64,000 nt of DNA, taken from the NCBI GenBank assembly GCA_030739855.1, contig JASLYJ010000005.1, forward strand, positions 181 to 64,180. The letters are read 5' to 3'. The position numbers were made by a program, and so were the translations under genes. A model generated the notes under the pieces. It was given only the letters and a program-made list of their open reading frames with translations, was not told where the DNA came from and searched no databases. This stretch comes from Alphaproteobacteria bacterium (GTDB lineage: Bacteria; Pseudomonadota; Alphaproteobacteria; UBA11136). Positions 1 to 64,000 of the stretch are shown one piece after another. Numbering within the stretch: the first letter of the stretch is position 1; each line of letters opens with the position of its first letter.

Positions 1-294
1 GTGCGCTTACGGGAAACTATCACCGGGGTGCTTTCCCATCTCGACATCCGTGTCGGTGATCCCGAGAACAGCGTACCTTTGCGTGCCCATCAAGAAATGC
101 ATCAAAATATCGAAGGTGATATCCAGCCCGGTGAAGAACCGGGACTGCAGCCGCGTTCCAGTACCGTGCTGAAACGGGCAGCTGAAGCAGAAATCGACCG
201 CAATGATCCCGTCACCTGGGGCAAAATTCCCCGCAATACACCCTGTCCTTGCGGCAGCGAAAAAAAATATAAACACTGCCACGGCCGCACATAA
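1..294 (+). CDS. secA: Preprotein translocase SecA, C-terminal end (5' part lies outside the window)
   Basis: The ORF is open from the window edge. It ends ...[24 protein letters not shown], the canonical SecA C-terminal zinc-binding tail. Confidence 0.9.
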
Positions 295-318
295 AGCAGC
301 CTCTACGGACAGAACCGG

Positions 319-1275
319 TTATTCCCCTTCCACGGCACCCATGGCCAGAAATTTCTCTTGGCGGCGGTGGCGCAACGAGGTGGGGTCCATTCCCACAAGC
401 TCCTTCAGCGCTCCTTCCACCGCATCACCGAGGGCGGTAATAGCGGGGCCAGGAAAGCGGTGGGCAGCCCCTACGGGTTCGGGCACCACAGCATCCACTA
501 CACCGAACTTCAGAAGGTCCTGGGCTGTAAGCTTCATGGCTTCGGCGGCGTCCCGGGCCTGATCACCGTTGCGCCACAGGATCGAAGCACAGCCTTCCGG
601 TGAAATCACCGAATAGATGGCGTTTTCAAGCATGAGCACCCTATTGGCGGTGGCCAGGGCAATAGCCCCGCCTGAACCGCCCTCGCCGATTACGGCGCTG
701 ATAAGCGGTACCTTGAGCGCGAGACAGGTTTCTATGGAAGCGGCGATGGCCTCTGCTTGGCCACGCTCCTCAGCGCCGACACCGGGATAAGCGCCAGGTG
801 TATCCACCAGAGTCAGAACCGGCAGGCCGAAATGGTCGGCCATTTTCATCAGTCGGATAGCTTTGCGGTAGCCTTCGGGACGGGCCATACCAAAGTTATG
901 TTGCATACGTGTATTGGTATCCACACCCTTTTCGTGGCCAATAATCATGGCCGTGTGGCCACGGAACCGGCCCAGTCCACCAATGATAGCTTGGTCGTCG
1001 GCGAAGGCACGATCTCCAGCTAGGGGCGTAAAGTCCTCAACTAGACCCTCGATATAGTCGGTGAAATGGGGCCGATCTGGATGACGTGCCACTTGTACTT
1101 TCTGCCAGGACGTGAGTTTTGAATAGATCTGCTTGAGGATCTTGTCAGACTTAGCCTGGAGCCTAGTAATTTCATCGGTGATGTTCACAGCGTCGTCTTC
1201 ACTGAGATGACGCAGGTTTTCAATCTTAGCCTCTAGTTCGGAAAGCGGTTTTTCAAAATCTAGAAAATTATGCAT
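319..1275 (-). CDS. accA: Acetyl-CoA carboxylase carboxyltransferase alpha subunit
   Basis: 318 aa. The N-terminus [22 protein letters not shown] and the motifs [15 protein letters not shown] and DTPGAYPG are typical of AccA. Confidence 0.95.
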
Positions 1276-1386
1276 TGTGTGCTTCCTGAAGTAGAATCAA
1301 TAGCATAACGGTGATTGCTGTGATGGTGGGGAAAAAGGCGGTAGAATCCCCCGACGCCACCTCATAGAAAATCGCTATGGGGGGGC

Positions 1387-2364
1387 TTAAGTGCCAACGA
1401 TCTGTTTCGCCTTTTCGACCATAACTTCCGCCTGCTTGATAGAGGCGATATCGATAAGCCGACCATCAAGGGTTACTGCGCCCTTGCCGGCCTTTGTGGC
1501 CTCAGCCATAGCGTCAAGGATGCGCTTGGCTTTAGTGACTTCTTCCTCGGTGGGGCTGAAGACCGAATTAGCAAGTTCAATCTGGCTGGGGTGAATAGCC
1601 CATTTGCCCTCGCAGCCTAGCGTCGCGGAACGGTTAGCTTGGGCAGTATAGCCGTCGGCATCGCCGAAATCGCCGAAGGGGCCGTCAATTGGCCGTAAGC
1701 CGTTGGCGCGAGCGGCAACCACCATACGTGCCACCGCGTAATGCCACATGTCACCCCAATGGATGTCTCGGTTGCCATCGTCATCAGGATCAGTGAGGAC
1801 GTGATAGTTGGGGTGGGGGCCACCGATAACGGTGGTCTTGGCCTTGGTGGAGGCGGCATAGTCGGCGACGCCGAAATGCAGGGATTCAAGCCGTTTGCTG
1901 GCGGCGGAAATCTCGTTCACGTTCTGCATCCCCAGCGCGGTCTCGATAATGAGCTCAAAACCAATGCGCTTTTTTGCACCTACAGCATCTTCCACCTGGG
2001 TCACAAGCATATCCACAGCATAAACATCTGAGACCGTGCCAATCTTTGGAATCATGATGAGGTCGAGCTTGTCGGTAGCCTGTTCGATAAGGTCCACCAC
2101 GTCGCGATACATGTAATGGGTATCGAGGCCGTTGATGCGCACCGACAGGGTTTTGCCCTTCCAGTCTATATCGTTGAGAGCTTCGATGATGTTCTTGCGC
2201 GCCTGTTCCTTTTCATCGGGCGCAACGGCATCTTCCAGGTCCAGGAAAATCACATCCACATCGGATAACGCCGCTTTTTCAAATAAGTCGGGATTACTAC
2301 CCGGCACGGCTAGTTCACTGCGGTTTAGACGCGCAGGTGCTTGCTCAATAATATGAAAGCTCAT
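1387..2364 (-). CDS. mcl: L-malyl-CoA/beta-methylmalyl-CoA lyase (HpcH/HpaI aldolase-citrate lyase beta family)
   Basis: 325 aa. By recall it is near-collinear with the serine-cycle MclA of methylotrophs (MSF..I.QA.ARL.RSELAVPGSNP, DVIFLDLEDAVAPD.KEQARKNIIEALND, GKWAIHPSQI). Confidence 0.85.
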   Translation of the reverse strand: MSFHIIEQAPARLNRSELAVPGSNPDLFEKAALSDVDVIFLDLEDAVAPDEKEQARKNIIEALNDIDWKGKTLSVRINGLDTHYMYRDVVDLIEQATDKLDLIMIPKIGTVSDVYAVDMLVTQVEDAVGAKKRIGFELIIETALGMQNVNEISAASKRLESLHFGVADYAASTKAKTTVIGGPHPNYHVLTDPDDDGNRDIHWGDMWHYAVARMVVAARANGLRPIDGPFGDFGDADGYTAQANRSATLGCEGKWAIHPSQIELANSVFSPTEEEVTKAKRILDAMAEATKAGKGAVTLDGRLIDIASIKQAEVMVEKAKQIVGT

Positions 2365-2460
2365 TCTTGCCTCATTAGCGAAAGGATGGCTGGGTGAAAC
2401 GGTTTTTCAGGAAAAAGGGGCCTAAAAGGAAGGGGAACATGATTGAACGACCTACAAAAG

Positions 2461-3627
2461 TCAACGAGAGGACGATTTTTTGGCCTTGTCATCATAGAAC
2501 TCCGATAGCGGGTGATGCTCTTCAACCAAGGATTTAAGGCGCTTGTCCTGAACATAGGTGTAAATTTGGGTGGTGGTGATATCGGCGTGTCCCAGCATTT
2601 TTTGAACACTGCGCAAATCGGCGTCATGATTGAGAAGGTGGGTTGCAAAGGCATGTCGAAGTATATGGGGATATACCCGGCTTGCGTCCATATTCGCATC
2701 CATCACCAACTGTTTTAATATCTGGGCAAAACGTTGGCGGGTGAGCTGGCCGCTAGCTGAACGGGAGGGAAAGAGCCAGGGAGAGGACGAGGCTGAACCT
2801 TCGCCTTTACCCCCCGGCAAGAAGGTATCCCGCACCATAAGATAGTCGGCCAGAGCCTCGCCTGCGGGATCACTCAGGGGAACCATGCGCTCCCGATCAC
2901 CCTTGCCACGCACGAGAAGAAGAGAAAGATCCCGTTCCGGTGCCGACAGGGGAAGCCCCACCAGTTCCGAAACGCGCAGGCCGGTAGCGTAGAGAATCTC
3001 AAGAAGGGCAATAAGGCGGATATCCCTGGCAACGCCACCAGCCAGCTTGGCTAGCTGTTTCTGCAGCTTTTTGCGGTCATAATCAGAGGAAGTTTTCTCG
3101 ATCTGCTGACGGATATGGCCATAACGGGCCTTGCCTTCCGTGACATGTCGGTGGGCAAGATCGAGAAGTTTTTCCACTTCTTCCTCGCTCAACACTTTCG
3201 GTAGAACCCGCCCCTGGCGGGGACTATCCACCGCGGAACTAAGGTCGTCCTGTAGAACGGGATTATCTTGGCGATGGCCCTGGCTAAAGAGAAACCAGAA
3301 GAACTGTCGTATTGCAGAAAGGCGGCGAGCGGTGGTGCGTGGCGCCATGCCGAGATCCACCTGTTTTGCAAGATAATCCCGTATAGCCTGCGTATCGGCA
3401 GATTCTAAAGTTTCCCCTCGAGCTTTCAGAAACTCTTCGAACTGGGTCAGGTCGTTGGAATAAGCATCAAGTGTATTACTTGAAAGCCCTCTTTCAGCTA
3501 CCAGCATTTCGAGGAAAGATTCCACATGGCGGGAGACGAGCGTTTTTTTCTTGGGGGATTTCCTGGCGATAAGTTTCTTCTCGGAAGCCTTTTTTTTAGG
3601 ATTAGTGGCATCGAATCGTCTGTCCAT
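2461..3627 (-). CDS. xerD: Tyrosine recombinase XerD with a Lys-rich N-terminal extension and an internal 35-aa GroEL-like insertion
   Basis: Motifs seen: LSSNTLDAYSNDL, ILYATGLRVSELVGL, HILRHAFATHLL, LGHADITTTQIYTYV. The start is placed at ATG 3627, the first ATG after the upstream gene's stop at 3650. The tracked ORF extends to 3690. Confidence 0.85.
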   Translation of the reverse strand: MDRRFDATNPKKKASEKKLIARKSPKKKTLVSRHVESFLEMLVAERGLSSNTLDAYSNDLTQFEEFLKARGETLESADTQAIRDYLAKQVDLGMAPRTTARRLSAIRQFFWFLFSQGHRQDNPVLQDDLSSAVDSPRQGRVLPKVLSEEEVEKLLDLAHRHVTEGKARYGHIRQQIEKTSSDYDRKKLQKQLAKLAGGVARDIRLIALLEILYATGLRVSELVGLPLSAPERDLSLLLVRGKGDRERMVPLSDPAGEALADYLMVRDTFLPGGKGEGSASSSPWLFPSRSASGQLTRQRFAQILKQLVMDANMDASRVYPHILRHAFATHLLNHDADLRSVQKMLGHADITTTQIYTYVQDKRLKSLVEEHHPLSEFYDDKAKKSSSR

Positions 3628-3649
3628 GACACTGCTCGCGTTATCCGCC

Positions 3650-5599
3650 TCAGAGCCCAGCGGCAATGGCGGCTTCCAAGGCCAGGGCACGGGCCTCTTT
3701 ATCGAGCCCTACTAGACGCAGGTGGCTAATAATCTCGTTCAAAGTGATAGGATGAACCAAGCTCAGGTCACCGCTCCCGAGAGCAACCAGAGAAAAAAGA
3801 ATGGTTTCCCCCAGACGCAGTTCCTCCGCAGCCATCCGGAGACCATACCACAGAACAGGGGACGGCAGGGACAGATCGGGAAGCGAGACACTTTTCTGTG
3901 CCTCCTCCTTTTCGCCAAGAGCCTTTTGGAAACGGTCTTCCCAAACAGAAATGTCTACCGGCTTTCCCACAGAATCGAGGAGGCCTAGAAGCATATCTCC
4001 ACGGTATCTCGCCACCGATTCTGCATTCTTGATCCCGGCCGAGGGGTCGTCGCCATCTTCATCAGACGACATTAAAACTACTACGCCTTGTTTCACCCAG
4101 GCCTTGGTCATAGCTCCATCTAGAGGGGTGGGTTCATCAGGATTGGAGAGCTGGATCAAAGGCCATAAGCGCGCCGTTACTTGCCTCGCCTCTGGAAGGC
4201 CAGGAGCTTCTCGTTCTGCCAAGTCGTACCAATCCATAGCCTGTTCCAAGGCCCCGGTGAAAATTAGGACCCGTCCTGCCTCCTCTGCGAACCATATGAG
4301 TTCGGCAGCGGGGGCTATGTCGATCAGAATCGGAGAAATGACACGTGCCGCAGTCTCGTAGAGATCTCCATTCCTTGCCGATTCCAGAAAGGTCAGAAGC
4401 ACCTCGGCACGGGCAGTCGGCACATCCTGAACCTTAGCCGTGCGCAACAGCAATGCCCGGCCCCGGGGCCCGTCAATGGCTTCGGCCGTGGTCAGGGCGG
4501 ATTCCAGTTCTTCGGAGGTAAATTCAATGCTGGCGTAAATCTGGCGCAGAGATTCCGTGGACAGGACGCCCGCCGATTCGGCCTTCTCGGCCGCGGTAAG
4601 ACGGATTTCCGGGTCGGCATTGGGACTGATGGCAATAGCGGCCAAAAGGGCCGGATTTTGTGTTTGTGTGACATCACCGGGCAATCTCAGATTTCCCGCC
4701 CGCGCTATGGCCAATTGCAGGGCCGTGGGATAGGAAAGACTGTTGATCTCCCCTTCCCATTCCCCGAGAAGGGAACCGACGAGTCTGAAAAATACCGAGT
4801 CCGCATCCATCCCCTGTTCCCGCATCAGGTTGACACCCAAGGCCGCACGGGCATTTTCGCCATTTAGTACCTGGCAAAAAATCAGGCCTTTCTGCCAGAA
4901 GGAATCCTGTGATTTACGTACGGCCACCATGATATGGGGACAGGCCTCGGCGCTGTCATTGACAAGAAACAGATTGTTCACCTGGGCCCTGAGAAGAGCT
5001 TCGTCATCAAGATGTACTGGCGCCACCCCGAGTAATGATTCAACGGCTTCCGTGTCGCCCATGGCCATAAGGCGAGCAATGCGAAGAGCCATGAGACTCA
5101 CCCCTTCAGACACCCCATACGGCGCTGTAGCATTCGACAACAGGAGGCGCCGCATAAGATCCCGCATGGTCCGGGAATGAGTCGTGACGGGAAGTTTCGG
5201 CAATAACCATTCGACGGTTTGACGATTGCTTCCACTCCACATTTCTGTGCCGAACCCGCCCTGTTCCACATCCCAAATACCTACGGAATCAGGATCAATG
5301 GTCTGAAGCATGTCTGTTTCGATATGGGCTCCTGATTCCACGTCGGTGACAGAAGCAGGTTCCGTTCTCTTCGGAAGCGGCAAACCCGCCCCTCCCGCAG
5401 GCTTTTCTCCATCCGAGGATGGTGTAAGTACTACCGGTGGCCGCGACTGAGGCGAAAAGACTGGATCGGACCGCGCCTCACGAGCGGCGACAAATCCTGT
5501 ATACGACATGGAGAACACAAGAGAACTAGCCACCAGAAGCCTGATGGCGGAGAAAGCATCTCCGTTTTTCCATGAAGCATCAGCGTGGAAATTTTTCAT
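3650..5599 (-). CDS. Hypothetical exported protein, 649 aa, Ala/Leu-rich helical-repeat-like
   Basis: Long ORF with a hydrophobic N-terminal segment (IRLLVASSLVFSMSYTGFVAA). No family was recognised by eye. It sits between xerD and aroK. Confidence 0.6.
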   Translation of the reverse strand: MKNFHADASWKNGDAFSAIRLLVASSLVFSMSYTGFVAAREARSDPVFSPQSRPPVVLTPSSDGEKPAGGAGLPLPKRTEPASVTDVESGAHIETDMLQTIDPDSVGIWDVEQGGFGTEMWSGSNRQTVEWLLPKLPVTTHSRTMRDLMRRLLLSNATAPYGVSEGVSLMALRIARLMAMGDTEAVESLLGVAPVHLDDEALLRAQVNNLFLVNDSAEACPHIMVAVRKSQDSFWQKGLIFCQVLNGENARAALGVNLMREQGMDADSVFFRLVGSLLGEWEGEINSLSYPTALQLAIARAGNLRLPGDVTQTQNPALLAAIAISPNADPEIRLTAAEKAESAGVLSTESLRQIYASIEFTSEELESALTTAEAIDGPRGRALLLRTAKVQDVPTARAEVLLTFLESARNGDLYETAARVISPILIDIAPAAELIWFAEEAGRVLIFTGALEQAMDWYDLAEREAPGLPEARQVTARLWPLIQLSNPDEPTPLDGAMTKAWVKQGVVVLMSSDEDGDDPSAGIKNAESVARYRGDMLLGLLDSVGKPVDISVWEDRFQKALGEKEEAQKSVSLPDLSLPSPVLWYGLRMAAEELRLGETILFSLVALGSGDLSLVHPITLNEIISHLRLVGLDKEARALALEAAIAAGL

Positions 5600-5720
5600 C
5601 TGGAATCACTTTTTCGACTGGCGCGGAGGGTGCGGGAATGTTCCATGTGCTCAGAAAAGCAACACCAGCGATGAAGCCAGCAAATAACATAATAATCAAT
5701 AAACGGGTAATGTTTCGCAT
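5580..5720 (-). CDS. Small single-pass membrane protein (46 aa), possibly translationally coupled to the 649-aa protein
   Basis: An internal ATG at 5720 gives MRNITRLLIIMLFAGFIAGVAFLSTWNIP... with one clear transmembrane helix. Its 3' end overlaps the downstream start by 20 nt. The longer 107-aa version has no convincing N-terminus. Confidence 0.4.
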   Translation of the reverse strand: MRNITRLLIIMLFAGFIAGVAFLSTWNIPAPSAPVEKVIPDEKFPR

Positions 5721-5955
5721 AGTTTCAAATGTAGCCGGGTAATGATTGCAGAGAAAATAAGCCCTTCCTTCTTCCGCTTGTCCGACAAAGGAGAACTGGT
5801 GCCACATGCAATTGTGTGTGATAAGCTTCGAGTGTGGCGATAATGCGGCAAGTTGAGGAGGACATCTACAGTGTTTTTTCAGCTCGTCGCCCTGTTTCTT
5901 CATAGTCCCGGCTGTAGTTTGACCGGGCGCCGGCAGACCGAACGCTTACCCGTAG

Positions 5956-6516
5956 ATGACCCCGCCAAAACCTATTCTCTCGCTCAACAAAACTATTGTG
6001 CTTACTGGAATGATGGGCGCGGGGAAAACATGTATCGGACGAAGACTCGCTGAAAAGCTTGGTCTCCCCTTCGTCGATGCCGACGTCCAAATCACTGAGG
6101 CGGCGGGTTGCGGCATCTCCGAAATTTTTAAGCGTCATGGAGAAGAGGCCTTCCGGGATGGCGAACGTCGCGTGATCTCCCGCCTTCTCGGTGAACCCAT
6201 CCATGTGCTTTCCATTGGTGGCGGCGCCTCCATGGACCCCAAAACACGCGCGCTGATTGCCGAACAATCGGTTTCGGTATGGCTACGTGCTGATATCGAG
6301 CTGTTACTGAGCCGGGTTCTCCGGCACGACACTCGCCCCTTGCTGGGAAAGGGGGACCCTCGCGAGATTTTAGAAAAACTAATTGAAGAACGTTATCCGG
6401 TTTATGCTCAGGCTGATGTCATTGTTGATTCCGTCGATGCACCACCCGAAATTACCGTGGAAAAAACATGTAAGGCCCTAGCGGCATATTTAAACGATAA
6501 TCCATCTTCATCCTGA
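5956..6516 (+). CDS. aroK: Shikimate kinase
   Basis: P-loop LTGMMGAGKTCIGRRLAEKLGLPFVDAD, followed by aroB. Confidence 0.9.
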   Translation: MTPPKPILSLNKTIVLTGMMGAGKTCIGRRLAEKLGLPFVDADVQITEAAGCGISEIFKRHGEEAFRDGERRVISRLLGEPIHVLSIGGGASMDPKTRALIAEQSVSVWLRADIELLLSRVLRHDTRPLLGKGDPREILEKLIEERYPVYAQADVIVDSVDAPPEITVEKTCKALAAYLNDNPSSS

Positions 6517-6524
6517 AAGGCATC

Positions 6525-7640
6525 ATGAGCTACATAAATCGAGTTCCGGTCGAGCTAGGAAAACGCAGTTACGACATTCTTGTAGGCATTGGTCTTCTGC
6601 AACAAGCTGGGGAAGAGCTATTGCCGATCCTCAGACAGCCGAGGGTTGCCATCATCACGGACGACAACGTTGCTCCTCTCTACCTTGAAACACTGGAGAC
6701 ATCCCTCTCCGCTGCCGGGATCAACCATTCACACACCATTCTGCCCCATGGCGAACAAACTAAAGACTTCACCTGTCTGCAGCGGCTTGTGGAACAGCTT
6801 CTTAAAAACAAGATGGAACGCGGGACTGCACTAATCGCCCTTGGTGGCGGCGTTATCGGCGATATCACAGGATTTGCCGCAAGCATCGTTCTGCGTGGCA
6901 TTGATTTCATTCAGGTACCTACCACGCTACTTTCTCAAGTTGACAGTTCCGTGGGGGGAAAGACGGGGATCAACTCCCCCCATGGAAAGAATCTCATCGG
7001 GAGCTTTTACCAGCCCCGTCTGGTTCTCGCTGATATAGGTACCTTGGACACACTTCCGCAGCGGGAACTCCTCGCAGGCTATGCCGAAACGGTGAAATAC
7101 GGGTTAATCAATGATTCCGACTTTTTTGCCTGGCTCGAAGAACAGGGCCCAGCCCTATGCAAAGGCGACCAAGCCTTGCGCCAAGAAGTCGTTGTTAGGA
7201 GTTGCCGAGCGAAAGCGGTTATTGTTGCCACCGATGAAAGGGAAGTCGGTGCACGGGCTCTTCTCAATCTCGGTCATACCTTCGCCCACGCCCTGGAGGC
7301 CGAAACCGGATACGGTGATTCCCTCATTCACGGCGAAGCGGTGGCAATTGGCATTAAGCTTGCCTTCGACCTTTCGTCGCACCTTAAACTATGCCCGAAA
7401 CAGGAATGTGAACGCGTGGCCCATCATTTCGAAACGGTGGGGCTTCCCACAAAGCTAAGGGAAATTGCTGGACCGGATTGGACACCGCAGACGTTGGTAA
7501 ACCACATGACGCGAGATAAAAAGGTCCGAAACGAAAAAATTACTTTTGTCCTTACGAATGGCATTGGTAAGGCCTTCCTGACTTCCGACGTCAGTATGGA
7601 TGCGCTTGAAAGCACCTTGCAGGACGCTCTTTCCCAGTGA
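6525..7640 (+). CDS. aroB: 3-dehydroquinate synthase
   Basis: 371 aa with motifs GGGVIGDITGFAAS, VPTTLLSQVDSSVGGKTGIN and LNLGHTFAHALE. Confidence 0.95.
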   Translation: MSYINRVPVELGKRSYDILVGIGLLQQAGEELLPILRQPRVAIITDDNVAPLYLETLETSLSAAGINHSHTILPHGEQTKDFTCLQRLVEQLLKNKMERGTALIALGGGVIGDITGFAASIVLRGIDFIQVPTTLLSQVDSSVGGKTGINSPHGKNLIGSFYQPRLVLADIGTLDTLPQRELLAGYAETVKYGLINDSDFFAWLEEQGPALCKGDQALRQEVVVRSCRAKAVIVATDEREVGARALLNLGHTFAHALEAETGYGDSLIHGEAVAIGIKLAFDLSSHLKLCPKQECERVAHHFETVGLPTKLREIAGPDWTPQTLVNHMTRDKKVRNEKITFVLTNGIGKAFLTSDVSMDALESTLQDALSQ

Positions 7641-7718
7641 GAGCGCCTGTGTTCCAGATACCCGCGGTCAGGCCAGGAACCGTCGCCACCAGCCTGCTGA
7701 ATACGTAAGGTCCAAATC

Positions 7719-9005
7719 ATGGATACGGAAATCTGGATCACAATCGGCGCGATTTTTCTTCTGCTTCTACTTTCGGCTTTCTTTTCAGGATCCGAAACGG
7801 CGCTGACGGCGGTATCACGGCCGCGCATGCACCATCTCTTGAAGACGGGCAACAAACGAGCGGGAACCATCCAGAAACTTCACGCACGCATGGAGCGTCT
7901 GATCGGCACCATCCTGTTGGCAAACAATCTTGTTAACATTCTGGCGTCGGCCTTAGCTACAAGCCTGCTGATCGGTTTTTTCGGCGACACCGGTGTTGCC
8001 TACGCTACCCTTGTCATGACGGTCCTAGTCTTGATTTTCGCTGAGGTCTTGCCCAAGACTTACGCCATCAACAACGCGGATCGCACCGCCCTTGCCGTAG
8101 CTCCGGTAGTGCGCCTCCTAGTGTCAGTGTTATCCCCCATTTCCGATATCGTACAGGTGGTGGTGCGAACCACTTTGCGTATGTTTGGGGTAAGTACTAA
8201 AAGCAATATTGGCTCCATCACCGACGATGAACTACGAGGCGCTATCGACCTTCACGCAGAAAGCAGCGCCACCGACAATCAGGAGCGCGCCATGTTGCGT
8301 AGCATCCTTGACCTCGACCACGTGGAAATTGGGGAAATTATGATCCATCGCAAGGATATCTTCACGGTAGATGCTGATCTTCCCTCAGCCACCATCCTCG
8401 AACAGATCGTCGCCAGCCCCTATACCCGCATTCCCATGTGGAGTAAGGAGCCCGATAATATTATTGGTGTCTTGCACGCCAAGACACTGCTTTCCGCCGT
8501 CAAACCTTCAGCTACGGCAAAGGAGGGGCTGAACATGGCTAACCTTGCAGCAAAACCATGGTTCGTTCCCGAATCTACCACCTTGTTGCAACAGCTGCAT
8601 GTTTTCCGGAAGAAACGGGAACATTTCGCGCTTGTGGTGGACGAATACGGTGCCCTGATGGGTATTGTGACTTTAGAGGATATCCTTGAAGAAATCGTCG
8701 GGGACATCACCGATGAGTTTGACGTAAATGTTCCCGGCGTGCGCCACCAGGATGACGGTTCTTTCATTATCAATGGTGGTGTGACCATTCGTGATCTAAA
8801 CAGGCAATTCGACTGGCACCTGCCTGACGATGAGGCGGCAACTCTGGCCGGTCTGGTCCTTCATGAATCCCGTCGCATTCCAAATATAGGCCAGGTTTTT
8901 AATTTTTATGACTTTAGGTTTGAGATTCTGCGCCGCAAGAAAAACCAGGTTACCTCTATCCGTCTTTCGCCTCCCAGAGAGAAAAAGGTCGAACCCGTAC
9001 CATGA
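7719..9005 (+). CDS. HlyC/CorC (CNNM/TlyC) family transporter: DUF21 membrane domain, CBS pair and CorC_HlyC C-terminal domain
   Basis: N-terminal membrane region with SGSETALTAVSR, a central CBS-type region and a C-terminal ...LEDILEEIVGDITDEFD motif. Confidence 0.85.
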   Translation: MDTEIWITIGAIFLLLLLSAFFSGSETALTAVSRPRMHHLLKTGNKRAGTIQKLHARMERLIGTILLANNLVNILASALATSLLIGFFGDTGVAYATLVMTVLVLIFAEVLPKTYAINNADRTALAVAPVVRLLVSVLSPISDIVQVVVRTTLRMFGVSTKSNIGSITDDELRGAIDLHAESSATDNQERAMLRSILDLDHVEIGEIMIHRKDIFTVDADLPSATILEQIVASPYTRIPMWSKEPDNIIGVLHAKTLLSAVKPSATAKEGLNMANLAAKPWFVPESTTLLQQLHVFRKKREHFALVVDEYGALMGIVTLEDILEEIVGDITDEFDVNVPGVRHQDDGSFIINGGVTIRDLNRQFDWHLPDDEAATLAGLVLHESRRIPNIGQVFNFYDFRFEILRRKKNQVTSIRLSPPREKKVEPVP

Positions 9006-9139
9006 AAAACCTGCTCCTATTTAGACGTGACAAACCCTGTAGAACCATAGCACTTGACCAATGTCGTCTGCGACTGCGAGAGTTAACAATCCTATACCAT
9101 GATTACAGAACATGAGAATAAGGGGAGGAGAGAGGCGAC

Positions 9140-9583
9140 ATGCCGATGAAAATTATTCCTGATGTCGTCAATAATCAGAAAATTCAATGTGTTACGGGCT
9201 CCACAACCGTACAAGAAGCAGCCAAGATCTTAGCCAAATATCATATTGGCGCCCTTCTTGTGACCAAACGTAACAGACTGGAAGGTATTTTTACGGAGCG
9301 CGATCTTTCCGCAAGAATCGTGGCCCAAGGAAAGGACCCAGAAAAGACCAAAGTATTCGAGGTCATGACGGAGAATCCTGAAACCGTTGGTCCGGATGAC
9401 CTGGCTATAAGCGTGCTTCAGAAAATGTGTAACAGGGGTTTCCGCCATCTTCCTGTAGTGGACAAGGACAAGATCGTCGGGATGGTTTCGGTGCGCGACC
9501 TTTATGCCTCTGCCAAATCCCAGCTTGAAGACGACCTAAAGGATCGCGACGCCTTTATCTTCGGGGCGGGATACGGCGGTTAG
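9140..9583 (+). CDS. CBS-domain pair protein
   Basis: 147 aa with two CBS-like repeats (HIGALLVT..., FRHLPVVDKDKIVGMVSVRDL). A strong RBS (aaggggaggagagagg) lies upstream. Confidence 0.8.
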   Translation: MPMKIIPDVVNNQKIQCVTGSTTVQEAAKILAKYHIGALLVTKRNRLEGIFTERDLSARIVAQGKDPEKTKVFEVMTENPETVGPDDLAISVLQKMCNRGFRHLPVVDKDKIVGMVSVRDLYASAKSQLEDDLKDRDAFIFGAGYGG

Positions 9584-9885
9584 CAATAGCATCTTTACGG
9601 TAGAAATACGGGGGGATGGACCCCGAATTTATTAACCTAGCTTGCTTCGGAAGCCCCAGTTTTCAAAGCTGATGCGTGAACCGGCCCAACCAATTCCTCA
9701 ACGAGAAGACCGTGGATCATTCGTTGCCGGTCCAGGCGGAAAAATCAGAAAAAGCCCCGGAAACAATTTTAATCCGGAAACGGCTTTCCCAATCTGCCAA
9801 GGCCCCAACGCGGCTAGCATGACTGGTAGATTCATTCGCATTCACCAAGTGCCGCGGCTCCAATGAATGTGTCAGTTTTTCCTTA

Positions 9886-10572
9886 ATGATATCTATAACA
9901 CCCACGATTTCTCATACATCTGCATACCAGGACATGCTTGTAAGAATCAGCACAACAACCCATAATTTGGGTATGAGAGACCGCAGGTCCATACCCCTTG
10001 ATCCATTGCCTTGGGAAAAGGAGGGAAAGTTACGCCTGTGTGACTATAATGGATGCACCGGAGAGGGGCTTTACGAAGCACCTTACGCCCCTGATAACCT
10101 AGGAACCAAATACTGGCTATGCCTTGATCATGTGCGCTCCTATAACAAGGCATGGAATTTCTTTGCCCACATGTCTCCAGCGGAAATCGAAGCCTATAAC
10201 CGGAGCGATACGGTGGGGTGGCGACCTAGCTGGCCAATGGGTGAGCGAATGGTGCATATGCAGGCCGCCTGGTCTCGTTTTACTAATTCCTTCGCTCCTG
10301 ATCCGGCATCGCCAGAAAACAGGAACAGTAGCACCCATTTTAATGTCCACCGGACGGACATCGCACAAGCCAAAGCGCTAGACCTGTTTGGCATACAATC
10401 ACCATTTACCCTGGCGCGGCTTAAAACCCGTTATAAGGAGTTGGTCAAACGTTACCACCCTGACGCCAATGGTGGAGACAAGGAATCCGAGGAACATCTC
10501 AAACAGGTCAATGAAGCCTACGGCGTGCTCAAAACCTCCATTGCCACCCCTAACCAACCATATGCCACCTAA
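9886..10572 (+). CDS. J-domain protein with an N-terminal Cys/His-containing region
   Basis: C-terminal J domain [41 protein letters not shown]. The N-terminal half carries LCDYNGC...WLCLDH. The true start is uncertain, since internal Met codons are available. Confidence 0.7.
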
Positions 10573-10622
10573 GGGAACTGACACGCCCCCCACTAATATA
10601 TAAAAACTGGATAGTTGACTTT

Positions 10623-11624
10623 ATGACCACGGCACAACTCGATAACGACGCCTCGCAACCAAACCTTCCGGACATCTCCGTTTCGGTCCATCAGGTTTTT
10701 GGTATCGATTCGGATATTGTCTGTCCGGCCTTCAGCAAACCCAGTGAACTAGTCCCCGAGATTGATGAGGCCTATTGCTTCAACTCTGAAACTACGTTGG
10801 CTATCCTTTCCGGGTTTGCCTTCAACCGGCGGGTCATAATTCAGGGCTATCACGGCACCGGGAAATCCACTCATATCGAACAGGTGGCAGCGCGGCTTAA
10901 CTGGCCTTGTTTCCGGGTCAATCTCGACAGCCATATCAGCCGTATCGACCTCATCGGTAAGGACGCTATTGTGTTGCGTGACGGCAAGCAGGTGACGGAA
11001 TTCCGTGAAGGGATTCTACCGTGGTCTTTGCAGCACCCCACGGCCCTAGTTTTCGATGAATATGACGCCGGGCGGCCAGATGTGATGTTTGTCATCCAAA
11101 GAATCCTAGAGGCTGATGGCAAGTTTACCCTTCTCGACCAGAACAGGGTGATTCACCCCCATCCTGCTTTTCGTCTTTTTTCCACCACGAATACTGTAGG
11201 TCTGGGCGATACCACCGGCCTCTATCACGGCACCCAGCAAATCAATCAGGGTCAAATGGACCGCTGGAACATCGTAGCCACCCTGAACTACCTACCCCAT
11301 GACGAAGAGACGAATATCGTCCTCGCTAAGGCACCAGAATACAACAACAAGAAGGGACGGAAGACGGTGGAATCCATGGTCCATATCGCCGCCATGACCC
11401 GCGATGGATTTATAGCTGGTGATATCTCCACCGTCATGTCGCCACGAACGGTGATTACTTGGGCCGAAAACGCTAAAATCCTTAGCGACGATCTTCCCCT
11501 TTCCTTCCGTCTCACCTTCCTCAACAAATGCGACGAGATGGAGCGTGCCACTATTGCCGAGTACTATCAGCGATGTTTCGATGAAGAACTTCCCGAATCG
11601 GCGTTGATCACAGACGACATCTGA
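10623..11624 (+). CDS. cobS: CobS-type AAA+ (MoxR-like) ATPase, annotated in this family as aerobic cobaltochelatase subunit CobS
   Basis: 333 aa. Walker [22 protein letters not shown], plus [13 protein letters not shown]. Followed by cobT. Confidence 0.85.
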
Positions 11625-11644
11625 TACCCGCTCATTGCCATCAA

Positions 11645-13561
11645 ATGGTCACGGAAAATTACAGCCCCCCGGAATCCGGAAAAGAACAGATTGAACTCTT
11701 CAAACGAGCAACGGCGGCCGTCGTTCGCGCCATAAGCGGAAAGATCAGAACGAATGTAACCTTCGGTTCTTCCGACCAAGAACTCCCTCCGCACCTAGAA
11801 AACGAAGCGCCTACCGCAGGAACCGGTTCTGCCGCTCAACTTCCGGCGCCACCATCTGACTTGCGCCCCACCACGGCGGCGCCCCTTCGGGGCAAGGCCG
11901 ACGCCATCGCGCTGACCTTACGCTATCACGATGAACACGTACACAGGCGCTATCGTCCGCAAGGAGAAAACGCGTGCGCGGTGTTCGACGCCGTGGAAGA
12001 AGTGCGGATAGAGGCCCTTGGCAGGCGACGTTTGCCGGGAGTGGCCACCAATCTTGACGCTGTCCTAGAAGAGCGCTGTCAAAATTTTGCAGCCTGTCAA
12101 TCCATTGAAGACGTACCGCTAGCCGAGGCCATCCGTTTGATGGCTCAGCAAACCGTGACGGGGGAAAAGATCCCGTCATCTGGGGAGCATATGATGGAGC
12201 TTTGGCACACCCGTGTGGATTCGAAGGTGAAAAAAGATCTAAAAACCTTGTGCACATATATTGAAGATCAGAGGAAATATTCCGAGGCCGCTAGACGGTT
12301 AATCGCCAATCTCGACCTTGCCGAAGAATTGGGTGAACTGGAACCCTACCCAGAAGAAAAAACCCCTGAAGGAGAAAATAACGGGCAGAACCAACCTCGA
12401 GGCGAAGGTCAGATGGAAGCCGAATTCAATGCTGCCGAAATAGACTCTATGGAGATCGGCGAGGAGGCCGGAGACGGTATTGCCTCGGAATTTGATGAAT
12501 CCCTTCCACCCATGGGGCAGGAACAGCCCTCCGCTGCAAAACGCCCCGTTGGGCCAGGCGACAATCTGGGTAATTTCGACGCCTCCACCTATACCGCTTT
12601 CACAACCGAATTCGATGAAATTATATCGGCCGAGTCGCTATGCACGGAAGAGGAAATGTCGCGGCTGCGCCTTAATCTCGACGACCAGATTGCTCACCTT
12701 CAGAACATTATCGGCCGTCTCGCCAACCGCCTACAACGCCGGCTTTTGGCAAAGCAGTCTCGGGACTGGGAATTCGATATCGACGATGGACTGCTGGATT
12801 CGTCACGTCTGGCACGAATTGTCGCTAACCCCCTACACTCCCCTTCCTACAAGGTGGAGAAAGAAACGGATTTCCGCGATACTGTAGTCACGCTTCTCAT
12901 TGATAATTCCGGCTCCATGCGGGGCCGACCCATTGCCGTGGCGGCCATAAGCGCCGATATCTTTGCCCGCACTCTGGAACGATGCGGGATCAAGGTGGAA
13001 ATCCTAGGCTTCACCACCAAGGCTTGGAAAGGTGGGGAGGCCCGTGAAAAGTGGGTCGAAGCCAGTAAACCTCCGTCTCCCGGCCGTCTCAACGATTTGC
13101 GGCATATTGTCTACAAGGCAGCCGATGCGCCATGGCGCAGATCACGCAAGAATTTGGGGTTGATGCTGAGAGAAGGAATCCTCAAGGAGAATATCGACGG
13201 TGAAGCACTCCTCTGGGCACATCAAAGGCTTCTTGCCCGCTCCGAGCAACGCCGTATTCTGATGGTCATCTCCGACGGTGCGCCAGTGGATGATTCAACC
13301 CTCTCAGTAAATCCCGGAAACCTTCTCGAACGCCACCTGCGGGACGTGATCGAGTGGATCGAGATATATTCGCCGGTGGAACTGGTCGCCATCGGGATCG
13401 GCCATGACGTGACCCAGTATTACAAAAGAGCCGTCACCATTGTTGACGCTGAACAGCTCGGCGGGACTATGCTGGGAAAAATTGCGGAACTTTTCGACGA
13501 TCAGCCCTCGCTGGCCTCACCTAGACTAGGACCACAACGCGGAAGGCGCCCTCTGCATTAG
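11645..13561 (+). CDS. cobT: CobT-type protein with an acidic linker and a C-terminal vWA domain
   Basis: 638 aa. Acidic central stretch ([17 protein letters not shown]...). The vWA MIDAS-like motif [11 protein letters not shown] and a later [13 protein letters not shown] are present. Confidence 0.8.
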
Positions 13562-13645
13562 CTGGAGTAGTAATCGCGACCTGCCGGGTGCAAAAACCCC
13601 GTAGAGTCCTGCAAGCCAGGGAACGCTCCCACTCATAAAAAGCCG

Positions 13646-13939
13646 CTAAGCCGCGGTTTTAGCTAGTGCCTTCTTGATACGCTTCTTGACGCGTCGCATG
13701 TTGTCGGAAAGTTGGACGTCTTTCGCCGCGACGAGGAACACATCAAACCCACCTTTATGCTCGATGGTGCGAAGGGCTTGGCTGCTGATCCGTAGGCGCA
13801 CCATCTTCCCCAGAGCCTCAGAAAAGAGTGAAGTTACCTGGAGATTAGGCAGAAAGCGACGGCGAGTCTTGTTGTGGGCGTGACTGACATTATTGCCGGT
13901 CATGACACTTTTCCCCGTCACTTCACAACACCTGGTCAT
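13646..13939 (-). CDS. rpmB: 50S ribosomal protein L28
   Basis: MTRCCEVTGKSVMTGNNVSHAHNKTRRRFLPNLQ is the L28 signature. Confidence 0.9.
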   Translation of the reverse strand: MTRCCEVTGKSVMTGNNVSHAHNKTRRRFLPNLQVTSLFSEALGKMVRLRISSQALRTIEHKGGFDVFLVAAKDVQLSDNMRRVKKRIKKALAKTAA

Positions 13940-14110
13940 GCTTGATCCTCACAAGATAAAACGACGAAACGACCGAAATTAGGCAAAGACGATGGCGCTC
14001 TTCGCCAGTATCCAGACCGGAGCCGTGGCTTTTAGGCCACCTATAGCTTAACGTCAAGTCGAAAGCAGGATTTTTAGCCTTCCGGAAAAATACCGAGACT
14101 TTCCGGCCTT

Positions 14111-15028
14111 CTACTCCACCTCCCAACTAAACGCCATGATAGCGCCGTTGGGAAAATGCCCGATAGTACGGCAAAACCTAGCTAGACGGACGGGGTCCGG
14201 CGTCTCCCCCCTGGCGAGGCCGATTTCTTCCCCATGCAGGCCGTCCGTCACTAGTAGAGAATCAATCCCGGCGTTTTCGGCGCCGGCAATGTCGGTACGC
14301 AGGGAATCGCCCACCGCTAGAATACGGGTGTGATCGGCAATGCCGAGGCAACGGAAGCAACTTTCATATATGTCCCTATTCGGCTTGCCGTGGTAACACA
14401 CCTCACCACCCAGTTCTTCGTAGCGGCTGGCTAGTGCTCCGGCGCAGATCATGCGCACCCCCGCGCGCACTACCTCCAAGTCCGGGTTGGAACAGATCAT
14501 AGGCACCTTATGGCGCACCCCTTCAGAAAGAACATCCTCGTAATCGGCCACCGTTGCGCCGTCATCCCATGGCCCGGTGTTGAGGATGAAGCTAGCCTCC
14601 GCGAGCGTACGCACCTCCTGCAGCAAGAGGCCCTCGAGCATGTTCATGTCGCGCTCCGGCCCAATATGGAAACAGCGCCTCCCCAACGACGCATACCAAG
14701 GGTCGTCTCTGGCAATGAGGTGGTCATAGGCCTCTTGGCCCGAAGATATGATGCCATCGTAAAGCTTACTGGGTACACCGAATTCCTCTAGTTGCTCCAC
14801 TATCACATGGGAACGGCGTGGAGCGTTGGAGAGAAGGACAATTCGCTTTCTCGCCTCACGCAGACAGGACAAGCAGTCGATTACGCCAGGAAAGACGGCG
14901 TGGCCATCGTGAATGACCCCCCACAGGTCGAGAATATATCCCTCGTAATCCGCGACCAGTTCCCTCATGCTGGAGTATATAACAAGAGGCTCCTTACCGG
15001 TCGGGGGTGTGGTAGGGGAGACGGTCAT
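14111..15028 (-). CDS. HAD-superfamily hydrolase (subfamily IIA-like)
   Basis: YILDLWGVIHDG (DxWG motif I) and AVGDSLRTDIAGA (motif IV). The start is placed at ATG 15028 to avoid a long overlap with pyrD. Confidence 0.7.
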   Translation of the reverse strand: MTVSPTTPPTGKEPLVIYSSMRELVADYEGYILDLWGVIHDGHAVFPGVIDCLSCLREARKRIVLLSNAPRRSHVIVEQLEEFGVPSKLYDGIISSGQEAYDHLIARDDPWYASLGRRCFHIGPERDMNMLEGLLLQEVRTLAEASFILNTGPWDDGATVADYEDVLSEGVRHKVPMICSNPDLEVVRAGVRMICAGALASRYEELGGEVCYHGKPNRDIYESCFRCLGIADHTRILAVGDSLRTDIAGAENAGIDSLLVTDGLHGEEIGLARGETPDPVRLARFCRTIGHFPNGAIMAFSWEVE

Positions 15029-15056
15029 AGCGTCACCCTGTGCCACGAGAACCCCC

Positions 15057-16169
15057 TCATCGCTCGTCCGCTCCCACAGCTTCGGCCACAGAGGAAAACC
15101 CGTCCTCACGTAGCAGCTGGGCCAAATCCTCACTGATCCGAGCGATCAATGCCGGGCCATAGTAGGAAAAGGCTGTGTAGAGCTGGACCAGAGAGGCCCC
15201 AGCCCTGATCTTGCGGTAGGCATCGCGGCCGCTACCCACCCCGCCCACGCCCACAAGGGGAAGCCTGCCTTTGGTCAGGCGGTAGAAATCGCGCAGCACC
15301 TTGGTTGAAAGATCGAATAGGGGGCGCCCCGACAAACCGCCTACTTCGTCCCGGTGGCGGCCCTGCAGAGTATGAGGCCGGGATACGGTGGTGTTACTGA
15401 TAATCAGGCCGTCTATACCAGACTCCTGTTTTGCTGAACTCCCCGACACTGAATCCATAACTACCCCGGCAATGGCCTCGCGCTCTTGTGGAACCAGATC
15501 CGGAGCTAACTTCAGCAATAATGGCGTCCTCCGCCTGCCACCGGCACATGCCGTATCCCGTGACACGATCACTTGTTCGAGCAACTCTCTTAGACGTTCC
15601 CCGGCTTGAAGGTCACGTAGACCCGGCGTGTTGGGCGAGGAAACGTTGATCACCAGATAGTTCGCCAGCGGCGCGCAGCAGGAAACCCCAGCGGCATAAT
15701 CGATGGCTGCGTCAGTAGTGGGGTGGTTACAGCCAATATTAACGCCGACGATCCCTCTGCCGTCCGGCGTGCCGCGAAAAGCCTCAAGCCTTGCCGCAAA
15801 GACATCTAAGCCCTGATTGTTGAAGCCAAAACGGTTGATCACTGCCCCATCAGCGGCAAGGCGGAACATGCGGGGTTTGGGGTTACCCGGCTGGGGAAGT
15901 GGTGTCACCGTGCCCACCTCCACAAAACCGAAACCCATTTTCAACAAAGCCTTCAAGGCACGAGCATCCTTGTCAAAACCGGCAGCGAGGCCTAGGGGAT
16001 GGGGAAAATTCAGTCCCCAGACACGGCTCATTAGAAGTGGGTCGGTCGGCATCATCTCATCTGTCGCGTTGGGAGCCAGCCCGTGACTCAGAGCCCACAG
16101 GCTCAACCCGTGGGCGGTCTCCGGCGGCAACAACCGCAATAGAGGACCGATGACATGGAAGGCGTCCAT
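15057..16169 (-). CDS. pyrD: Dihydroorotate dehydrogenase (quinone), class 2
   Basis: Motifs FPHPLGLAAGFDK, GFGFVEVGTVTP, INVSSPNTPGLR and IGVGGV. The start ATG at 16169 overlaps the lysRS stop by 1 nt (TAATG). Confidence 0.9.
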   Translation of the reverse strand: MDAFHVIGPLLRLLPPETAHGLSLWALSHGLAPNATDEMMPTDPLLMSRVWGLNFPHPLGLAAGFDKDARALKALLKMGFGFVEVGTVTPLPQPGNPKPRMFRLAADGAVINRFGFNNQGLDVFAARLEAFRGTPDGRGIVGVNIGCNHPTTDAAIDYAAGVSCCAPLANYLVINVSSPNTPGLRDLQAGERLRELLEQVIVSRDTACAGGRRRTPLLLKLAPDLVPQEREAIAGVVMDSVSGSSAKQESGIDGLIISNTTVSRPHTLQGRHRDEVGGLSGRPLFDLSTKVLRDFYRLTKGRLPLVGVGGVGSGRDAYRKIRAGASLVQLYTAFSYYGPALIARISEDLAQLLREDGFSSVAEAVGADER

Positions 16170-17761
16170 TATCCATCCGCCTCCAGATCTTCGCCGGCCA
16201 GCGCCTTTTTGATCAGGGTAACGGTTTCTGAAATCCCATACAGAGCAACGAAGGAGCCCATACGCGGTCCCTGTTCCTGACCAAGCAAAATCTGGTACAA
16301 TGCTCCGAACCAAGATTTCAGATCGCCAAAGGGGTGGCGCTTCCCCACCTCGTAGATGTGGGTCTGGATGGTTTTGTCATCGGCATCGCAGTCCAACCCC
16401 TCCAATTCAGCCACCAGGTCTTCCAGAGCCCGGCGTTCGATGTCGTCTGGCGCCCGGTAACGTTTGGTGGGTTTGACGAAATCGTTGAAATAAGTAATAG
16501 CGTGCCCCACCAGCGTATCGAGAATGGAATCGTTTTCCGGATTTGTCTCCGGCGCATAACGGGAAATAAACCCCCATAACACCTTCTTGTCATGGGCATG
16601 ACAGACCCCGGCCAGATTAAGTAGGGTGCTGAAGCTCAGATGCGCCTTTTCCTGGGGCGGGGTTCCGTTGTGGATATGCCAGACGGGGTTTTCGAGATGG
16701 GCGGGATCGTCCTCTTCCTTGAACTTTCCCAGAAATGTCAGATATTCGTCCACATTTTTAGGGATAACGTCGAAATAGAGCCGCTTCGCCCTACGCGGCC
16801 TGTGATACATAAACAGGGACAGGCTTTCCTGCGGCGCGTATTTCAACCAGTCCTCCACTGTCAGGCCATTCCCTCGGGACTTGGAAATCTTCTCCCCATT
16901 CTCGTCCAGGAACAGTTCGTAGGTACAGGATTCCGGAGGATTTACTCCTAGTAACCTGGCGATCTTTCCCGACAGATGGATCGAATCAATCAGGTCTTTA
17001 CCAGACATCTCGTAGTCCACACCCAGCGCCATCCAGCGCATGGCCCAGTCGGCCTTCCATTGCATCTTGCAGTGGCCGCCTGTGACGGGAGTTTCTATCA
17101 TCTCCCCCGTTTCCTCATCGCGATAGGTGATGGTTCCGGCATCCACGTCGGTAGCCACCACCGGCGCCTGAAGTATTTTGCCTGTTTTTGCGCATACCGG
17201 AAGGAAGGGGCTATAGGTGGTCTGCCGCTCCTTTCCCAGCGTGGGCAGGATAATTTCTCGCACTTCCTCGAAGTGAACCAACATCTTTAGGAGGACATCA
17301 TCGAAACGGCCGCTTTGGTACCACTCGGTAGCGCTCTGGAATTCATAGTCGAAACCAAGGGGATCGAGAAAAGCTCGCAGCCGCGCATTGTTATGATGCC
17401 CGAAGCTCTCATGAGTGCCGAAAGGATCGGGAATCGCCGTCAAGGGTTTGCCTAGATGTTCGGCAACCATGTCGCGATTAGGAACATTGTCGGGCACCTT
17501 CCGTAGGCCGTCCATGTCATCAGAAAAGGTATAGAGCCGGGTGGGGATGTCGGAAAGCGTGGCGAAAGCATGGCACACCATGGAGGTGCGCACTACCTCA
17601 CCAAAGGTGCCAATATGGGGAAGTCCTGACGGTCCGTAGCCAGTCTCGAAAAGTACATATCCTTTCTCTGGGGTTTCACCGTTGGTACGCGAGAGTAGCT
17701 TGCGGGCCTCTTCAAAGGGCCAGGCCCGAGCATTGTTGGCAAGTTCACTAATATCCGTCAT
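16169..17761 (-). CDS. lysK: Lysyl-tRNA synthetase, class I
   Basis: 530 aa. [22 protein letters not shown] and KISKSRGNG (KMSKS-like) are typical of the class I LysRS found in alphaproteobacteria and archaea. Confidence 0.9.
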
Positions 17762-17869
17762 TGATGATAAGGCCGATCGGTCCTATAGAACGTATAGTTT
17801 GGCGCACAGAACCTAGGTGCAAGCCGCATGTGCGTCAATTACCGAAATAATGGATAACTGTAAGCTACC

Positions 17870-18397
17870 ATGCCAGCTAAGCGTCAGATTAAAAAACCCA
17901 CTTCCAAAATGATCAGAAAGAAGGTGTCCAAATGGGACGCGCGCTTTCTCCGCCTAGCCCGTGAGGTCTCCAAATGGTCGAAGGATCGTTCCACACGTGT
18001 TGGTGCCGTCATCGTCCGGGCTGATCGCACCCCCGGCCCCTACGGTTACAACGGGTTTCCACGCTATATCGACGATGAATTGGAAAAGCGTCACACACGC
18101 CCCATAAAATATGACTGGACAGAACACGCCGAACGCAATGCCATTTATAATGCCGCCCGCATCGGTATGGCTCTCGGCGGCTGTATTATGTACGTGACCC
18201 ACCTCCCATGCGCCGACTGCGCCCGTGCCATTATCCAGGTGGGGATTTCCAAGGTGGTGGTTGATGAAGACAGTCATAGTGATTCGGGATTTGCCGATCG
18301 ATGGGGCCAAGAAGAGAAAATCACTGTGGAAATGCTGAAAGAAGCTGGCGTGAAACTAGCTCTGGTTCGTGTCCCTGCCGAAGACGGGGATGACTGA
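17870..18397 (+). CDS. dCMP/cytidine deaminase-family zinc enzyme with a Lys-rich N-terminal extension
   Basis: The HAERNAI ... PCADCARAI zinc-binding motifs are present. Confidence 0.75.
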   Translation: MPAKRQIKKPTSKMIRKKVSKWDARFLRLAREVSKWSKDRSTRVGAVIVRADRTPGPYGYNGFPRYIDDELEKRHTRPIKYDWTEHAERNAIYNAARIGMALGGCIMYVTHLPCADCARAIIQVGISKVVVDEDSHSDSGFADRWGQEEKITVEMLKEAGVKLALVRVPAEDGDD

Positions 18398-18520
18398 TTC
18401 GCATACCGCTACGACAGTCACCCTATATCGTGATCCCCGATTATGAACCAGACGCCTTTCTCATCCCCACTGCATCTCACTCTTCCCTAGGCCGCGGCCC
18501 CAGTATTCTCATCCCCCCAT

Positions 18521-18552
18521 AAAAAAGGGCCGCGCGAACGCGGCCCCTTTGT
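18521..18552. terminator. Bidirectional intrinsic terminator between the convergent deaminase gene and groEL
   Basis: aaaaaa-GGGCCGCG-cgaa-CGCGGCCC-ctttgtt. It has a perfect 8-bp GC stem, an A-run on one side and a T-rich run on the other. Confidence 0.65.
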
Positions 18553-18581
18553 TCTGTGTGATCCTTTTACAAGGACAGGAC

Positions 18582-20545
<1,964 letters not shown>

Positions 20546-20593
20546 TCAGAGTCTCCGTAAATTAAATGTGAACTTTATACACGCCAAGAAGTG

Positions 20594-20620
20594 TTAGCAG
20601 TCATGGCGCTTGAGTGCCAA
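20594..20620 (-). promoter_or_regulatory. CIRCE operator (HrcA binding site) upstream of groES
   Basis: The minus strand reads TTGGCACTC-N9-GACTGCTAA, which matches the consensus TTAGCACTC-N9-GAGTGCTAA at 16 of 18 positions. It lies 49 nt upstream of the groES ATG. Confidence 0.75.
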
Positions 20621-20621
20621 T

Positions 20622-20651
20622 CATGTATGCGACGGGTTCGGAGCTGTCAAG
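20622..20651 (-). promoter_or_regulatory. Candidate groESL promoter directly upstream of CIRCE
   Basis: The minus strand reads CTTGACA-N17-TACATG. It can also be read as CTTG-N18-CATACAT, which resembles alphaproteobacterial sigma-32 promoters. The -10 element is weak. Confidence 0.35.
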
Positions 20652-20787
20652 TCGGGAACTTAAAAAAAGTAAAAACGGTGGAGACCAGCGCTAGGCCTAC
20701 TTCCGGAACTAACCACCACCCACGGTAACTCCTTACCGGCAGGAAACGCCCCTCAGGTACGCTCGCCTGTTTGCCCAGACGGTCTTG

Positions 20788-22776
20788 TCAGCCGGTCTGG
20801 GCCGCCTTTTCTTCCTTCCCGGTCTCGTGATGATGGTCGATACCGCCGAGATTCTGGTCGATATACTCCATCAGTTCGGCTACGTTTTCACTCACGGGAA
20901 GGAAGGTGGTATCGATGACGCACTCCGGTTCTTCCGGTTCTTCATAGGGCGCTGAAATACCAGAAAACATTTTAATTTCACCCTTTCTCGCCTTTTTATA
21001 GAGCCCCTTGGGGTCCCGCCTTTCACAGACCTCAAGTCCGGCTTTGATGTAGATTTCATGGAATTGTTCTGAGCGGATAGCGCGGGCGCGCTGACGATCG
21101 GCACGATAAGGGGAAATAAACGCGGCGATGACGATGAAACCGGCATCGGCGAACAGGTTTGCCACTTCGCCCACGCGACGGATGTTTTCAGTGCGGTCCT
21201 CAGGGGAAAAACCGAGATCAGCGCACAACCCATGACGCAGGTTGTCCCCATCTATTACATAGACATGATAGCCCTTGAGAAAGAGCTGGCGCTCCAACTC
21301 CACGGCAATGGTGCTCTTGCCAGAACCAGATAATCCAGTGAGCCAGAGAATCCCCGGGCGATGGCCGTGATTGGCGCTGCGCGCCGCCGGTGTAATCCGG
21401 TGATCCACAGAAAAGATATTAGTGGATTTCACGGTGACGCTCTGGCGCTGGTCGGGATATCCCTCCATGCTGACAATGCCACCACCCACGGCATCATATT
21501 TATCCACCAGAACGAACCGTCCCATAACAGGGTTATTTATGAACTCGTCGAGAACCATCATACCCCGCGACCGCAGGACCACCTCGGCCACGGCATTGCG
21601 CTCTAACTTGTCGGCCTCGGTAGAAGACAAATCATCAGTGTCAATCACCCGCTCAATAGCTTGGACCACTACATTGTGATGAGACGTAGCCAGCTTCAGC
21701 TTGTAGGTCTTGCCCGTAGTGAGTGGCTCCCTTCCTAACCAGAATATCCGCGCCCGGAAGACATTAGTCTCCACGGGTAAGTTTCCAATGTTGCTAGCGA
21801 CCTGGCCGCGCTCGATGAAAACCTGGTCTTCTAGCGTAATGCCAATGGACTGCCCGGCCGAAGCTGCCAGAACTGGCGCTGGGGAGTTCCATGATTCGAT
21901 GGAGGCCACACGCACGGTCTTGTTGGTAGGTGAAATAAGCAGAGTGTCCCCGACGCGAAGACGTCCGCTTTCAACACGACCGACGATGATCCGTTTTTTG
22001 TCAAATTTGTACACATCCTGCACCGGGAACCGCAAAGGAAGATCCGTCGGTACCACTGGCGCCTCGAAAAGGTCTAGGGCCTGAGCAACGGTGGGGCCTT
22101 TGTACCAGTCCATATGCCGGGATTCGTTGACGATCATATCCCCCTCGCGGGAAGACACCGGAATAATATGGGTGGGCGCGATCCCGATTTCGTTGAGATA
22201 ATCATGAATTTCGGCCTTGATTTCATCGAACCGGCCCTTTGAATATTTCACCAGGTCCATCTTGTTGACGGCCACCGCCACCTGACGCACACCCAGAAGA
22301 TGCAGCAGGTATCCATGCCTGCGGGATTGTTCGCGCACGCCTTCCTCGGCGTCAATCACAAGAAGCGCGGCCTCCGCGTGGGCGGCGCCGCTCACCATGT
22401 TCTTCAGGAATTCTTTATGGCCCGGCGCATCGATGAGAACGTATTTGCGGTGATCGGTGGAAAACCAGATCTGGGACGTATCGATAGTGACCCCCTGATC
22501 CCGCTCCGATTTGAGCGCGTCCATAAGGAACGCCCACTCAAAAGGCATGCCGCGGCGGTCACACATGTCCTGGATCGTCTCCACCTTGCCTTCTGGCAGG
22601 GAGCCGGTGTCATGGATAAGCCGCCCCACCAAGGTCGACTTTCCATGATCCACATGGCCGACGATGACGATCTTCAGGGGCTTGTTATCCATAATGTCTT
22701 CACTCTGCGCCACAGCAGCTTTCCCCTTTGCGGGAGCTTTTCTGGCTTGCGATTTTGTCTTTTTCCTGTCGGCCAT
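20788..22776 (-). CDS. cysN: Bifunctional sulfate adenylyltransferase subunit 1 / APS kinase (CysN-CysC fusion)
   Basis: The N-terminal GTPase has GHVDHGKSTL, DAPGH and NKMD. The C-terminal APS kinase has LTGLSGSGKSTIA. The ATG overlaps the cysD stop by 1 nt (TAATG). Confidence 0.9.
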   Translation of the reverse strand: MADRKKTKSQARKAPAKGKAAVAQSEDIMDNKPLKIVIVGHVDHGKSTLVGRLIHDTGSLPEGKVETIQDMCDRRGMPFEWAFLMDALKSERDQGVTIDTSQIWFSTDHRKYVLIDAPGHKEFLKNMVSGAAHAEAALLVIDAEEGVREQSRRHGYLLHLLGVRQVAVAVNKMDLVKYSKGRFDEIKAEIHDYLNEIGIAPTHIIPVSSREGDMIVNESRHMDWYKGPTVAQALDLFEAPVVPTDLPLRFPVQDVYKFDKKRIIVGRVESGRLRVGDTLLISPTNKTVRVASIESWNSPAPVLAASAGQSIGITLEDQVFIERGQVASNIGNLPVETNVFRARIFWLGREPLTTGKTYKLKLATSHHNVVVQAIERVIDTDDLSSTEADKLERNAVAEVVLRSRGMMVLDEFINNPVMGRFVLVDKYDAVGGGIVSMEGYPDQRQSVTVKSTNIFSVDHRITPAARSANHGHRPGILWLTGLSGSGKSTIAVELERQLFLKGYHVYVIDGDNLRHGLCADLGFSPEDRTENIRRVGEVANLFADAGFIVIAAFISPYRADRQRARAIRSEQFHEIYIKAGLEVCERRDPKGLYKKARKGEIKMFSGISAPYEEPEEPECVIDTTFLPVSENVAELMEYIDQNLGGIDHHHETGKEEKAAQTG

Positions 22777-23576
22777 TACATATACCCCTCGGCCCGCAGC
22801 CGTTCGAAGGCATCTTCGGCTTCCTTGTCTTGAGCACGGCCGGAACGCTCGGAAACACGGGTCGTTTCCAGTTCGGTGATGATATCGTCAAGTGTCGCGG
22901 CGTTGCTTTCGATAGGCGCGGTACAGGGCGCGCAGCCCAAGGAACGGTGGCGCTTGCCGTTTTTGGCGAAATACAGGTCAATGACCGGAATATCCTCGCG
23001 CTGGATATAGTGCCACACATCGATTTCGGTCCAGTGCAGCAGGGGATGAATCCGCAAATGGGTCCCGGGCGCGAATTCGGTCTTGAACTGGTCCCAGAAC
23101 TCCGGAGGCTGGTCCCTAAAATCCCACTCTGCGTTCTCGCCACGGGGGCTGAAGACACGCTCCTTTGAGCGCGTCCCCTCTTCATCCCGGCGAATCCCGG
23201 CAAAGACGCCGGTAAACCCGTGTTCTGACAACGTGGCCTTAAGCGCCTCGGTCTTCAGAGCGGAACAACAGACCACCTTGCCTTTTTCAGGATCCATTCC
23301 GGCTTCCAGTGCTTTTGTATTCTGGCCAACGATAAGATCGAGATTCCATTCCTTGGCCATGTGGTCGCGAAAAGTGATCATTTCAGGAATCTTGTACGAG
23401 GTATCCACATGGACCACCGGAAAGGGAACGTGGCCGAGAAAGGCCTTGCGCGCCAGCCACAGCATAACGTTGCTGTCCTTGCCGATGGACCACAGCATGG
23501 CCAGTTTGTCGAAGCTCTTAAAAGCCTCACGCAAGATGTAAATGCTCTGGCTTTCCAGAATGTCGAGGTGATTCAT
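22776..23576 (-). CDS. cysD: Sulfate adenylyltransferase subunit 2
   Basis: [19 protein letters not shown]..., WSIGKDS (PP-loop). The start ATG at 23576 forms an ATGA overlap with the cysH stop. Confidence 0.92.
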
Positions 23577-24328
23577 TGACCGGATGCCCAGCTTGCGCGG
23601 TGGATGCCGCATTCGGTTTTCTCTTCCTCTTCCCAGCGTCCTGCGCGCAGGTCCTCGCCTTCGGCCACCTCACGGGTGCAATGGTAACACCCTACGGACG
23701 GATAGCCCCTGGCCACCAAGGGGTGTTGGGGGAGCTTTCTCTCGGAAAAAACGGCCTGGATTTTTTTGTGGCTCCAGTTCACCAGGGGGTTGATCTTGAC
23801 GAACCCGTCCACCGCTTCAATCGGCTCCAGATTCAGCCTGAGATCGCCGTGATATTGCTTGCGGCCGGTAATCCAAGCATCGAAATCGGTCAATGCGTGC
23901 GCCAAGGGCTCCACCTTGCGGATATGGCAGCAGTCGTCGGGATCGCTCTCCCAAAGGTTTCCATTCGGGTCGCTTTCCTGCAATCGCGCTGGGTCGGGGC
24001 TGATGGTGCGCACGTCCGTCAGCCCCAGATGATCGGAAAGCAGGGCGAGGTAGTTATAGGTTTCCTCGAACAGCTTTCCCGTATCGAGAAAGATTACCGG
24101 CACGGCGAGGTCCACCTGGGCCACGAGGTCAAGAAGCACCGCGGCCTCGGTCCCGAAGGAAGAGGACAGGGCGATACGGCCGGGAAATTCCTTTTCGATC
24201 ATGGGCGCAAGAAGGTCGAGCCCGTCGAGACCACCATAGGCGCACACCAGCTCCGCTGCTCGTTCCTCGCACAGCCTTTGCCGGCCCTCGGTTTTGACCA
24301 TGTCCTGGATATTTGCTGAAGTGTTCAT
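23573..24328 (-). CDS. cysH: Adenylylsulfate (APS)/PAPS reductase, thioredoxin-dependent, Fe-S cluster type
   Basis: The PP-loop-like region is followed by a CC pair ([12 protein letters not shown]), a CxxC (VGCYHCT) and the C-terminal ECGIH motif. The CC...CxxC cysteines are characteristic of APS-reducing CysH. Confidence 0.85.
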
Positions 24329-26475
24329 CAGACGCCCTTTTGCTGGTTGCGGATCATGTCCATAACCGAACCCGACGAATCCTCCAGCGCCGATGCATCG
24401 AATAGCGACTGCTCAAAAGGTTTCTCCACAAGATCAGCGGCGGTGTCGATCCACACGGCCAATGCCTCGCGGAATGAATCCAGGACGCCATTTCCACCTC
24501 CATTGGCAGCTGTATTCTCGGCCTCAATGACCTTGTCCAGCGCCGCCAGCACCTGGGGGTTGTCGGCATAGCCGCCACGCACCGTGTGCAGGGTTTCATC
24601 ATGGGACAGGCCTTCCCTGACATCGCCCTGACGCACCAGCAGACGGCGGGCCGCGTAATAGATGCCTTCATGGCCAAAAATCCTCCCTTCCTCCGACTGC
24701 TCGCCGAACAGGGCGCGGTCGAAGCCGATCAGGGCATCATCGGCAAGGTCCATCAACAGATCATCCACAGCAAAGGTAGCGGCGCACTCGCTTTTCGCCG
24801 GAGCGGGAGGCTCATAGACCTCTCTCTCGCCCCAGTCGAGATAGATGTTTTCGGTATCGGCGGTTGCCTTTTCCAGCACCGGGGCGAGAACATCCGACAG
24901 GCCTTGTTTACCCAGCTGTTCACTCCATTGGCGGATGCTTTCGCCTTCCTTGCGGTTTTCCGCATATTCCCGCATCAGAATATTCAGAGCTTCCGGGGCA
25001 TAGCGTGCCACCACAATGGGGCCGGAAAGGCCAATATCGCCAAGGTTTCGCGGATTTCCGCCCACGTAAATCTGGTAGTGGGGCGCATTACGGCCATCGA
25101 TTTTCTTACCCATGCCACGGAAACCGAAATCGGCCACATGGTGAAGGCCGCACCCGTTCTGGCACCCCGAAATCATCAAAGAAACCTCGGGCTTGGCCTC
25201 GTAGTCGAGTGCCAAGCTTGCAAGCTCGTGCCCGAAGTTCTGGGAGTTGGTGATGCCGATACGGCAGGTGGTGGTCCCGGGACAGGCAATGACATTCGCC
25301 ACATCACCCGGCTTTTCCTCGACGCCAAAACCGAGCGCTCTCACTGCTTTTTTCACCGCTTCGGTGGCGTCCCGAGGTAAGCCCATGAAAATGAAATTCT
25401 GGTCCCGGGTAATCCGGAACTCTTCCGCACCGTTCTGTTCGGCAATATCCGCCAAGGCTTCCATCTGTTCCGAGGTAAAGAGGCCCAGGGAAGGATTGAC
25501 AACCACCGCCGAACGGCCGTCATGCTGTCTCACCACACCGCCCGGCGAGACGGGATCCGGGACCTCGTCCGGATCACGCCAGTCCAGGGGCGTCGAGGGG
25601 CGCTGGGGCAGGATGCGCACCCGCTCGAACTCCTCCTCGAAAAGGACGCGGAATTTCTCTTCACCGAACCGCTTGATAAGGAATTTGATTCGCGCGGCAT
25701 TACGGTTGATGCGGTTGGAATAGCGCTGATGGAGGCGGATCAGGGCTTCGAGCACAGCCGGCACGTCTTCTTCGGTAACAAAATCCAAGAGACGCACGGC
25801 GACAATGGGTATGCCGCCGGTTCCGCCGCCGCCATTGACAATAAATCCCTTTTTCCCGTCCTTTTCGGTGGCGATAAGCCCCAGGTCATGAATCCCGGAA
25901 GCCCCGCAATCGGTCTCGCATCCGGAAACAGAAACCTTGAACTTTCGCGGCATATGCTGAACCAGCGGATTGCGCAGCAGACTTCTTGAAATTCTGTCGG
26001 CCACGACACCTGCATCAACATGCTCCCGGGGGCACGCCCCTGACAGCTGGCAGGAGGTCATGTTGCGAAGGGTATTGCCGCAGCCCTCCCGCGTGGTCAG
26101 CCCAGCCGAATACAACTCCTTGAGAAGGTCCGGGGTGCGCGCAAGAGGGACGAAATAGAGCTGGAAATCCTGGCGCGTGGTGATGTGGGCCTCACCCTCG
26201 GCATATTTCCGGTTGATGGCGGCAATGCTGCGCAGCCATTCGATGGGCAGGATGCCCCCCGGCAGCTTGATGCGGATCATCTGAACGCCGGGTTGTAGCT
26301 GCCCGTATACGCCAAAACGAAGGCGAAAAGCCGTCCAGCGTTCATCATCCCATTCACCGGAGGTGAAGCTGGCATAGGCCGCCTTGTATTCCTCGAAATC
26401 GGAAAGACTCGAGAGAGGCTCTATGGCGGTTTCCCAATCCCGGCTTAGAGCCTGCGCAGAGGTCACGTCAGACAT
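24328..26475 (-). CDS. cysI: Assimilatory sulfite (or nitrite) reductase hemoprotein, ferredoxin/NirA-like, with a C-terminal extension of about 150 aa
   Basis: Two nitrite/sulfite-reductase repeats with Cys clusters (CPGTTTCRIG ... SGCQNGC). The start is placed at ATG 26475, preceded by GGGAG. The tracked ORF begins at TTG 26490. The stop overlaps the cysH ATG by 1 nt. Confidence 0.8.
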   Translation of the reverse strand: MSDVTSAQALSRDWETAIEPLSSLSDFEEYKAAYASFTSGEWDDERWTAFRLRFGVYGQLQPGVQMIRIKLPGGILPIEWLRSIAAINRKYAEGEAHITTRQDFQLYFVPLARTPDLLKELYSAGLTTREGCGNTLRNMTSCQLSGACPREHVDAGVVADRISRSLLRNPLVQHMPRKFKVSVSGCETDCGASGIHDLGLIATEKDGKKGFIVNGGGGTGGIPIVAVRLLDFVTEEDVPAVLEALIRLHQRYSNRINRNAARIKFLIKRFGEEKFRVLFEEEFERVRILPQRPSTPLDWRDPDEVPDPVSPGGVVRQHDGRSAVVVNPSLGLFTSEQMEALADIAEQNGAEEFRITRDQNFIFMGLPRDATEAVKKAVRALGFGVEEKPGDVANVIACPGTTTCRIGITNSQNFGHELASLALDYEAKPEVSLMISGCQNGCGLHHVADFGFRGMGKKIDGRNAPHYQIYVGGNPRNLGDIGLSGPIVVARYAPEALNILMREYAENRKEGESIRQWSEQLGKQGLSDVLAPVLEKATADTENIYLDWGEREVYEPPAPAKSECAATFAVDDLLMDLADDALIGFDRALFGEQSEEGRIFGHEGIYYAARRLLVRQGDVREGLSHDETLHTVRGGYADNPQVLAALDKVIEAENTAANGGGNGVLDSFREALAVWIDTAADLVEKPFEQSLFDASALEDSSGSVMDMIRNQQKGV

Positions 26476-26534
26476 GGCGTATGCTCCCAAAACCCAGCGT
26501 CAGATATCGTTAAATGCTAATTATGCGCCAATCA

Positions 26535-26607
26535 TAGTGTATAATAACATATTGTCAAATATTTTTAGTGTATAATTATTATATATACAGTAGTAATAGT
26601 GTTATAT
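26535..26607. repeat. Three direct repeats with exactly 31-bp spacing in the AT-rich divergent region between the sulfite reductase gene and ctaA
   Basis: TAGTGTATAAT occurs at 26535 and again, identically, at 26566. A degenerate copy TAGTGTTATAT is at 26597. Each copy embeds a TATAAT-like hexamer. Confidence 0.55.
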
Positions 26608-26698
26608 ATAACATGTCCAGAAATATCTTGTCCCATCGCCTTGCATCCCCAAGCCCTTGTGACGTAGATAACCAACCCCCAGGTGAGAGAAACTCTCC

Positions 26699-27787
26699 AT
26701 GACGCGAAGCCCTTCTTCCGCCTCCGATCCCAAAGGGGTCACGGTTTTACACTCGACCCCGAACAGGCCTCTGGCCATATGGCTTTCCATCTGTTGCGGC
26801 ATGATTTTCGTGATGGTTGTTCTGGGCGGCGTAACGCGACTGACCCATTCCGGCCTTTCCATGGTGGAATGGAAACCCGTCACTGGCTTGCTCCCGCCGC
26901 TAGGAGAGGAAGAATGGCTGAACATTTTTGATAAATATCAGGAATTCCCAGAGTACTGGGAAACAAATAAGGGGATGGATCTTGAGGAATTCAAAGGCAT
27001 CTTTTGGCTGGAATACATCCATCGGCTGTGGGGTCGGGCAATCGGCGCAGTTTTTCTGCTTCCTTTTGTTTGCTTCCTCGTCAAAGGCTGGATCGGAAGA
27101 AAGCTAGGTTTCCATCTAGCAGGGATTTTCTTACTGGGGGGATTACAGGGCCTTTTGGGGTGGTATATGGTGCAAAGCGGGCTTGTGGATCGGCCCGATG
27201 TGAGCCATTACCGGCTTGCCGCCCATCTGGTCGCGGCTTTTGCCATTTATGGATATATCTTCTGGATTATTCTGAAGTTATTGTTCCCGGTTCCCGGCGG
27301 CCCTCCTTCTTCGGCCGCAGCCGGTCTCAAACGCCTGGCTACGCTGATCGTAGTAATAATCTTTGTCACGGTACTGTCCGGTGCCTTGATGGCAGGGCTG
27401 GGTGCGGGAATGGCCTACAACACTTTTCCTCTCATGGAGGACCGGCTGGTACCAGAAGGTATATTCGATATGAGTCCCTGGAGCCTCAATTTCTTCGAGA
27501 ACGTTGCCACGGTACAGTTTGACCACCGAGTGCTGGCCATTGTCACCTTCATAACGGTTCTTTTTCTGTGGCTACGGAGGCACCATTCGGCCCTGTCGGG
27601 ACGTGCCGTCCGGGCAATACATGCCTTGGCCATAATGGTGCTGTTTCAGGTGGTGCTAGGGATCTCGACGCTCCTTCTCTTCGTTCCCGTGTCTCTGGCG
27701 GCGATCCATCAGGCCGGAGCGCTTGTGCTTTTCACTCTGGCTCTATGGACTACCTACGAATTGCGAGGCCAACTACCACAAAGGTAA
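26699..27787 (+). CDS. ctaA: Heme A synthase (COX15/CtaA)
   Basis: 362 aa polytopic membrane protein with GGVTRLT.SGLSMVEWKP and conserved His residues in the transmembrane helices (YIHRLWGR, QFDHRVLA). Confidence 0.88.
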   Translation: MTRSPSSASDPKGVTVLHSTPNRPLAIWLSICCGMIFVMVVLGGVTRLTHSGLSMVEWKPVTGLLPPLGEEEWLNIFDKYQEFPEYWETNKGMDLEEFKGIFWLEYIHRLWGRAIGAVFLLPFVCFLVKGWIGRKLGFHLAGIFLLGGLQGLLGWYMVQSGLVDRPDVSHYRLAAHLVAAFAIYGYIFWIILKLLFPVPGGPPSSAAAGLKRLATLIVVIIFVTVLSGALMAGLGAGMAYNTFPLMEDRLVPEGIFDMSPWSLNFFENVATVQFDHRVLAIVTFITVLFLWLRRHHSALSGRAVRAIHALAIMVLFQVVLGISTLLLFVPVSLAAIHQAGALVLFTLALWTTYELRGQLPQR

Positions 27788-27814
27788 AATTTCCCTTCCC
27801 TGAACGTAATAAAG

Positions 27815-27840
27815 AAAAGGCCCGGAACCCGGGCCTTTTC
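27815..27840. terminator. Bidirectional intrinsic terminator between ctaA and the porin gene
   Basis: aaaa-GGCCCGG-aac-CCGGGCC-tttt. Confidence 0.65.
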
Positions 27841-27910
27841 GAAGTTGGCTTGTGGTCCGTATAAATCTCTCTAAGAAATCAGAGGCTTCCCCTGTCTCCG
27901 GAGAGGCTCA

Positions 27911-28660
27911 TCAGAAGGATCGGCCAACCATGATTACGACCCGTGCGTCAGATGTGTCGCCGTCTTCATGGCCGATGGTGTCATGGAAAGCGAGCTCCGC
28001 ATCAAAACCTAGCACATCTGCCGAAAGTGCCAGCTTGACGTCGCTGTAGTCATCACTTTCATCAACCCACTGAGTGCCCCAATACCCGCCGGCTGTCAGG
28101 CCAGCAAAAGGAATTTTTAGCGGAACCTCTACGCCCAAGTTTAAATAGGCGGAGTCTCCAGTTTCACCGGTAAAGTCAGGTGACATAGCGAGCCCAGCAG
28201 AAAGGGAGTATGGGCCGAGGTCGTAGCCAAGGGAAATGTTACCTTCCCAATAGTCAAGATTGCTAGAATCGGGTGAATCTGGATAGTGGAAGTAGACGAA
28301 TCCGATATCCCAACTGATGGGATCAGGAGCGATACCACTAGCATCACCAGTCAAGCCGCCATACCAATCGAGCTCGATGCTGCCGTCATCGGTACCAAAC
28401 TGGACATTGGATCCCCAAACGCCCGCATATATGCCGATGCCTTCCACAAAGGAATCGATGGAGTAGTCAAGGCTACCCTGAACGGTAGGGGAGTCGTTCA
28501 CAGTCTGCGACACGCCGCGAAAAACGTAGTCAGAGCCTATAGCTACACTCGCGGAAAACTCGCCAGGAATGCTCTCGGCGGGAAGCAGCGATTCAGCACC
28601 AGCCTGCGAAATTCCCATTGCAAAAACCATTGCACCAAAAGCCAGATATGTTCTTTTCAT
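27911..28660 (-). CDS. TorF-family (TIGR02001-like) outer-membrane beta-barrel protein
   Basis: Signal peptide MKRTYLAFGAMVFAMGISQAGA, alternating aromatic/Gly beta-strand pattern and a C-terminal Phe. The start is placed at the second ATG (28660), which is preceded by GGAG. Confidence 0.7.
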   Translation of the reverse strand: MKRTYLAFGAMVFAMGISQAGAESLLPAESIPGEFSASVAIGSDYVFRGVSQTVNDSPTVQGSLDYSIDSFVEGIGIYAGVWGSNVQFGTDDGSIELDWYGGLTGDASGIAPDPISWDIGFVYFHYPDSPDSSNLDYWEGNISLGYDLGPYSLSAGLAMSPDFTGETGDSAYLNLGVEVPLKIPFAGLTAGGYWGTQWVDESDDYSDVKLALSADVLGFDAELAFHDTIGHEDGDTSDARVVIMVGRSF

Positions 28661-29189
28661 TTTTGTCTCCATCGATCTTCCTCAAAAGTTGCATTCGTTG
28701 AGGTCACACTTTGGTATATTGCACCTTCTTGGTTGCGTACATCAACCGTGTCACAAGCCTTAAATACAACTACTCTAAACAGTCTATCAAGCTAAATACC
28801 TGCGCAATATCCGTACCATCCTGTCTTTTTGTTAAAGAATAATATTTTATTATTATAAAACAATTTGTTAGTCGTATTCCAACAGTAATTACACGGATAC
28901 TGTTCCAACGAAAGTAAGTGGGGAAATAGCCTAATATATAGGCACCAAGATTATCTTGCATATTAATTAATCATGAAATGAGCTTCTTTTGCTACAATAA
29001 CGCGTTGCGAATCTAGTCCATCCCGGAAAGTCAGTGCCAACGTGTAATATATTTACAACAAAATTTACCCTTGAATCTTACAGCCTAAAAACTGGTATGA
29101 CCGTACAGCTGTTTACCGAATACCCTCCGTGAAACCCTTTGCCAAGACCCGCCTTGTGATGGCCTAGAAATCCCGGCAAACTCAGGAAC

Positions 29190-30098
29190 ATGAACCCTGA
29201 CACGCATTCAGAAAGTCTTCTCGTGGCCTCATCCGCCTTCATTGAAACCCCCTCCGGAAAAAATACAGGCACAGAGAATTTCCCCGTGGGCTCATGGCTG
29301 TTGCCCGCACATCTTCGCCCACATGTCGCGCTCTTCTACGCCCTGGCGCGGGCCACAGATGACATCGCCGACAACCCCAACCTGTCACCTGAAGAAAAAC
29401 TGGCCCGCCTTGACGGATTTGACATGGCTCTGACGGGAAAACTCATCGACGATTCCCGTTATGAAAAATCCATCCGGCTGCTGAAAAGCCTGACGGATAT
29501 TGGCATAACCACAAATCACAGCCGCGACCTCATCAGCGCCTTCAAACAGGATGCCGTGAAGCTCCGTTACCGGGACTGGAACGACTTAATGAATTACTGT
29601 GATCACTCAGCCGCGCCAGTTGGCCGATTTCTGCTCGACCTGCATGGAGAACCCTGCGGCTACGAAGCATCAGATGCCCTGTGCAACGCCCTGCAGGTCA
29701 TCAATCATCTGCAGGATTGTAAGGATGATTATCTTGCCTTAGATCGTGTCTATATCCCTGAGAACTGGCTAGCGGAATCAGGCATCACCGTTGCCGCCCT
29801 TGGCGATACGTGCGCATCCCGAGAGCTTCGCGGTATTTTGGACCGTTGCCTCGACGGCGTGGAAAACCTTCTCGTAACCGCCCGGGCGCTTCCCGATCTC
29901 CTTAAAAGTCGCCGTCTTGCCATGGAAACAGAAATGATATACCGCGTTGCGGTGCGACTTACCCAGCTGTTACGGCAAAACGATCCCGTGGCCGGCCGCG
30001 TTGCGCTCTCCCCATTTGCATTTTTACTATGCAGCGTCAAAGGCGTGAGTAGCGTGCTATTCAAGTTCCGCCGTAACGTAGCCCACTCTGGACTCTAG
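29190..30098 (+). CDS. hpnC: Squalene/phytoene synthase family protein, HpnC-type (hydroxysqualene synthase)
   Basis: Family motifs are present (ARATDDIADNP, LQDCKDDYL.DRVYIP). It is the first gene of a hpnC-D-E-shc arrangement. The C-versus-D assignment rests on gene order. Confidence 0.8.
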   Translation: MNPDTHSESLLVASSAFIETPSGKNTGTENFPVGSWLLPAHLRPHVALFYALARATDDIADNPNLSPEEKLARLDGFDMALTGKLIDDSRYEKSIRLLKSLTDIGITTNHSRDLISAFKQDAVKLRYRDWNDLMNYCDHSAAPVGRFLLDLHGEPCGYEASDALCNALQVINHLQDCKDDYLALDRVYIPENWLAESGITVAALGDTCASRELRGILDRCLDGVENLLVTARALPDLLKSRRLAMETEMIYRVAVRLTQLLRQNDPVAGRVALSPFAFLLCSVKGVSSVLFKFRRNVAHSGL

Positions 30099-30178
30099 CC
30101 CCCACGAAAAGGACACTTTCCCCGTGTTTTCCCTTGAGGCACATGCGGACCATACGTAGGGTGCCAACGCGGTTATAA

Positions 30179-31078
30179 ATGACCGGAAACGGGAGAGGAA
30201 CGCCTCCAGGGATGAACGATATTGCCAAGAATACGACAGACGATATCGACGCTCGCGAGCATGTTGGTGAGATAGTCAAAGCCTCCGGTACGTCATTTTA
30301 TTGGGGCATGCGCATTCTCTCCCCGGAAAGACGCAATGGTATGTTCGCCGTATACGCCTTTTGCCGTGAAGTGGACGACATTGCCGACAGCGATGAATCC
30401 GAGGCGGAAAAGCTAATGCAGCTTACCCTATGGCGCGGGGAGATTGACTGCCTGTTTGCGGGCAGGCCCAACTATCCCACTGCCCGTGCGCTGCTCGAAC
30501 CGGTCAGGGAATTCAATCTCCGTAAACTGGATTTTCTCGCCGTCATTGACGGCATGGAAATGGACGCACGAGAACAAATGCGTGGTCCGGAAATGAAAAA
30601 TTTTGAACTTTACTGCGCCCGTGTAGCGGGCGCCGTAGGCCTTCTTTCCACCCGTGTCTTCGGGGATGCCAGCCCCCGCGCCAAGGATCACGCCCTGGCC
30701 TTGGGATGTGCTCTTCAGACCACCAACATCCTGCGGGACCTATATGAAGACGCGGCGCGGGGACGTCTTTACCTGCCCAAGGAAATGCTTCTCGCCCACG
30801 GTATTACAGATATAGATCCCCGCATGGTTCTTCGTCATCCTTCCATCGGGGGGGTGTGCGCCGATCTAGCAGAGCTCGCCCAGGAACGTTTTAGTGAGGC
30901 AGCAACGGCCCTTGAGGATTGTGACAAGGAGGCCTTGCGGCCCGCCCGCATCATGGGCGCCATGTATCGTGGTATCCTCACGCGACTCATCAAAAGAGGA
31001 TGGGAAAGGCTCGATGAGCCCGTGCGCGTACCAAAACTGGAAAAGTTTTGGATCACCCTACGCTACGGCCTGGTTTAA
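30179..31078 (+). CDS. hpnD: Squalene/phytoene synthase family protein, HpnD-type (presqualene diphosphate synthase)
   Basis: YAFCREVDDIADS and NILRDLYEDAARGRLYLP Asp-rich motifs. Assigned by synteny. Confidence 0.8.
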   Translation: MTGNGRGTPPGMNDIAKNTTDDIDAREHVGEIVKASGTSFYWGMRILSPERRNGMFAVYAFCREVDDIADSDESEAEKLMQLTLWRGEIDCLFAGRPNYPTARALLEPVREFNLRKLDFLAVIDGMEMDAREQMRGPEMKNFELYCARVAGAVGLLSTRVFGDASPRAKDHALALGCALQTTNILRDLYEDAARGRLYLPKEMLLAHGITDIDPRMVLRHPSIGGVCADLAELAQERFSEAATALEDCDKEALRPARIMGAMYRGILTRLIKRGWERLDEPVRVPKLEKFWITLRYGLV

Positions 31079-31082
31079 TCCC

Positions 31083-32429
31083 GTGACCTCCGTCCCTACG
31101 CCAGAGAGACTCCACAATCCCGAAGAGGGCTCCGTCCACATCATCGGCGGTGGCCTTTCCGGTCTGGCTAGTGCCGTACGGCTAGTCCAAGCCGGCTGCC
31201 AGCCCGTAATCTACGAATCTACAGACCACGCCGGCGGGCGGTGCCGCTCCCTGTTCGAACCCACGCTTAACCGTCTCATCGACAACGGAAATCATCTCCT
31301 ACTCAGCGGCAACCACGCCACCATGGACTATCTCAAGATCATTGGCGCCCGTGAAGAACTGGCTGTAGCGCCACGTGCAGTTTATACCTTCGTCGACATC
31401 CGTGATGGCAAACGATGGTCCGTAAGGCCCAATAGAGGACGTTTCCCTTGGTGGGTATTGTCAGAATCGAGGCGTGTGCCGGATTCCCGGCCCTGGGATT
31501 ATTTTGCCGCCCTGGGTCTTTCCCGGGTGAAACATGGAAAGACCGTGGCAGAATATTTCGATACAGACCGGAAAATTTTCGAACGATTCTGGGAACCCCT
31601 GACCGTTGCCGTGCTTAACGCCGGCGCCCACGAGGGCGCCGCCTGTTTACTGTGGCCGGTGATCCAACTGACCTTCGGCAAGGGCGAAGCCGCCTGCCGG
31701 CCTTGCTTTCCCTGCCAGGGACTATCTGGAACCTTTGTTGATCCGGCACTAGCTTGGCTTTCCGTAAACGGTGCCGAAGTGAATTTCCAGCATCGGATAC
31801 GCGGCTTCAAGAGACGTTCGGACACAAACGGAAGTACCATAACGGAACTCGACTTTGCCAATGCTTCAATTCCCATTTTGAACAAGGATCGTGTGATTCT
31901 GGCGGTTCCCCCCGATTCCGCGTCTTCCCTGCTTCCCGATATACCTGTTCCCAGCAATAGCCGCGCCATCGTCAATGTACACTTTCTGCTACCTCACCCT
32001 CCTCCCGAAGATGCTCGGAAAACTCGCCTCATGGGTATTATCGGCGGACACGCGCAATGGCTTTTTTTGCGGGAAGATGTCGCTTCGGCAACAGTCAGTG
32101 CCGCTGATAAAGTGGCGTTGGAACAAGCAGAAACTATCGCGCAACGTATCTGGCCCGAAGTCGTCAGCGCTCTAGGTATGGGTAAAGAGAGCCCCTTATC
32201 TCCCTACCGCGTTATTAAGGAAAAACGCGGCACCTTTGCGCAAATACCCGACCAGCTTCCCCTCAGGGCAAAAACAAGGACAGCCTACAATAATCTTTTC
32301 CTAGCAGGCGATTGGACGGATACCGGCCTTCCAGCCACCATCGAAGGGGCCGTAAAGTCGGGATTTGCCGCCGCCGAGGCCGTTTTGGAAGATAAGGAGA
32401 AAAGCAGGAGGAATGGTCTCTGGCCTTGA
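31083..32429 (+). CDS. hpnE: FAD-dependent hydroxysqualene dehydroxylase (amine oxidase family)
   Basis: Dinucleotide fold VHIIGGGLSGLASAVRL near the N-terminus. The start is placed at GTG 31083, just after the hpnD stop. The tracked ORF from 30894 would overlap hpnD by 185 nt. Confidence 0.75.
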   Translation: MTSVPTPERLHNPEEGSVHIIGGGLSGLASAVRLVQAGCQPVIYESTDHAGGRCRSLFEPTLNRLIDNGNHLLLSGNHATMDYLKIIGAREELAVAPRAVYTFVDIRDGKRWSVRPNRGRFPWWVLSESRRVPDSRPWDYFAALGLSRVKHGKTVAEYFDTDRKIFERFWEPLTVAVLNAGAHEGAACLLWPVIQLTFGKGEAACRPCFPCQGLSGTFVDPALAWLSVNGAEVNFQHRIRGFKRRSDTNGSTITELDFANASIPILNKDRVILAVPPDSASSLLPDIPVPSNSRAIVNVHFLLPHPPPEDARKTRLMGIIGGHAQWLFLREDVASATVSAADKVALEQAETIAQRIWPEVVSALGMGKESPLSPYRVIKEKRGTFAQIPDQLPLRAKTRTAYNNLFLAGDWTDTGLPATIEGAVKSGFAAAEAVLEDKEKSRRNGLWP

Positions 32430-32487
32430 CAACCCTTTTTTTGTCAAGATACCTCCCTCGTTCCACGTGACGGAACATGGCCGATTC

Positions 32488-34428
32488 ATGCTGAACAAGC
32501 TCAATAATTCTAAAGACGATCATCTTAAGGCCGTTGAGTCGGTCATTGAGGATGCGTGGCAAGCGCTGAAAGAAACACAACATGAAGACGGGCACTGGGC
32601 CTTCAAGCTCGAGGCAGACGCCACCATCCCTGCGGAATATATCCTGCTCAACCACTTCATCGGAGAAGTAGAGGAGGATATTGAGGCTAAGCTCGCCAAT
32701 TACATCCGTTCGATTCAGTGCGATGACGGAGGATGGCCCCTGTTCCATGCCGGAGACATGGATGTGAGCTGCAGTGTAAAGGCTTATTACGCCCTGAAAA
32801 TCGTCGGCGACGACATCAACGCCCCACATATGAAAAAAACGCGCGCGGCTATTCTCGCCCACGGTGGCGCGGCAAAAAGCAATGTCTTCACCCGTATCTC
32901 ACTTTGCCTGTTCGGCGAAATACCCTGGCGTGCGGTTCCAGTCATGCCGGTTGAAATCATGCTGTTGCCAACCTGGTCTCCTTTCCATCTGAGCAAAGTC
33001 TCCTATTGGTCGCGGACCGTAATCGTTCCTCTGCTTGTGCTCATGGCCCTGAAGCCAAAAGCGGTTAACCCCAATAACGTCAGCGTGCGGGAATTGTTTG
33101 TCACTCCACCTGAAGAACATCGCCGCTATATAACCAATCCGACGGGGGGGGTTTGGGGTGAGGTTTTCCTGGCTATAGACAAGGTTCTTCACGTTATTGA
33201 GCCGTTCTTCCCTAAGGCATTCCACAAGCGGGCCATAGACGCGGCCACCCAATGGTTTACCGAACGCCTGAACGGTGAAGATGGCCTAGGTGCAATCTTT
33301 CCGGCCATGACCAATGCCGTCATGGCCTATCACGCCCTGGGCTACCCAAAAGGCCATCCCGATTTTGCCGTCGCTAAAAAGGCCATACACAAGCTTCTCT
33401 ACCTGGAGGAGGACCAAGGATTCTGCCGACCCTGCACGTCCCCGGTATGGGATACAGGTCTTGCAGCACAAGCCCTGATGGTGGCCGGCGAACCCCATAA
33501 CGGCCCGTGTATCCGCAAGGCCATGGATTGGCTTGTTGATCGGCAAATACTCGATGCAAAGGGTGACTGGGCCAGTGACCGGCCCAGTCTCCGCCCCGGG
33601 GGCTGGGCCTTCCAGTATTGGAATGACTATTACCCGGATGTGGACGATACGGCAGTCGTGATCATGGCACTCGACCGCAGTGGCCGCCACCATTACCAAC
33701 CAGCCATTACCCGCGCCACCGAATGGACCATCGGCATGCAAAACCAGAACGGTGGCTGGGGCGCCTTCGATGCTGACGGCACAAGTTACTATTTGAACCA
33801 CATCCCCTTCGCTGATCACGGAGCGCTTCTTGACCCCCCAACTGCGGATGTGTCGGCCCGCTGCGTCAGTATGCTGGCCCAGCTGGGACACAAGGAAACC
33901 CATCCGGCCTTTTCCCTGGGACTCGAGTATTTAAGGAAAACCCAAGAAGATGATGGCTCTTGGTTCGGCCGCTGGGGAATCAACTATATCTACGGCACAT
34001 GGTCCGTCTTAAGCGCCTTTAATGCCGCAGGCGAGGATATGGATACCCCCCATATCCGCAAGGCCGTGGACTGGCTTAAATCCCGTCAGCGTAACGATGG
34101 TGGATGGGGCGAGGATGGCGCCACCTATTGGCTGGAACGCAAGGAAGAAGTTAAGGAAAGCACCCCCTCTCAAACCGCCTGGGCGGTGCTAGGGCTTATG
34201 GCGGCAGGCGAGGTGCGAAGCAACACCGTGAGACACGGCATCGACTATCTTCTTGCCTCTCCCAGAAGCGGTGCTCGCTGGGACGAAAATCTCTTTACCG
34301 CCGTCGGATTTCCAAGGGTCTTTTATCTGCGCTATCACGGATACGCGAAGTATTTCCCCCTCTGGGCGCTGTCCAGATATCGCAATTTATTGCGGGGAAA
34401 CGCCAAAACCGTACCCTACGGAATGTGA
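32488..34428 (+). CDS. shc: Squalene-hopene cyclase
   Basis: Catalytic DxDD motif (YPDVDDTAVV) and multiple QW repeats (Q..DGGW). The start is either ATG 32488 or ATG 32413. Confidence 0.92.
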   Translation: MLNKLNNSKDDHLKAVESVIEDAWQALKETQHEDGHWAFKLEADATIPAEYILLNHFIGEVEEDIEAKLANYIRSIQCDDGGWPLFHAGDMDVSCSVKAYYALKIVGDDINAPHMKKTRAAILAHGGAAKSNVFTRISLCLFGEIPWRAVPVMPVEIMLLPTWSPFHLSKVSYWSRTVIVPLLVLMALKPKAVNPNNVSVRELFVTPPEEHRRYITNPTGGVWGEVFLAIDKVLHVIEPFFPKAFHKRAIDAATQWFTERLNGEDGLGAIFPAMTNAVMAYHALGYPKGHPDFAVAKKAIHKLLYLEEDQGFCRPCTSPVWDTGLAAQALMVAGEPHNGPCIRKAMDWLVDRQILDAKGDWASDRPSLRPGGWAFQYWNDYYPDVDDTAVVIMALDRSGRHHYQPAITRATEWTIGMQNQNGGWGAFDADGTSYYLNHIPFADHGALLDPPTADVSARCVSMLAQLGHKETHPAFSLGLEYLRKTQEDDGSWFGRWGINYIYGTWSVLSAFNAAGEDMDTPHIRKAVDWLKSRQRNDGGWGEDGATYWLERKEEVKESTPSQTAWAVLGLMAAGEVRSNTVRHGIDYLLASPRSGARWDENLFTAVGFPRVFYLRYHGYAKYFPLWALSRYRNLLRGNAKTVPYGM

Positions 34429-35099
34429 CTTTTACCCCACCAGATAGACCCGGTTTCGTAACCGGCCTCATGGCAGAGGCCGCACATCTTGAAAACATCT
34501 CCTTTTCCACCTTCTGTTCTGGAGGCCACCCACGACGCGCAACAGAAGGCGCCCAACAAATGGTTGATTCTGGCGCTACGGGGCTGGTGAGCTTTGGTAT
34601 CGGCGGTGGATTGGATCCTTCCCTACACCCTGGGTCTCTAGTTGTGGCCACCATGGTCATTACGCCGGAAGGGGACAAAATAAGAACTGATTCCGCCTGG
34701 CAAAATCATATTCAGAAACTAACCCCCGGCCCGTTGGTCATTGCCGGGATAGCCGGCAGCGATCATGCCATTACATCACCCCGAGCTAAGAGCGACCTCT
34801 TCGCCGCAACTGGGGCCGCCGCCGTAGATATGGAAAGTCATGCCGTGGCTAGGGTGGCTACCAAAACGGGAGTGCCATTCCTGGCCCTGCGGGCTATAGC
34901 CGACCCCGCGTGCAGGACCGTACCAGTCTCCGCCATGGGCGGCCTCAGCCCGGATGGTCACACTCGCATCCTGGCTGCACTAGGAAATTTATTGCTTCAT
35001 CCTTGGGAATTGCCCGACCTGCTTCGACTGGCGCTGGATACACAAAAAGGACTGCGCTCTTTACGCCGCGTCGCAGATAGTAGCTTTTCTTCCTCCTGA
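34425..35099 (+). CDS. hpnG: Hopanoid-associated phosphorylase/nucleosidase (PNP_UDP family), HpnG-type
   Basis: GLVSFGIGGGL and VDMESHAVA motifs of the nucleoside phosphorylase fold. The GTG start overlaps the shc stop. Confidence 0.75.
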   Translation: MTFTPPDRPGFVTGLMAEAAHLENISFSTFCSGGHPRRATEGAQQMVDSGATGLVSFGIGGGLDPSLHPGSLVVATMVITPEGDKIRTDSAWQNHIQKLTPGPLVIAGIAGSDHAITSPRAKSDLFAATGAAAVDMESHAVARVATKTGVPFLALRAIADPACRTVPVSAMGGLSPDGHTRILAALGNLLLHPWELPDLLRLALDTQKGLRSLRRVADSSFSSS

Positions 35100-36221
35100 G
35101 TTCCGGGACTTCAATTCCGCGTCCTCCTTCATGGCGATTTCAACCCGTTCATCGCGTGCGTATTCGGCGGGACGGGCATTCTCAAGAGCAATATCCAGTG
35201 CCATGGGGCCTTCGGTTCTGATGCCGCGCAGAGCTAAGATGACAGCCTTCCATGGCTTGGCAACGATATCCGTCACGGCCGTGGCCTCGTATCCACAATG
35301 AGCCATGCAGTTAGCGCATTTTTCATAATTCCCAGTACCGTAGGACTGCCAGTCAGTTTCTTCCATCAGTTCCTTAAAGTTCCCGGCATATCCTTCATCG
35401 AGGAGATAACATGGCCGCTGCCAGCCAAATATGTTGCGGGTCGGGTTTCCCCAAGGTGTGCAATGATAGGTCTGATTTCCGGCCAGAAAATCCAGGAACA
35501 TGAAGGAGTGGCTAAATCGCCATTTTCTTTTCCCGTTGTGGCGGAAAATATCCCGGAACAACTGACGAGTTTTCTCCCGTTTGAGGAAATGGTCCTGATC
35601 TGGTGCCCTTTCATAGGAAAAACCTGGCGATACGGTAATCCCCTCCACGTCTAGTTCCATCATATGGTCAAAAAAATTTGCCATACGTTTCGTGTCAACA
35701 CCCTCGAAAAGCGTGGAGTTTATATTGATGCGGAAACCCCGCCTGTGGGCTTCACGGATAGCGCTGACCGCTTGGTCAAACACGCCGTCCTGGCATACCG
35801 CTGCATCATGTATTTCTCTATCGCCATCGAGATGGATTGAAAAGGTGAGATAGGGACTGGGCTTGAATAGGTCTAGGCGTTTTTCCAGCAATAAGGCGTT
35901 GGTACAAAGATAGACAAACTTCCTTTTGGCGATCAATCCTTCAACAATCTCCTTGATTTCCCCGTGCAACAAGGGCTCCCCCCCAGGGATGGAAACGATA
36001 GGGGCACCGCATTCATCAACTGCATCAAGACATTCCTGAACGCTTAGGCGTTTATTGAGAACGGCATCGGGATAATCGATCTTGCCACATCCCGCACAGA
36101 CAAGATTACAGCGGAAAAGGGGTTCAAGCATCAGCACCAAGGGATAACGCTTAGCACCAAACAGGCGCTGTTTAATGATATAGGCGCCGACTCGCGCTTG
36201 TTGAATAAGAGGGATTGCCAC
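35061..36221 (-). CDS. hpnH: Adenosyl-hopene transferase, radical SAM, HpnH-type
   Basis: MLEPLFRCNLVCAGCGK (CxxxCxxC). 386 aa, placed between hpnG and ispH as in known hopanoid clusters. Confidence 0.88.
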   Translation of the reverse strand: MAIPLIQQARVGAYIIKQRLFGAKRYPLVLMLEPLFRCNLVCAGCGKIDYPDAVLNKRLSVQECLDAVDECGAPIVSIPGGEPLLHGEIKEIVEGLIAKRKFVYLCTNALLLEKRLDLFKPSPYLTFSIHLDGDREIHDAAVCQDGVFDQAVSAIREAHRRGFRININSTLFEGVDTKRMANFFDHMMELDVEGITVSPGFSYERAPDQDHFLKREKTRQLFRDIFRHNGKRKWRFSHSFMFLDFLAGNQTYHCTPWGNPTRNIFGWQRPCYLLDEGYAGNFKELMEETDWQSYGTGNYEKCANCMAHCGYEATAVTDIVAKPWKAVILALRGIRTEGPMALDIALENARPAEYARDERVEIAMKEDAELKSRNSGGRKATICDAA

Positions 36222-36251
36222 GAAGATATTTCTTTCGTCAGTATTCCTGCT

Positions 36252-37214
36252 TTAGGCCCGTTGTGCCAACACGCTCTCAGACAATTGTGGAGGTAGTTTG
36301 AACTGAACGTTCTCATCCTCCCCTTTAGAAGACTCGAGCCTCACCTTCCGACACGTGCGAAGTCTGTCAATCACTTCCTGAACCAACTCCTCGGGTGTCG
36401 ACGCCCCGGCAGTGATACCCAACGTGGCCACACCTTCCAGCCAAGCGGGATCAAAGGCCTGGGGGTCTTCGATCAGATGGGTGGCCACTCCCGTCTCGGA
36501 GCCGATTTCCTGAAGACGATTAGAGTTTGAACTGTTGCTGGCCCCCACCACCAGAAGCATATCAACCTGCCGCGAGAGTGCACGCACCGAGGTCTGACGA
36601 TTTTGCGTGGCATAGCAAATATCCTTCACATCGGGGCCGATGATCGCGGGAAAGCGTGCTTTAAGGGCCCCTATGGTGTCCTTGGTATCATCCACCGAAA
36701 GCGTTGTCTGGCTGACATAAGAAAGTCTACTTGAGTCGGAGACCTCAAGCTTAAAAACGTCCTCAGCACTGGATACAAGATAGACCTTCCCAGGAATGCG
36801 GCCCATGGTACCTTCCACTTCTGGGTGGCCTTCATGCCCGATAAGAACGACCTCGTAGTCGTCTTCGGCATAGCCCTGACCTTCCTTGTGCACTTTAGCC
36901 ACCAGGGGACAGGTGGCATCGAGAAGAGGAAGATTACGAGCGTTGGCAGTGTCTTCCACCGACTGAGCAACTCCGTGGGCGCTAAATATGGTTACGCCAC
37001 CATCGGGGATTTCATCGAGCTCTTCAACAAATACCGCGCCCATGTCTTTCAATCCTTCCACCACCCGTTTGTTATGGACGATTTCATGGCGCACGTAGAC
37101 GGGAGGCCCATAGAGATCCAGCGCCCGTTCTACAATTTCAATAGCTCGCTCTACCCCGGCGCAAAACCCCCTAGGGCAAGCAAGAATGACCCGAAGGTTT
37201 TTCTTAGCGGTCAT
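36252..37214 (-). CDS. ispH: 4-hydroxy-3-methylbut-2-enyl diphosphate reductase
   Basis: PRGFCAGVERAI, HEIVHN, ATCPLV.KVH. The start is placed at ATG 37214. Confidence 0.92.
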   Translation of the reverse strand: MTAKKNLRVILACPRGFCAGVERAIEIVERALDLYGPPVYVRHEIVHNKRVVEGLKDMGAVFVEELDEIPDGGVTIFSAHGVAQSVEDTANARNLPLLDATCPLVAKVHKEGQGYAEDDYEVVLIGHEGHPEVEGTMGRIPGKVYLVSSAEDVFKLEVSDSSRLSYVSQTTLSVDDTKDTIGALKARFPAIIGPDVKDICYATQNRQTSVRALSRQVDMLLVVGASNSSNSNRLQEIGSETGVATHLIEDPQAFDPAWLEGVATLGITAGASTPEELVQEVIDRLRTCRKVRLESSKGEDENVQFKLPPQLSESVLAQRA

Positions 37215-37438
37215 AGGATTTTTTCCATGATCACGACTTAAACAATGGCAACGTGCTTCATAACACGTTGGGAGACCTGCCACAAATCCCTCTGCCATAA
37301 GGATATAAACGGATTTAATTTTCATATGGCGCCGCAAAAGAAAAGAGACAATGCAATTCTGATATCTATATTTTCTTCCCCTTACGCCCGAATGAAGGCC
37401 CGGAAGCTATATATGGACGAAGCCCTGTGTCATAACCT

Positions 37439-38542
37439 GTGCCATGGGAAAATTCCCCGGTACGCATTGATAACAATATCCGCTACCCATTCTGGAAACC
37501 CGTGGTGAAGAATCTTAAATTTCTCTATTTGCTCGTTGGTCTTGTCCTGCTCGCTCTCGTCCTTGCCCATACCGATCTCAGCCAATTATGGGACCAGACC
37601 GTGCGGGTGGGATGGGGAATAGGGGTAATCCTCACCCTCTATCTTATTGCCTTCGTCCTTGATTCCGTTTCCTGGCAACTGGCCCTGCTTCCCTTAAATT
37701 TCGATTCGCTAACCATTTGTAGGGTTTGGAAAATCCGCATGGTCGGCGAAGCTGTAAATAACGCGACGCCGCTGGCCACAATAGGCGGCGAACCGGTTAA
37801 GGCCGTCTTGCTTAAAAAGAATTTCGGCACGGGCTACCGCGAGGGCACGGCCTCGCTCATTATCGCCAAGACCACGAATCTTCTGGCCTTGATCGCGTTT
37901 CTTGCCACCGGATTCGGCCTCATGCTTGTAACCGAAGTGCTGCCGCCCTTCTATAACTTCGTGGCCGGGGCCGGGCTTATCACCTTCACAGCAGGCATCG
38001 TCCTGCTTTTCCTGGTACAGCGTTACAAAATCTCCTCTCTCGCTGGAACCTGGATGGCACAAACGCGGCTTGGACGTTTCCTGGAGAACCTTCTCCATCA
38101 CATCCACGACATGGAAGACCGGCTGATTCATTTCTACACCCGTCATCGCTTGCGTTTCCTGCTGGCGCTTGTTCTGGCCTTCGTCAACTGGGTGATCGGC
38201 GCTCTGGAACTGTATGTCACGCTGCTTTTCCTCGGCCACCCGGTGACCTTCGGCGAAGCCTGGATCATCGAGGCCATCGCCCAGCTGGTACGTAGCGGCG
38301 CCTTTTTCATTCCGGGAGCCCTTGGTATCCAAGAAGGGGCTTTCATGATCGTCATCGAAGCCATGACGGGGCGGGGCGTGCTGGGTCTGGCCGTGGCCAT
38401 GATACGCAGGTTCCGAGAAATCGTCTGGATTACGTGGGGCATGTTGTTGGGTGGATTTTCTTCCTTTTCACCGCAAATGGCCGAGGAGGTCTCCCCGGAA
38501 GTGTCTGGAGAGCCTGCCTCCCCACGAAAACCCCGGACATGA
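37439..38542 (+). CDS. Flippase-like/UPF0104 (lysyl-PG synthase transmembrane region family) membrane protein, HpnL-like
   Basis: Polytopic membrane protein with about 8 transmembrane segments and the IGGEPVKAVLLKK motif typical of this family. The start is uncertain. Its stop forms an ATGA overlap with the next gene. Confidence 0.6.
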   Translation: MPWENSPVRIDNNIRYPFWKPVVKNLKFLYLLVGLVLLALVLAHTDLSQLWDQTVRVGWGIGVILTLYLIAFVLDSVSWQLALLPLNFDSLTICRVWKIRMVGEAVNNATPLATIGGEPVKAVLLKKNFGTGYREGTASLIIAKTTNLLALIAFLATGFGLMLVTEVLPPFYNFVAGAGLITFTAGIVLLFLVQRYKISSLAGTWMAQTRLGRFLENLLHHIHDMEDRLIHFYTRHRLRFLLALVLAFVNWVIGALELYVTLLFLGHPVTFGEAWIIEAIAQLVRSGAFFIPGALGIQEGAFMIVIEAMTGRGVLGLAVAMIRRFREIVWITWGMLLGGFSSFSPQMAEEVSPEVSGEPASPRKPRT

Positions 38543-39141
38543 AACAGGTGCCCCCCTGGGATCAGAGACTGGCCAGAATCATGGTCCGCCCCCTGGCCCG
38601 CACGCCCATCACCCCCAATCAGGTGACAATCTTTACCCTTGTGCTGGCGCTGGCCGCCACCGCCCTGTTCGCGGTGGGGGACAAAACGGCGGCCAACTGG
38701 GCGGCGGGGCTATTCATCCTGGCCCGCTTCATGGATCATTTTGATGGTGAACTGGCCAGGATGACGGGCAAAGCATCCCGTCTCGGCTACTATCTCGACT
38801 ATGTGGCCGGGGGCTTGAGTTACGGCGGACTGTTTCTCGGCATCGGCATCGGGGTGCGGGAGTCCTTCCTCGGCGAATGGGCCATTATTCTGGGGCTGGC
38901 CGCGGCTGGCGGCGCCGTAATCTCCATGTTCCTCAATCTGCACATCGACAAGCAGAACCAACTCAAGGAAGGTAAGACCGTCGGATATCCTAGATTTGCG
39001 GGATTCGAACTGGAGGACGGCATCTATCTGATCGGGCCCATAACCTGGGCCGGATTCCTGACGCCGTTTTTCGCCCTCAGCGTGGCTGGCGCGGTAATCT
39101 ATACGCTGTGGACCCTCGCTACAGTCCTGCGCGGCAAATAG
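38539..39141 (+). CDS. CDP-alcohol phosphatidyltransferase-like membrane protein, paralog 1 (divergent signature)
   Basis: 200 aa, about 6 transmembrane segments. The signature reads DHFDGELAR-x8-G-x3-D-x3-G, so the last Asp of D-x2-DG-x2-AR-x8-G-x3-D-x3-D is replaced by Gly. Confidence 0.65.
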   Translation: MKQVPPWDQRLARIMVRPLARTPITPNQVTIFTLVLALAATALFAVGDKTAANWAAGLFILARFMDHFDGELARMTGKASRLGYYLDYVAGGLSYGGLFLGIGIGVRESFLGEWAIILGLAAAGGAVISMFLNLHIDKQNQLKEGKTVGYPRFAGFELEDGIYLIGPITWAGFLTPFFALSVAGAVIYTLWTLATVLRGK

Positions 39142-40121
39142 CCGTTGCGACAGAACCAATCCACGGCGTCACTGAGGGCTTCCACCGCAGGACGTGGCAC
39201 GTAATCCAGTTCGCGCCGGGCCTTTTCAATAGAAAAAAACATATGTTTTTTCGACAGTTTAAGCGCATCCACGGTGATCATCGGCTCCGGGCCGCCTCGC
39301 AGCCTGGCAAAGGCCTCCGTTATATAGGCGATGGGGAGGATCAGATTGTGGGGAAGGTTGATGAAAGGCGGGCGGCGCCGGGTGAGGCGGGCGATCTCAG
39401 CTAGCACCTGACGTAGAGTGAGGTTCTCAGCGCCAAGAATATAGCGCTCCCCCACCTGCCCCTTTTCATAGGCCAACACGTGCCCCTTTGCCACGTCGTC
39501 CACATGTACAAAATTAAGACCAGTATCCACGAAGGCAGGCATTTTCCCGGCGGCGGCCTGAACGATCATCTTGCCAGTGGGGGTGGGCTTGATATCGCGC
39601 GGACCGATAGGGGCGGCGGGATTAACGATCACCGCAGGCAGAGAGTCTTCGGCGATGAGGCGCCTAACTTCCTCCTCGGCCAGAAATTTTGAGCGTTTGT
39701 AATCCCCGATCATATCCTTCAAGGATACGACTGTGTCTTCATCGGAGGGCGTGCCGTCTGCGTTAAGCCCCAAGGTTGCCACGCTGCTAGTATAGACGAT
39801 GCGTTTTACTCCAACCTCACTAGCAACCTCCATGATATTGCGGGTACCGCGAACGTTTGACTCGTAGATTTCCTCTGGGTTCGACGCCCAGAGCCGGTAA
39901 TCGGCGGCCACATGAAACAGGGCGTCGCACCCAGCCAGGGCCTTGACCAGGGAATTACGGTTGGACAAATCACCAATGGCGATTTCAACTTTCTGTCCTG
40001 TCAGGTTGCGACGATCGCTGGTGGGGCGCAGCAGCGCCTTCACCTCGTGTCCGGCTTGCACCGCTTCACGCAGTACGGCTGAGCCGACGAATCCCGATGC
40101 TCCGGTCACAAGCGTGGTCAT
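39099..40121 (-). CDS. hpnA: NAD-dependent epimerase/dehydratase/reductase (extended SDR), HpnA-like hopanoid-associated enzyme
   Basis: VTGASGFVGSAV Rossmann motif and the YKRSK catalytic motif. 340 aa. The start ATG at 40121 forms an ATGA overlap with the upstream gene's stop. Confidence 0.75.
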   Translation of the reverse strand: MTTLVTGASGFVGSAVLREAVQAGHEVKALLRPTSDRRNLTGQKVEIAIGDLSNRNSLVKALAGCDALFHVAADYRLWASNPEEIYESNVRGTRNIMEVASEVGVKRIVYTSSVATLGLNADGTPSDEDTVVSLKDMIGDYKRSKFLAEEEVRRLIAEDSLPAVIVNPAAPIGPRDIKPTPTGKMIVQAAAGKMPAFVDTGLNFVHVDDVAKGHVLAYEKGQVGERYILGAENLTLRQVLAEIARLTRRRPPFINLPHNLILPIAYITEAFARLRGGPEPMITVDALKLSKKHMFFSIEKARRELDYVPRPAVEALSDAVDWFCRNGYLPRRTVARVHSV

Positions 40122-40738
40122 GGTTGGCCTTGCCCTTTTGAACTCTGCACGCATTTCCAGATCACCCACAGCAGGAACAAGGGTGCGCCGATCCCGGCAG
40201 CCACAAGAAAGAGGGGGTCATAACCCAGCCAGGTAACCGGGCCGATGATATAAAGGGTATCTTCTGGCTCAAACCCGGCAATACTGCGCTGCTTGACAGC
40301 TTCCACGCCTTCCCGGACTTCGATCCACATCCGCACGCTCATGGTCGCCACCACTGCGAGACTGGCCGCCACGCCCAATGGCACCGCCCAATCCCCCAAC
40401 GGTCCGTGACGCAAGCCAATTCCCATCCCCACGAACAAAGAAACGTAGCTGACGGCCACTGCTACGTGATCGTAATAATGACCGAAAGTGCTGGTCTTAT
40501 TCACCAGACGCGCAAGTTCCCCGTCGGCATGGTCCATGAAGGCGGCAAACATGAATACCCCGGCGGCCCAGTTTGCAAGGACTAGATCTCCCTGAGCGAA
40601 GAGGCATCCCGCCAACAGCCCCATCATCAAACCCAGGGTGGTAACAGCGTTGGGATGGATGGAGGTATGAGCCAGCAACCCAGCCAGGATGCGAGCTAGA
40701 CGCTGGTCCCAAGCAATATTTTCCAAGGGATTACTCAT
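40118..40738 (-). CDS. CDP-alcohol phosphatidyltransferase-like membrane protein, paralog 2 (divergent signature)
   Basis: 206 aa. The signature reads DHADGELAR-x8-G-x3-D-x3-V. It is clearly paralogous to 38539-39141 (shared WDQRLARI, ANWAAG, FMDH.DGELAR, AGFE.ED..Y.IGP.TW). Both ends have ATGA overlaps. Confidence 0.65.
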   Translation of the reverse strand: MSNPLENIAWDQRLARILAGLLAHTSIHPNAVTTLGLMMGLLAGCLFAQGDLVLANWAAGVFMFAAFMDHADGELARLVNKTSTFGHYYDHVAVAVSYVSLFVGMGIGLRHGPLGDWAVPLGVAASLAVVATMSVRMWIEVREGVEAVKQRSIAGFEPEDTLYIIGPVTWLGYDPLFLVAAGIGAPLFLLWVIWKCVQSSKGQGQP

Positions 40739-41484
40739 GCTTCCGGATCCTTCAGCTGGGGAAGAATTTCTTCCCGAGCACGCTCCACGTCTTCTGGAAA
40801 GTCGATCTCGATCCAAGGAAGGTCCGTCACGTCTTCAAACCCAAAGGTCCCGGAGGGACACTCTACAACAAGGTCCCGAATAGCCTCTTCGTACCATTCC
40901 TCCCCTCTTCCCTCATCCACGTAGGCCTGGGTCCTACTGGCAAGACGCCTCGCGATACCCGGCGAAAAACGGAAAAACCCGACAGACTCCCCGCAAAAGT
41001 CGTAGGTGCTTGCGATCTTCTTGTGGAAATCGACAATCTTACCGTCCCTAATACAAAGCTTCACCGGCTCGTCCCCGGCCTCAAAATCGCGGTCTATGAG
41101 GAAGCAGTTAGCGTTCCCTGAATCCCGCAGGCGCTCGATCATGCGAAAATCACTAAGTACATCGGCATCCATAAGAAGAATTTCATCACCACAACGAAGA
41201 ACGTTCTGGGCCGTCCACAAGGAAAGAATACTGCCCAATCGAAAATCCGGGTTCATGAGGGTGCGCACAAAACCTTCTGCTTTTTGGAGAGACACCGCCT
41301 CCTCTAAGATCTCGGCGTTGTACCCGGTAACGACAACAACTTCCTCCAACCCGCAATGATGTAAAATTTTCAGATGCCGGGAAAGAAGCGTCCTCTCTGC
41401 AAAACGCAGCATGGCCTTTGGCGGATGGTCCTCTCCCAAGCCCAACCGAGCGCCAACGCCAGCTGCAAGGATAATCGCCCTCAT
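40735..41484 (-). CDS. LicC/MobA-like nucleotidyltransferase (cytidylyl/nucleotidyl transfer to a phospho- or phosphono-alcohol)
   Basis: MRAIILAAGVGARLG nucleotide-binding signature. 249 aa. The start is 2 nt after the hpnN stop. Confidence 0.7.
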   Translation of the reverse strand: MRAIILAAGVGARLGLGEDHPPKAMLRFAERTLLSRHLKILHHCGLEEVVVVTGYNAEILEEAVSLQKAEGFVRTLMNPDFRLGSILSLWTAQNVLRCGDEILLMDADVLSDFRMIERLRDSGNANCFLIDRDFEAGDEPVKLCIRDGKIVDFHKKIASTYDFCGESVGFFRFSPGIARRLASRTQAYVDEGRGEEWYEEAIRDLVVECPSGTFGFEDVTDLPWIEIDFPEDVERAREEILPQLKDPEA

Positions 41485-41486
41485 GT

Positions 41487-44183
41487 TCAACCTCTCCCGG
41501 TGCGGGGGAAATAGTGCTCCCGGCAAACCAAAAGGCAAGGCAGAGCTACCAGCGTACACACTAAGGCAAAGGTCAGGGAAATGGCCAAAAGCTGGCCCAT
41601 GCTTGCGGTGCCTAAATGGCTTGAAATGGCCAGAGTGCCGAACGAACACATGGTGGTAAGCGCACTGAAAAGAATGGCCCGTGGCGTATTGGTGGTCATG
41701 ACATCGGCGATAGAATCTGCACTGCGTTCACGCAAAACGAGGTAGATACCGTAGGCAACGCCGAGGCTGAGCAACAGCGGTATCGCGATAATGTTGGCGA
41801 AGTTGAAGGGAATGCCGAAAATCACGGAGCTTGAGGCCGTAAACACTGCGGCCAAAGTTAATGGCAACAGGACAAGAAGCGTATCAATTACACTTCGCAG
41901 CACGATCAAGAGAAGAACAGTGATAGCGACCAGGGATAGAAACCCGGCCTGTTTGAAGGCTGTTGTGACGGCGGCCCCCCCTTCCAGTAAAATAACCGGA
42001 TCTTCGGTGGCGTTGGGAGCCACCTTGCGTATGGCGGTCACGAATCGTCGCAGGGCGTCATTGCTGGTCAGAGCTTCGGAGGGAAAGACCTCCACCAGGG
42101 TGCGGCCATCGGCGGTGATTTTTCGTTGGCGCAAAAGTTCCGGTAGGTCCTCAGCCGCGACCTCCCGGGCATTTAAGGACTGTTGCAGCTTTTCCAGCCG
42201 CTTGGGCAGGGAGGACAACAGCAGCATTTCCAGGTCTTCCAGCGATTGTCCGTTCTCGTGGCTCGATTCTTCGAACCGCGTCAGAGCATTGATCAGCCGT
42301 CTGGCGGGCGCGTCGAGAATGCTCACTAGGGATGTGTCAATGAGGTGTTCCAGGTTTTTCTTTAATTCGGAAACCACCTTTTTGCGCCCATTATTGTCCA
42401 GTGGCCTGTCCAATGGGGAAGCGTCGAGAATGGGAAAAAGGAACAGCGCCATGTCGTCAACCATGAAGAGTTTCTCTTCCTGGTCCTGCGGCACAAAATC
42501 AGCCAAGCTCACCGTGTGATCAACCTGCGGCAAGGCCTCCAGCCTTTGGACAAGGTTTTGCGCCTCCTCCACATTATCGGCGAGAATCTGGATGGTATAA
42601 AAAGACGTTTTGCTGTCCTTCATTAAATCGAGCGCCGTCTGCACGGATTCCGTGGTGGGGTCTTTTAGGTTCATAGGATCGAAATCGAATTGCAGCCGTG
42701 GCAGGAATGCTACGGCAGCGGCAACCCCCAACACCAGCGCCCAAAAGGAAATGCTTTCGGCATGCTCCAGCAGGAACCCAGGCGCCGGGTTTGGTCCCCA
42801 CTTTATTTTTCGCCACCCTTTCCAAGCCGGGAGCAGGCCCTCCCCGTGTTTAAGTGACATTACGGTCAGACAGGCCGGCAGGACCGTAAGATTGGCTAAC
42901 AAAGCGATCATCATGCTGCCGCCGGAAATAATTCCCAGTTCCGACAAGCCAAGATAGTCCGTGGGCACAAACGAGAAAAATCCAATGGCCGCGGCAATAG
43001 CAGCTAGTGTCAACGCGCCGCCGACCCCCGTAGCCGATTCGCGAAGTGCCTCCTCGTGGGACTGGCCGCGATCTACAGCCTCGCGGTAGCGAAGGCAGAA
43101 CTGGATTCCAAAATCCACTCCGATCCCGATAAACAGAACGCCAAAGGCCACGGAAATAAGATTGAGCTGTCCTACGGCGAAGGTGGCGTATCCCCCCGTC
43201 CACATGAGCCCCATAACTAATGTGATCAGAGTCGCCGCGGCAAGACGCAACGAGCCCAGGCCTATGGTCACTAACACGCCCACAAGTATAAGGGCCAGGG
43301 CGACCGCAGCACTTGCCCCTTCGGTGACACTCACCATTTCTTCTTGACTCAGGACCGTGCCACCTGTCAACCGCACCTGCACCCCGTGTTCGGAATCGAG
43401 ATGAAGCGCTCTGGCCGCCGCACGGATGATTTTTACCGCCTGTCTAGCGGGCTGCAGAGAAGATTTGTCAAGTTTTGGTTGCACCAGGATAAAGCGGCGA
43501 AGATCATCTTGTTCCACCTCACCACCCATCATCATCTTGCGCCACGACATGGGACGCGGATTGCCTTCCTGTTGTTTCTCAATAGTTTCGGAAATGTTAT
43601 GAAAAATTCTAACCAGGCGTGAAGGGTCTTCATCGCCCTTGGTCACTTCGTCTATGGCCTCGTTGAGCACGTCGAAAAAACCACGAAGGTTCATATCTCC
43701 TGCCAAGGCTGCCAGCAGAGGTTGGGCATCGGCCAGGCGGTTGGAAAGATCGGCCAACTCGTCTTCGTCCAGGAACAGCAGGCCGTTGGTGATAAAAAAG
43801 GGATTGCTTGCCGGGTCGAAAACGAATTTGAATTCCTCGGTTTCTGTCTTGAGCCGCGCCGCCAGTGCTGCGGTGGCATCCTCCGTTATGTCCGGGGTTT
43901 CGCCTTCCACGACGATGGTGATGTTGTTCCTGAGATTGGGAAAGGCGCGCCTGTATTCGTCGTAAATCTTGCGGAAGGGGAGATCTGAGGACAGCATGTC
44001 CGACGTGGAGGTGTTGATTCTAAGATGCTCCACCGTATAGAACAGCGACATACCGGCGACCGAAGCCGCCACAAGAAGAATTGGGACCGCGGCTTTTCTC
44101 GCAGCATCTACCCAGCACGCAAGAAACCGCAGGTAAGTGTCTCCGAACGCCTTGATCACGCCATAATCCTCATGGAGAAACAC
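41487..44183 (-). CDS. hpnN: Hopanoid transporter, RND/MMPL superfamily, HpnN-type
   Basis: 898 aa with two blocks of 6 transmembrane segments and large periplasmic loops. The N-terminal RINTSTSDMLSSDLPF region is typical of HpnN. GTG start. Confidence 0.85.
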   Translation of the reverse strand: MFLHEDYGVIKAFGDTYLRFLACWVDAARKAAVPILLVAASVAGMSLFYTVEHLRINTSTSDMLSSDLPFRKIYDEYRRAFPNLRNNITIVVEGETPDITEDATAALAARLKTETEEFKFVFDPASNPFFITNGLLFLDEDELADLSNRLADAQPLLAALAGDMNLRGFFDVLNEAIDEVTKGDEDPSRLVRIFHNISETIEKQQEGNPRPMSWRKMMMGGEVEQDDLRRFILVQPKLDKSSLQPARQAVKIIRAAARALHLDSEHGVQVRLTGGTVLSQEEMVSVTEGASAAVALALILVGVLVTIGLGSLRLAAATLITLVMGLMWTGGYATFAVGQLNLISVAFGVLFIGIGVDFGIQFCLRYREAVDRGQSHEEALRESATGVGGALTLAAIAAAIGFFSFVPTDYLGLSELGIISGGSMMIALLANLTVLPACLTVMSLKHGEGLLPAWKGWRKIKWGPNPAPGFLLEHAESISFWALVLGVAAAVAFLPRLQFDFDPMNLKDPTTESVQTALDLMKDSKTSFYTIQILADNVEEAQNLVQRLEALPQVDHTVSLADFVPQDQEEKLFMVDDMALFLFPILDASPLDRPLDNNGRKKVVSELKKNLEHLIDTSLVSILDAPARRLINALTRFEESSHENGQSLEDLEMLLLSSLPKRLEKLQQSLNAREVAAEDLPELLRQRKITADGRTLVEVFPSEALTSNDALRRFVTAIRKVAPNATEDPVILLEGGAAVTTAFKQAGFLSLVAITVLLLIVLRSVIDTLLVLLPLTLAAVFTASSSVIFGIPFNFANIIAIPLLLSLGVAYGIYLVLRERSADSIADVMTTNTPRAILFSALTTMCSFGTLAISSHLGTASMGQLLAISLTFALVCTLVALPCLLVCREHYFPRTGRG

Positions 44184-44280
44184 TTGGTTACACCCAAGAT
44201 TTCAAAAATTCGTGGTATGATCACGCAGTCGTTAATTACCAAAATAGAAGAAATTGTCATAGTCCAAAGAAGGAGTTGAG

Positions 44281-44916
44281 ATGGCGCGTTATCGCCTGAC
44301 AAGCCGATTGGCCATTGTAATCACCTTTGGTTTAAGCGTGCTTATAACGTCTCCGGCCAATGCCGAGCAAGGGCCAGCCCGTCCTATCGTTGAACGCTTT
44401 CATGACACGCTGCTCTTCGTCATGAAGGAAGCAGAGAACCTTGGCTACGAAGGCCGCTTTGAGCGGCTGACCCCGGCTATAAGGGAGAGTTTTAACCTAT
44501 CCTTTATGACCAGCCGTTCGACCGGTTATCACTGGAAGAGGGCTTCCAACGAAGAACACCAGGATCTGATCGACGCCTTTACCAATATGACAATCGCTAA
44601 CTACGCATCACGTTTTGACGGATATTCCGGGGAAATATTTGAAACCGTCGCAGTCAAGGAAGGACCAAGAGATTCTATCATCGTTAAAACCAGGATCGTA
44701 AAGAATGATGGCGAAAAAATCGCCCTGAACTACATGATGCGGGAATTTGGCGGTAAATGGCAGGTTATCGACATCTTTCTTAAAGGCACCTTCAGCGAAC
44801 TGGCCACGCGAAAGTCTGAGTATTCCTCCCTGATACGCGACGGTGGCTTTCCGAAGCTTATCGCCAGCATGAAGAAAAAAACGGAAAAAATCAGGAATAA
44901 GACACTAACTCCCTAA
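44281..44916 (+). CDS. hpnM: MlaC/Ttg2D-like periplasmic lipid-binding protein, HpnM-type
   Basis: 211 aa with a signal peptide (AIVITFGLSVLITSPANA). Family pattern ...W.V.D....G.S...T.R.E. Divergent from hpnN. Confidence 0.7.
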   Translation: MARYRLTSRLAIVITFGLSVLITSPANAEQGPARPIVERFHDTLLFVMKEAENLGYEGRFERLTPAIRESFNLSFMTSRSTGYHWKRASNEEHQDLIDAFTNMTIANYASRFDGYSGEIFETVAVKEGPRDSIIVKTRIVKNDGEKIALNYMMREFGGKWQVIDIFLKGTFSELATRKSEYSSLIRDGGFPKLIASMKKKTEKIRNKTLTP

Positions 44917-45007
44917 CAACACCGCGTGGAACAAAATATGCCGTCTTCGTCACATCCGTATATAATTGCCGAAAGCCTTCGGGAAGGATGACGCAGGCTG
45001 GCAGAAT

Positions 45008-45021
45008 ATGCTGTACAGCAT
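45008..45021. promoter_or_regulatory. Perfect 14-bp palindrome ATGCTGTACAGCAT, 22 nt upstream of the pepM start
   Basis: Read directly from the sequence. It lies immediately upstream of the RBS-like AAGGAACGGAG. Confidence 0.3.
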
Positions 45022-45042
45022 TGTAAGGAACGGAGCGCCGAC

Positions 45043-46707
45043 ATGACAACGGCCGCCAAACCAGCACTTAGTGTCGCCCCAACGCCCCTGTCAAAAGCGG
45101 CGCAGCTGCGCCGTGAACTGACCTCGCCAGAGCTTTCCTTCCTCATGGAAGCTCATAACGGCCTGTCCGCAAAAATCGTCGAAGAAGCCGGCTTCCGCGG
45201 CATTTGGGCATCGGGCCTTTCCGTCTCGGCCACCCTTGGCGTCAGGGACAGCAACGAAGCGTCCTGGACACAAGTGCTTGAAGTCCTGGAGTTCATGTCC
45301 GATGCCACCACCATCCCCGTCCTCGTGGACGGTGATACGGGCTATGGCAACTTCAATAATCTGCGGCGGCTAGTCAAGAAACTGTGCCAGTACAACATCG
45401 CCGGGGTCTGTATCGAAGACAAGCTTTTCCCCAAGACAAACTCTTTTATCGGCGAGGCGCAGCCATTGGCCAACATCGAGGAATTCTGTGGCAAGATCAA
45501 GGCCGGGAAAGACAGCCAGCTTGATGACGATTTTTCGCTCATCGCCCGTATCGAGGCATTGGTAGCAGGATGGGGGATTGACGAGGCTCTGCACCGGGCC
45601 GAGGCCTATCACGCCGCTGGCGCCGATGCCATATTAATTCATTCCAAGCTTTCCACCGCCGACGAGATTCTAGCCTTCAAACATGACTGGGGCGAGAGGT
45701 GCCCAGTGGTGATCGTGCCCACCATGTATTACGAAACTCCCACCGAAGCCTTCAGAACGGCCGGTATCTCCATGGTGATCTGGGCCAACCATAATCTTCG
45801 CGCTTCCATCTCAGCCATGCGTGATGTGTGCCGGAAAATCTGTGAGGAACAGAGGCTGGTGGATATCGAGGATAAAATTACAAGTGTGCAGGATGTATTC
45901 GAACTTGTGGGCAATCAGGAGCTGGCCGAAGCCGAAAGGCGCTATCTAACCTCTACGGAGAAGAAAACCCACGGCATAGTAATCGCGGCCTCCAGGGGTA
46001 GGAAGCTGGGCGACCTTACGGCAGATCAGCCGAAATGCATGGTGGATATCCGTGGTAAACCGCTACTGAGGCGTCTGATCTCGACCATGAAAAAGGGCGG
46101 CGTGCGTGACATCATGGTGGTACGTGGCTACAAGAAGGAAAAGATCAACCTTCCTTCAATCACCACCGTAGACAACGATTCCTACAACACTACGAACGAG
46201 GCCTATTCCCTTTCTTGTGCTCTTCAGCATATTGAGGGCGACTGTGTCTTCAGCTATGGGGACATCCTGTTCCGCCGTTCCATCCTTGATGCCCTCCTAG
46301 CTGCATCGGCCGATATCGTCCTTGCTGTGGATGCCCGTGGACATGGCTTCGATTTCCATGATGTGGAGCGCAAGGTAGACCTGGTGAGCTGCACCCGCTC
46401 CTTCAGCGGCGATTATTTTGAGGAGACCCCCCCCGTCTCAGTGGTGAAAATTGGCAATGACCTACCCAGTGACGACGTCCACGGCGAATGGATAGGCCTG
46501 GCCCGCACCAGCGCCCGCGGCTCCAAGATCATCCAGGAGCAACTCGGCACCATGAAAAAGGACGGATGTCTGGAGACCTCCACCATGCTGGATCTTTTTT
46601 CGAACATCCTCGAGGCTGGACACCATGTGGAAGCCTTGTATGTAGCCGGCCATTGGCTAGACGTAGACGACGCCTTTGATCTCGCCAAGGCGCGGAACTT
46701 CACCTAA
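45043..46707 (+). CDS. pepM: Phosphoenolpyruvate phosphomutase fused to a C-terminal LicC-like nucleotidyltransferase (PntC-type phosphonate cytidylyltransferase)
   Basis: The N-terminal ~290 aa carry the PepM signature [12 protein letters not shown] (EDK-x5-NS) and DGDTGYGN. The C-terminal ~250 aa carry [14 protein letters not shown] and the nucleotidyltransferase fold. Confidence 0.9.
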
Positions 46708-46749
46708 TCCATTTCTTAAACTTTTCCCCATCCAGCTTTTCCCCGCCCC

Positions 46750-47889
46750 ATGATTCCGGCCAGTGAATTTATCAACTCAGCCAAGGGTATCGGTTACGAC
46801 TTCTATACCGGAGTTCCCTGTTCCTTTCTGACTCCTATCCTCAATGGCGTCATCAGTGACCGGAGGCTCGATTATGTGGGTGCGGCCAGCGAGGGCGAGG
46901 CTGTGGCCATCGCTGCTGGGGCGTGGCTAGCGACCCGTAAGACGGTTGTCATGTGCCAGAATTCAGGCCTCGGCAATGCCGTCAACCCCTTGACCTCTCT
47001 CAACCATCCTTTCCGCATCCCCACCCTCTTCATAACTACCTGGCGGGGCCAGCCGGGGTTACAGGACGAACCACAGCACGAGGTCATGGGGCAAATCACC
47101 GACAGGCTGCTTGAGACCATAGCCATACCCCATGACCTATTCCCCGATGAAAGCGACCTTATTTCTCCAGCGCTGGAAAAAGCTGACGCCGTTATGGAGA
47201 AAACATCCCTACCTTTCGCCTTTATCATGAAAAAGGGCAGCCTGCGCGATGATGTACTCCACCAAGCACCGCTCCCCTCCCGGCCGCCGGGAGAGTATTC
47301 TTGCCTTCTAGAAAACGTGGACCGCCCCTCCCGGCAACAGGTCTTGGAGCGTTTTCTGGGATTGGTGCCGGACAAGGCTGCCGTCATCGCCACCACAGGT
47401 AAATGTGGACGCGAGCTTTTCACGCTCAATGACCGAGTACAGCATCTCTACCAAGTAGGATCCATGGGCTGCGCTGCCGGCATGGGACTGGGCGTGGCCC
47501 TGAATACATCCCGGTCCGTGGTGGTTCTCGACGGCGATGGTGCATCACTGATGAAGATGGGTACACTCGCCACCATCGGCGCCTATGCGCCCCCCGGACT
47601 GGTGCACATTATTCTCGATAACGGTGTTCACGATTCCACGGGTGGCCAGGCCACGGTCTCGAAACACGTAGATTTTGCCCAAGTGGCGTTAGCCTGCGGC
47701 TACGCCCGCGCTGCGTCTTGTGACTCCCTTGAGGGGTTCGAACGAGCGTTGGTGAACGCTTCCAACGGCGGGGGGCCAAACCTCATCCATATGCGAATTA
47801 TACCAGGCTCCATGTCGCCGCTGGGCCGGCCCGCAGTGAAGCCTTGCGAGGTGGCTCGCCGGTTTAAGGAGTTTCTTTCCAAGGACTAA
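46750..47889 (+). CDS. ppd: Phosphonopyruvate decarboxylase (ThDP-dependent)
   Basis: 379 aa. FYTGVPCSFL at the N-terminus and the ThDP motif VLDGDGASLM...LDNG. Confidence 0.88.
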   Translation: MIPASEFINSAKGIGYDFYTGVPCSFLTPILNGVISDRRLDYVGAASEGEAVAIAAGAWLATRKTVVMCQNSGLGNAVNPLTSLNHPFRIPTLFITTWRGQPGLQDEPQHEVMGQITDRLLETIAIPHDLFPDESDLISPALEKADAVMEKTSLPFAFIMKKGSLRDDVLHQAPLPSRPPGEYSCLLENVDRPSRQQVLERFLGLVPDKAAVIATTGKCGRELFTLNDRVQHLYQVGSMGCAAGMGLGVALNTSRSVVVLDGDGASLMKMGTLATIGAYAPPGLVHIILDNGVHDSTGGQATVSKHVDFAQVALACGYARAASCDSLEGFERALVNASNGGGPNLIHMRIIPGSMSPLGRPAVKPCEVARRFKEFLSKD

Positions 47890-48998
47890 TGGGAGATGCC
47901 CATTTCCTTCAGAGATGCCCCCACGGCTCCGATGAGGCCGTGTATCTCCTCACTCCCCACCTGGCCGATACAACCAATGCGGAAGGAATCTACCTTGGTT
48001 AGCTTGCCGGGATAGATGACGTAGCCACGGTCACGAAGACGATCGTAAAAAGGGGTGAACTGAAAGTTCGAATCCTGCGGCGTGTGGAAGGTAACGATAA
48101 TCGGCGCCTGCATGGTATCTGGCAGCAGGGTCTCGAAACCAAGCTCCCGCATGCCTTCCACCAGAATTCGGTGGTTTTCCGCATATCGTGCGCCCCTGCC
48201 CGCGACCCCGCCCTCTTCGGCGTGCTGCGCGATGGCGGCATCAAGGGCGGCTATCACATGTACCGGCGGCGTAAAGCGCCATTGGCCGGTTTCCGTCATG
48301 GCCCGCCACTGGTCTTCAAGATCGAGGCAGAGGGAATGGGCGTTTCCGGCCGATTCCCGCAGAGCTTGTTTGCTGGTGATGACGAATCCCAGCCCCGGCA
48401 CACCTTCCAGACATTTGCTGCTGGACGCTATCACCGCCTCGCAGGGCATGGCTTTTACGTCCAGCGGCAAGGCCCCGAAAGAACTCATGGCGTCTATCAG
48501 AAGGCGGCGGCCGCCTTTGGCGACGGCCCGTGCAATATCTTCTAAGGGGTTGAGGATGCCGCTGGTGGTTTCGCAATGCACGGCAGCCACATGAGTGATG
48601 GCAGAATCGCTTTTGAGCTTGGCCTCCAGTGCCTTCACATCCGTGGGTTCATCCTCGGCGTTTTCAAGAACCTCATGGCTACGGCCCAGCACGGCGCAGA
48701 TCCTAGCCATGCGCGCCCCATAGGCGCCATTGACCAGAACCAGCACCTTGCCCTTGGCCGGGACCAAGGTGCCGATGGCTGCTTCCACGGCGAAGGTGCC
48801 GCTGCCTTGAACGGGTACGCAGGCGTATCCGCCTTCCCCGCCAACTAGGGCCACAAGACGCTGACAGACGCGGTTGTTTATTTCCAGAAAAGCCTCATCG
48901 CGGGAACCGCGATCGCGCAGCATCGCTTCGCGTGTCTCGCGCGCCGTTGTCAGGGGGCCCGGCGTCAGAAGCCAGGGATCGTTTTGGTCACCGGTCAT
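47886..48998 (-). CDS. phnW: 2-aminoethylphosphonate:pyruvate aminotransferase (class V)
   Basis: LLTPGPLTT at the N-terminus and the PLP lysine context SSSKCLEGVPG. Convergent with ppd, overlapping it by 4 nt. The start is placed at ATG 48998. Confidence 0.85.
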   Translation of the reverse strand: MTGDQNDPWLLTPGPLTTARETREAMLRDRGSRDEAFLEINNRVCQRLVALVGGEGGYACVPVQGSGTFAVEAAIGTLVPAKGKVLVLVNGAYGARMARICAVLGRSHEVLENAEDEPTDVKALEAKLKSDSAITHVAAVHCETTSGILNPLEDIARAVAKGGRRLLIDAMSSFGALPLDVKAMPCEAVIASSSKCLEGVPGLGFVITSKQALRESAGNAHSLCLDLEDQWRAMTETGQWRFTPPVHVIAALDAAIAQHAEEGGVAGRGARYAENHRILVEGMRELGFETLLPDTMQAPIIVTFHTPQDSNFQFTPFYDRLRDRGYVIYPGKLTKVDSFRIGCIGQVGSEEIHGLIGAVGASLKEMGISH

Positions 48999-49204
48999 GG
49001 GCCACACATCCATAAAACGCCGGCCGGTCGCCACACCATTTTTTTAATTTACAGGGTGCGACGAACCGGTCGATCTAAAGGAATGCGCAGAGTAACCCGC
49101 CAACCTCACCATAAAAAGAGGCCATGGAACAGGGGCAACGAAAAGGAAACCCCTTTTCCATCACAACCCCTCAGGAGAACGGCCGGAGAAACCTCAGCCA
49201 AGCA

Positions 49205-49690
49205 TTAGCAGTCGCGCCCAAAATAGGCCTGCAGAGGCAAACGCCAGTCTTTGGCGCCTTCCCGAACCTCAGCTCCGTTCGCCGTTGTCCGTAGGCGCAA
49301 ATTACGTTTGAACATGTTTCCCCGGCCATTTTGCCTAAGGAAGTTTCTATGCACGAGCAAAGCCTCATTCTCACGCAGAATCGAGCGCTCACGAGCATCG
49401 ACGTCGTAGAAACTACCGTTCTCGTGCTGCAGCGCATGGACGAGCTCATGGGCCAGAATCGACCGGGCGCAGAGGTTTGTTTCCGGCTTCAGCGCAATAT
49501 CCAGATAGACTACGTGAGAGGGGTGATAGAAGCCGAGTACCGGACATTCGTCCTGGCAGGCTAGTTCCACAAGTTTTTCATGGCTCGCGAAGACAACATC
49601 TGGAGCTTTCTCGGGGATCTCGTATCCCGTGTATAGACTAATCCAGGAAAACAGACCTGCCATTAGTGCTTTTGTACTCAGAACTTCCAT
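49205..49690 (-). CDS. Hypothetical small protein with an HExxH metallopeptidase-like motif
   Basis: 161 aa with a hydrophobic N-terminus (ALMAGLFSWISLYTG) and the motif SILAHELVHALQHENG. Confidence 0.45.
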   Translation of the reverse strand: MEVLSTKALMAGLFSWISLYTGYEIPEKAPDVVFASHEKLVELACQDECPVLGFYHPSHVVYLDIALKPETNLCARSILAHELVHALQHENGSFYDVDARERSILRENEALLVHRNFLRQNGRGNMFKRNLRLRTTANGAEVREGAKDWRLPLQAYFGRDC

Positions 49691-50061
49691 TTCGACCTCC
49701 TTCTTCCCCGCAAGGGGATGAAGCTAGTATTTCTTCACCGCTTCTCTCAACCGTGGTCGACCACCGTCAACCAGAACTTAATAACCCAGTAAAAGTGTTG
49801 GTTAATATATGGCTTTCCCCCTGCAACGCAAGTCCCCTGGTAAAAAAAATCACAGGTAGCTTGATTCTAAACATATTTTTTCAAAATATAGAAGAAAAAC
49901 TTTATCCATACCAAGATATAGTGATGTGTTCTCCTTTTGACTGCACGGACTTCTCCTCCTTATCATCTACGCGGGCATGAACGCCGTCATGAAAACTGCT
50001 ATGAACATGGTGGTTTTTCTCTTCCCTTTGAAACTTACATATAATTTCGATTCCCGAAAAA

Positions 50062-51117
50062 GTGACGAATAATCACAAAAACACAGCCAAGGACCCCAAG
50101 GAAGCGAAGCCACACAGGGTTTCCGTCACGGCGCCGGCGCGCCTTCATTTCGGCTTTTTCGACCTTCACGGCGGTCTCGGACGCCGTTTCGGAAGTTTCG
50201 GCATGGCCCTGGACGGTCTCTCGACGCGGCTTTGCGCCGTGCCCACCACCAACACGGAAAATCTTCGCGTGGAAGGCCCGGACCATTACCGGCAAACCAT
50301 CAAGCGCGCCTCGAGCTTCGCCCGCACCATCACTGATAGCCTGGACCTGGGGCGCGCCGCCGCCATCACCATCGAAGAGGCCATTCCCGACCATGCGGGG
50401 CTGGGCTCGGGGACACAGCTTGGGCTGGCGGTGGCGACGGCGCTGACCAAACTTCACGGCCTCGATCTTGGCGCGGGCGAGATGGCACGGCTTTTGGGCC
50501 GTGGTGCGAGATCGGGCATCGGCATCGGCGTCTTCGAACAGGGGGGCGTGATTCTTGACGGCGGGGTCGCAGGGGACGGTTCTGATGATGGTGCTGATAA
50601 TGGCAAAAACGGGCCGCCGCCACCCGTGACCAGCCGCCTTGCTTTTCCCGATGAATGGCGGTTGATGCTGATTCTCGACCTCAAGTCCAAGGGTCTGCAC
50701 GGGAGCAAGGAAAGCGACGCCTTCGACGCTCTGCCTCCCTGCCAGCCAGGGCAAGCCGCAAATTTGTGCCGGATGGTCCTGATGCAGGCGCTGCCGGCAT
50801 TGATGGAAAAAAACATCTCCGACTTCGGCCGCGCCGTCACCGCGTTGCAGAAAGCCGTGGGCGACCATTTCGTCTCGGTGCAGGGGGGACGTTACAGCAG
50901 CTCCCGAGTGGAAGAGGTTCTTTCTTGGCTTTCCGGGCAGGAAGTTAGGGGCTACGGGCAGAGTTCCTGGGGTCCCACGGGCTTCGCTTTTTTCGAAAGC
51001 CAGGCGGAAGCGACCCGTATGATCAAAGCCGCAGAGCAAAAATGGAGGGATGACGGCGGATTGCAATTCATGATATGCGGGGGCCGTAATCAGGGATGTT
51101 TGGTCGAAATTGCGTAA
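50062..51117 (+). CDS. mptG: Beta-ribofuranosylaminobenzene 5'-phosphate (beta-RFAP) synthase, GHMP-kinase fold
   Basis: VTAPARLHFGFFDL and IPDHAGLGSGTQLGLAVA motifs. The GTG start is uncertain. Confidence 0.8.
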   Translation: MTNNHKNTAKDPKEAKPHRVSVTAPARLHFGFFDLHGGLGRRFGSFGMALDGLSTRLCAVPTTNTENLRVEGPDHYRQTIKRASSFARTITDSLDLGRAAAITIEEAIPDHAGLGSGTQLGLAVATALTKLHGLDLGAGEMARLLGRGARSGIGIGVFEQGGVILDGGVAGDGSDDGADNGKNGPPPPVTSRLAFPDEWRLMLILDLKSKGLHGSKESDAFDALPPCQPGQAANLCRMVLMQALPALMEKNISDFGRAVTALQKAVGDHFVSVQGGRYSSSRVEEVLSWLSGQEVRGYGQSSWGPTGFAFFESQAEATRMIKAAEQKWRDDGGLQFMICGGRNQGCLVEIA

Positions 51118-51249
51118 ATCAATCCCGGAATCTCTTTGGCGAGAGGAGCTGATGGCGTCCCGTCCGCCAGATTCCGATGAGTCTTGCTGGGCCTGATCAC
51201 GCCTTCGTGCGATAGAAAAATTAAAAAGCAGAGGAAAAAGAGCAGAGGA

Positions 51250-52149
51250 ATGAGCAGAAAATATATCCTTCACATGCTTACCCCCCAGACCCATGTCAGC
51301 CCCTTTGACGTGAATATGGCTGTGGACGCCGGTTTCGACCTCGTCCTGCCATATACCAATGTAGCGCTGAACGAGATTCAGGGGCTGGTCCAGGACTCCA
51401 TCTTCTCGCGTTCGGTCAACGACGCCAAGCGCACCGGCATCTTCATCTGCGGCAAGGACACGCAGCTCGCCCTGGACATGCTTGACGCGGCGAAGAAAGC
51501 CATGGTGCCGCCCTTCGAGATTTCAGTTTTCCCCGACCCGGCGGGTTCCTTTACTACCGCCGCGGCCATGGTGGCCTGCACCGAAAAGCTTCTGAAGGAC
51601 AAGCACGGCACCACCCTGGATGGCAAAAAGGTAGTCATTTACGGCGGCAAGGGAATCGTTGGCACCGTCAGTGGCATCATCTGTACTCAGTCCGGCGCCA
51701 CTGCCACCCTGGTAGGCTATGACGGAATCGAGAACGTGAAGAAGCGGGCCGACGACAGCAAGGCGAGGTTCGGCGTCGACCTTATCCCAGCCGACGGCAC
51801 CACCGACGAGAAGAACACGGCCCTTTTAGCCGACGCCGATATCGTCTTCTGCGCGGCGCGGGCCGGCACACAGGTGCTGAACAAGGAACAAATGGCTACC
51901 GCGCCGCAGGTCCTTGTGGTAGCCGACGCCAACGCGGTTCCCCCGGCAGGCATCGAGGGCGTGGGCCTGAAGGATGACGGCGAGCCCATCGAGCCTGGAG
52001 TGCTGTCGCTGGGTCCGCTGACCTTCGGCGACATCAAAGTGAAGATACAGCGCGAGCTGTTCCAGGCCATGTGCACCTCGGATACGCCGCTTTACCTCAG
52101 TTTCCAGGAAGCCACCGAAAGAGCCCGCGCACTGGTGGGAGTTGGCTGA
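51250..52149 (+). CDS. mtdB: NAD(P)-dependent methylene-tetrahydromethanopterin dehydrogenase
   Basis: ILHMLTP..HVSPFDVNMA.DAGFD...PYT and AGSFTTAAAMVAC match my recollection of MtdB. The start is placed at ATG 51250. Confidence 0.85.
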   Translation: MSRKYILHMLTPQTHVSPFDVNMAVDAGFDLVLPYTNVALNEIQGLVQDSIFSRSVNDAKRTGIFICGKDTQLALDMLDAAKKAMVPPFEISVFPDPAGSFTTAAAMVACTEKLLKDKHGTTLDGKKVVIYGGKGIVGTVSGIICTQSGATATLVGYDGIENVKKRADDSKARFGVDLIPADGTTDEKNTALLADADIVFCAARAGTQVLNKEQMATAPQVLVVADANAVPPAGIEGVGLKDDGEPIEPGVLSLGPLTFGDIKVKIQRELFQAMCTSDTPLYLSFQEATERARALVGVG

Positions 52150-53299
52150 CCACGGCTTTCTGATTGCCGCCCTGTCTGGCCGCAGCTTAGCGGCGGCGGC
52201 GGCGAGGGCGGGCCACGGAGTTTTCGTACTCGACCTTTTCAATGACAGCGATCTGGCCACCCTTGCCCGGAAAAGCGCTCCCGTGGAGGCCGATGCCGGC
52301 GGCGGCTTCGATGGCGAGTCCCTTCTTGGCGCGGCGGGAGAGCTAAAGTGCGGCGAGGCCCCGCTGGTATTTGGAGCGGGATTCGAGGACCGTCCGGAGC
52401 TTTTAGGGCGGCTGGCCGAGGGCCGGACCCTGTGCGGAAATTCCCCACAGACCCTAACCCGCATCAAGGACCCCGGCGATTTCTTCGTCACCCTGGACGG
52501 CTTGGGCATCCGCCATCCGCAAACGAGCCTCACCCTCCCTGAGAATTCCCCCGCAGGCTGGCTGGTAAAGCCGGTGGGGGGAAGCGGCGGACACCATATC
52601 CGGGAGATATGGGAGAATAACCCCTCTGCCCCCGTCTATTACCCCCCCTTTTATTATCAACGTGAGCTGGCCGGACGCGCGGTCTCCCTGCTGTTTCTGG
52701 GCGACGGCAAGCGCATATGTGCGCTGGGTCTGAGCGAACAGTTCCCCACGCCCTTCCCTCCCGACCATCCCTTTCGCTTCGGCTTCGCGGTGACGCTTCC
52801 CGATGGCGATGCAACGCTGATGACCGGGCTGACCCGCACCGCCATGGCCCTGACCAAGGTGTATGGGCTGGTAGGGTTGAACAGTCTCGATGCCCTGATG
52901 GACGAGGCGGGGGAGTTATCTGTGCTTGAAGTGAATCCCCGCCCCGGTGCCACCCTGGATCTTTTCGATCCCCTGGCGGGAACGCCCCTGTTCGACCTTC
53001 ATGTGGAGGCAGTGGCGGGAAATCTGCCCCATGATTCCGAAATCCCGCGCGGGCAGGCGGATGTTTTCCGTGCCTGCGGTATTCTTTACGCGGATACGTC
53101 TTTTCACATGGGAGAGGACATGGACTGGCCGGTATGGGGCGCCGACCGGCCGCGAACAGGAACGGCTTTCGCCATTGGCGACCCAATTTGCACCATATTC
53201 GCGGAGGGCGGCACACCGGCGCAAGCCATGGAATTCATCGCGGAACGAGCCGGGGCTTTACGGAACGACCTCGCCCGGTGTAAGGGTGCAGACCACTGA
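52142..53299 (+). CDS. ATP-grasp family carboligase-like protein associated with H4MPT/methylofuran gene islands (COG2232-like)
   Basis: The WLVKPVGGSGGHHI and LEVNPRPGATL motifs fit the ATP-grasp fold. TTG start, overlapping the mtdB end by 8 nt. Confidence 0.6.
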   Translation: MADHGFLIAALSGRSLAAAAARAGHGVFVLDLFNDSDLATLARKSAPVEADAGGGFDGESLLGAAGELKCGEAPLVFGAGFEDRPELLGRLAEGRTLCGNSPQTLTRIKDPGDFFVTLDGLGIRHPQTSLTLPENSPAGWLVKPVGGSGGHHIREIWENNPSAPVYYPPFYYQRELAGRAVSLLFLGDGKRICALGLSEQFPTPFPPDHPFRFGFAVTLPDGDATLMTGLTRTAMALTKVYGLVGLNSLDALMDEAGELSVLEVNPRPGATLDLFDPLAGTPLFDLHVEAVAGNLPHDSEIPRGQADVFRACGILYADTSFHMGEDMDWPVWGADRPRTGTAFAIGDPICTIFAEGGTPAQAMEFIAERAGALRNDLARCKGADH

Positions 53300-53324
53300 C
53301 AAAAACCAGGAAAGATCAGATTTC

Positions 53325-54317
53325 GTGACCGAGCATCTTACCAATCAGAAACCTGGTCACTGGCCCAGCATCAACGCCGCGGCGGCGCCGTTGGTGGAAC
53401 GCCTTGTGGGCGGTGCAGCAAGTTTACGAATCGGTGTCGAGAAGGGTCCAAAGGGCTGTACCGTGGTGGATTGCGGCATCGGGCATCCCGGCGGGCTGGA
53501 AGCCGGGCTTCTGGTCACGGAAATCTGCATGGGCGGGCTGGGAAGCGCGACCCTACAACCAGTCTGGAGCTTTGCCCGGTGGCCCTGGACCATCAACATT
53601 CATTCCTCGAATCCGGTTCTTTCCTGTCTCGGTAGCCAATATGCAGGGTGGAACCTTACCTTCGGCGACTTCTCCTCGCTGGGGTCAGGACCCGCCCGGG
53701 CGCTGGCCGGGCGCGAAGATCTATTCCAGGAGTTTGGCTACCAGGATAAGGCTGATACTGCTTGTCTCGTACTTGAAGTAGACAAGACCCCACCACAGGA
53801 ACTAGTGGAAAAGGTTTCCGCCGATTGCAGTATTTCGGCGCAGAACCTGACCCTGGTTCTCACCCCCACCACCAGCCTTGCAGGAAACCTTCAGGTTGTG
53901 GGGCGGGTGCTGGAGGTAGCCATGCACAAGATCCATGAACTCCACTTTCCCTTGGAACGCATCATTGACGGCATGGCCAGCGCGCCAGTGCCACCCGTAG
54001 CCGGCAACTTCCTCGCCGGGATGGGACGCACCAACGACGCCATCATCTATGGTGGCACAGCTCATCTTTTCGTGTCCGGCCCAGATGATGACGTCCAGCA
54101 ACTCGCCAATGACCTCCCCAGCAGCAACTCACGCGATTACGGCAAGCCTTTCGAGAAAACTTTCAAGGCAGTCAAAGGTGATTTCTACGCCATAGATGGC
54201 AGCCTTTTCAGCCCGGCGCGAGTCATTGTAACGGCCATGGAGAGCGGCCGCAGCTTCCACGCCGGAGAGATAAACGAGGACCTTCTGAACACATCCTTTG
54301 GATATGACGGAACATAG
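53325..54317 (+). CDS. mch: Methenyl-tetrahydromethanopterin cyclohydrolase
   Basis: 330 aa from GTG 53325, with an RBS aggaaag upstream. SINAAAAPLVERL...GCTVVDCGI...GGLEAGL is typical of Mch. Confidence 0.9.
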   Translation: MTEHLTNQKPGHWPSINAAAAPLVERLVGGAASLRIGVEKGPKGCTVVDCGIGHPGGLEAGLLVTEICMGGLGSATLQPVWSFARWPWTINIHSSNPVLSCLGSQYAGWNLTFGDFSSLGSGPARALAGREDLFQEFGYQDKADTACLVLEVDKTPPQELVEKVSADCSISAQNLTLVLTPTTSLAGNLQVVGRVLEVAMHKIHELHFPLERIIDGMASAPVPPVAGNFLAGMGRTNDAIIYGGTAHLFVSGPDDDVQQLANDLPSSNSRDYGKPFEKTFKAVKGDFYAIDGSLFSPARVIVTAMESGRSFHAGEINEDLLNTSFGYDGT

Positions 54318-55236
54318 CAGAATCGCCCTGTTCAGCGACGACCCAGACTGGCACGCCAGGAGGTTGACTGAGGCGTTGAAGAAGCGGGGGGCTGAGGTGG
54401 TCTGGTTGTCCTTCGCGCAATGCGCCTTTAATACCCAGGGCGGAGTTCCCGGACTCAGCCTCCCAGGCTTCGATGACGCCCTTCCCGACGGTGCCTTGGT
54501 GCGGCTCATTGATTCGGGTTCCCTGGAACAAATTACGCTGCGACTGGGGTTTCTCCACGGCCTGCGTGCACTGGGAGTTCCCGTCTATAACGACGCCCGG
54601 ACCATTGAAAACACGGTAGATAAGTCCATGGCCAGTTTCCTACTGAACAAGGCCGGACTTCCCACGCCGCTCACTTGGGTTACTGAATCTCCCGACGCTG
54701 CACAGACCATCCTCGATCAGGAGATTAAAGACAACGGCAAGCTAGTGCTCAAGCCCCTGTTCGGTGCACAGGGGAAGGGCTTGCGCCTCCTCCAATCCCC
54801 GTCACAACTTCCCAAACCGGAGGAGGTTGACGGCGTATACTACCTGCAGCGGTTTATTGATACGGGAAGTAACGGCACGGCAGGCACTTGCCACGATTGG
54901 CGGGTTCTGGTTGTGGGCGGCAAAGCCGTAGCCGCCATGATCCGCCGTGGCAAGGGCTGGATCACCAATGTACTGCAGGGCGCCACCTGCGAAGCCGCCA
55001 CCCTAGACGATACCCTTTCCCACATGGCCGTGAAGGCAGCCGCTACCCTCGGCGCAGACTACGCCGGAGTTGATATCATCCGCGACCAGCAAGGTATCCA
55101 TTTCGTAATTGAGGTCAATAGCATCCCTGCCTGGAAGGGGCTTCAGGGCGTGTGCGAAAGCGACCTCGCCCAGACCATCGCCGATGATTTTCTCTCCCGG
55201 CTTCCGGCGAAAGCCCCGTGGGCTGTAACCGGTTGA
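54304..55236 (+). CDS. mptN: RimK-type ATP-grasp ligase, probable tetrahydromethanopterin:alpha-L-glutamate ligase
   Basis: RimK-family pattern (VLKPLFGAQGKGL, DWRVLVVGGK, GVDII....G..V.EVN). Located in the H4MPT island. Confidence 0.75.
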   Translation: MTEHSRIALFSDDPDWHARRLTEALKKRGAEVVWLSFAQCAFNTQGGVPGLSLPGFDDALPDGALVRLIDSGSLEQITLRLGFLHGLRALGVPVYNDARTIENTVDKSMASFLLNKAGLPTPLTWVTESPDAAQTILDQEIKDNGKLVLKPLFGAQGKGLRLLQSPSQLPKPEEVDGVYYLQRFIDTGSNGTAGTCHDWRVLVVGGKAVAAMIRRGKGWITNVLQGATCEAATLDDTLSHMAVKAAATLGADYAGVDIIRDQQGIHFVIEVNSIPAWKGLQGVCESDLAQTIADDFLSRLPAKAPWAVTG

Positions 55237-55245
55237 GGATATTTT

Positions 55246-56124
55246 ATGGCCGAAGGCAGACCCTGTTCTGAAAAGAGCGTCCGTGACGCTATCGAGCAGG
55301 CCTGCCTGAGGGAGCTTGAAGCGCTGAAGCCAGGAAATGTGCATGTCTATGCAGAAGGGCATGACATGACCGTGGAAGACTTCCGGACCAGCGCCACCAT
55401 TGCTGCCGCTCATCTTTCACGTCGGGATGTCCCCTTAGGAGAAAAAATATTGATCGCCGTGGAATCCACCGTGGCGAAAGTGGGCTGTAACACCAATCTG
55501 GGCATTGTGCTTCTTTGCACGCCTCTAGCCCAGGCGGCATTGGCAGCGGATGAAGAGAAAACACTGTTGCCGCGCCTGTGCCGGGTTCTGTGCGCTTTAA
55601 GCATTGACGACGCGCGCTTCGTTTATAAAGCCATACGCATCGCTTCCCCAGCCGGTCTCGGTGAAAGCCCCGAACATGATGTGGCCGATGACCCCACGGT
55701 TGACCTGCGTGAGGCCATGAAGGCGGCGGCCGAACGGGACCGTATTGCCTTTCAATACACCCATGGCTTCGAGGACGTGTTTACCATTGGTGTACCACGC
55801 TGGCGCGAGGCCCTTTCCAAGGGAATGCGTGAAGAGGAAGCAGCAGCGCATGTATATCTGGGGTTTCTCAGTAGTTTTCCAGACAGTCATATTGAACGCA
55901 AATATTCCGCCGGCGCCGCCGAGGAGGTGCGTAACCGCGCCATGAAACTAGAAATTACACTGTCTTCCTTGTCCGGCCCGGAAGCAAAAAAGGCGGAGAT
56001 GCTGAAATTCGATTCTGATTTGAAAGAACGTGGCCTCAACCCCGGAGCTAGCGCGGACCTGACGGTTGCAAGCTTGCTCGCCACCAAGCTTGAGGATATA
56101 TTGGCTCATTCAATTTCTACCTAG
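55246..56124 (+). CDS. Triphosphoribosyl-dephospho-CoA synthase (CitG/MdcB)-like protein of H4MPT islands (Orf7-type)
   Basis: LEALKPGNVH and NTNLGIVLL motifs of the CitG family. Confidence 0.75.
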   Translation: MAEGRPCSEKSVRDAIEQACLRELEALKPGNVHVYAEGHDMTVEDFRTSATIAAAHLSRRDVPLGEKILIAVESTVAKVGCNTNLGIVLLCTPLAQAALAADEEKTLLPRLCRVLCALSIDDARFVYKAIRIASPAGLGESPEHDVADDPTVDLREAMKAAAERDRIAFQYTHGFEDVFTIGVPRWREALSKGMREEEAAAHVYLGFLSSFPDSHIERKYSAGAAEEVRNRAMKLEITLSSLSGPEAKKAEMLKFDSDLKERGLNPGASADLTVASLLATKLEDILAHSIST

Positions 56125-56218
56125 GAGAAATTGAGGCGTGATTATGTGTACTGTGAGCATAATTGTGCTCGAGAACGTTTAATAACAAACGTATCTACTT
56201 AAGGGGAGGATATCCTTC

Positions 56219-56728
56219 ATGGCGAAAATAAACAGAATGATGGTTGGTGAATCTCTGGTCGGTGACGGCAACGAAGTTGCCCACATTGATCTGCTTATCG
56301 GCCCCCGCGGCTCCGCCGCAGAGACGGCTTTTGCCAACTCGTTGACCAACAACAAGGATGGTTTTACTTCACTCCTGGCTGTTGTTGCCCCGAACCTGAT
56401 GGCCAAGCCAGCCACAGTGATGTTCAACAAAGTAACAATGAAGGGCGCCAAACAGGCCGTTCAGATGTTTGGCCCAGCCCAGGCCGGTGTGGCCCAAGCC
56501 GTGACCGACTGCGTTGCCGACGGCACTATTCCAGCCGCTGAAGCTGATGATCTATTCATCAGCGTTGGTGTATTCATCCACTGGGAAGCCGACGATGACC
56601 GCAAAATCCAGGACTACAATTACGAAGCCACAAAAGAATCCATCAAGCGCGCCGTCGCCGGCGAGCCCAAAGCCAAGGACGTGGTTTCCCAAGCAAAAGA
56701 TGCAGCACATCCGTTTGCTGCCGGTTGA
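56219..56728 (+). CDS. fae: Formaldehyde-activating enzyme (5,6,7,8-tetrahydromethanopterin hydro-lyase)
   Basis: 169 aa. [32 protein letters not shown]... Strong RBS aaggggagga. Confidence 0.95.
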
Positions 56729-56838
56729 CAGTCCCGCGGCTCGTGTGACGATTGGTTCACGAAGCTAGCTAAGCTCTTGACGGGTGAGTAAGGCTCTAGC
56801 GTTCTCACGCCAGAAGGGCTCGTTTAGGGATTTTAAAA

Positions 56839-56867
56839 AGGGAGGCGTAAATGCCTCCCTTTTTTTA
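56839..56867. terminator. Intrinsic terminator after fae (bidirectional geometry)
   Basis: aaaa-AGGGAGGC-gtaaat-GCCTCCCT-tttttt. Confidence 0.7.
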
Positions 56868-56877
56868 TATCCATTTG

Positions 56878-57606
56878 CTAGCCTTGTCTTTGTGCACCGC
56901 AGAAATTGGTGATTTCCGCCTCTCCGATACGGCCATCAAAGAGAGCACTGGCCAGAAGAACTCCTGCCACACCCATATCACGCAAGCGGTTCAGATCATC
57001 GCCATCCCGCACACCGCCTGCGGCAATAACCTCCCGGTCCCCAGCTCGACTGACAATATGGGCGAGTCTGCCGTAATCAGGACCCTCCCTAGCGCCTACA
57101 CGAGCCAGAGTCATGACGATCACCCGTTGTGGCCAGGACCGCGTCTCCGAAAAAAGTTCCCTGGGCCCCAGAAACGCTTCAGCACCAAAATCCAGAGAAA
57201 GAATCACGCGGTCTATCTCTCCTTCCTTCTCCCCGACCGCAAACTCCGTCACATCCTCCGTTTGGATCTGGCTTTCGCTACCTAGGACAAAACAGCCCTC
57301 GTGACATTGCAACCAGTCCCTGGCCACATCGCTGGAGAGGCCCGCATCTACCCAGAATTCCACATGCGGAAACGCCGTGTGCAATTCTGTAATCGTGTCG
57401 TCATTAACTCCAGTGCCTTCAATGGAATCGATATCAGCTATATAGATTGTGGTAAAAGCGTAGAGTCGCAAAAGCCCGCGGCACAAATCCAGGGGGTGGC
57501 TTCCCCGACAGAGACAGGTTTTAACGGGGCGGTAGGCACTTCTTTTGCCACGGCGGGCATGCACCACCAGGCCGCCTCTTAGGTCTAGAACGGGGATCAG
57601 TTTCAA
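56878..57606 (-). CDS. HisA/HisF-related TIM-barrel protein of H4MPT islands (COG1411-like)
   Basis: KLIPVLDLRGG at the N-terminus and AGGVRDGDDLNRL...GVLLASALFDG near the C-terminus. The start is placed at TTG 57606 (SD-like AAGGTGA 7 nt upstream). The alternative is ATG 57693. Confidence 0.6.
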   Translation of the reverse strand: MKLIPVLDLRGGLVVHARRGKRSAYRPVKTCLCRGSHPLDLCRGLLRLYAFTTIYIADIDSIEGTGVNDDTITELHTAFPHVEFWVDAGLSSDVARDWLQCHEGCFVLGSESQIQTEDVTEFAVGEKEGEIDRVILSLDFGAEAFLGPRELFSETRSWPQRVIVMTLARVGAREGPDYGRLAHIVSRAGDREVIAAGGVRDGDDLNRLRDMGVAGVLLASALFDGRIGEAEITNFCGAQRQG

Positions 57607-57618
57607 GAGCGCTTCACC

Positions 57619-58605
57619 TTGCGAATTTTCATTTGCGAATACATTACCGGCGGTGGCATGCAAAACGAAGACCTGCCGCCTTCGCTCATCCATGAGGGTG
57701 AGATGATACTTGCCGCCTTGGTAACGGACCTGAGCACCATACAGACTAGAGTCGGGGAGATCATGGTTTCCCGTGACCCCCGTCTTGTCTGCCCCTCCCT
57801 TCCGGCAACCTTTATCTCGCCCGCTGAGGAGGAAAATATCTGGGATTTCTGGGATCGCCAAATGGGGGAAGCCGATGCTCTGTGGCCCATCGCGCCGGAA
57901 ACAAAGGGCGCGCTGGAACGTCTTTGTAATATGGCCGAGAAGAAAGGCATTATCCTGCTAGCTGGCAATCCGTCTGCCATTCATGCTGCCGCCGGGAAGC
58001 GGACTACTGCGGAAATCCTCTCCCGTGGTGGCGTCACCGTGGTCCCCACCTATGAGGTGGGAAAAGCGATCCCTCCCTCGTCCACAGGCTGGGTGATCAA
58101 GCCCGATGATGGCGTCGGCGCGGAAGACACTCACCATTTCAGAGACCTTGAGAATATGCGGCGCTGGCTGACCAGCCATCCCGGCTACATCGTCCAGCCT
58201 TATGTTGATGGTGATGTGGCCAGTCTTTCGATCCTGTGCCGGAATGGTCTGGCGAGTTTGCTGTCCTGCAACCGCCAGAGGGTAGCCATCTCCGGCGGAG
58301 AGATCCGTATCCTCGCGCTGGAGGTAGGCGGCATGGAAGAACACCGGGGAGCCTTTTCCCGGCTTTCCGATGCCATTGCCTCCCTTCTTCCCGGTCTTTG
58401 GGGGTATAACGGCATAGACGTTGTGTGCAGCAGAGAGGGCATTGTGGTTTTGGAAATCAATCCCCGCCTGACTACATCCTATGTGGGACTGGGAGAAAGC
58501 CTGGACCGCAACCCCGCTAAGCTTGTCCTTGACCTGCTGGAAGATGGGCCGCTTCCGCCGTGCCATCCGCGGAAAGTCGTCACCGTTGATATGGCCCATG
58601 AATAA
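57619..58605 (+). CDS. ATP-grasp enzyme (COG1821-like, MfnD/tyramine-glutamate-ligase-like)
   Basis: (M)RIFICEYITGGG N-terminal strand and VVLEINPRLTTSY ATP-grasp motif. TTG is the only start that keeps the first strand. Confidence 0.65.
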   Translation: MRIFICEYITGGGMQNEDLPPSLIHEGEMILAALVTDLSTIQTRVGEIMVSRDPRLVCPSLPATFISPAEEENIWDFWDRQMGEADALWPIAPETKGALERLCNMAEKKGIILLAGNPSAIHAAAGKRTTAEILSRGGVTVVPTYEVGKAIPPSSTGWVIKPDDGVGAEDTHHFRDLENMRRWLTSHPGYIVQPYVDGDVASLSILCRNGLASLLSCNRQRVAISGGEIRILALEVGGMEEHRGAFSRLSDAIASLLPGLWGYNGIDVVCSREGIVVLEINPRLTTSYVGLGESLDRNPAKLVLDLLEDGPLPPCHPRKVVTVDMAHE

Positions 58606-59641
58606 CGATTCCGTAACTGGCTGGGACCTCGGGGGCGCTCACCTAAAGGCAGCACTTCTAGACGAGAGCGGCATCCGCGACATCATCCAGAGTCCCTGCC
58701 CTCTGTGGCAGGGACTGGAGCATCTTGAAACCGCCATGGAAGAAGTCCTGGAGCGGTTCGGCCCCACCAGGCTAAACGCCATCACCATGACCGGCGAACT
58801 TGCTGACATTTTCGAAAGCCGGACAGAAGGAGTGCGGCGTCTCATCGCTGTGACATCGGCCAAAATTCTTAAAAGTCATGTTCTTATCTATGCCGGTCTA
58901 GATGGCATGCTGCCCCCGAACCGAGCGCTGGAACACACTGAGGCCGTGGCCTCGGCAAACTGGCGAGCCAGCGCCCATCTGGCCGCCCGCGAGGTGCGGG
59001 AGGGACTTTTCGTGGACATGGGGAGCAGCACCACGGATATAATTCCCCTGAGCGAGGGCTGTGTTGCAGCAGCTGGACTTACTGATTTTCAGCGTCTGGC
59101 GGAAAAGGAACTTGTCTATACTGGTGTAGTACGCAGCCCGCTTATGTCCCTCGCAGAAAGCGTTCCTTTCCTAGGAAAGCGTGTGGGAGTGGTAGCGGAA
59201 CATTTTGCCACTACCGCCGATATCCACAGGCTCAACAATACCCTTCCCGAGGGCGCCGACCTTCTGCCCGCAGCAGATGGCGGAGGTAAGACAGAGTGGG
59301 ACAGCGCAAGACGTCTTGCCCGGATGGTGGGATGTGATCTTGCCGATGCGGAAATGGCGGCATGGCGGAGCCTGGCGCGGGTTTTCATTTCTCACCAGGA
59401 AAAGAGACTTCTCACCGCCTGCCGTGAAGTAACCTCGCGGACAGGAATGGATAGGGAGGCCCCCGTGGTCGGAGCTGGAAGCGGCTGTGCTATGATCAGG
59501 AAACTGGCGAAGAAATTGGAACGCCCATACCTGGACTTCGCAGATCTTCTTTTGCCGGGCACCTACGACAAGGAGCAGGCGGCCGCCTGCGCCCCCGCCG
59601 TTGCCGTGGCCCGGCTGGGGCTGGAAGTATTCCAATCCTGA
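58598..59641 (+). CDS. H4MPT-linked C1 transfer pathway protein (hydantoinase/ASKHA-like, Orf5-type, possibly MfnF-like)
   Basis: GWDLGGAHLKAA and FVDMGSSTTDIIP are ASKHA phosphate motifs. The start ATG at 58598 overlaps the upstream stop. Confidence 0.65.
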   Translation: MNNDSVTGWDLGGAHLKAALLDESGIRDIIQSPCPLWQGLEHLETAMEEVLERFGPTRLNAITMTGELADIFESRTEGVRRLIAVTSAKILKSHVLIYAGLDGMLPPNRALEHTEAVASANWRASAHLAAREVREGLFVDMGSSTTDIIPLSEGCVAAAGLTDFQRLAEKELVYTGVVRSPLMSLAESVPFLGKRVGVVAEHFATTADIHRLNNTLPEGADLLPAADGGGKTEWDSARRLARMVGCDLADAEMAAWRSLARVFISHQEKRLLTACREVTSRTGMDREAPVVGAGSGCAMIRKLAKKLERPYLDFADLLLPGTYDKEQAAACAPAVAVARLGLEVFQS

Positions 59642-60321
59642 AATACCGAGACCAGTCCCCCAAGGGCATGTGCATCAAGGTTGCCCTGGCGACTTTCACT
59701 ACCACACAGAGCGCCACGAAATCCTAGACAGTCAGGACCTAGTTTGAGCAAGGGCAGCACATCATCAAGGGTAAGAGATCCTGCAAGACCAGAGAAAAGC
59801 CCCCTCTCCATCACAGTTTCCACGAACTGTGCCAGCAGGTTGTCTTCAAGATAATCCCGAATGCTACCGCCGTTTTTATCCGCCGTATCGAGCATCACAC
59901 CAAAAAATCCATTTGTAGCCAGTTCCTCCACCAGAGAGAAATCCGGGTTCTGATCGGCGAACAGTACCGCCACCAGCCGCGCCGCGCCCGTATCGCAGTT
60001 GCCGATGGCTTCGGCACAGGCCCACCCGTCCCCGCCTCCACTACCGTCGGGGAAAAATCCCACCTTCACGAAATCTACACCCGTGGCAGCCGTCGCCGTC
60101 ACCGCGGCGCAAAGATATTCCGGTACCATAGGCAGATCGCCGATGGTTGCACTCACCGGCTTAACACCGTCAACAAGATGGACAGCCCGGACCAAATCAC
60201 GATAGTCCCAAGCTCCAAGCGCTCCAAGGGCAGGATTTTTCAAGTCGATAATACCCACATCGGTCTCGCAAGCGATTTTTACCTCGCCAAGATTAGCGAC
60301 GCTCGCCAGTAATGTTGTCAT
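59563..60321 (-). CDS. mfnB: (5-formylfuran-3-yl)methyl phosphate synthase-like protein (MfnB/DUF556, Orf17-type)
   Basis: LLASVANLGE....E..VGIIDLKNP..GALGA is typical of the DUF556/MfnB N-terminus. Confidence 0.7.
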   Translation of the reverse strand: MTTLLASVANLGEVKIACETDVGIIDLKNPALGALGAWDYRDLVRAVHLVDGVKPVSATIGDLPMVPEYLCAAVTATAATGVDFVKVGFFPDGSGGGDGWACAEAIGNCDTGAARLVAVLFADQNPDFSLVEELATNGFFGVMLDTADKNGGSIRDYLEDNLLAQFVETVMERGLFSGLAGSLTLDDVLPLLKLGPDCLGFRGALCGSESRQGNLDAHALGGLVSVFQDWNTSSPSRATATAGAQAAACSLS

Positions 60322-60905
60322 TTCATGGATCCAAACTGGGAGCTCTCACCGGGGTGGGCCTTGAATTCCTCGAGATATTCCATCAACCATTCCCAGGCCT
60401 TCAATTCCTTAGGCCCAGCGGTTTTTTCCACGGCGGTGGAAAGATAGGCGATTTCATTCTCTACATCCTCCAAGGGCAGAATTTCCAACCGGCTAATGAG
60501 GATAGCAGCCTCGATCACGGCACCCTGGGCACGGTTGAACCCCTGAAAGGGGGCGTGCATTTCATCATAGACCGGTTTGCAGTGAAGATGAGGGCGCTGT
60601 TTGTCATCATTAATTTTTGTCACACGAACTTCGGTATGAGCAAGGGCCTGACAAAGAATAACTCCGGGAACCTCCACCGCGGGTCGGGTTTCCCAGTGAC
60701 GGCGGTGGGTCAGGCATCCGGCAAAAACTTGGACATCATCGGTGTAATTGATCACAGCATGTGGATTGTCCAGAATGTTGTCCAACGTATGCGATGGACG
60801 AAAAGGCGCGATCACAAGACTATCCTCCCCGACAGTGATGCCGAAGGGAGCGATGTGAACATCACCCTCAGTATTCATGGTGGTGAGGATGGTCTCATGG
60901 ATCAT
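60318..60905 (-). CDS. DUF447-family protein (Orf22-type, flavin-reductase-like split barrel)
   Basis: MIHETILTTMNTEGDVHIAPFG... There are ATGA overlaps at both ends. Confidence 0.6.
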   Translation of the reverse strand: MIHETILTTMNTEGDVHIAPFGITVGEDSLVIAPFRPSHTLDNILDNPHAVINYTDDVQVFAGCLTHRRHWETRPAVEVPGVILCQALAHTEVRVTKINDDKQRPHLHCKPVYDEMHAPFQGFNRAQGAVIEAAILISRLEILPLEDVENEIAYLSTAVEKTAGPKELKAWEWLMEYLEEFKAHPGESSQFGSMK

Positions 60906-62386
60906 GTGTTTTTCTTCTCTTTGGCTTCGCTTTTATTGCCATCTTGGCCTCGTTCTTTTCGTTTCTTTGCGGCGCGTTTTTCTGCCGCCCGTCTTTCCAA
61001 AGCGATAACCAGAGCATGGCCGGGAGACGTGCCCTCCTCTTCCACGCCGGTAGAGCTGCGTTCGGCAGAACATCCCCAATCCAGCTCCTCATCCTGAGTA
61101 TAGACCTTGCCCAACTGGCGAGCGATATGCGCCCGTGCCAGTTCCACACCAAGATAAAAAGCATGAGGGCCGTCCGCATCCACACCCAGTTCTGGAAACA
61201 GGCTGAAGGGATCGTCACCCATGTGATGACCATCGCGGTTAAATACATGCAGGCCCTGTTCGCTTATCTGAATACGGAAACTTGGGTCCTGGACCAGTGA
61301 GGCAAGTTCGGCTATTTCGTCTGCGCTGTAGGGGTATGGCCGACGACCATGGAGTCCCATCAGGCCTTGGTTAATCCCCACCGGAAGTCCACCTTCCTCA
61401 TGGGCGGCATACATGATACGGCGGGCAAGATCGGCCTCGTGCACCGCACGACAGCAATGGGGACTAACCCGGACCACGAGAATGCCGCCAATACGCAATT
61501 CCGAAACCACACCCATCAGTAGAGCCGTAATGCCGGTGGTGTCGGCGTCAGTCAGTTCAGTGAGATTACCTACCCCCATGAGGATGTCCACGTCAGGGTA
61601 GCGTTTTCTGAGGTCGCGGTAGCGCACCAGGGATTCCGTAAATCCGAAATGGATGGGATCGAGGATGGGGTCAGCAAGAAAGGGTTTGCCCTTCGCCTTC
61701 ATGGCGTCAATGGAGCGACAGAGCGATTCCAGGTTCCCTGGGCTGGAGGGGATGAGCACCGGGACCGAGTCTACTTCCTCGGCCAGATGGAGGGTCTCTT
61801 CGGTCAAGCTGAGAAGGTAGTCGGCATGTGCATGGCCCGCTCGGAGCAATTCCTTCATATCGGCGGAATCGACACTAACCTTATAACCATGATTTTTAAG
61901 GGCAGAAACGGCGTCTTCCAGATGGGGAAATTCGGTGTCAGGAAGACAGCCTAGATCAATCACATCGGCTCCGGCCCCGGCATATGCCGTGGCCTGGGCC
62001 ATGATTTCCTCAACCGATATGTGTGGCGCCTCAACAATTTCGGCGAATATAAGACAATCGTGGCGGCTCAGATCTCGAGGACCTCTGTCACGCCCAAAAA
62101 ACGTCGGCAAATCCTTCAAATCGTCTGGCCCGCGTTCTACCGGAACGTGGTAGTGGCTGCTCAACTCTTCGAGGTCGCCGCGGCAACGGCCGGGAACGAG
62201 AATGCGATTAGCATCACCAGGCTCTGGCACGCGGCGACGGATGAGCTTCGGCGTCATCAGCGCAGCGACGCTGATGCCAATTTGCTGGATTTTGTACATG
62301 AAATTGGCTGGCTGCATGGAATCGAGGACCCGGTGTAATTGCCCTTCGGCAAGCCTGCCTGTCAGGAAGAGAATTTTTTCAGACAT
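60902..62386 (-). CDS. Dihydropteroate synthase-related protein of H4MPT biosynthesis, with a Lys-rich C-terminal tail
   Basis: 494 aa. The pterin-binding-like core has GADVIDLG and ILMGVGNLTE. The tail reads ERRAAEKRAAKKRKERGQDGNKSEAKEKKNT. Confidence 0.65.
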   Translation of the reverse strand: MSEKILFLTGRLAEGQLHRVLDSMQPANFMYKIQQIGISVAALMTPKLIRRRVPEPGDANRILVPGRCRGDLEELSSHYHVPVERGPDDLKDLPTFFGRDRGPRDLSRHDCLIFAEIVEAPHISVEEIMAQATAYAGAGADVIDLGCLPDTEFPHLEDAVSALKNHGYKVSVDSADMKELLRAGHAHADYLLSLTEETLHLAEEVDSVPVLIPSSPGNLESLCRSIDAMKAKGKPFLADPILDPIHFGFTESLVRYRDLRKRYPDVDILMGVGNLTELTDADTTGITALLMGVVSELRIGGILVVRVSPHCCRAVHEADLARRIMYAAHEEGGLPVGINQGLMGLHGRRPYPYSADEIAELASLVQDPSFRIQISEQGLHVFNRDGHHMGDDPFSLFPELGVDADGPHAFYLGVELARAHIARQLGKVYTQDEELDWGCSAERSSTGVEEEGTSPGHALVIALERRAAEKRAAKKRKERGQDGNKSEAKEKKNT

Positions 62387-62924
62387 TCTCTTCCCTCTCC
62401 ATGATGGCTTCTTCTAGCGCCACCACGCTGTCCACCACTAGGGTAGCTTCAAATGCTTTCAGACGTTCCACGTTTTCCAGGTCGATATGGCGAGGATAAA
62501 CATCCACCATACCCTTGGGGGCCATGGATCGAAGCTCTGGCGCCGTATCACAGGCAAAATAGATGCAGGGCACGCGGCATTTTCCAGCCTGGGCGAAAAC
62601 ATTAGTGGCCAGACTGTCGGAAATACCTGCCACGCATTTGGCCACGGTGTTGGAGGAAACCGGAGCCATGATCAAGGTGTGATATATGCCCTTGTAGAAC
62701 TGGCCGACTGGGGCCGCGCTCGCCGTGGTATCCCGGAATATCTGGGTGCCTTCTGGAAAGGGGTCTTTGTGCCCATACATACGCATGACTTCTTCCGCCG
62801 CCTGGCTGGCGAAGACATCGCATCTTTCAAGCCGTGACAGAATATTTAGGCATTCATCGAAAAAATGCCCCGATCCGGTTAGAACCCATGCCCATCTTTG
62901 TTGTTTATTATGGTCAGCTGACAT
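62379..62924 (-). CDS. Flavoprotein (archaeal AfpA/DmrX-like, Orf19-type), possible dihydromethanopterin reductase
   Basis: 181 aa. The WAWVLTGSGHFFDE and MAPVSSNTVAK motifs fit the flavoprotein (HFCD-like) fold. Confidence 0.6.
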   Translation of the reverse strand: MSADHNKQQRWAWVLTGSGHFFDECLNILSRLERCDVFASQAAEEVMRMYGHKDPFPEGTQIFRDTTASAAPVGQFYKGIYHTLIMAPVSSNTVAKCVAGISDSLATNVFAQAGKCRVPCIYFACDTAPELRSMAPKGMVDVYPRHIDLENVERLKAFEATLVVDSVVALEEAIMEREENV

Positions 62925-62991
62925 TTCCCGTCTTTCGCGTCTGGGATAAACACTTTCTCTTTTTAGGCTGTGGAAGGGAATAGGAGCAAGG

Positions 62992-63633
62992 TCAACCCGT
63001 CAACAAAACCTTCGTCCCGGGAGCGACGCCCCTCTCCAAGGCCTTGGCAAACCCAGTCAAGCTCGAGGGCCCCACACAGCGCACATCAAGCCCACCCCCT
63101 CTTGCGAAGGTCCCGAAGGTGCGATCTATGATTCCTTCTTCCTGAAGGGTTAGCAGTGGAACGGAGAGGTGTTCATTGTATCCGGAATCACCGGATGTGG
63201 GATCGACTGACTTGACGAGAACCAGGCATGTAGCCTTCAGATGCCGAGCCAGCCAGGCAGCAAGGGAATCAGAAGTGACCTCCCATTCACCAGGGATATC
63301 GTCCCGCCCGAAAACCATACGCGAGGGTAGCCATATGGGAATGTTCCCGTTCCGACTGACCCTCAGCAATGCTGCTTTTGACGAAACGGGAACCAGCTCC
63401 GAGCACAGACCCGCCAGCATCAGACCGTATTGCTCCATGGCTAGAACCGCCATTTTGTGGGCAGTGGAATCATCAAATTGTAGCCGGAGTTGCATGTCTC
63501 GCACCCGGTCAGCGAAGGGGCCGCCTCCGGGCACCACGGTAAGGGCGTAATGGTGAGGGCCCGTAACGGCCTGTATCCAGGAGCAAAGTTGTCCGTTTCG
63601 GGCTAGACTACCGCCCAGTTTTACCACCCACAT
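62992..63633 (-). CDS. Amino-acid-kinase-family protein (Orf21/COG2054-type, possibly MfnE-like)
   Basis: MWVVKLGGSL N-terminus and VVPGGGPFAD. The start is placed at ATG 63633. The tracked ORF extends to 63876 into the folB-like gene. Confidence 0.6.
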   Translation of the reverse strand: MWVVKLGGSLARNGQLCSWIQAVTGPHHYALTVVPGGGPFADRVRDMQLRLQFDDSTAHKMAVLAMEQYGLMLAGLCSELVPVSSKAALLRVSRNGNIPIWLPSRMVFGRDDIPGEWEVTSDSLAAWLARHLKATCLVLVKSVDPTSGDSGYNEHLSVPLLTLQEEGIIDRTFGTFARGGGLDVRCVGPSSLTGFAKALERGVAPGTKVLLTG

Positions 63634-63721
63634 AACTAAACGGTTCGCTTTCCCCCTCAGGAACGACGGCCATCTAGGGCCGTCGGAAGGTGCCGGCCCC
63701 GTAGCCGCTCTCTTGCCATCT

Positions 63722-64000
63722 TTATCCCTTGAAGTTCCGGCCGCGCCGCTCGATTTCAACCCCAACGCTCGCCGCTTCATCAAATACATCCAGCTTTTCG
63801 ACCCGCGCCCGCACCACCATGATCCGCTCGTCATCCAAGCACATATTGGCAATCTCCTCAGCCAGGGTCTCCACAAGGCCTACGTGGCCGCGAGCCAAAA
63901 GGGTTTTGATCCCTGAAATGATATTCTCGTAGGATACCACGTTAGCAATGTCGTCGCCGGCTGCATCGCAATTATCTTCCACCAGAAGATCAACATTAAA
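63722..64000 (-). CDS. folB: Dihydroneopterin aldolase-like protein (5' end lies outside the window)
   Basis: ...FNVDLLVEDNCDAAGDDIANVVSYENI...VETLAEEIA...ARVEKLDVF...VGVEIER fits the FolB pattern. The frame stays open to the window edge. Confidence 0.6.
   Translation of the reverse strand, partial: FNVDLLVEDNCDAAGDDIANVVSYENIISGIKTLLARGHVGLVETLAEEIANMCLDDERIMVVRARVEKLDVFDEAASVGVEIERRGRNFKG

What the first reader, a model, noticed from the sequence alone, without database searches (positions are those of the whole stretch)
3028..3132. In-frame 105-nt groEL-derived patch inside xerD
The xerD segment 3028-3132 and the groEL segment 19113-19217 both lie on the minus strand, in the same orientation and the same reading frame. 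By my hand count they align without gaps at 89 of 105 nt. The peptides match at 29 of 35 residues: XerD reads [35 protein letters not shown] and GroEL reads [35 protein letters not shown]. In GroEL this is the highly conserved ...[29 protein letters not shown]... helix. In XerD the patch sits exactly where this protein is about 35-37 residues longer than E. coli XerD, as I recall that sequence, between ...LSEEEVEKLL... and the catalytic-domain motif ...LEILYATGLRVSELV. Ten of the 16 nucleotide differences are synonymous, which suggests the inserted peptide has been kept under constraint. An ectopic copy of a chaperonin gene fragment inside a housekeeping site-specific recombinase is very unusual.
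Basis: seen in the sequence. Interest (0 to 1): 0.7.

Follow-up and report, generated by a model that had tools for sequence, protein, structure and literature searches.

The report
Chaperonin gene fragment grafted into XerD
A 105-base piece of the chaperonin gene groEL was copied, long ago and in frame, into the chromosome-resolving recombinase gene xerD of an uncultured marine alphaproteobacterium, giving a rare natural case where the source of a new protein segment can be traced.

Summary
Window 3028-3132 (-) in xerD and 19113-19217 (-) in groEL match at 89/105 nt without gaps. The flanks match only at chance level, and this is the only repeat of 40 nt or more in the window.

It is not an assembly artefact. 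The same patch occurs in at least three haplotypes from independent marine assemblies. One haplotype still has the GroEL residues Cys and Gln.

It is not a conserved linker. It is absent from the six sister XerDs at about 74% identity, which share the same gene order, and from 112 other XerDs.

The sister genes read AAGGGCCGCAGGGGCGGCGCC at this site. This 21-nt stretch resembles both ends of the groEL segment. The event therefore looks like a microhomology-mediated ectopic copy, of the SPDIR or template-switch type. The net gain is 84 nt, or 28 codons.

AlphaFold models place the patch at the tip of the αE/αF helical hairpin and lengthen each helix by 14 residues. In E. coli XerD this loop contacts FtsKγ.

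The event is old. Silent-site divergence (dS) from groEL is about 0.4-0.6, and GC3 has drifted toward the xerD value.

However, three of the four early amino-acid changes are Glu→Lys.

This is a new variant of a known kind, of moderate interest.

The parts
2461..3627 (-). xerD coding sequence, 388 aa. Some public records start it at an upstream GTG at 3690, giving 409 aa. This is the host gene of the patch.
   Evidence: Pfam PF02899 and PF00589. Best PDB relative is E. coli XerD 1A0P. Catalytic R218, K242, H321, R324, H347 and Y356 are invariant in 122 XerDs. Gene order is the same as in the sister lineages. dN/dS among patch-bearing strains is 0.16-0.23.
3028..3132 (-). groEL-derived patch, residues 166-200 of XerD. 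It comprises the two junction microhomologies and an 81-nt core found only in groEL.
   Evidence: 89/105 nt identical to 19113-19217. Present in three haplotypes. Absent from the sister XerDs.
3118..3132 (-). Left junction, an extended microhomology. The window reads AAGGCCCGTTATGGC and the sister xerD reads AAGGGCCGCAGGGGC.
   Evidence: The sister recipient sequence matches the donor at 10/15 nt, or 12/15 against the inferred ancestral donor. The background rates for such matches in the window are 0.16% and 0.004% of positions.
3037..3117 (-). Core of the patch, with no counterpart in patch-less xerD. It encodes HIRQQIEKTSSDYDRKKLQKQLAKLAG.
   Evidence: Alignments A1 and A2 and the codon alignment.
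3028..3036 (-). Right junction microhomology. The window and groEL read GGCGTTGCC and the sister xerD reads GGCGGCGCC.
   Evidence: 7/9 nt match, against a background of 0.39% of positions. Other sister sequences give 6-7/9.
19113..19217 (-). Present-day copy in groEL of the donor segment. It corresponds to about E. coli GroEL residues 343-377, the end of the apical domain.
18582..20243 (-). groEL coding sequence, 553 aa. It is the resident chaperonin gene and lies 16,085 nt from the patch in the same orientation.
   Evidence: Pfam Cpn60_TCP1. 100%-identical protein P0135 is in public data. groES lies directly upstream at about 20258-20545.

Best explanation
The event (inferred from sequence comparison).
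- It happened in an ancestor of this marine alphaproteobacterial lineage, after the split from its closest sampled relatives.
- About 100 nt of single-stranded or newly synthesised DNA from groEL was incorporated into xerD. The donor was the cell's own groEL or that of a very close relative.
- The target was a GC-rich, glycine-codon-rich 21-nt stretch, AAGGGCCGCAGGGGCGGCGCC, which encodes the tip of the αE/αF helical hairpin.
- Both ends of the groEL fragment resemble that stretch, so the joints formed at extended microhomologies.
- 21 nt were replaced by 105 nt, a net gain of 84 nt in frame.

Why it was tolerated (predicted).
- The piece copied encodes GroEL's own helix-turn-helix, at the end of the apical domain.
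- It landed on the tip of a helical hairpin, so it simply lengthened both XerD helices by 14 residues each.
- The catalytic core was left untouched.

What followed.
- The allele was fixed.
- The patch then drifted toward xerD base composition.
- Three of its four glutamates became lysines and one arginine became glutamine, taking its net charge from +1 to +6.

Functional effect (not shown).
- The extension projects from the face of XerD opposite the DNA.
- In E. coli XerD the equivalent loop touches FtsKγ.
- The most likely effect is none, or a modest change in FtsK-dependent activation.

What is demonstrated: homology, direction of transfer, lineage restriction, junction microhomology and age. 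What is predicted: the structure. What is inferred: the molecular pathway and any functional effect.
For: Homology and boundaries:
- 89/105 nt identical with sharp edges, and the only such repeat in the window.

Real and heritable:
- The identical protein is on 22 contigs from NCBI, JGI and ENA sources.
- Three haplotypes are known: KARYGH, KVRCGH and KVRCGQ. The last keeps the groEL states Cys and Gln.
- XerD catalytic residues are intact.
- dN/dS across the gene is 0.16-0.23.

Lineage-restricted:
- The loop is 2 aa long in 107 of 122 XerDs, 9 aa in the six sisters, and 37 aa only in the four patch-bearing sequences.
- The sisters share the order 636-aa ORF, xerD, HpcH, accA.

Donor from the organism's own clade:
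- The patch differs at 13-17 of 105 nt from the window groEL, 14-16 from L093, 17-19 from L091 and 30-33 from L095.
- The best plasmid or chromid groEL is only 80.8% identical.

Microhomology at both joints:
-.
- The published description of SPDIR fits. It states that ectopic ssDNA of intra- or extragenomic origin anneals at microhomologies that may contain mismatches and gaps. The resulting microindels are 3 to about 100 bp (bioRxiv 10.1101/2023.11.22.568220 and 10.1101/2024.07.02.601687).

Age:
- dS between patch and groEL is 0.41-0.57, against about 0.1 among patch-bearing strains.
- GC3 is 0.77 in the inferred donor, 0.57 in the patch and 0.53 in the rest of xerD.

Structure:
- In the window XerD model, αE is 148-178, the turn is TSS 179-181 and αF is 182-215, with pLDDT 95-97.
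- In the sister model, αE is 122-138, the turn is GKG and αF is 142-161.

FtsKγ contacts in E. coli XerD:
- Glu119, Gln123 and Ile127 (end of αE and the αE-αF loop), plus Glu184 (PMC5052618).

Charge shift:
- Three of the four stem non-synonymous changes are Glu→Lys (p = 0.002 given the available GC→AT sites; this test was chosen after seeing the data).
Against: - The ancestral recipient sequence is not observed. It is inferred from sister genes that are only 75% identical in nucleotide sequence.
- An unconstrained duplex-energy calculation gives only modest support for the joints. The two ends fall at the 13th and 3rd percentiles of random window 27-mers.
- At 105 nt the patch is at the top of the size range reported for SPDIR.
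- 105 nt cannot tell the resident groEL from that of a close relative. Sites 63 and 75 point in different directions.
- Nothing distinguishes SPDIR from a fork template switch or from templated break repair.
- The hairpin model rests on only four nearly identical sequences in those alignment columns.
- No functional data exist.
Confidence: 0.78

Rival explanations
1. Same event, but the donor was foreign DNA. A groEL fragment from a closely related co-occurring bacterium was taken up and incorporated at the microhomologies. This would be extragenomic SPDIR or illegitimate recombination during transformation.
For: The patch is about equally distant from the groEL of three lineages of the clade: 13-17, 14-16 and 17-19 of 105 nt. 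At site 75 it shares a state with L093 rather than with the window groEL. SPDIR with taken-up DNA has been shown experimentally. Related lineages co-occur: the L090 groEL is a window-type/L093-type mosaic.
Against: Three of the differences from the window groEL (sites 3, 15, 33) are changes unique to that gene and could post-date the copy. Site 63 groups the patch with the window groEL. A resident donor needs no DNA uptake. Competence in this lineage is unknown.
Confidence: 0.15
2. Adaptive domestication. The grafted hairpin was kept because it changes XerD regulation, for example docking or activation by FtsKγ or contacts within the synapse. The Glu→Lys changes would then be the adaptive tuning.
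For: The insert sits in the loop that contacts FtsKγ in E. coli XerD. Three of the four early non-synonymous changes are Glu→Lys (p = 0.002). Residues 172-200 of the patch do not vary among the listed cluster members that span the patch, 12 of the 14 fetched. There are no indels or frameshifts, although dS from groEL is about 0.5.
Against: Purifying selection on the patch is not demonstrable (p = 0.37 with the mutation spectrum taken into account). In the window versus P0122-type comparison the patch is not more conserved than the rest of XerD: 3 of 35 residues differ in the patch against 16 of 353 elsewhere. All stem changes are GC→AT transitions, so mutation bias alone produces Glu→Lys. The sister-clade loop differs from the E. 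coli one, so the FtsKγ contact may not carry over.
Confidence: 0.2
3. Assembly or binning artefact. Metagenome assemblers joined groEL reads into xerD.
For: The source is a metagenome-assembled genome. Chimeric groEL products do exist in public metagenome data, for example L090, P0255-P0257 and P0291.
Against: The patch differs from every groEL examined at 13 nt or more and carries its own fixed substitutions. It is in frame with sharp microhomology joints. It was recovered by different projects and assemblers, including TARA scaffolds, megahit contigs and NCBI MAGs, in three haplotypes whose variation matches that of the surrounding gene.
Confidence: 0.01
4. Convergence or an ancient conserved linker that merely resembles GroEL at the protein level.
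For: None beyond the peptide similarity itself.
Against: 24 of the 35 third-codon positions are identical between the window patch and the window groEL segment (11 differ). The insert is absent from 118 of 122 close XerDs and from E. coli XerD. No other protein combining XerD flanks with the patch was found among 1.84 billion cluster representatives.
Confidence: 0.01
5. RNA-templated repair. A break in xerD was repaired using the very abundant groEL mRNA, or a cDNA made from it, as a bridging template.
For: The donor is one of the most highly expressed genes. The copy is in the sense orientation and lies entirely within the transcribed region.
Against: There is no direct evidence. Sense orientation is required for any in-frame survivor. 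No reverse transcriptase was noted among the window genes examined.
Confidence: 0.05

Closest known systems
[quoted passage not shown] Described by Harms et al. 2016, as summarised in bioRxiv 10.1101/2023.11.22.568220 and 10.1101/2024.07.02.601687.
   Same: A short ectopic segment replaces a shorter resident segment. The template is identifiable elsewhere. The joints lie at microhomologies that tolerate mismatches and gaps. There is no flanking homology. An intragenomic or foreign donor is possible.
   Different: Known mainly from selected laboratory revertants of Acinetobacter baylyi, at frequencies of about 1e-13 to 1e-9. This case is a natural event fixed in a housekeeping gene. It sits at the upper size limit (105 nt). 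It is old and has drifted in composition, so the pathway can only be inferred.
Replication template switching and microhomology-mediated break-induced replication (FoSTeS/MMBIR), and templated insertions at repaired breaks.
   Same: A stretch of sequence is copied from an ectopic template reached through microhomology. Donor and recipient lie 16 kb apart in the same orientation on the same replichore (GC skew).
   Different: These mechanisms are characterised mostly in eukaryotes and in quasi-palindrome mutagenesis. No inverted repeat or significant hairpin is present at this site (z = -0.89).
Ectopic gene conversion between paralogues, for example tufA/tufB or duplicated groEL genes (from general knowledge).
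   Same: Non-reciprocal copying of a short tract from one locus to another within a genome.
   Different: Gene conversion needs homologous donor and recipient genes. xerD and groEL are unrelated, and the flanks match at chance level.
Canonical XerD, E. coli (PDB 1A0P; 5DCF with FtsKγ).
   Same: Same two-domain architecture and catalytic residues. The gene neighbourhood is conserved with the sister lineages.
   Different: The αE-αF connection is 45 residues instead of 8. It is predicted to form a helical hairpin 14 residues longer on each side, built from chaperonin sequence.

Membership tests
XerD tyrosine recombinase (host gene) | N-terminal SAM-like core-binding domain plus C-terminal tyrosine-recombinase catalytic domain | tested here: met
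   PF02899 with E = 1e-22 and PF00589 with E = 2e-38. Foldseek top hits are XerD, XerA and XerH.
XerD tyrosine recombinase (host gene) | Catalytic R-K-H-R-H-Y residues present | tested here: met
   R218, K242, H321, R324, H347 and Y356 are invariant columns in the 122-sequence alignment A2.
XerD tyrosine recombinase (host gene) | Orthology to characterised XerD rather than to a phage integrase | tested here: met
   Best PDB sequence hit is E. coli XerD 1A0P, E = 6e-57. Public sources name the close homologues XerD. Gene order is conserved with the sister lineages.
XerD tyrosine recombinase (host gene) | Acts at dif with XerC and is activated by FtsKγ | not testable with these tools
SPDIR-type ectopic microindel | A short patch (3 to about 100 bp) of heterologous sequence replaces resident sequence | tested here: met
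   105 nt stand where the sisters have 21 nt. This is at or just above the reported upper size.
SPDIR-type ectopic microindel | An identifiable template elsewhere, within or outside the genome | tested here: met
   groEL lies 16 kb away and is 85% identical now. It is about 91% identical (9 differences) to the inferred ancestral donor.
SPDIR-type ectopic microindel | Microhomology or extended microhomology at both crossover joints, with no flanking homology | tested here: met
   Left joint 10-12/15 and right joint 6-7/9 against three sister recipient sequences. Background rates are 0.16%, 0.004% and 0.39%. Flanks match at 17/60 and 14/60. Caveat: the recipient sequence is a proxy, and the duplex-energy test gives only modest support.
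SPDIR-type ectopic microindel | ssDNA intermediate annealing at the lagging-strand template; suppressed by RecA, RecJ, ExoX and DprA | not testable with these tools
   The only relevant observation is that GC skew places both genes on the leading strand, with groEL replicated first.
Homologous (paralogue) gene conversion | Donor and recipient are homologous genes with flanking similarity | tested here: not met
   The flanks match at chance level. XerD has no Cpn60 Pfam match.
Chaperonin (Cpn60/GroEL) domain protein | Recognisable Cpn60_TCP1 domain | tested here: not met
   Only 35 of about 548 residues are present. There is no PF00118 hit on XerD at E ≤ 0.01.
Mobile element, intein or insertion sequence | Its own ORF, terminal repeats or target-site duplication | tested here: not met
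   The patch is 105 nt and is read through in the host frame. No repeats flank it.

The most novel reading that the evidence does not exclude
The chaperonin-derived hairpin may not be a passenger. It could be a domesticated regulatory appendage on the FtsKγ-docking face of XerD. Its acidic GroEL surface would have been converted to a basic one (three Glu→Lys) under selection. It would then change how chromosome-dimer resolution is licensed in this marine lineage. If so, this would be a documented natural case of an SPDIR-like event creating a new functional protein element from an unrelated housekeeping gene.
Probability: 0.15. Interest if true: 0.7.

Novelty: new variant of a known kind. Interest (0 to 1): 0.5.

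Why it matters
The origin of insertions in conserved bacterial proteins is almost never traceable. In this case the donor, the recipient site, the joints, the age and the structural outcome can all be read from sequence.

It suggests that microhomology-mediated ectopic patches can become fixed in nature. So far these have been known mainly as extremely rare laboratory mutations.

It also suggests that such a patch can add a ready-made secondary-structure module to an unrelated, functionally important protein. Here the module is a helix-turn-helix placed on the tip of a helical hairpin.

The location of the graft, at the FtsKγ contact loop, gives a concrete handle for testing how tolerant or tunable XerD activation is.

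The practical lesson is that short intragenomic self-matches between unrelated genes are worth screening for.

Tried and rejected
- **Own genome in the GTDB representative set:** not there. The best xerD relatives are 48-50% identical.
- **Two scans of JGI metagenome contigs** gave 0 hits each. One used a degenerate pattern for the Lys-variant patch. The other used a pattern for the right junction (AGGVA[K/R]DIRL). These scans say nothing about how widespread the patch is.
- **Third protein search, with an 80-aa junction peptide:** only 7 candidates were indexed, and the hits are 2 GroEL fragments. Uninformative.
- **Representative-library search with a 60-aa junction peptide:** 1098 hits at E ≤ 0.001. 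The top hits inspected are GroEL or GroEL fragments, some internally duplicated or fused to other sequence. No second XerD with the patch appeared. The library holds only 50%-identity representatives, and the window's own XerD is not one of them.
- **Hairpin at the recipient site as a cause of fork stalling:** the fold energy is ordinary for its composition (z = -0.89). Rejected.
- **L090 groEL as an independent intermediate lineage:** rejected. It is a chimera of window-type and L093-type sequence.
- **Second copy of the other lineage-specific xerD insert (VLQDDL):** none in the window.
- **Rfam and tRNA scans of the window:** nothing found.
- **Literature search for XerD together with groEL and insertion:** nothing relevant.
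- **Purifying selection on the patch:** inconclusive.
Full report
**1. The observation**

On the minus strand, window 3132→3028 reads AAGGCCCGTTATGGCCAT...GGTGGCGTTGCC and 19217→19113 reads AAAGCCCGCTGTGGTCAG...GGTGGCGTTGCC. They match at 89 of 105 nt without gaps. Both start at codon position 1, and the peptides match at 29 of 35 residues. The 60 nt on either side match at 17/60 and 14/60, which is chance level. This pair is the only direct or inverted repeat of 40 nt or more in the 64-kb window.

The host ORF 2461-3627 (-) is a XerD. It has Pfam Phage_int_SAM_1 and Phage_integrase, and its best solved relative is E. coli XerD 1A0P. The other ORF, 18582-20243 (-), is GroEL, preceded by groES. 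Against 1A0P the protein has 45 residues (157-201) where E. coli has 8.

**2. Real, and restricted to one lineage**

The window's own genome is not in the representative genome set. The identical XerD protein is public, however: P0121, MDP6031165.1, 'MAG: Alphaproteobacteria bacterium'. It occurs on 22 contigs from NCBI, JGI and ENA sources.

The 90%-identity cluster has 23 members. All 12 of the 14 fetched members that span the site carry the patch. They fall into three haplotypes:
- KARYGH... (the window)
- KVRCGH... (P0001/L081)
- KVRCGQ... (P0122/L086-L089, TARA Oceans and other assemblies)

The last haplotype keeps the GroEL residues Cys and Gln.

The next XerDs, P0002-P0007, are about 74% identical in protein and 75% in DNA. 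They share the order 636-aa ORF, xerD, HpcH-family lyase, accA but lack the patch. At that place they read ...EGKGR(K/R)GGAEDLRL....

In a 122-sequence alignment the segment is 2 aa long in 107 sequences, 4-5 in five, 9 in the six sisters and 37 only in the four patch-bearers. A search of 1.84 billion cluster representatives with a 60-aa junction peptide returned 1098 hits at E ≤ 0.001. The top hits inspected were GroEL or GroEL fragments, some duplicated or fused. No other protein combined XerD flanks with the patch.

Assembly artefact and conserved-linker explanations are therefore rejected. The direction of transfer is groEL→xerD, because the sequence is universal in GroEL.

**3. Anatomy of the event**

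Codon alignment:
- Sister xerD: GAG GGC AAG GGC CGC AGG GGC GGC GCC GAG GAC CTG
- Window xerD: GAA GGC AAG GCC CGT TAT GGC CAT ... GGT GGC GTT GCC AGG GAT ATC
- groEL: GGC ATT AAA GCC CGC TGT GGT CAG ... GGT GGC GTT GCC GTA ATC

So 21 nt (KGRRGGA) were replaced by 105 nt, a net gain of 84 nt or 28 codons.

The recipient stretch resembles both ends of the donor segment:
- Left joint: 10/15 nt, or 12/15 against the donor inferred from outgroup groELs. The background rates of such matches in the window are 0.16% and 0.004% of positions.
- Right joint: 7/9 nt, with a background of 0.39%.
- Two further sister sequences give 10/15 and 6-7/9.

An unconstrained duplex-energy calculation is less striking. 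The two ends reach -13.2 and -16.1 kcal/mol, the 13th and 3rd percentiles of random window 27-mers against this GC-rich site. A hairpin at the recipient site is no more stable than shuffled controls (z = -0.89).

There is no flanking homology, no terminal repeat and no separate ORF. The event is therefore neither paralogue gene conversion nor a mobile element.

The pattern matches what is described for short-patch double illegitimate recombination. In that process, ectopic ssDNA of intra- or extragenomic origin anneals at microhomologies that may contain mismatches and gaps. This probably happens at the lagging-strand template, and the ssDNA is then built into the nascent strand. The resulting microindels are 3 to about 100 bp. 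A fork template switch or templated break repair would leave the same footprint.

GC skew of the + strand is negative across the whole window. This suggests that both genes lie on the leading strand and that groEL is replicated about 16 kb before xerD. That is compatible with a displaced lagging-strand fragment from groEL annealing at xerD. It is only a consistency argument.

**4. Donor and age**

I fetched groEL DNA from related lineages. L093/L094 and L091/L092 are 88% identical to the window GroEL in protein, and L095 is 80% identical.

| groEL compared | Differences from the patch, of 105 nt |
|---|---|
| Window | 13-17 |
| L093 | 14-16 |
| L091 | 17-19 |
| L095 | 30-33 |

The best plasmid or chromid groEL is 80.8% identical. 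The donor therefore belonged to this clade. The resident gene is the simplest candidate, but 105 nt cannot exclude a close relative.

L090 looked like an intermediate lineage. It is in fact a chimera, window-type for the first 900 nt or so and L093-type for the rest. I set it aside.

Polarising the differences with the outgroups gives the following:
- Three or four synonymous differences (sites 3, 15, 33 and possibly 60) lie on the window groEL branch.
- Nine lie on the patch stem.
- All nine stem changes are GC→AT transitions. Five are synonymous and four are non-synonymous (E→K three times, R→Q once).

GC3 falls from 0.77 in the inferred donor to 0.57 in the patch. The rest of xerD is at 0.53. 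This is amelioration toward the host gene's composition.

dS between the patch and groEL is 0.41-0.57. That is comparable with the divergence between the window and sister groEL in the same segment (9 third-position differences). It is well above the dS of about 0.1 among patch-bearing strains.

The copy was therefore made early on the stem of this lineage and was fixed before the lineage diversified.

**5. Is the peptide constrained?**

On the patch stem alone, taking into account that only GC→AT transitions occurred (30 synonymous and 37 non-synonymous sites available), a 5:4 split is unremarkable (p = 0.37). A Nei-Gojobori style comparison, 4/80 against 5/25, gives p = 0.03. Among present strains the patch has 3 non-synonymous and 2 synonymous differences, all 3 non-synonymous within its first six residues. 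The rest of xerD has dN/dS of 0.16-0.23.

Constraint on the patch is therefore plausible but unproven.

The direction of change stands out more. Three of the four stem replacements are Glu→Lys, although only 4 of the 37 available non-synonymous sites give that change (hypergeometric p = 0.002; this test was chosen after seeing the data). Net charge rose from +1 to +6. Mutation bias contributes, so this is suggestive only.

**6. Structure**

An AlphaFold2 model of the window XerD has mean pLDDT 80.6, with pLDDT 95-97 over residues 150-220. It gives one long helix 148-178, a turn at T179-S181, and a second helix 182-215. The patch is residues 166-200.

The model of the sister XerD P0005 has αE 122-138, a turn at G139-G141 and αF 142-161. 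The patch therefore sits exactly at the tip of the αE/αF hairpin and lengthens each helix by 14 residues. This accounts for the whole net gain of 28 residues.

In GroEL the same segment is the last ~35 residues of the apical domain, about E. coli 343-377. From memory, it forms helices K and L, also a helix-turn-helix. From memory, several of its acidic residues face the folding chamber.

A hairpin grafted onto a hairpin tip explains why the insertion was tolerated. The caveat is that only four nearly identical sequences cover these alignment columns.

**7. Possible function**

In the E. coli XerD-FtsKγ structure, γ docks on αE and αH. These helices lie on the face opposite the DNA. The XerD contact residues are Glu119, Gln123 and Ile127, plus Glu184 (PMC5052618). 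With the numbering offset visible, Gln123 and Ile127 fall at the end of αE and in the αE-αF loop. This is the segment that carries the patch.

The extension therefore projects from the regulatory face, not from the DNA-binding or catalytic face. My best estimate is that it is neutral or a mild modifier of FtsK-dependent activation. I give an adaptive role about 0.15-0.2 probability. Nothing suggests any chaperonin-like activity: only 35 residues are present and there is no Cpn60 Pfam match.

**8. Comparison with known systems, and novelty**

The host is an ordinary XerD by every sequence test applied. The mutational class, ectopic short patches joined at microhomologies, is described. It is known chiefly from selected laboratory mutants at frequencies around 1e-13 to 1e-9.

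I found no report of a groEL fragment in xerD. I also found no comparable fixed natural case in the searches run, although the library is incomplete.

I class the finding as a new variant of a known kind: a XerD with a chaperonin-derived hairpin extension. I also read it as a probable natural, fixed SPDIR-like event.

Interest is moderate, at 0.5. The case is clean and traceable and is instructive for protein evolution. It is a single event, and no functional consequence has been demonstrated.

Noticed in passing
L090:1001-2653 (ena:ERZ27286502:k119_493690): This groEL is a clean mosaic. The first 900 nt or so are 99-100% identical to the window groEL and the remainder is 95-99% identical to the L093-type groEL. 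It is either a co-assembly chimera or a natural recombinant between two co-occurring marine lineages.
   Followed up: partly
Proteins P0255, P0256, P0257, P0291, P0269, P0337 and P0271: Public metagenome proteins in which GroEL segments are internally duplicated or fused to unrelated sequence. P0291, for example, has a DinB/Pol IV-like N-terminus joined to a GroEL C-terminus. They are probably assembly or gene-calling chimeras. None is a XerD.
   Followed up: no
window 3241-3258 (-), 3538-3627 (-), 2464-2493 (-): Compared with its sisters, this XerD has three further lineage-specific additions. These are a 6-aa VLQDDL insert in the interdomain linker, a Lys-rich N-terminal tail of about 30 aa with pLDDT below 50, and a longer C-terminal tail. 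No second copy of the VLQDDL DNA exists in the window, so its origin is unknown.
   Followed up: partly
window 3650-5599 (-): A 649-aa ORF lies directly upstream of xerD. It is conserved in position in the sister lineages (636 aa) and has no Pfam match.
   Followed up: no
window 3628-3690 (-): Some public records start xerD at an upstream GTG, giving 409 aa (P0125). That start overlaps the end of the 649-aa ORF. The ATG at 3627 fits the homologues better.
   Followed up: partly
window 1-64000: GC skew of the + strand is negative in 15 of 16 4-kb bins, with a cumulative value of -0.59. The whole window therefore appears to lie on one replichore with the minus strand leading. No tRNA gene or Rfam family was found in 64 kb.
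   Followed up: no
L082:10418-10438 and equivalents in L096 and L097: The sister clade's own αE-αF loop (EGKGRKGGA, 9 aa) is itself an expansion over the 2-aa loop of most alphaproteobacterial XerDs. It is encoded by a GC-rich run of glycine and arginine codons. This site seems prone to length change.
   Followed up: partly

Follow-up and report, generated by a model that had tools for sequence, protein, structure and literature searches.

In a marine alphaproteobacterium the genes for synthesis and activation of 2-aminoethylphosphonate (AEP), two unusual CDP-alcohol-phosphotransferase-like proteins (PT1 and PT2) and a flippase-like protein sit inside a cluster for hopanoid synthesis and export. 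This layout, which recurs in three proteobacterial classes, suggests an undescribed membrane lipid with a phosphonate group that may be a hopanoid. We tentatively read the region, at rather less than even probability, as a hopanoid cluster with a built-in variant of the Group 1/CDP-OH cassette making an AEP lipid, with an extended hopanoid as the favoured acceptor. The most probable course is synthesis of an AEP-bearing lipid, its flipping by HpnL and its export through HpnN and HpnM.

Genes in the window, that is the whole 64,000 nucleotide stretch of DNA analysed, were called with Pfam and NCBIfam profiles against curated cut-offs (Table 1). Together with the ORF coordinates these profiles bear out all of the genes, positions and stop/start junctions reported in an earlier note on this DNA.

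Table 1 Features of the hopanoid/AEP region. PT, CDP-alcohol-phosphotransferase-like protein; NT, free-standing nucleotidyltransferase
Feature	Position	Strand	Evidence
hpnC-hpnD-hpnE-shc-hpnG, squalene synthesis to hopene cyclisation to side-chain phosphorylase	29190..35099	+	NCBIfam, all above cut-off (HpnC 253, HpnD 323, HpnE 372, Shc 790, HpnG 215 bits)
hpnH, adenosyl-hopene transferase	35061-36221	-	566 bits, above cut-off
ispH	36252-37337	-	464 bits, above cut-off
HpnL-like membrane protein, LPG_synthase_TM/flippase-like domain	37439..38542	+	PF03706 98 bits
PT1, 200 aa, Gly/Tyr type	38539..39141	+	PF01066
HpnA, hopanoid-associated extended SDR	39099..40121	-	TIGR03466 488 bits (cut-off 368)
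PT2, 206 aa, His type	40118..40738	-	CDP-alcohol-phosphotransferase-like
Free NT, 249 aa, cytidylyltransferase-type, PntC/LicC/IPCT class	40735..41484	-	Profile and structure matches
HpnN, RND/MMPL-family hopanoid transporter	41487..44183	-	TIGR03480 987 bits (cut-off 752)
HpnM, periplasmic MlaC-like lipid carrier	44281..44916	+	TIGR03481 197 bits (cut-off 160); PF05494
PepM::NTP_transf_3, PEP mutase fused to LicC/PntC-type cytidylyltransferase domain	45043..46707	+	TIGR02320 394 bits (cut-off 320)
Ppd/AepY, phosphonopyruvate decarboxylase	46750..47889	+	TIGR03297 426 bits (cut-off 313)
AEPT/PhnW, 2-aminoethylphosphonate:pyruvate aminotransferase, convergent with ppd	47886..48998	-	NF010006 549 bits; TIGR03301 480 bits

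From ORF coordinates and translations the hpnL-like stop and the PT1 start share an ATGA at 38539-38542. ORF coordinates likewise place the NT start (41482-41484) 2 nt from the hpnN stop (41487-41489), and ATGA overlaps join NT to PT2 (40735-40738) and PT2 to hpnA (40118-40121). Between hpnM and pepM lie 126 nt with no terminator-like site. The SDR identity of the protein described in the earlier note as hpnA-like stands and the qualifier is too weak, as it is a true HpnA by its TIGR03466 score. For the hpnL-like protein the qualifier is well chosen: it scores 161 bits with TIGR03476 (cut-off 196) and 56 bits with the flippase-like profile TIGR00374, and is by these scores a divergent sister of TIGR03476 HpnL, with orthologues at 42-55% identity in PT-containing loci. 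As had been observed before, known side-chain tailoring genes are missing, with hpnI/J/K/O/P/R/B unmatched among window ORFs of at least 180 aa; this, along with enzyme assignments that exceed curated cut-offs, is among the reasons for favouring an AEP-hopanoid.

Family assignment supports synthesis of AEP by PepM, Ppd and the aminotransferase, and likewise its conversion to CMP-AEP by the PepM-fused domain, the free NT or both. The NTP_transf_3 domain occupies residues 311-434 of the PepM fusion and this cytidylyltransferase domain is closest to LicC (1jyk), while the free NT matches the T. denticola PntC structure 6pd1 over its full length (E 2e-6) and has the IPCT domain as its best NCBIfam match. 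The seven-gene Group 1 core includes a 2OG/Fe(II) oxygenase that is missing from the window, so plain AEP and not 1-hydroxy-AEP is expected. One or both PTs would then move the aminoethylphosphonyl group onto a lipid hydroxyl at the cytoplasmic face, and the zwitterionic product would be flipped by the HpnL-like protein and taken to the outer membrane by HpnN and HpnM. Gene linkage suggests bacteriohopanetetrol as the favoured acceptor, formed via HpnH and HpnG and possibly HpnA, in which case the product would be BHT-35-O-aminoethylphosphonate. The route proposed earlier, from AEP synthesis through CMP activation and a membrane PT to HpnN/HpnM, is partly supported: it fits the gene anatomy, and a hopanoid acceptor is not demonstrated by sequence, which does not decide between a hopanoid and a glycerolipid.

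The two PTs are paralogues (46% identical). AF2299 is the best PT match in fold and profile, the AF2 model of PT2 (pLDDT 89.6) aligning to it with a TM of 0.77. On this model PT2 folds as a CDP-alcohol phosphotransferase. The earlier assignment to this family stands, but not with a canonical signature, since the fourth Asp is absent from both proteins, replaced by Gly in PT1 (DHFDGELAR..GYYLDYVAG) and by Val in PT2 (DHADGELAR..GHYYDHVAV). In solved members of the family this Asp is taken to act as the catalytic base, so its loss counts against an AEP-hopanoid and the chemistry of PT1 and PT2 may depart from the textbook reaction. The remaining signature (D1, D2, G, A, R, G and D3) is invariant in 103/103 PT-family sequences and an extra motif, GFExED, is conserved, which argues for a metal and nucleotide site kept under selection; the PT2 fold and these invariant residues are further grounds for the AEP-hopanoid reading. 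The identity of the fourth-Asp site covaries with that of the residue three positions before it (D3+1), which tends to be His or Tyr where the Asp is lost. Among sequences with A/V/S/C/M at the fourth-Asp site D3+1 is His in 21/23, with Gly there it is Tyr, Phe or His in 24/32, and with Asp kept it is Leu or Arg in 45/48. This suggests that His or Tyr at D3+1 is a substitute base where the Asp is lost.

An alternative is that PTs without the fourth Asp are not transferases but non-catalytic partners of HpnL/HpnN or nucleotide-binding regulators, with AEP passed to a glycan or released via enzymes encoded elsewhere. The substitutions in PT1 and PT2 would fit this, as would the lack of any Asp-type PT in the window and the second PT found in the locus for 19 of 32 Gly-type PTs, but we regard it as very unlikely given the invariant residues, GFExED and the covariation at D3+1, and LicD-type or glycosyl-transfer genes are absent from the window by Pfam and NCBIfam profiles. 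The types without the fourth Asp are also those most often linked to hopanoid genes (19/23 and 25/32 loci, against 16/48 for the Asp type), and the membership of both window PTs in them counts for an AEP-hopanoid. Placement of the PTs in a housekeeping clade such as PgsA had been raised earlier as an argument against the idea; NCBIfam equivalog scores put them outside PgsA, PssA, PIPS, ClsA and the other curated housekeeping clades, all far under cut-off (pgsA 30 vs 109 bits).

We surveyed the PT family in 80 species-representative loci, scoring hopanoid and AEP genes within 10 kb. A free NT was found in 54 and an HpnL-type gene in 50; hopanoid genes were present in 38, AEP genes in 20 (every one with a free NT), both in 10 and neither in 32, this last figure counting against an AEP-hopanoid. 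The loci with both come from Alphaproteobacteria (L004, L005, L027, L035, L037, L047), Gammaproteobacteria (L036, L058, L061) and the betaproteobacterium Ralstonia pickettii (L076), and differ in gene order. HpnA follows PT on the same strand in 23/80 loci and PT follows NT in 21/80, L001 is a free-standing PT-HpnL-HpnN-HpnA operon, and L084 again combines hopanoid and AEP genes with a PT only 56% identical. In a plasmid collection separate from these loci the composite recurs in two cultured species, on p1318-3 of Roseomonas marmotae and on pBRH01 of Mycetohabitans rhizoxinica, where dxs, hpnN, hpnM, ispH, hpnH, hpnA, shc and hpnD directly adjoin a canonical Group 1 cassette. The co-occurrence of PT and NT with hopanoid genes and pepM, on which the earlier idea depended, is thus found in related and distant genomes, and as the arrangement recurs with rearranged gene order it is not a chance adjacency. 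This linkage across three classes, the tight PT/NT/HpnA pairs, the L001 operon and the ATGA and 2-nt junctions of the window all favour an AEP-hopanoid, as does the HpnL identity of the cassette 'LPG synthase' protein, which passes the cut-off of 196 bits in R. pickettii (342 bits) and Roseomonas (260 bits) and is there a bona fide HpnL.

The cassette could instead make a glycerolipid phosphonolipid, diacylglyceryl-AEP (the C-P analogue of phosphatidylethanolamine), chemically separate from hopanoids, with the linkage reflecting shared outer-membrane remodelling, co-regulation and perhaps co-export. Transfer from CMP-AEP to diacylglycerol is a known eukaryotic route, a precedent that counts against a hopanoid acceptor, and hopanoids that contain phosphorus are, to our knowledge, unreported. 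Among the solved proteins nearest to the PT fold are enzymes that use CDP-DAG or DAG, and hopanoid genes are absent within 20 kb of the cassettes in Burkholderia cenocepacia, B. multivorans and Cupriavidus sp. P-10, which also counts against a hopanoid. Phosphorus-containing hopanoids go unmentioned in a 2025 survey of those of Alphaproteobacteria (PMC12583986), and a glycerolipid is the conventional assumption of the phosphonate literature, yet Burkholderia express ppm and no such lipid has been found (PMC8942020). Since, in addition, translational coupling ties the PT genes to HpnA and HpnN and not to glycerolipid genes, the flippase-like partner HpnL belongs to a family defined by hopanoid linkage, and three classes show the linkage in differing gene orders, we consider a glycerolipid unlikely, though with an appreciable chance of being correct.

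Many hopanoid clusters hold NT-PT-HpnA with no AEP genes nearby (L007, L010, L011, L016, L018 and L029, within 10 kb), which means that AEP is not necessarily the substrate of the PT/NT pair. Two head-group systems may then coexist, in which NT-PT2-HpnA adds a non-phosphonate group to the hopanoid side chain (a phospho-alcohol that the free NT would activate, or phosphatidyl from CDP-diacylglycerol) and the HpnL-like/PT1 pair with PepM::PntC-Ppd-AEPT puts AEP on another acceptor. PT-HpnL-HpnN-HpnA and PT-PT-HpnA operons without any NT, a PT1-type gene head-to-head with an Asp-type PT directly beside Ppd (L027, L035, L037, L047) and Paraburkholderia with PT, oxygenase, HpnL and NT but no PepM are consistent with this. 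However, AEP genes may sit elsewhere in those genomes, the free NT accompanies them wherever they occur in our loci, and a neighbour-joining tree of 200-aa PT proteins is too weak for firm orthology, and we judge such a division improbable.

An AEP-hopanoid, the reading we prefer, is less unheralded than the earlier note had supposed. The AEP/PT/NT/LPG-synthase-TM set is already catalogued as the 'Group 1 phosphonolipid' cassette (Yu et al. 2013), equivalent to the 'Burkholderiales_CDP-OH' ppm gene-cluster family (Li & Horsman 2022, PMC8942020), for which no product has ever been identified. It shares with the window the Ppm-cytidylyltransferase fusion, Ppd, AEP transaminase, a second free cytidylyltransferase, a CDP-alcohol transferase and the LPG-synthase-TM protein, at identities of 63-72% for PepM, 47-50% for NT and 42-48% for PT. 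Besides lacking the oxygenase, the window differs in having two PT paralogues without the fourth Asp that the Burkholderiales PT retains, a divergent HpnL-type protein, and genes interleaved with hpnA, hpnN and hpnM where Group 1 is a single operon. 'Phosphonate-terpene' clusters, in which ppm/ppd/aminotransferase genes adjoin squalene synthase and cyclase genes, have likewise been flagged, with similar speculation on a terpene-phosphonate, in Nitrosococcus oceani (PMC7285500; GCF 731 in PMC8942020) and acidophilic Acetobacteraceae (PMC8776678), and p1318-3 is a concrete example with the parts seen in the window. Those reports are one-sentence antiSMASH-level remarks without PT, NT, HpnL, HpnA or HpnN/M linkage, mechanism or compound; added here are the counts linking the PT family to hopanoid genes, the tight PT-HpnA and NT-PT pairs, the HpnL identity and the non-canonical PT motif.

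Pairing of a small-molecule cytidylyltransferase with a six-helix CDP-alcohol phosphotransferase is also seen in IPCT/DIPPS and the archaeal AF2299 (PDB 4mnd, 4o6m). The window proteins differ from both in being separate polypeptides without the fourth Asp, and from IPCT/DIPPS in scoring 67 and 30 bits, far under the equivalog cut-off of 580, with no inositol-phosphate synthase in the window. In MprF (lysyl-phosphatidylglycerol synthase/flippase) a head-group enzyme and an LPG_synthase_TM flippase domain together bring an amine-bearing lipid to the outer leaflet. The window lacks its aminoacyl-tRNA-dependent synthase domain and the chemistry would be phospho(no)transfer, but with HpnL, which is related to the flippase domain of MprF, as putative flippase, the PT and HpnL-type pair would be the logic of MprF split over two proteins.

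The gene map drawn in the earlier note, which placed two CDP-alcohol-phosphotransferase-like proteins (PT1 and PT2) and a 2-aminoethylphosphonate (AEP) pathway among hopanoid genes, was correct in both identities and coordinates when checked against Pfam and NCBIfam. ORF coordinates and translations likewise bore out the stop/start junctions, with ATGA overlaps at hpnL/PT1, at PT2/hpnA and between PT2 and the stand-alone nucleotidyltransferase (free NT), a spacing of 2 nt from hpnN to the free NT and one of 126 nt from hpnM to pepM. A promoter and terminator scan, otherwise uninformative, found no terminator between hpnM and pepM. Among window ORFs of at least 180 aa none matched hpnI, hpnJ, hpnK, hpnO, hpnP, hpnR or hpnB, in agreement with the earlier note on hpnI/J/K/O/P. 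HpnN scores 746 against a cut-off of 1100 under the newer equivalog NF052374. The flanks are unrelated to the lipid cluster, with housekeeping and sulfate assimilation genes upstream and H4MPT C1 genes downstream. The source is an uncultured marine, Rhodospirillaceae-like alphaproteobacterium and the proteins HJO89006.1 and MDP6031198.1 are identical to PT2.

Features of the lipid cluster and its flanks, with the profile evidence for each (score versus curated cut-off where given)
Feature	Position	Strand	Evidence or remark
649-aa ORF	3650-5599	-	No NCBIfam match at E<=1e-15; neighbour is a XerD-type recombinase gene
Ordinary assimilatory sulfate reduction operon	20788-26490	-	cysNC fusion, cysD, cysH, sulfite/nitrite reductase-like hemoprotein
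TorF-family putative porin gene	27911-28672	-	Directly upstream of hpnC
HpnC, HpnD, HpnE, Shc, HpnG, HpnH, IspH	29190-37337		NCBIfam, each above curated cut-off
HpnL-like LPG_synthase_TM protein	37439-38542		Pfam and NCBIfam
PT1	38539-39141	+	PF01066
PT2	40118-40738	-	PF01066
HpnA			NCBIfam TIGR03466, 488 vs 368
Free NT, 249 aa	40735-41484	-	NTP_transf_3 enzyme (Pfam/NCBIfam)
HpnN			NCBIfam TIGR03480, 987 vs 752
HpnM			NCBIfam TIGR03481, 197 vs 160
PEP mutase (PepM) fused to second NTP_transf_3 domain	45043-46707	+	Pfam/NCBIfam
Phosphonopyruvate decarboxylase (Ppd)			Pfam/NCBIfam
AEP transaminase (AEPT)			Convergent; Pfam/NCBIfam
161-aa ORF	49205-49690	-	HExxH motif (HELVHALQHE); no Pfam/NCBIfam match; homologue adjoins the AEP transaminase in related locus L004
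Tetrahydromethanopterin-linked C1-transfer genes	50062-62386		Right downstream of lipid cluster; Mpt_N-domain dehydrogenase, mch, MptN-like glutamate ligase, CitG-like, 4-HFC-P synthase-like and dihydropteroate-synthase-like genes

PT1 and PT2 share 46% identity and score 48.4 and 52.5 bits on PF01066 against a gathering score of 22. The AF2 model of PT2 (pLDDT 89.6, pTM 0.85) matches AF2299 with a TM score of 0.77 and PIP synthases with scores of 0.55-0.69 (Foldseek), and PT2 is confidently modelled as a CDP-alcohol phosphotransferase fold, with the predicted all-helical membrane architecture. Placement of these proteins inside a housekeeping clade had been proposed in the earlier note as a refutation of its phosphonate-decorated hopanoid/lipid idea, and by NCBIfam equivalog scores they fall outside the curated ones, the best scores against cut-offs being 30 against 109 for pgsA, 23 against 107 for pssA, 42 against 170 for PIPSynth, 58 against 180 for archaetidylinositol-P synthase and 25 against 240 for ClsA. 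We therefore rejected ordinary phospholipid synthases as their identity, since the curated equivalogs lie far under cut-off and the family carries its own C-terminal GFExED motif, almost invariant across 103 members. Membership in an IPCT/DIPPS-like inositol-phosphate system, which gave the best NCBIfam hits, was also rejected because the scores amount to 10-20% of the cut-off and the surrounding genes belong to the AEP pathway.

The four-aspartate signature of the family (D1xxD2GxxAR...GxxxD3xxxD4) is incomplete in both copies, since PT1 has Gly and PT2 has Val where the fourth Asp would stand. All 103 sequences of the family keep D1, D2, G, A, R, the second G and D3, and the D4 residue is variable, covarying with the residue at D3+1. 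Asp at D4 (48/103) is found in neither window copy; it goes with Leu or Arg at D3+1 in 45 cases, has hopanoid genes in 16 of the 48 and represents the Burkholderiales cassette type. Members with Ala, Val, Ser, Cys or Met (n = 23) have His at D3+1 in 21 cases, are mainly NT-adjacent and have hopanoid genes in 19/23, while those with Gly (n = 32) have Tyr, Phe or His in 24, mainly lie beside HpnA with a second PT as partner, and have hopanoid genes in 25/32. The window thus holds one His-type (PT2), one Gly/Tyr-type (PT1) and no Asp-type protein. Replacement of the presumed catalytic Asp in a large clade of CDP-alcohol-transferase relatives is an enzymological puzzle whichever acceptor is used; the covariation may mean that the D3+1 residue, on the same face of the helix, stands in as the general base, and we regard it as improbable that the PTs are non-catalytic.

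Along its whole length the free NT can be aligned with Treponema denticola PntC (structure 6pd1, E 2e-6), and it also aligns with LicC and IPCT; for the domain fused to PepM the closest match is LicC. Both are predicted members of the small phospho(no)alcohol cytidylyltransferase class. AEP synthesis and CMP activation can be assigned to the locus with strong confidence. Two nucleotidyltransferases are present in every AEP locus. That two independent head-group systems share the locus seems to us quite unlikely.

In order to place the locus among other genomes we retrieved 80 species-representative loci with the PT family profile and mapped the window proteins by tblastn, naive ORF clustering having been dropped for its many antisense artefacts in high-GC genomes. 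A free NT was found in 54 of the 80 loci, an HpnL-type gene in 50, hopanoid genes in 38, AEP genes in 20, both of the latter in 10 and neither in 32. These counts, with further loci, confirm the predicted co-occurrence of PT and NT genes with hopanoid genes and pepM. Same-strand neighbours within 150 nt recur as PT then HpnA (23 loci), HpnL then NT (23), NT then PT (21) and NT then PepM (11). The loci with both gene sets come from Alpha-, Gamma- and Betaproteobacteria in differing orders, and chance adjacency was rejected on this recurrence in three proteobacterial classes with gene order shuffled. Comparison locus L084, whose PT is 56% identical, has the layout of the window but a third PT in place of HpnL (11626-12917; its PT paralogues number three, and an HpnL-type gene is absent). 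Roseomonas marmotae plasmid p1318-3 has the order hpnA-GT-hpnCDE-shc-hpnG, hpnH-ispH, PT, AEPT-HpnL-aepY-aepX, NT and, further on, MMPL-VacJ. In plasmid pBRH01 of Mycetohabitans rhizoxinica, a cultured and genetically tractable fungal endosymbiont, the canonical operon of the catalogued Group 1 phosphonolipid cassette (AEP genes, NT, PT and LPG-synthase-TM gene) directly adjoins a complete hopanoid cluster of dxs, hpnN, an MlaC-like gene, ispH, hpnH, hpnA, GT, hpnG, shc and hpnD (L090/L171; NC_014718.1, ~589-612 kb).

Some PT loci lack one side or the other. The L001 operon PT-HpnL-HpnN-HpnA and the bare PT-PT-HpnA operon of L086 (10001-12245) have no NT or AEP genes nearby; beside the latter, in divergent orientation, lies a gene for an acyl-ACP synthetase/acyltransferase fusion. 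Fifteen of the 32 loci with neither gene set are Paraburkholderia loci with only PT, a HalD-like 2OG oxygenase, HpnL and NT (L055, L059, L060, L064, L065, L070, L071, L073, L075, L078-L083), from which PepM and Ppd are absent and in which no hopanoid gene lies within 10 kb. In many PT loci of Alpha- and Gammaproteobacteria (L018, L027, L035, L036, L037, L039, L046, L047, L054, L056, L066) the place held in Burkholderiales by the HalD-like enzyme is taken by a PhyH-family dioxygenase. No hopanoid genes lie within 20 kb of the cassette in B. cenocepacia, B. multivorans or Cupriavidus sp. P-10, which argues against a universal link. Stand-alone cassettes in Burkholderia, a eukaryotic precedent and the fact that no phosphorus-bearing hopanoid has been reported all speak for a glycerolipid phosphonolipid as the product, a reading that we consider somewhat less likely than a hopanoid acceptor.

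The window's LPG_synthase_TM protein is aptly named HpnL-like because its 160.9 bits on TIGR03476 fall under the cut-off of 195.65, and with one gammaproteobacterial copy it forms a divergent sister group at ~160 bits. In R. pickettii (341.6 bits) and Roseomonas (259.6) the LPG-synthase-TM protein encoded within the AEP operon does clear this cut-off. Of 32 adequately flanked loci in an HpnL-centred metagenome scan, 14 had a PT within 2.5 kb of HpnL, and many 40%-identical HpnL-like genes had no PT partner, so that the pairing is frequent and not universal. In some soil metagenome loci (L158, 4228-9732; also L119, L135, L147, L159, L141) a distinct, AF2299-like, two-domain CDP-alcohol phosphotransferase of 412 aa, with the canonical fourth Asp and without the GFExED motif, is divergent from HpnL-MlaA-HpnN and HpnM-HpnA-HpnG; two genes precede it, one for a class-III (HpnO-like) aminotransferase and one for a Gfo/Idh/MocA oxidoreductase. 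CDP-OH transferases of two separate subfamilies are thus found paired with HpnL, which seems habitually to work with an enzyme of this type, an arrangement that may resemble the synthase/flippase logic of MprF.

From the domain families and the conserved linkage, the PT would transfer the head group to a lipid hydroxyl, the HpnL-like protein would flip the lipid product and HpnN/HpnM would export it. The acceptor tentatively favoured is a hopanoid polyol, given that PT is translationally coupled to HpnA and HpnN, that the flippase-like partner is of HpnL type, that the two PT types found here are the more strongly linked to hopanoid genes and that the window has no further gene for tailoring the side chain. 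More speculatively, the PTs without a fourth Asp could place AEP on the terminal hydroxyl of bacteriohopanetetrol, giving a never-described phosphono-hopanoid to be flipped by HpnL and exported by HpnN/HpnM, with the Group 1 product by extension also hopanoid-based. The earlier note's proposal is partly supported: it withstands its checks of co-occurrence and phylogenetic placement, its hopanoid acceptor stays a candidate, and the idea itself has precedents.

AEP is the main biogenic form in marine phosphonate production. A hopanoid acceptor, if true, would make the product a new biomarker as well as a new class of lipid and would link marine phosphonate production to hopanoid-producing Alphaproteobacteria, and a phosphono-hopanoid would at last give functions to HpnL and perhaps HpnA. 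The locus ties the functions of these two proteins to the question of what the commonest bacterial phosphonate gene-cluster family makes. The value of the finding lies in joining two literatures and in a question directly testable, with a defined target mass, in cultured strains such as Roseomonas marmotae, Mycetohabitans rhizoxinica, Ralstonia pickettii and Burkholderia.

In the literature searched we found no paper connecting the hopanoid HpnL/HpnA side with the CDP-alcohol transferase/phosphonate cassette. In hopanoid work from 2025 (PMC12324291, PMC12583986) HpnL and HpnA still count as proteins of unknown function, and CDP-alcohol transferases and phosphonates go unmentioned. On the phosphonate side, squalene synthase and cyclase genes by the Nitrosococcus ppm were said to "hint at a possible phosphonoterpene" (PMC8942020), the Nitrosococcus genome paper gives an antiSMASH "phosphonate-terpene" call and nothing more (PMC7285500) and an Acetobacteraceae survey has a similar one-line remark (PMC8776678). 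The locus is a further, varied member of a catalogued kind of gene cluster, even one annotated "phosphonate-terpene". The tight Burkholderiales operon, which begins with PT and continues with 2OG/Fe(II) oxygenase, LPG-synthase-TM, NT, PepM::NT, Ppd and AEPT, constitutes the core of seven genes in Li & Horsman's Burkholderiales_CDP-OH family (Group 1 phosphonolipids in Yu et al.), which accounts for 36% of RefSeq ppm neighbourhoods as the most abundant ppm gene-cluster family and whose predicted product, a 1-hydroxy-AEP lipid, was never isolated (PMC8942020). The window shares with Group 1 the Ppm fused to a cytidylyltransferase, Ppd and AEP transaminase, all above equivalog cut-offs, as well as a second free cytidylyltransferase, a CDP-OH transferase and an LPG-synthase-TM gene with orthologues in the Burkholderiales operon. 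It differs from the catalogued clusters in the absence of the core 2-oxoglutarate/Fe(II) oxygenase (neither the HalD-like nor the PhyH-type enzymes of related loci had a tblastn match within the 64-kb window), in having two PTs, neither with the fourth Asp, and in the interleaving of hpnA, hpnN and hpnM.

Follow-up and report, generated by a model that had tools for sequence, protein, structure and literature searches.

Paired CDP-alcohol phosphotransferases lacking the fourth signature aspartate form a conserved branch linked to hopanoid and phosphonate genes

The closest described counterpart of the locus analyzed here is the ppm gene-cluster family called "Group 1 phosphonolipid" or "Burkholderiales_CDP-OH" (Yu et al. 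2013, as cited in Li and Horsman 2022, PMC8942020). The part of that text available to us describes a seven-gene CDP-OH core, including an alpha-ketoglutarate/Fe(II) oxygenase predicted to give 1-hydroxy-2-aminoethylphosphonate (1-hydroxy-AEP) and two "phospholipid biosynthesis" genes that it leaves unnamed; we take these to be the CDP-OH transferase and LPG_synthase_TM. CDP-alcohol phosphotransferases (CDP-APs) move a substituted phosphate from a CDP-alcohol to an acceptor alcohol and release CMP. Their presumed catalytic base is the last aspartate of the family signature, D4, one of eight residues described as "absolutely conserved" (PMC4634129, PMC6506517) and also a ligand of the second Mg (PMC6506517). 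When D4 of the Mycobacterium tuberculosis phosphatidylinositol phosphate (PIP) synthase was replaced by Asn, activity was nearly gone while substrate binding was retained (PMC4634129). Among hopanoid-associated genes, the functions of hpnA and hpnL were still unknown in 2025, as was the flippase activity of HpnL (PMC12583986).

The window, by which we mean the whole 64,000-nucleotide stretch of alphaproteobacterial DNA that was analyzed, contains a hopanoid (hpn) biosynthesis cluster (Table 1), in which HpnA and HpnM score above their model cut-offs, the core is recognized from ORFs and synteny, and HpnL falls below its cut-off (TIGR03476, 160.9 bits against 195.65). Two CDP-AP genes, paralogs 1 and 2, face opposite ways on either side of hpnA, as the original prediction had described.

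Table 1. Positions of the paralog pair and neighboring features in the window
Feature	Position	Strand	Basis
Hopanoid core: hpnC, hpnD, hpnE, shc, hpnG (+); hpnH, ispH (-)	29190..37337		ORFs, synteny with loci L001-L004
HpnL-like flippase-type membrane protein (LPG_synthase_TM)	37439..38542	+	PF03706, 98 bits
Paralog 1, "G-type" CDP-AP, 200 aa	38539..39141	+	PF01066 match, predicted fold, homolog alignment
Gly91 codon GGG, D4 position of paralog 1	38809..38811	+	Ungapped phmmer alignment
hpnA (hopanoid-associated SDR)	39099..40121	-	TIGR03466, 488 bits (cut-off 368)
Paralog 2, "A/V/M-type" CDP-AP, 206 aa	40118..40738	-	PF01066 match, alignment to AF2299, homologs
Val94 codon GTG, D4 position of paralog 2	40457..40459	-	Ungapped phmmer alignment
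Stand-alone LicC/PntC/IPCT-like nucleotidyltransferase	40735..41484	-	PF12804, 50.6 bits
hpnN (RND/MMPL hopanoid exporter)	41487..44183	-	ORF, synteny; PF03176 matches on orthologs
hpnM (MlaC-like periplasmic lipid carrier)	44281..44916	+	TIGR03481, 197 bits (cut-off 160)
PEP mutase fused to NTP_transf_3 nucleotidyltransferase	45043..46707	+	TIGR02320, 394 bits; PF12804
Phosphonopyruvate decarboxylase (Ppd)	46750..47889	+	TIGR03297, 426 bits
2-Aminoethylphosphonate:pyruvate transaminase (AEPT)	47886..49034	-	NF010006, 549 bits

The start codon of paralog 1 overlaps the hpnL stop as ATGA, so that the two are translationally coupled, and its 3' end overlaps hpnA by 43 nt. Paralog 2 is joined by ATGA overlaps to the stand-alone nucleotidyltransferase gene directly upstream and to hpnA downstream, within an operon that begins with hpnN and continues through the nucleotidyltransferase gene and paralog 2 to hpnA. 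With phmmer, this nucleotidyltransferase matches the PntC structure 6pd1, LicC (1jyk) and IPCT (2xme), and HpnA has its best PDB match in 3wj7, with cinnamoyl-CoA and dihydroflavonol reductases next. The PEP mutase ORF carries a 10-residue motif that fits EDKXXXXXNS; both the PepM-nucleotidyltransferase fusion class and PntC have been described (PMC6697681). In the window, as in many relatives, the AEP pathway to which the pair is linked is complete and comes with two nucleotidyltransferases.

Like the Group 1 family, as far as its available description goes, the window combines a Ppm-PF12804 fusion, Ppd, AEPT, a second, stand-alone PntC-like nucleotidyltransferase, a PF01066 transferase and LPG_synthase_TM, and in both cases the product is uncharacterized. 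Alphaproteobacterial loci with the exact Group 1 core (L046, L057 and L058) fall in the same protein subfamily, which corresponds to the uncharacterized Group 1 phosphonolipid transferase and is linked by gene order and fusions to PntC-like nucleotidyltransferases, HpnL, HpnN and HpnA. Unlike the Group 1 core-type loci sampled, where D4 is kept, the window has a duplicated transferase with D4 missing from both copies, and genes of its module alternate with hpnA, hpnN, hpnM and the hopanoid core. No alpha-ketoglutarate/Fe(II) oxygenase was found in the cluster; in the host genome (88% complete), PhyH matches lie only on contigs C43 and C17, and TauD gave none. The coupling or fusion of the transferase to a PF03706 (MprF flippase-type) membrane protein follows the logic of MprF, in which a head-group synthase is joined to a flippase domain. 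Unlike in MprF, the synthase module is a CDP-AP rather than an aminoacyl-PG synthase, and the set is extended by an RND exporter and an MlaC-like carrier.

Both paralogs are members of the PF01066 family by HMM, by a six-TM fold with its active site where TM2 and TM3 end on the cytoplasmic side, and by all signature residues, P(D/N)xx(T/S) included, except D4. In the Pfam profile search they scored 47.6 and 53 bits (paralogs 1 and 2, respectively) against a gathering threshold of 22, and they share 46% identity across 195 residues (E 1e-56). The ORFs and the shared blocks from which the original prediction was drawn (WDQRLARI, ANWAAG, FMDH.DGELAR, GIG.R and AGFE.ED..Y.IGP.TW) are present as it had reported them. 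PNxxT and D1xxD2GxxAR...GxxxD3 are common to the paralogs, AF2299 of Archaeoglobus fulgidus (4o6m/4o6n), the DIPP synthase domain of IPCT-DIPPS (4mnd) and the PIP synthases (5d92, 6h59 and 6wm5), all with the six-TM CDP-AP fold, and a cytidylyltransferase adjoins or is fused to the transferase, as in IPCT-DIPPS. Unlike these proteins, to which they are only 16 to 23% identical, the paralogs have Gly or Val at D4 and an acidic GFE.ED motif in the C-terminal half. By analogy with the description of the PIP synthase pocket (TM4-6, R153/R191; PMC4634129), we assign the GFE.ED region to a putative acceptor pocket. Scores against the archaetidylinositol-phosphate and PIP synthase equivalogs (NF040950 and NF045883) were 33 to 59 bits, far below the cut-offs of 170 to 180.

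The D4 position was located through ungapped phmmer alignments to AF2299 (4o6m) and the PIP synthases. Paralog 1 has D66, D69, G70, A73, R74, G83 and D87 with Gly91 at D4, and paralog 2 has D69, D72, G73, A76, R77, G86 and D90 with Val94, which bears out the prediction that D4 alone is lost. The aspartate has not shifted by a helical turn, as neither paralog contains an Asp or Glu between D3 and the end of TM3, and the other PF01066 proteins of the host genome all keep D4 (4/4). An AF2 model of paralog 1 (pLDDT 92, pTM 0.88) has six TM helices and a juxtamembrane helix; with Foldseek, it matches AF2299 at a TM score of 0.73 and AF2299 and the PIP synthases overall at 0.70 to 0.73 (probability 1.00).

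The absence of D4 extends far beyond chance. The residue is Gly in 120/120 of the closest homologs of paralog 1, and in the 118 motif-bearing homologs of paralog 2 it is Ala (60), Val (33), Met (15), Gly (6), Thr (3) or Ser (1) and never Asp. Phylogenetically, all D4-less proteins group in a single, well-supported clade (96/85) that divides into sister subclades G (98/95) and A/V/M (85/81) and is nested in a subfamily of hopanoid-cluster CDP-alcohol transferases whose remaining members are D4-intact. The paralog genes have dN/dS values of 0.13 to 0.19, equal to those of hpnA, hpnL and the nucleotidyltransferase gene. The D4-less proteins are therefore, as originally proposed, a distinct branch and not products of decay; the branch is old, conserved and under purifying selection. 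That they might be decaying duplicates, or that the missing Asp might be a sequencing or assembly artifact, has nothing in its favor but the missing Asp itself; this reading, to which we give practically no credence, is refuted by the low dN/dS, by ORFs that are intact in the window and in all orthologous loci, and by the recurrence of the same residue class in independent metagenomic sequences, which number in the hundreds. In a set of 53 homologs that includes both types, D8, P26, N27, D66, H67, D69, G70, A73, R74, G83, D87, G155, F156, E157, E159 and D160 are invariant. The whole nucleotide-metal site is thus kept, which is not what a dead enzyme would be expected to show. A conserved branch that has lost the presumed catalytic-base Asp points either to a modified mechanism or to noncatalytic partner subunits.

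The original prediction raised, as a possible reason for the loss of D4, a CMP-phosphonate donor, whose chemistry would differ from that of a CDP-alcohol, and suggested examining whether the D4-less clade is linked to pepM or hpn genes. The linkage is real and includes the AEP pathway and both nucleotidyltransferases, which speaks for such a donor, but it is shared with D4-intact proteins: phosphonate genes occur at 13/28 D4-less loci versus 9/20 loci with only D4-intact copies, and hpn genes occur at 25/28 and 17/20, respectively. D4-intact members lie in equivalent pepM/ppd/aepT clusters (L006, L007, L046, L050, L051, L060 and L062), for example at L006, L007, L046, L051 and L060 together with hpn genes, whereas the hpn clusters that hold D4-less members at L016, L019 and L043 have no pepM in the vicinity. 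The full motif is also generally retained by those eukaryotic enzymes of the ethanolamine-phosphotransferase type that accept CMP-AEP. The comparative data thus disfavor the donor as the reason for the loss of D4, an explanation that we consider highly improbable.

The genomic contexts also bear on the acceptor. Active transferases might use an ordinary glycerolipid such as diacylglycerol, or another non-hopanoid acceptor, and make the Group 1 phosphonolipid that has long been predicted; the link to hopanoid genes would then reflect only shared HpnN/HpnM export and coregulated outer membrane lipids. Burkholderiales clusters with the same core (Ppm-PntC, Ppd, AEPT, PntC, CDP-OH transferase and LPG_synthase_TM) are annotated as phosphonolipid clusters (PMC8942020), and some subfamily loci have no hpn genes nearby (L047, L053, L054, L056 and L063). 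In most loci (25/28 and 17/20), however, hpnA, hpnL, hpnN and hpnM alternate with the transferases and are tied to them by translational coupling, nucleotidyltransferase-CDP-AP-hpnA triads stand within pepM-less hpn clusters (L041, L049 and L055), and a CDP-AP is fused directly to the MMPL protein HpnN (P0166). We therefore regard a glycerolipid or other non-hopanoid acceptor as quite unlikely. Further fusions join CDP-APs to HpnL, nucleotidyltransferases or a second CDP-AP, those with LPG_synthase_TM occurring in both domain orders. The order of nucleotidyltransferase and A/V/M-type genes is conserved among loci, and a second paralog shares the locus of the G-type in 19/22 cases. The inverted pair highlighted in the original prediction is present in the window but is one of several arrangements, which include pairs of a G-type with a D4-intact protein, triplets and tandem fusions.

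We tentatively favor, with slightly less than even confidence, the explanation that the pair is a heteromeric transferase that, with no use of D4, attaches AEP to a hopanoid or to some other lipid. A D4-bearing ancestor in the hopanoid-cluster branch would have given rise to one clade that lost D4 and split into the G-type and the A/V/M-type. Of these, paralog 1 (G-type) is coupled to hpnL, and paralog 2 (A/V/M-type) to hpnA, hpnN and the gene for the PntC-like nucleotidyltransferase. The PepM-nucleotidyltransferase fusion, Ppd and AEP transaminase would generate AEP, from which a cytidylyltransferase would make CMP-AEP. The paralogs, most probably paired as a heterodimer because the family forms obligate dimers, would bind this donor through the PNxxT/D1/D2/G/A/R/G/D3 nucleotide-metal site that they have kept; to our knowledge, no heteromeric CDP-AP is known. 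From gene linkage we infer that the phosphonyl head group would pass to a lipid alcohol, most plausibly an extended hopanoid side chain, and that HpnL would flip the product for outward transport by HpnN and HpnM. D4 would be dispensable in the clade, where another residue presumably serves in its place as the base and as ligand of the second metal; for this residue, the acidic GFE.ED motif (subfamily invariant, at the cytoplasmic end of TM5), His67, the Tyr/His at D3+1 and the clade-specific Asp8 are candidates. In its most specific form, namely, an obligate G plus A/V/M heterodimer esterifying AEP from CMP-AEP onto a bacteriohopanepolyol side chain, with GFE.ED, for example, as base or metal ligand and with HpnL flipping the phosphono-hopanoid before its export by HpnN/HpnM, this proposal is unlikely to hold in every detail.

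A large, ancient and selected clade that lacks D4 and keeps every other active-site residue puts the view of D4 as the base to a natural test: either there are contexts in which D4 can be spared, or dedicated pseudoenzyme subunits have evolved within the family. These proteins also connect two unsolved questions: what hpnA and hpnL do, and what is made by the commonest ppm cluster family of bacteria, for which no product has ever been identified (PMC8942020). We found no report of a phospho- or phosphono-hopanoid in the searchable literature, and "phosphon" does not occur in PMC12583986. If the proposal is true, the phosphonate-capped hopanoid would represent a new class of membrane lipid, so far unobserved, and possibly a geochemical biomarker from marine Alphaproteobacteria.

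The main competitor of an active pair, in our judgment rather doubtful but to be taken seriously, is that both paralogs are pseudoenzymes that bind the CMP- or CDP-activated head group and metal without transferring it, acting as partner protomers, as substrate-presenting or regulatory subunits, or as membrane anchors for HpnA, HpnL or HpnN, while a D4-intact paralog carries out the transfer. The D93N variant sets a precedent, with binding kept and activity lost (PMC4634129), and the variability of the D4 position in the A/V/M-type, as expected of a functionless site, counts against an active pair. At six loci (L016, L027-29, L031 and L033), a G-type is paired with a D4-intact neighbor, the pattern expected of one active and one dead protomer. 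In the tandem fusion P0391, D4 is kept in the N-terminal half and both D3 and D4 are lost from the C-terminal half; most tandem fusions (P0121, P0390, P0391 and P0392) likewise lack D3 in the C-terminal half, so dead protomers do arise in the subfamily. An AF2 model of a natural tandem fusion had a pTM of 0.65, too low to show the packing of a dimer, which in the family is formed through TM3/TM4.

The host genome itself encodes a D4-intact third paralog, CDP3 (contig C109, 51955 to 52830), whose counterpart lies inside the cluster in relatives (L004/L022/L026 and L036) and which could therefore be the real catalyst here. Against this, CDP3 sits in a housekeeping neighborhood, with rlmE/guaB on one side and a gene for the B subunit of a type II topoisomerase (parE/gyrB-like, by eye) on the other, and the invariance of all other catalytic and nucleotide-binding residues in both types, together with dN/dS as low as in the neighboring enzymes, also favors active transferases. 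Finally, genome G184 (99% complete) and, as a weaker case, G143 (81% complete) carry the cluster with a G- and A-type pair and no CDP3, their remaining identified PF01066 proteins being PgsA/PssA-type housekeeping orthologs only; if a CDP-AP step exists there, the D4-less pair must perform it.

Our data confirmed that the two CDP-alcohol phosphotransferase (CDP-AP) paralogs on either side of hpnA both lack the fourth signature Asp (D4). Both exceed the cut-off of the PF01066 profile, they are 46% identical, and the sequence blocks on which the original prediction based their relationship are common to the two. In ungapped alignments to AF2299 and the PIP synthases, D4 is replaced by Gly91 in paralog 1 and by Val94 in paralog 2. 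A shifted D4 would have refuted this reading, but TM3 of either paralog holds no further acidic residue, so that refutation fails. AF2 models paralog 1 with confidence (pLDDT 92, pTM 0.88), and the predicted fold matches AF2299 and the PIP synthases with TM scores of 0.70-0.73. All four other PF01066 proteins of the genome keep D4, which has been described as one of eight absolutely conserved CDP-AP residues and as the likely catalytic base; its D93N exchange in the Mycobacterium tuberculosis PIP synthase nearly abolished activity while substrate binding was retained (PMC4634129). The mobile second Mg, too, has D4 as a ligand (PMC6506517). Our literature search found no paper on CDP-APs lacking this residue.

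Features of the window, and subfamily genes elsewhere
Feature	Coordinates	Strand	Remarks
hpnC, hpnD, hpnE, shc, hpnG		+	hopanoid cluster
hpnH, ispH		-	hopanoid cluster
hpnL-like	37439-38542	+	
paralog 1	38539-39141	+	PF01066, 47.6 bits (cut-off 22)
hpnA	39099-40121	-	between paralogs 1 and 2
paralog 2	40118-40738	-	PF01066, 53 bits (cut-off 22)
stand-alone nucleotidyltransferase	40735-41484	-	matches PntC structure 6pd1, LicC, IPCT
hpnN	41487-44183	-	
hpnM, PepM-nucleotidyltransferase fusion, phosphonopyruvate decarboxylase, AEP transaminase			after hpnN
CDP3, own genome	C109:51955-52830		outside the window
CDP3, relatives	L022:12261-12917; L036:3744-4955		
tandem fusion P0121	L014:1300-2523		
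G-subclade protein with Asp at D4	L040:8697-9353		'DQ..D'

Decay of the paralogs is excluded. Orthologous open reading frames are intact in relatives, so the suspicion of pseudogenisation fails, and dN/dS relative to the orthologs of three related loci (L001-L003) is 0.13-0.19 for both paralogs and 0.10-0.18 for the neighboring hpnA, hpnL and NTP-transferase genes. The top 120 homologs of paralog 1 extend to about 61% identity, and every one of them (120/120) carries Gly at D4 and Tyr at the residue after D3. Among 118 motif-bearing homologs of paralog 2, the D4 position is occupied by Ala, Val, Met, Gly, Thr or Ser and never by Asp (0/118). We refer to these forms as G-type and A/V/M-type.

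An exhaustive HMMER search of 1.84 billion representatives returned 371 proteins at E<=1e-10, and the best 150 of these include both D4-intact and D4-less members. As the original prediction had supposed, absence of D4 marks a distinct subfamily: in a careful IQ-TREE analysis of 75 genome-derived sequences, all D4-less proteins form a single clade (96/85), within which the G-type (98/95) and the A/V/M-type (85/81) each make up a subclade, and the D4-intact relatives lie outside. A quick tree of 115 representatives agreed in outline. One protein nested in the G subclade, that of L040, carries Asp at D4 and has a V-type partner across hpnA; it looks like a revertant.

All types keep PNxxT, D1, D2, the signature G, A, R and G, D3 and the acidic GFE.ED at the start of TM5. 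The D4-less clade shows further changes relative to the D4-intact proteins: its WDQRLA helix carries Asp8, Arg33 is lost, Ser62 has become Ala and Asn95 has become Tyr. Residues that might substitute in the D4 pocket are E157/E159/D160, H67, Y88/H91 and D8, all of them candidates chosen by conservation. The His or Tyr directly after D3, one turn before D4, is not a clean compensation as a replacement base, because His occurs in only 97/118 A/V/M-type homologs and Tyr is also found in D4-intact relatives. We likewise rejected Arg33, Ser62 and Asn95 as one functional unit with D4, since by our reading of the alignment AF2299 and MtPgsA1 lack Arg at the equivalent position, which makes these residues features of the subfamily and not generally catalytic ones.

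A contig search with a single protein had yielded 7 loci only and was superseded by a census of 401 alphaproteobacterial genomes with region fetches, in which 47 genomes carried the subfamily and 40 regions were annotated against the window proteins. The closest public loci lie in metagenome-assembled genomes of Rhodospirillaceae/Alphaproteobacteria from the Black Sea and, from the isolate name, the Red Sea. The transferase genes are embedded with hpnA, hpnL, hpnN, hpnM, hpnH, ispH or shc in 25/28 D4-less loci and in 17/20 loci where all copies keep D4. For the phosphonate genes pepM-NT or ppd, the counts are 13/28 and 9/20, respectively, and these similar counts show no relation between D4 status and the phosphonate pathway. 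Of the gene links raised in the original prediction, those to hpn and to pepM genes are both real, and D4-intact loci have both as well. The same census disfavors the idea that D4 was lost through the chemistry of a CMP-phosphonate donor, which we now regard as very improbable.

Some loci encode a single D4-intact enzyme (L005-7, L046, L050, L051, L060, L062), others a G-type adjoining a D4-intact paralog (L016, L027-29, L031, L033), and others the G-type and A/V/M-type pair (the window, L001-3, L030, L039, L043, L044), in some cases with a third, D4-intact paralog, CDP3 (L004/L022/L026, L036). Such pairs mostly flank hpnA, the A/V/M-type lying immediately downstream of the nucleotidyltransferase gene, and in 19/22 cases another paralog shares the locus of the G-type. 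Both types occur together in 10 or more loci. In two genomes, L053 and L054 (G086, G252) are lone A/V/M-type copies ('DR..M') whose flanks, as far as fetched, hold no recognizable hpn, NTP-transferase or pepM genes, so D4-less proteins can also be encoded outside such clusters.

Within the window, hpnL and paralog 1 (38539-38542), the NTP-transferase gene and paralog 2 (40735-40738), and paralog 2 and hpnA (40118-40121) are coupled through ATGA overlaps of start and stop codons. Paralog 1 and hpnA converge with a 43-nt overlap (39099-39141). Our favored, though tentative, reading is that the pair forms a heteromeric head-group transferase. It would transfer 2-aminoethylphosphonate (AEP) from the donor CMP-AEP onto a lipid alcohol, for which an extended hopanoid is the most plausible candidate; the product would then be flipped by HpnL and exported by HpnN and HpnM. 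Donor, acceptor and heterodimer are all inferred here. An active enzyme without D4 is favored by the retained nucleotide-metal site, purifying selection and the conserved order of NTP-transferase and transferase genes. It is also favored because the D4-less pair is the sole non-housekeeping CDP-AP in some genomes: G184 (99% complete) and, as a weaker case, G143 (81% complete) have a G and A pair, and the other PF01066 proteins identified there are only PgsA/PssA-type housekeeping enzymes. A heteromer is favored by the adjacency of the genes, by the tandem fusions and by the obligate dimers that the family forms. That the acceptor is an ordinary glycerolipid, with the hopanoid linkage arising from shared export, we consider unlikely.

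In the main rival reading, one or both paralogs would instead be non-catalytic protomers, and a D4-intact paralog, in this genome CDP3, would be the catalyst. This protein (about 220-230 aa, DNCDGEIARL...FDTFVD) keeps D4, and its gene lies here between rlmE/guaB and a gene for the B subunit of a type II topoisomerase (by eye, parE/gyrB-like). In a genome of the same family, CDP3 stands in place of hpnL, adjoining the G-type paralog within a hopanoid-phosphonate cluster. The assembly studied here is small (1.41 Mb, 109 contigs, 88% completeness), genomes of the same genus measuring 2.0-2.5 Mb. Non-catalytic protomers are supported by the precedent of D93N, by the varied residues at D4 of the A/V/M-type, by the pairs of G-type with D4-intact proteins and by the tandem-fusion halves that lack D3 as well. 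The genomes with the D4-less pair alone speak for the active pair; we judge the protomer alternative less likely than the active pair.

The tandem fusions form a small clade (P0121, P0389-P0392; 75-88% identity to P0121; about 407 aa), encoded between the NTP-transferase gene and hpnA. Their C-terminal half has lost both D3 and D4 in 4/5 cases (P0121, P0390, P0391, P0392), and the N-terminal half has Asp at D4 in P0391, with Thr there in both P0121 and P0389. The folded natural fusion showed two well-formed six-TM halves, with a pTM of 0.65 that speaks neither for nor against a canonical dimer interface. CDP-APs fused to LPG_synthase_TM (in either order), to MMPL (HpnN) and to NTP_transf_3 were also found and link the subfamily with its neighboring genes.

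As of 2025, neither hpnA nor hpnL had an assigned function (PMC12583986). The nearest PDB sequence match of HpnA is 3wj7 ('putative oxidoreductase', E 1.7e-115), followed by cinnamoyl-CoA and dihydroflavonol reductases, with NDP-sugar epimerases less close. As pure speculation, HpnA might reduce a carbonyl group of a hopanoid side chain, for example from ribosylhopane to bacteriohopanetetrol. The same matches weigh against a CDP-ribosylhopane donor, only an idea, in which HpnG would be a phosphorylase, the NTP-transferase a sugar-1-phosphate cytidylyltransferase and HpnA an enzyme acting on a nucleotide-linked substrate, as HpnA is nearer carbonyl reductases than NDP-sugar enzymes.

PepM-PF12804 fusions and PntC cytidylyltransferases making CMP-AEP have been described (PMC6697681). 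Together, the genes for Ppm-PntC, Ppd, AEPT, another PntC, a CDP-OH transferase and one more phospholipid-type protein make up the Group 1 phosphonolipid or 'Burkholderiales_CDP-OH' core, for which no product has ever been characterized (PMC8942020). Both PMC8942020 and PMC8776678 note in passing that ppm has squalene or hopene cyclase genes as occasional neighbors, and a possible product is named 'phosphonoterpene' or 'undiscovered terpene-phosphonate'; culturable Roseomonas strains are an example of shc linked to pepM (PMC8776678). Our literature search found no description of a phosphono-hopanoid. Several D4-intact proteins of the subfamily carry a fused HalD-like / 2OG-Fe(II) oxygenase domain (PF23169; P0187, P0427, P0442, P0452, P0453, P0456, P0458, P0459, P0464). 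The seven-gene phosphonolipid core includes an oxygenase that is missing from the window, and this domain may correspond to it; one of the nine fusions is named from Steroidobacteraceae.
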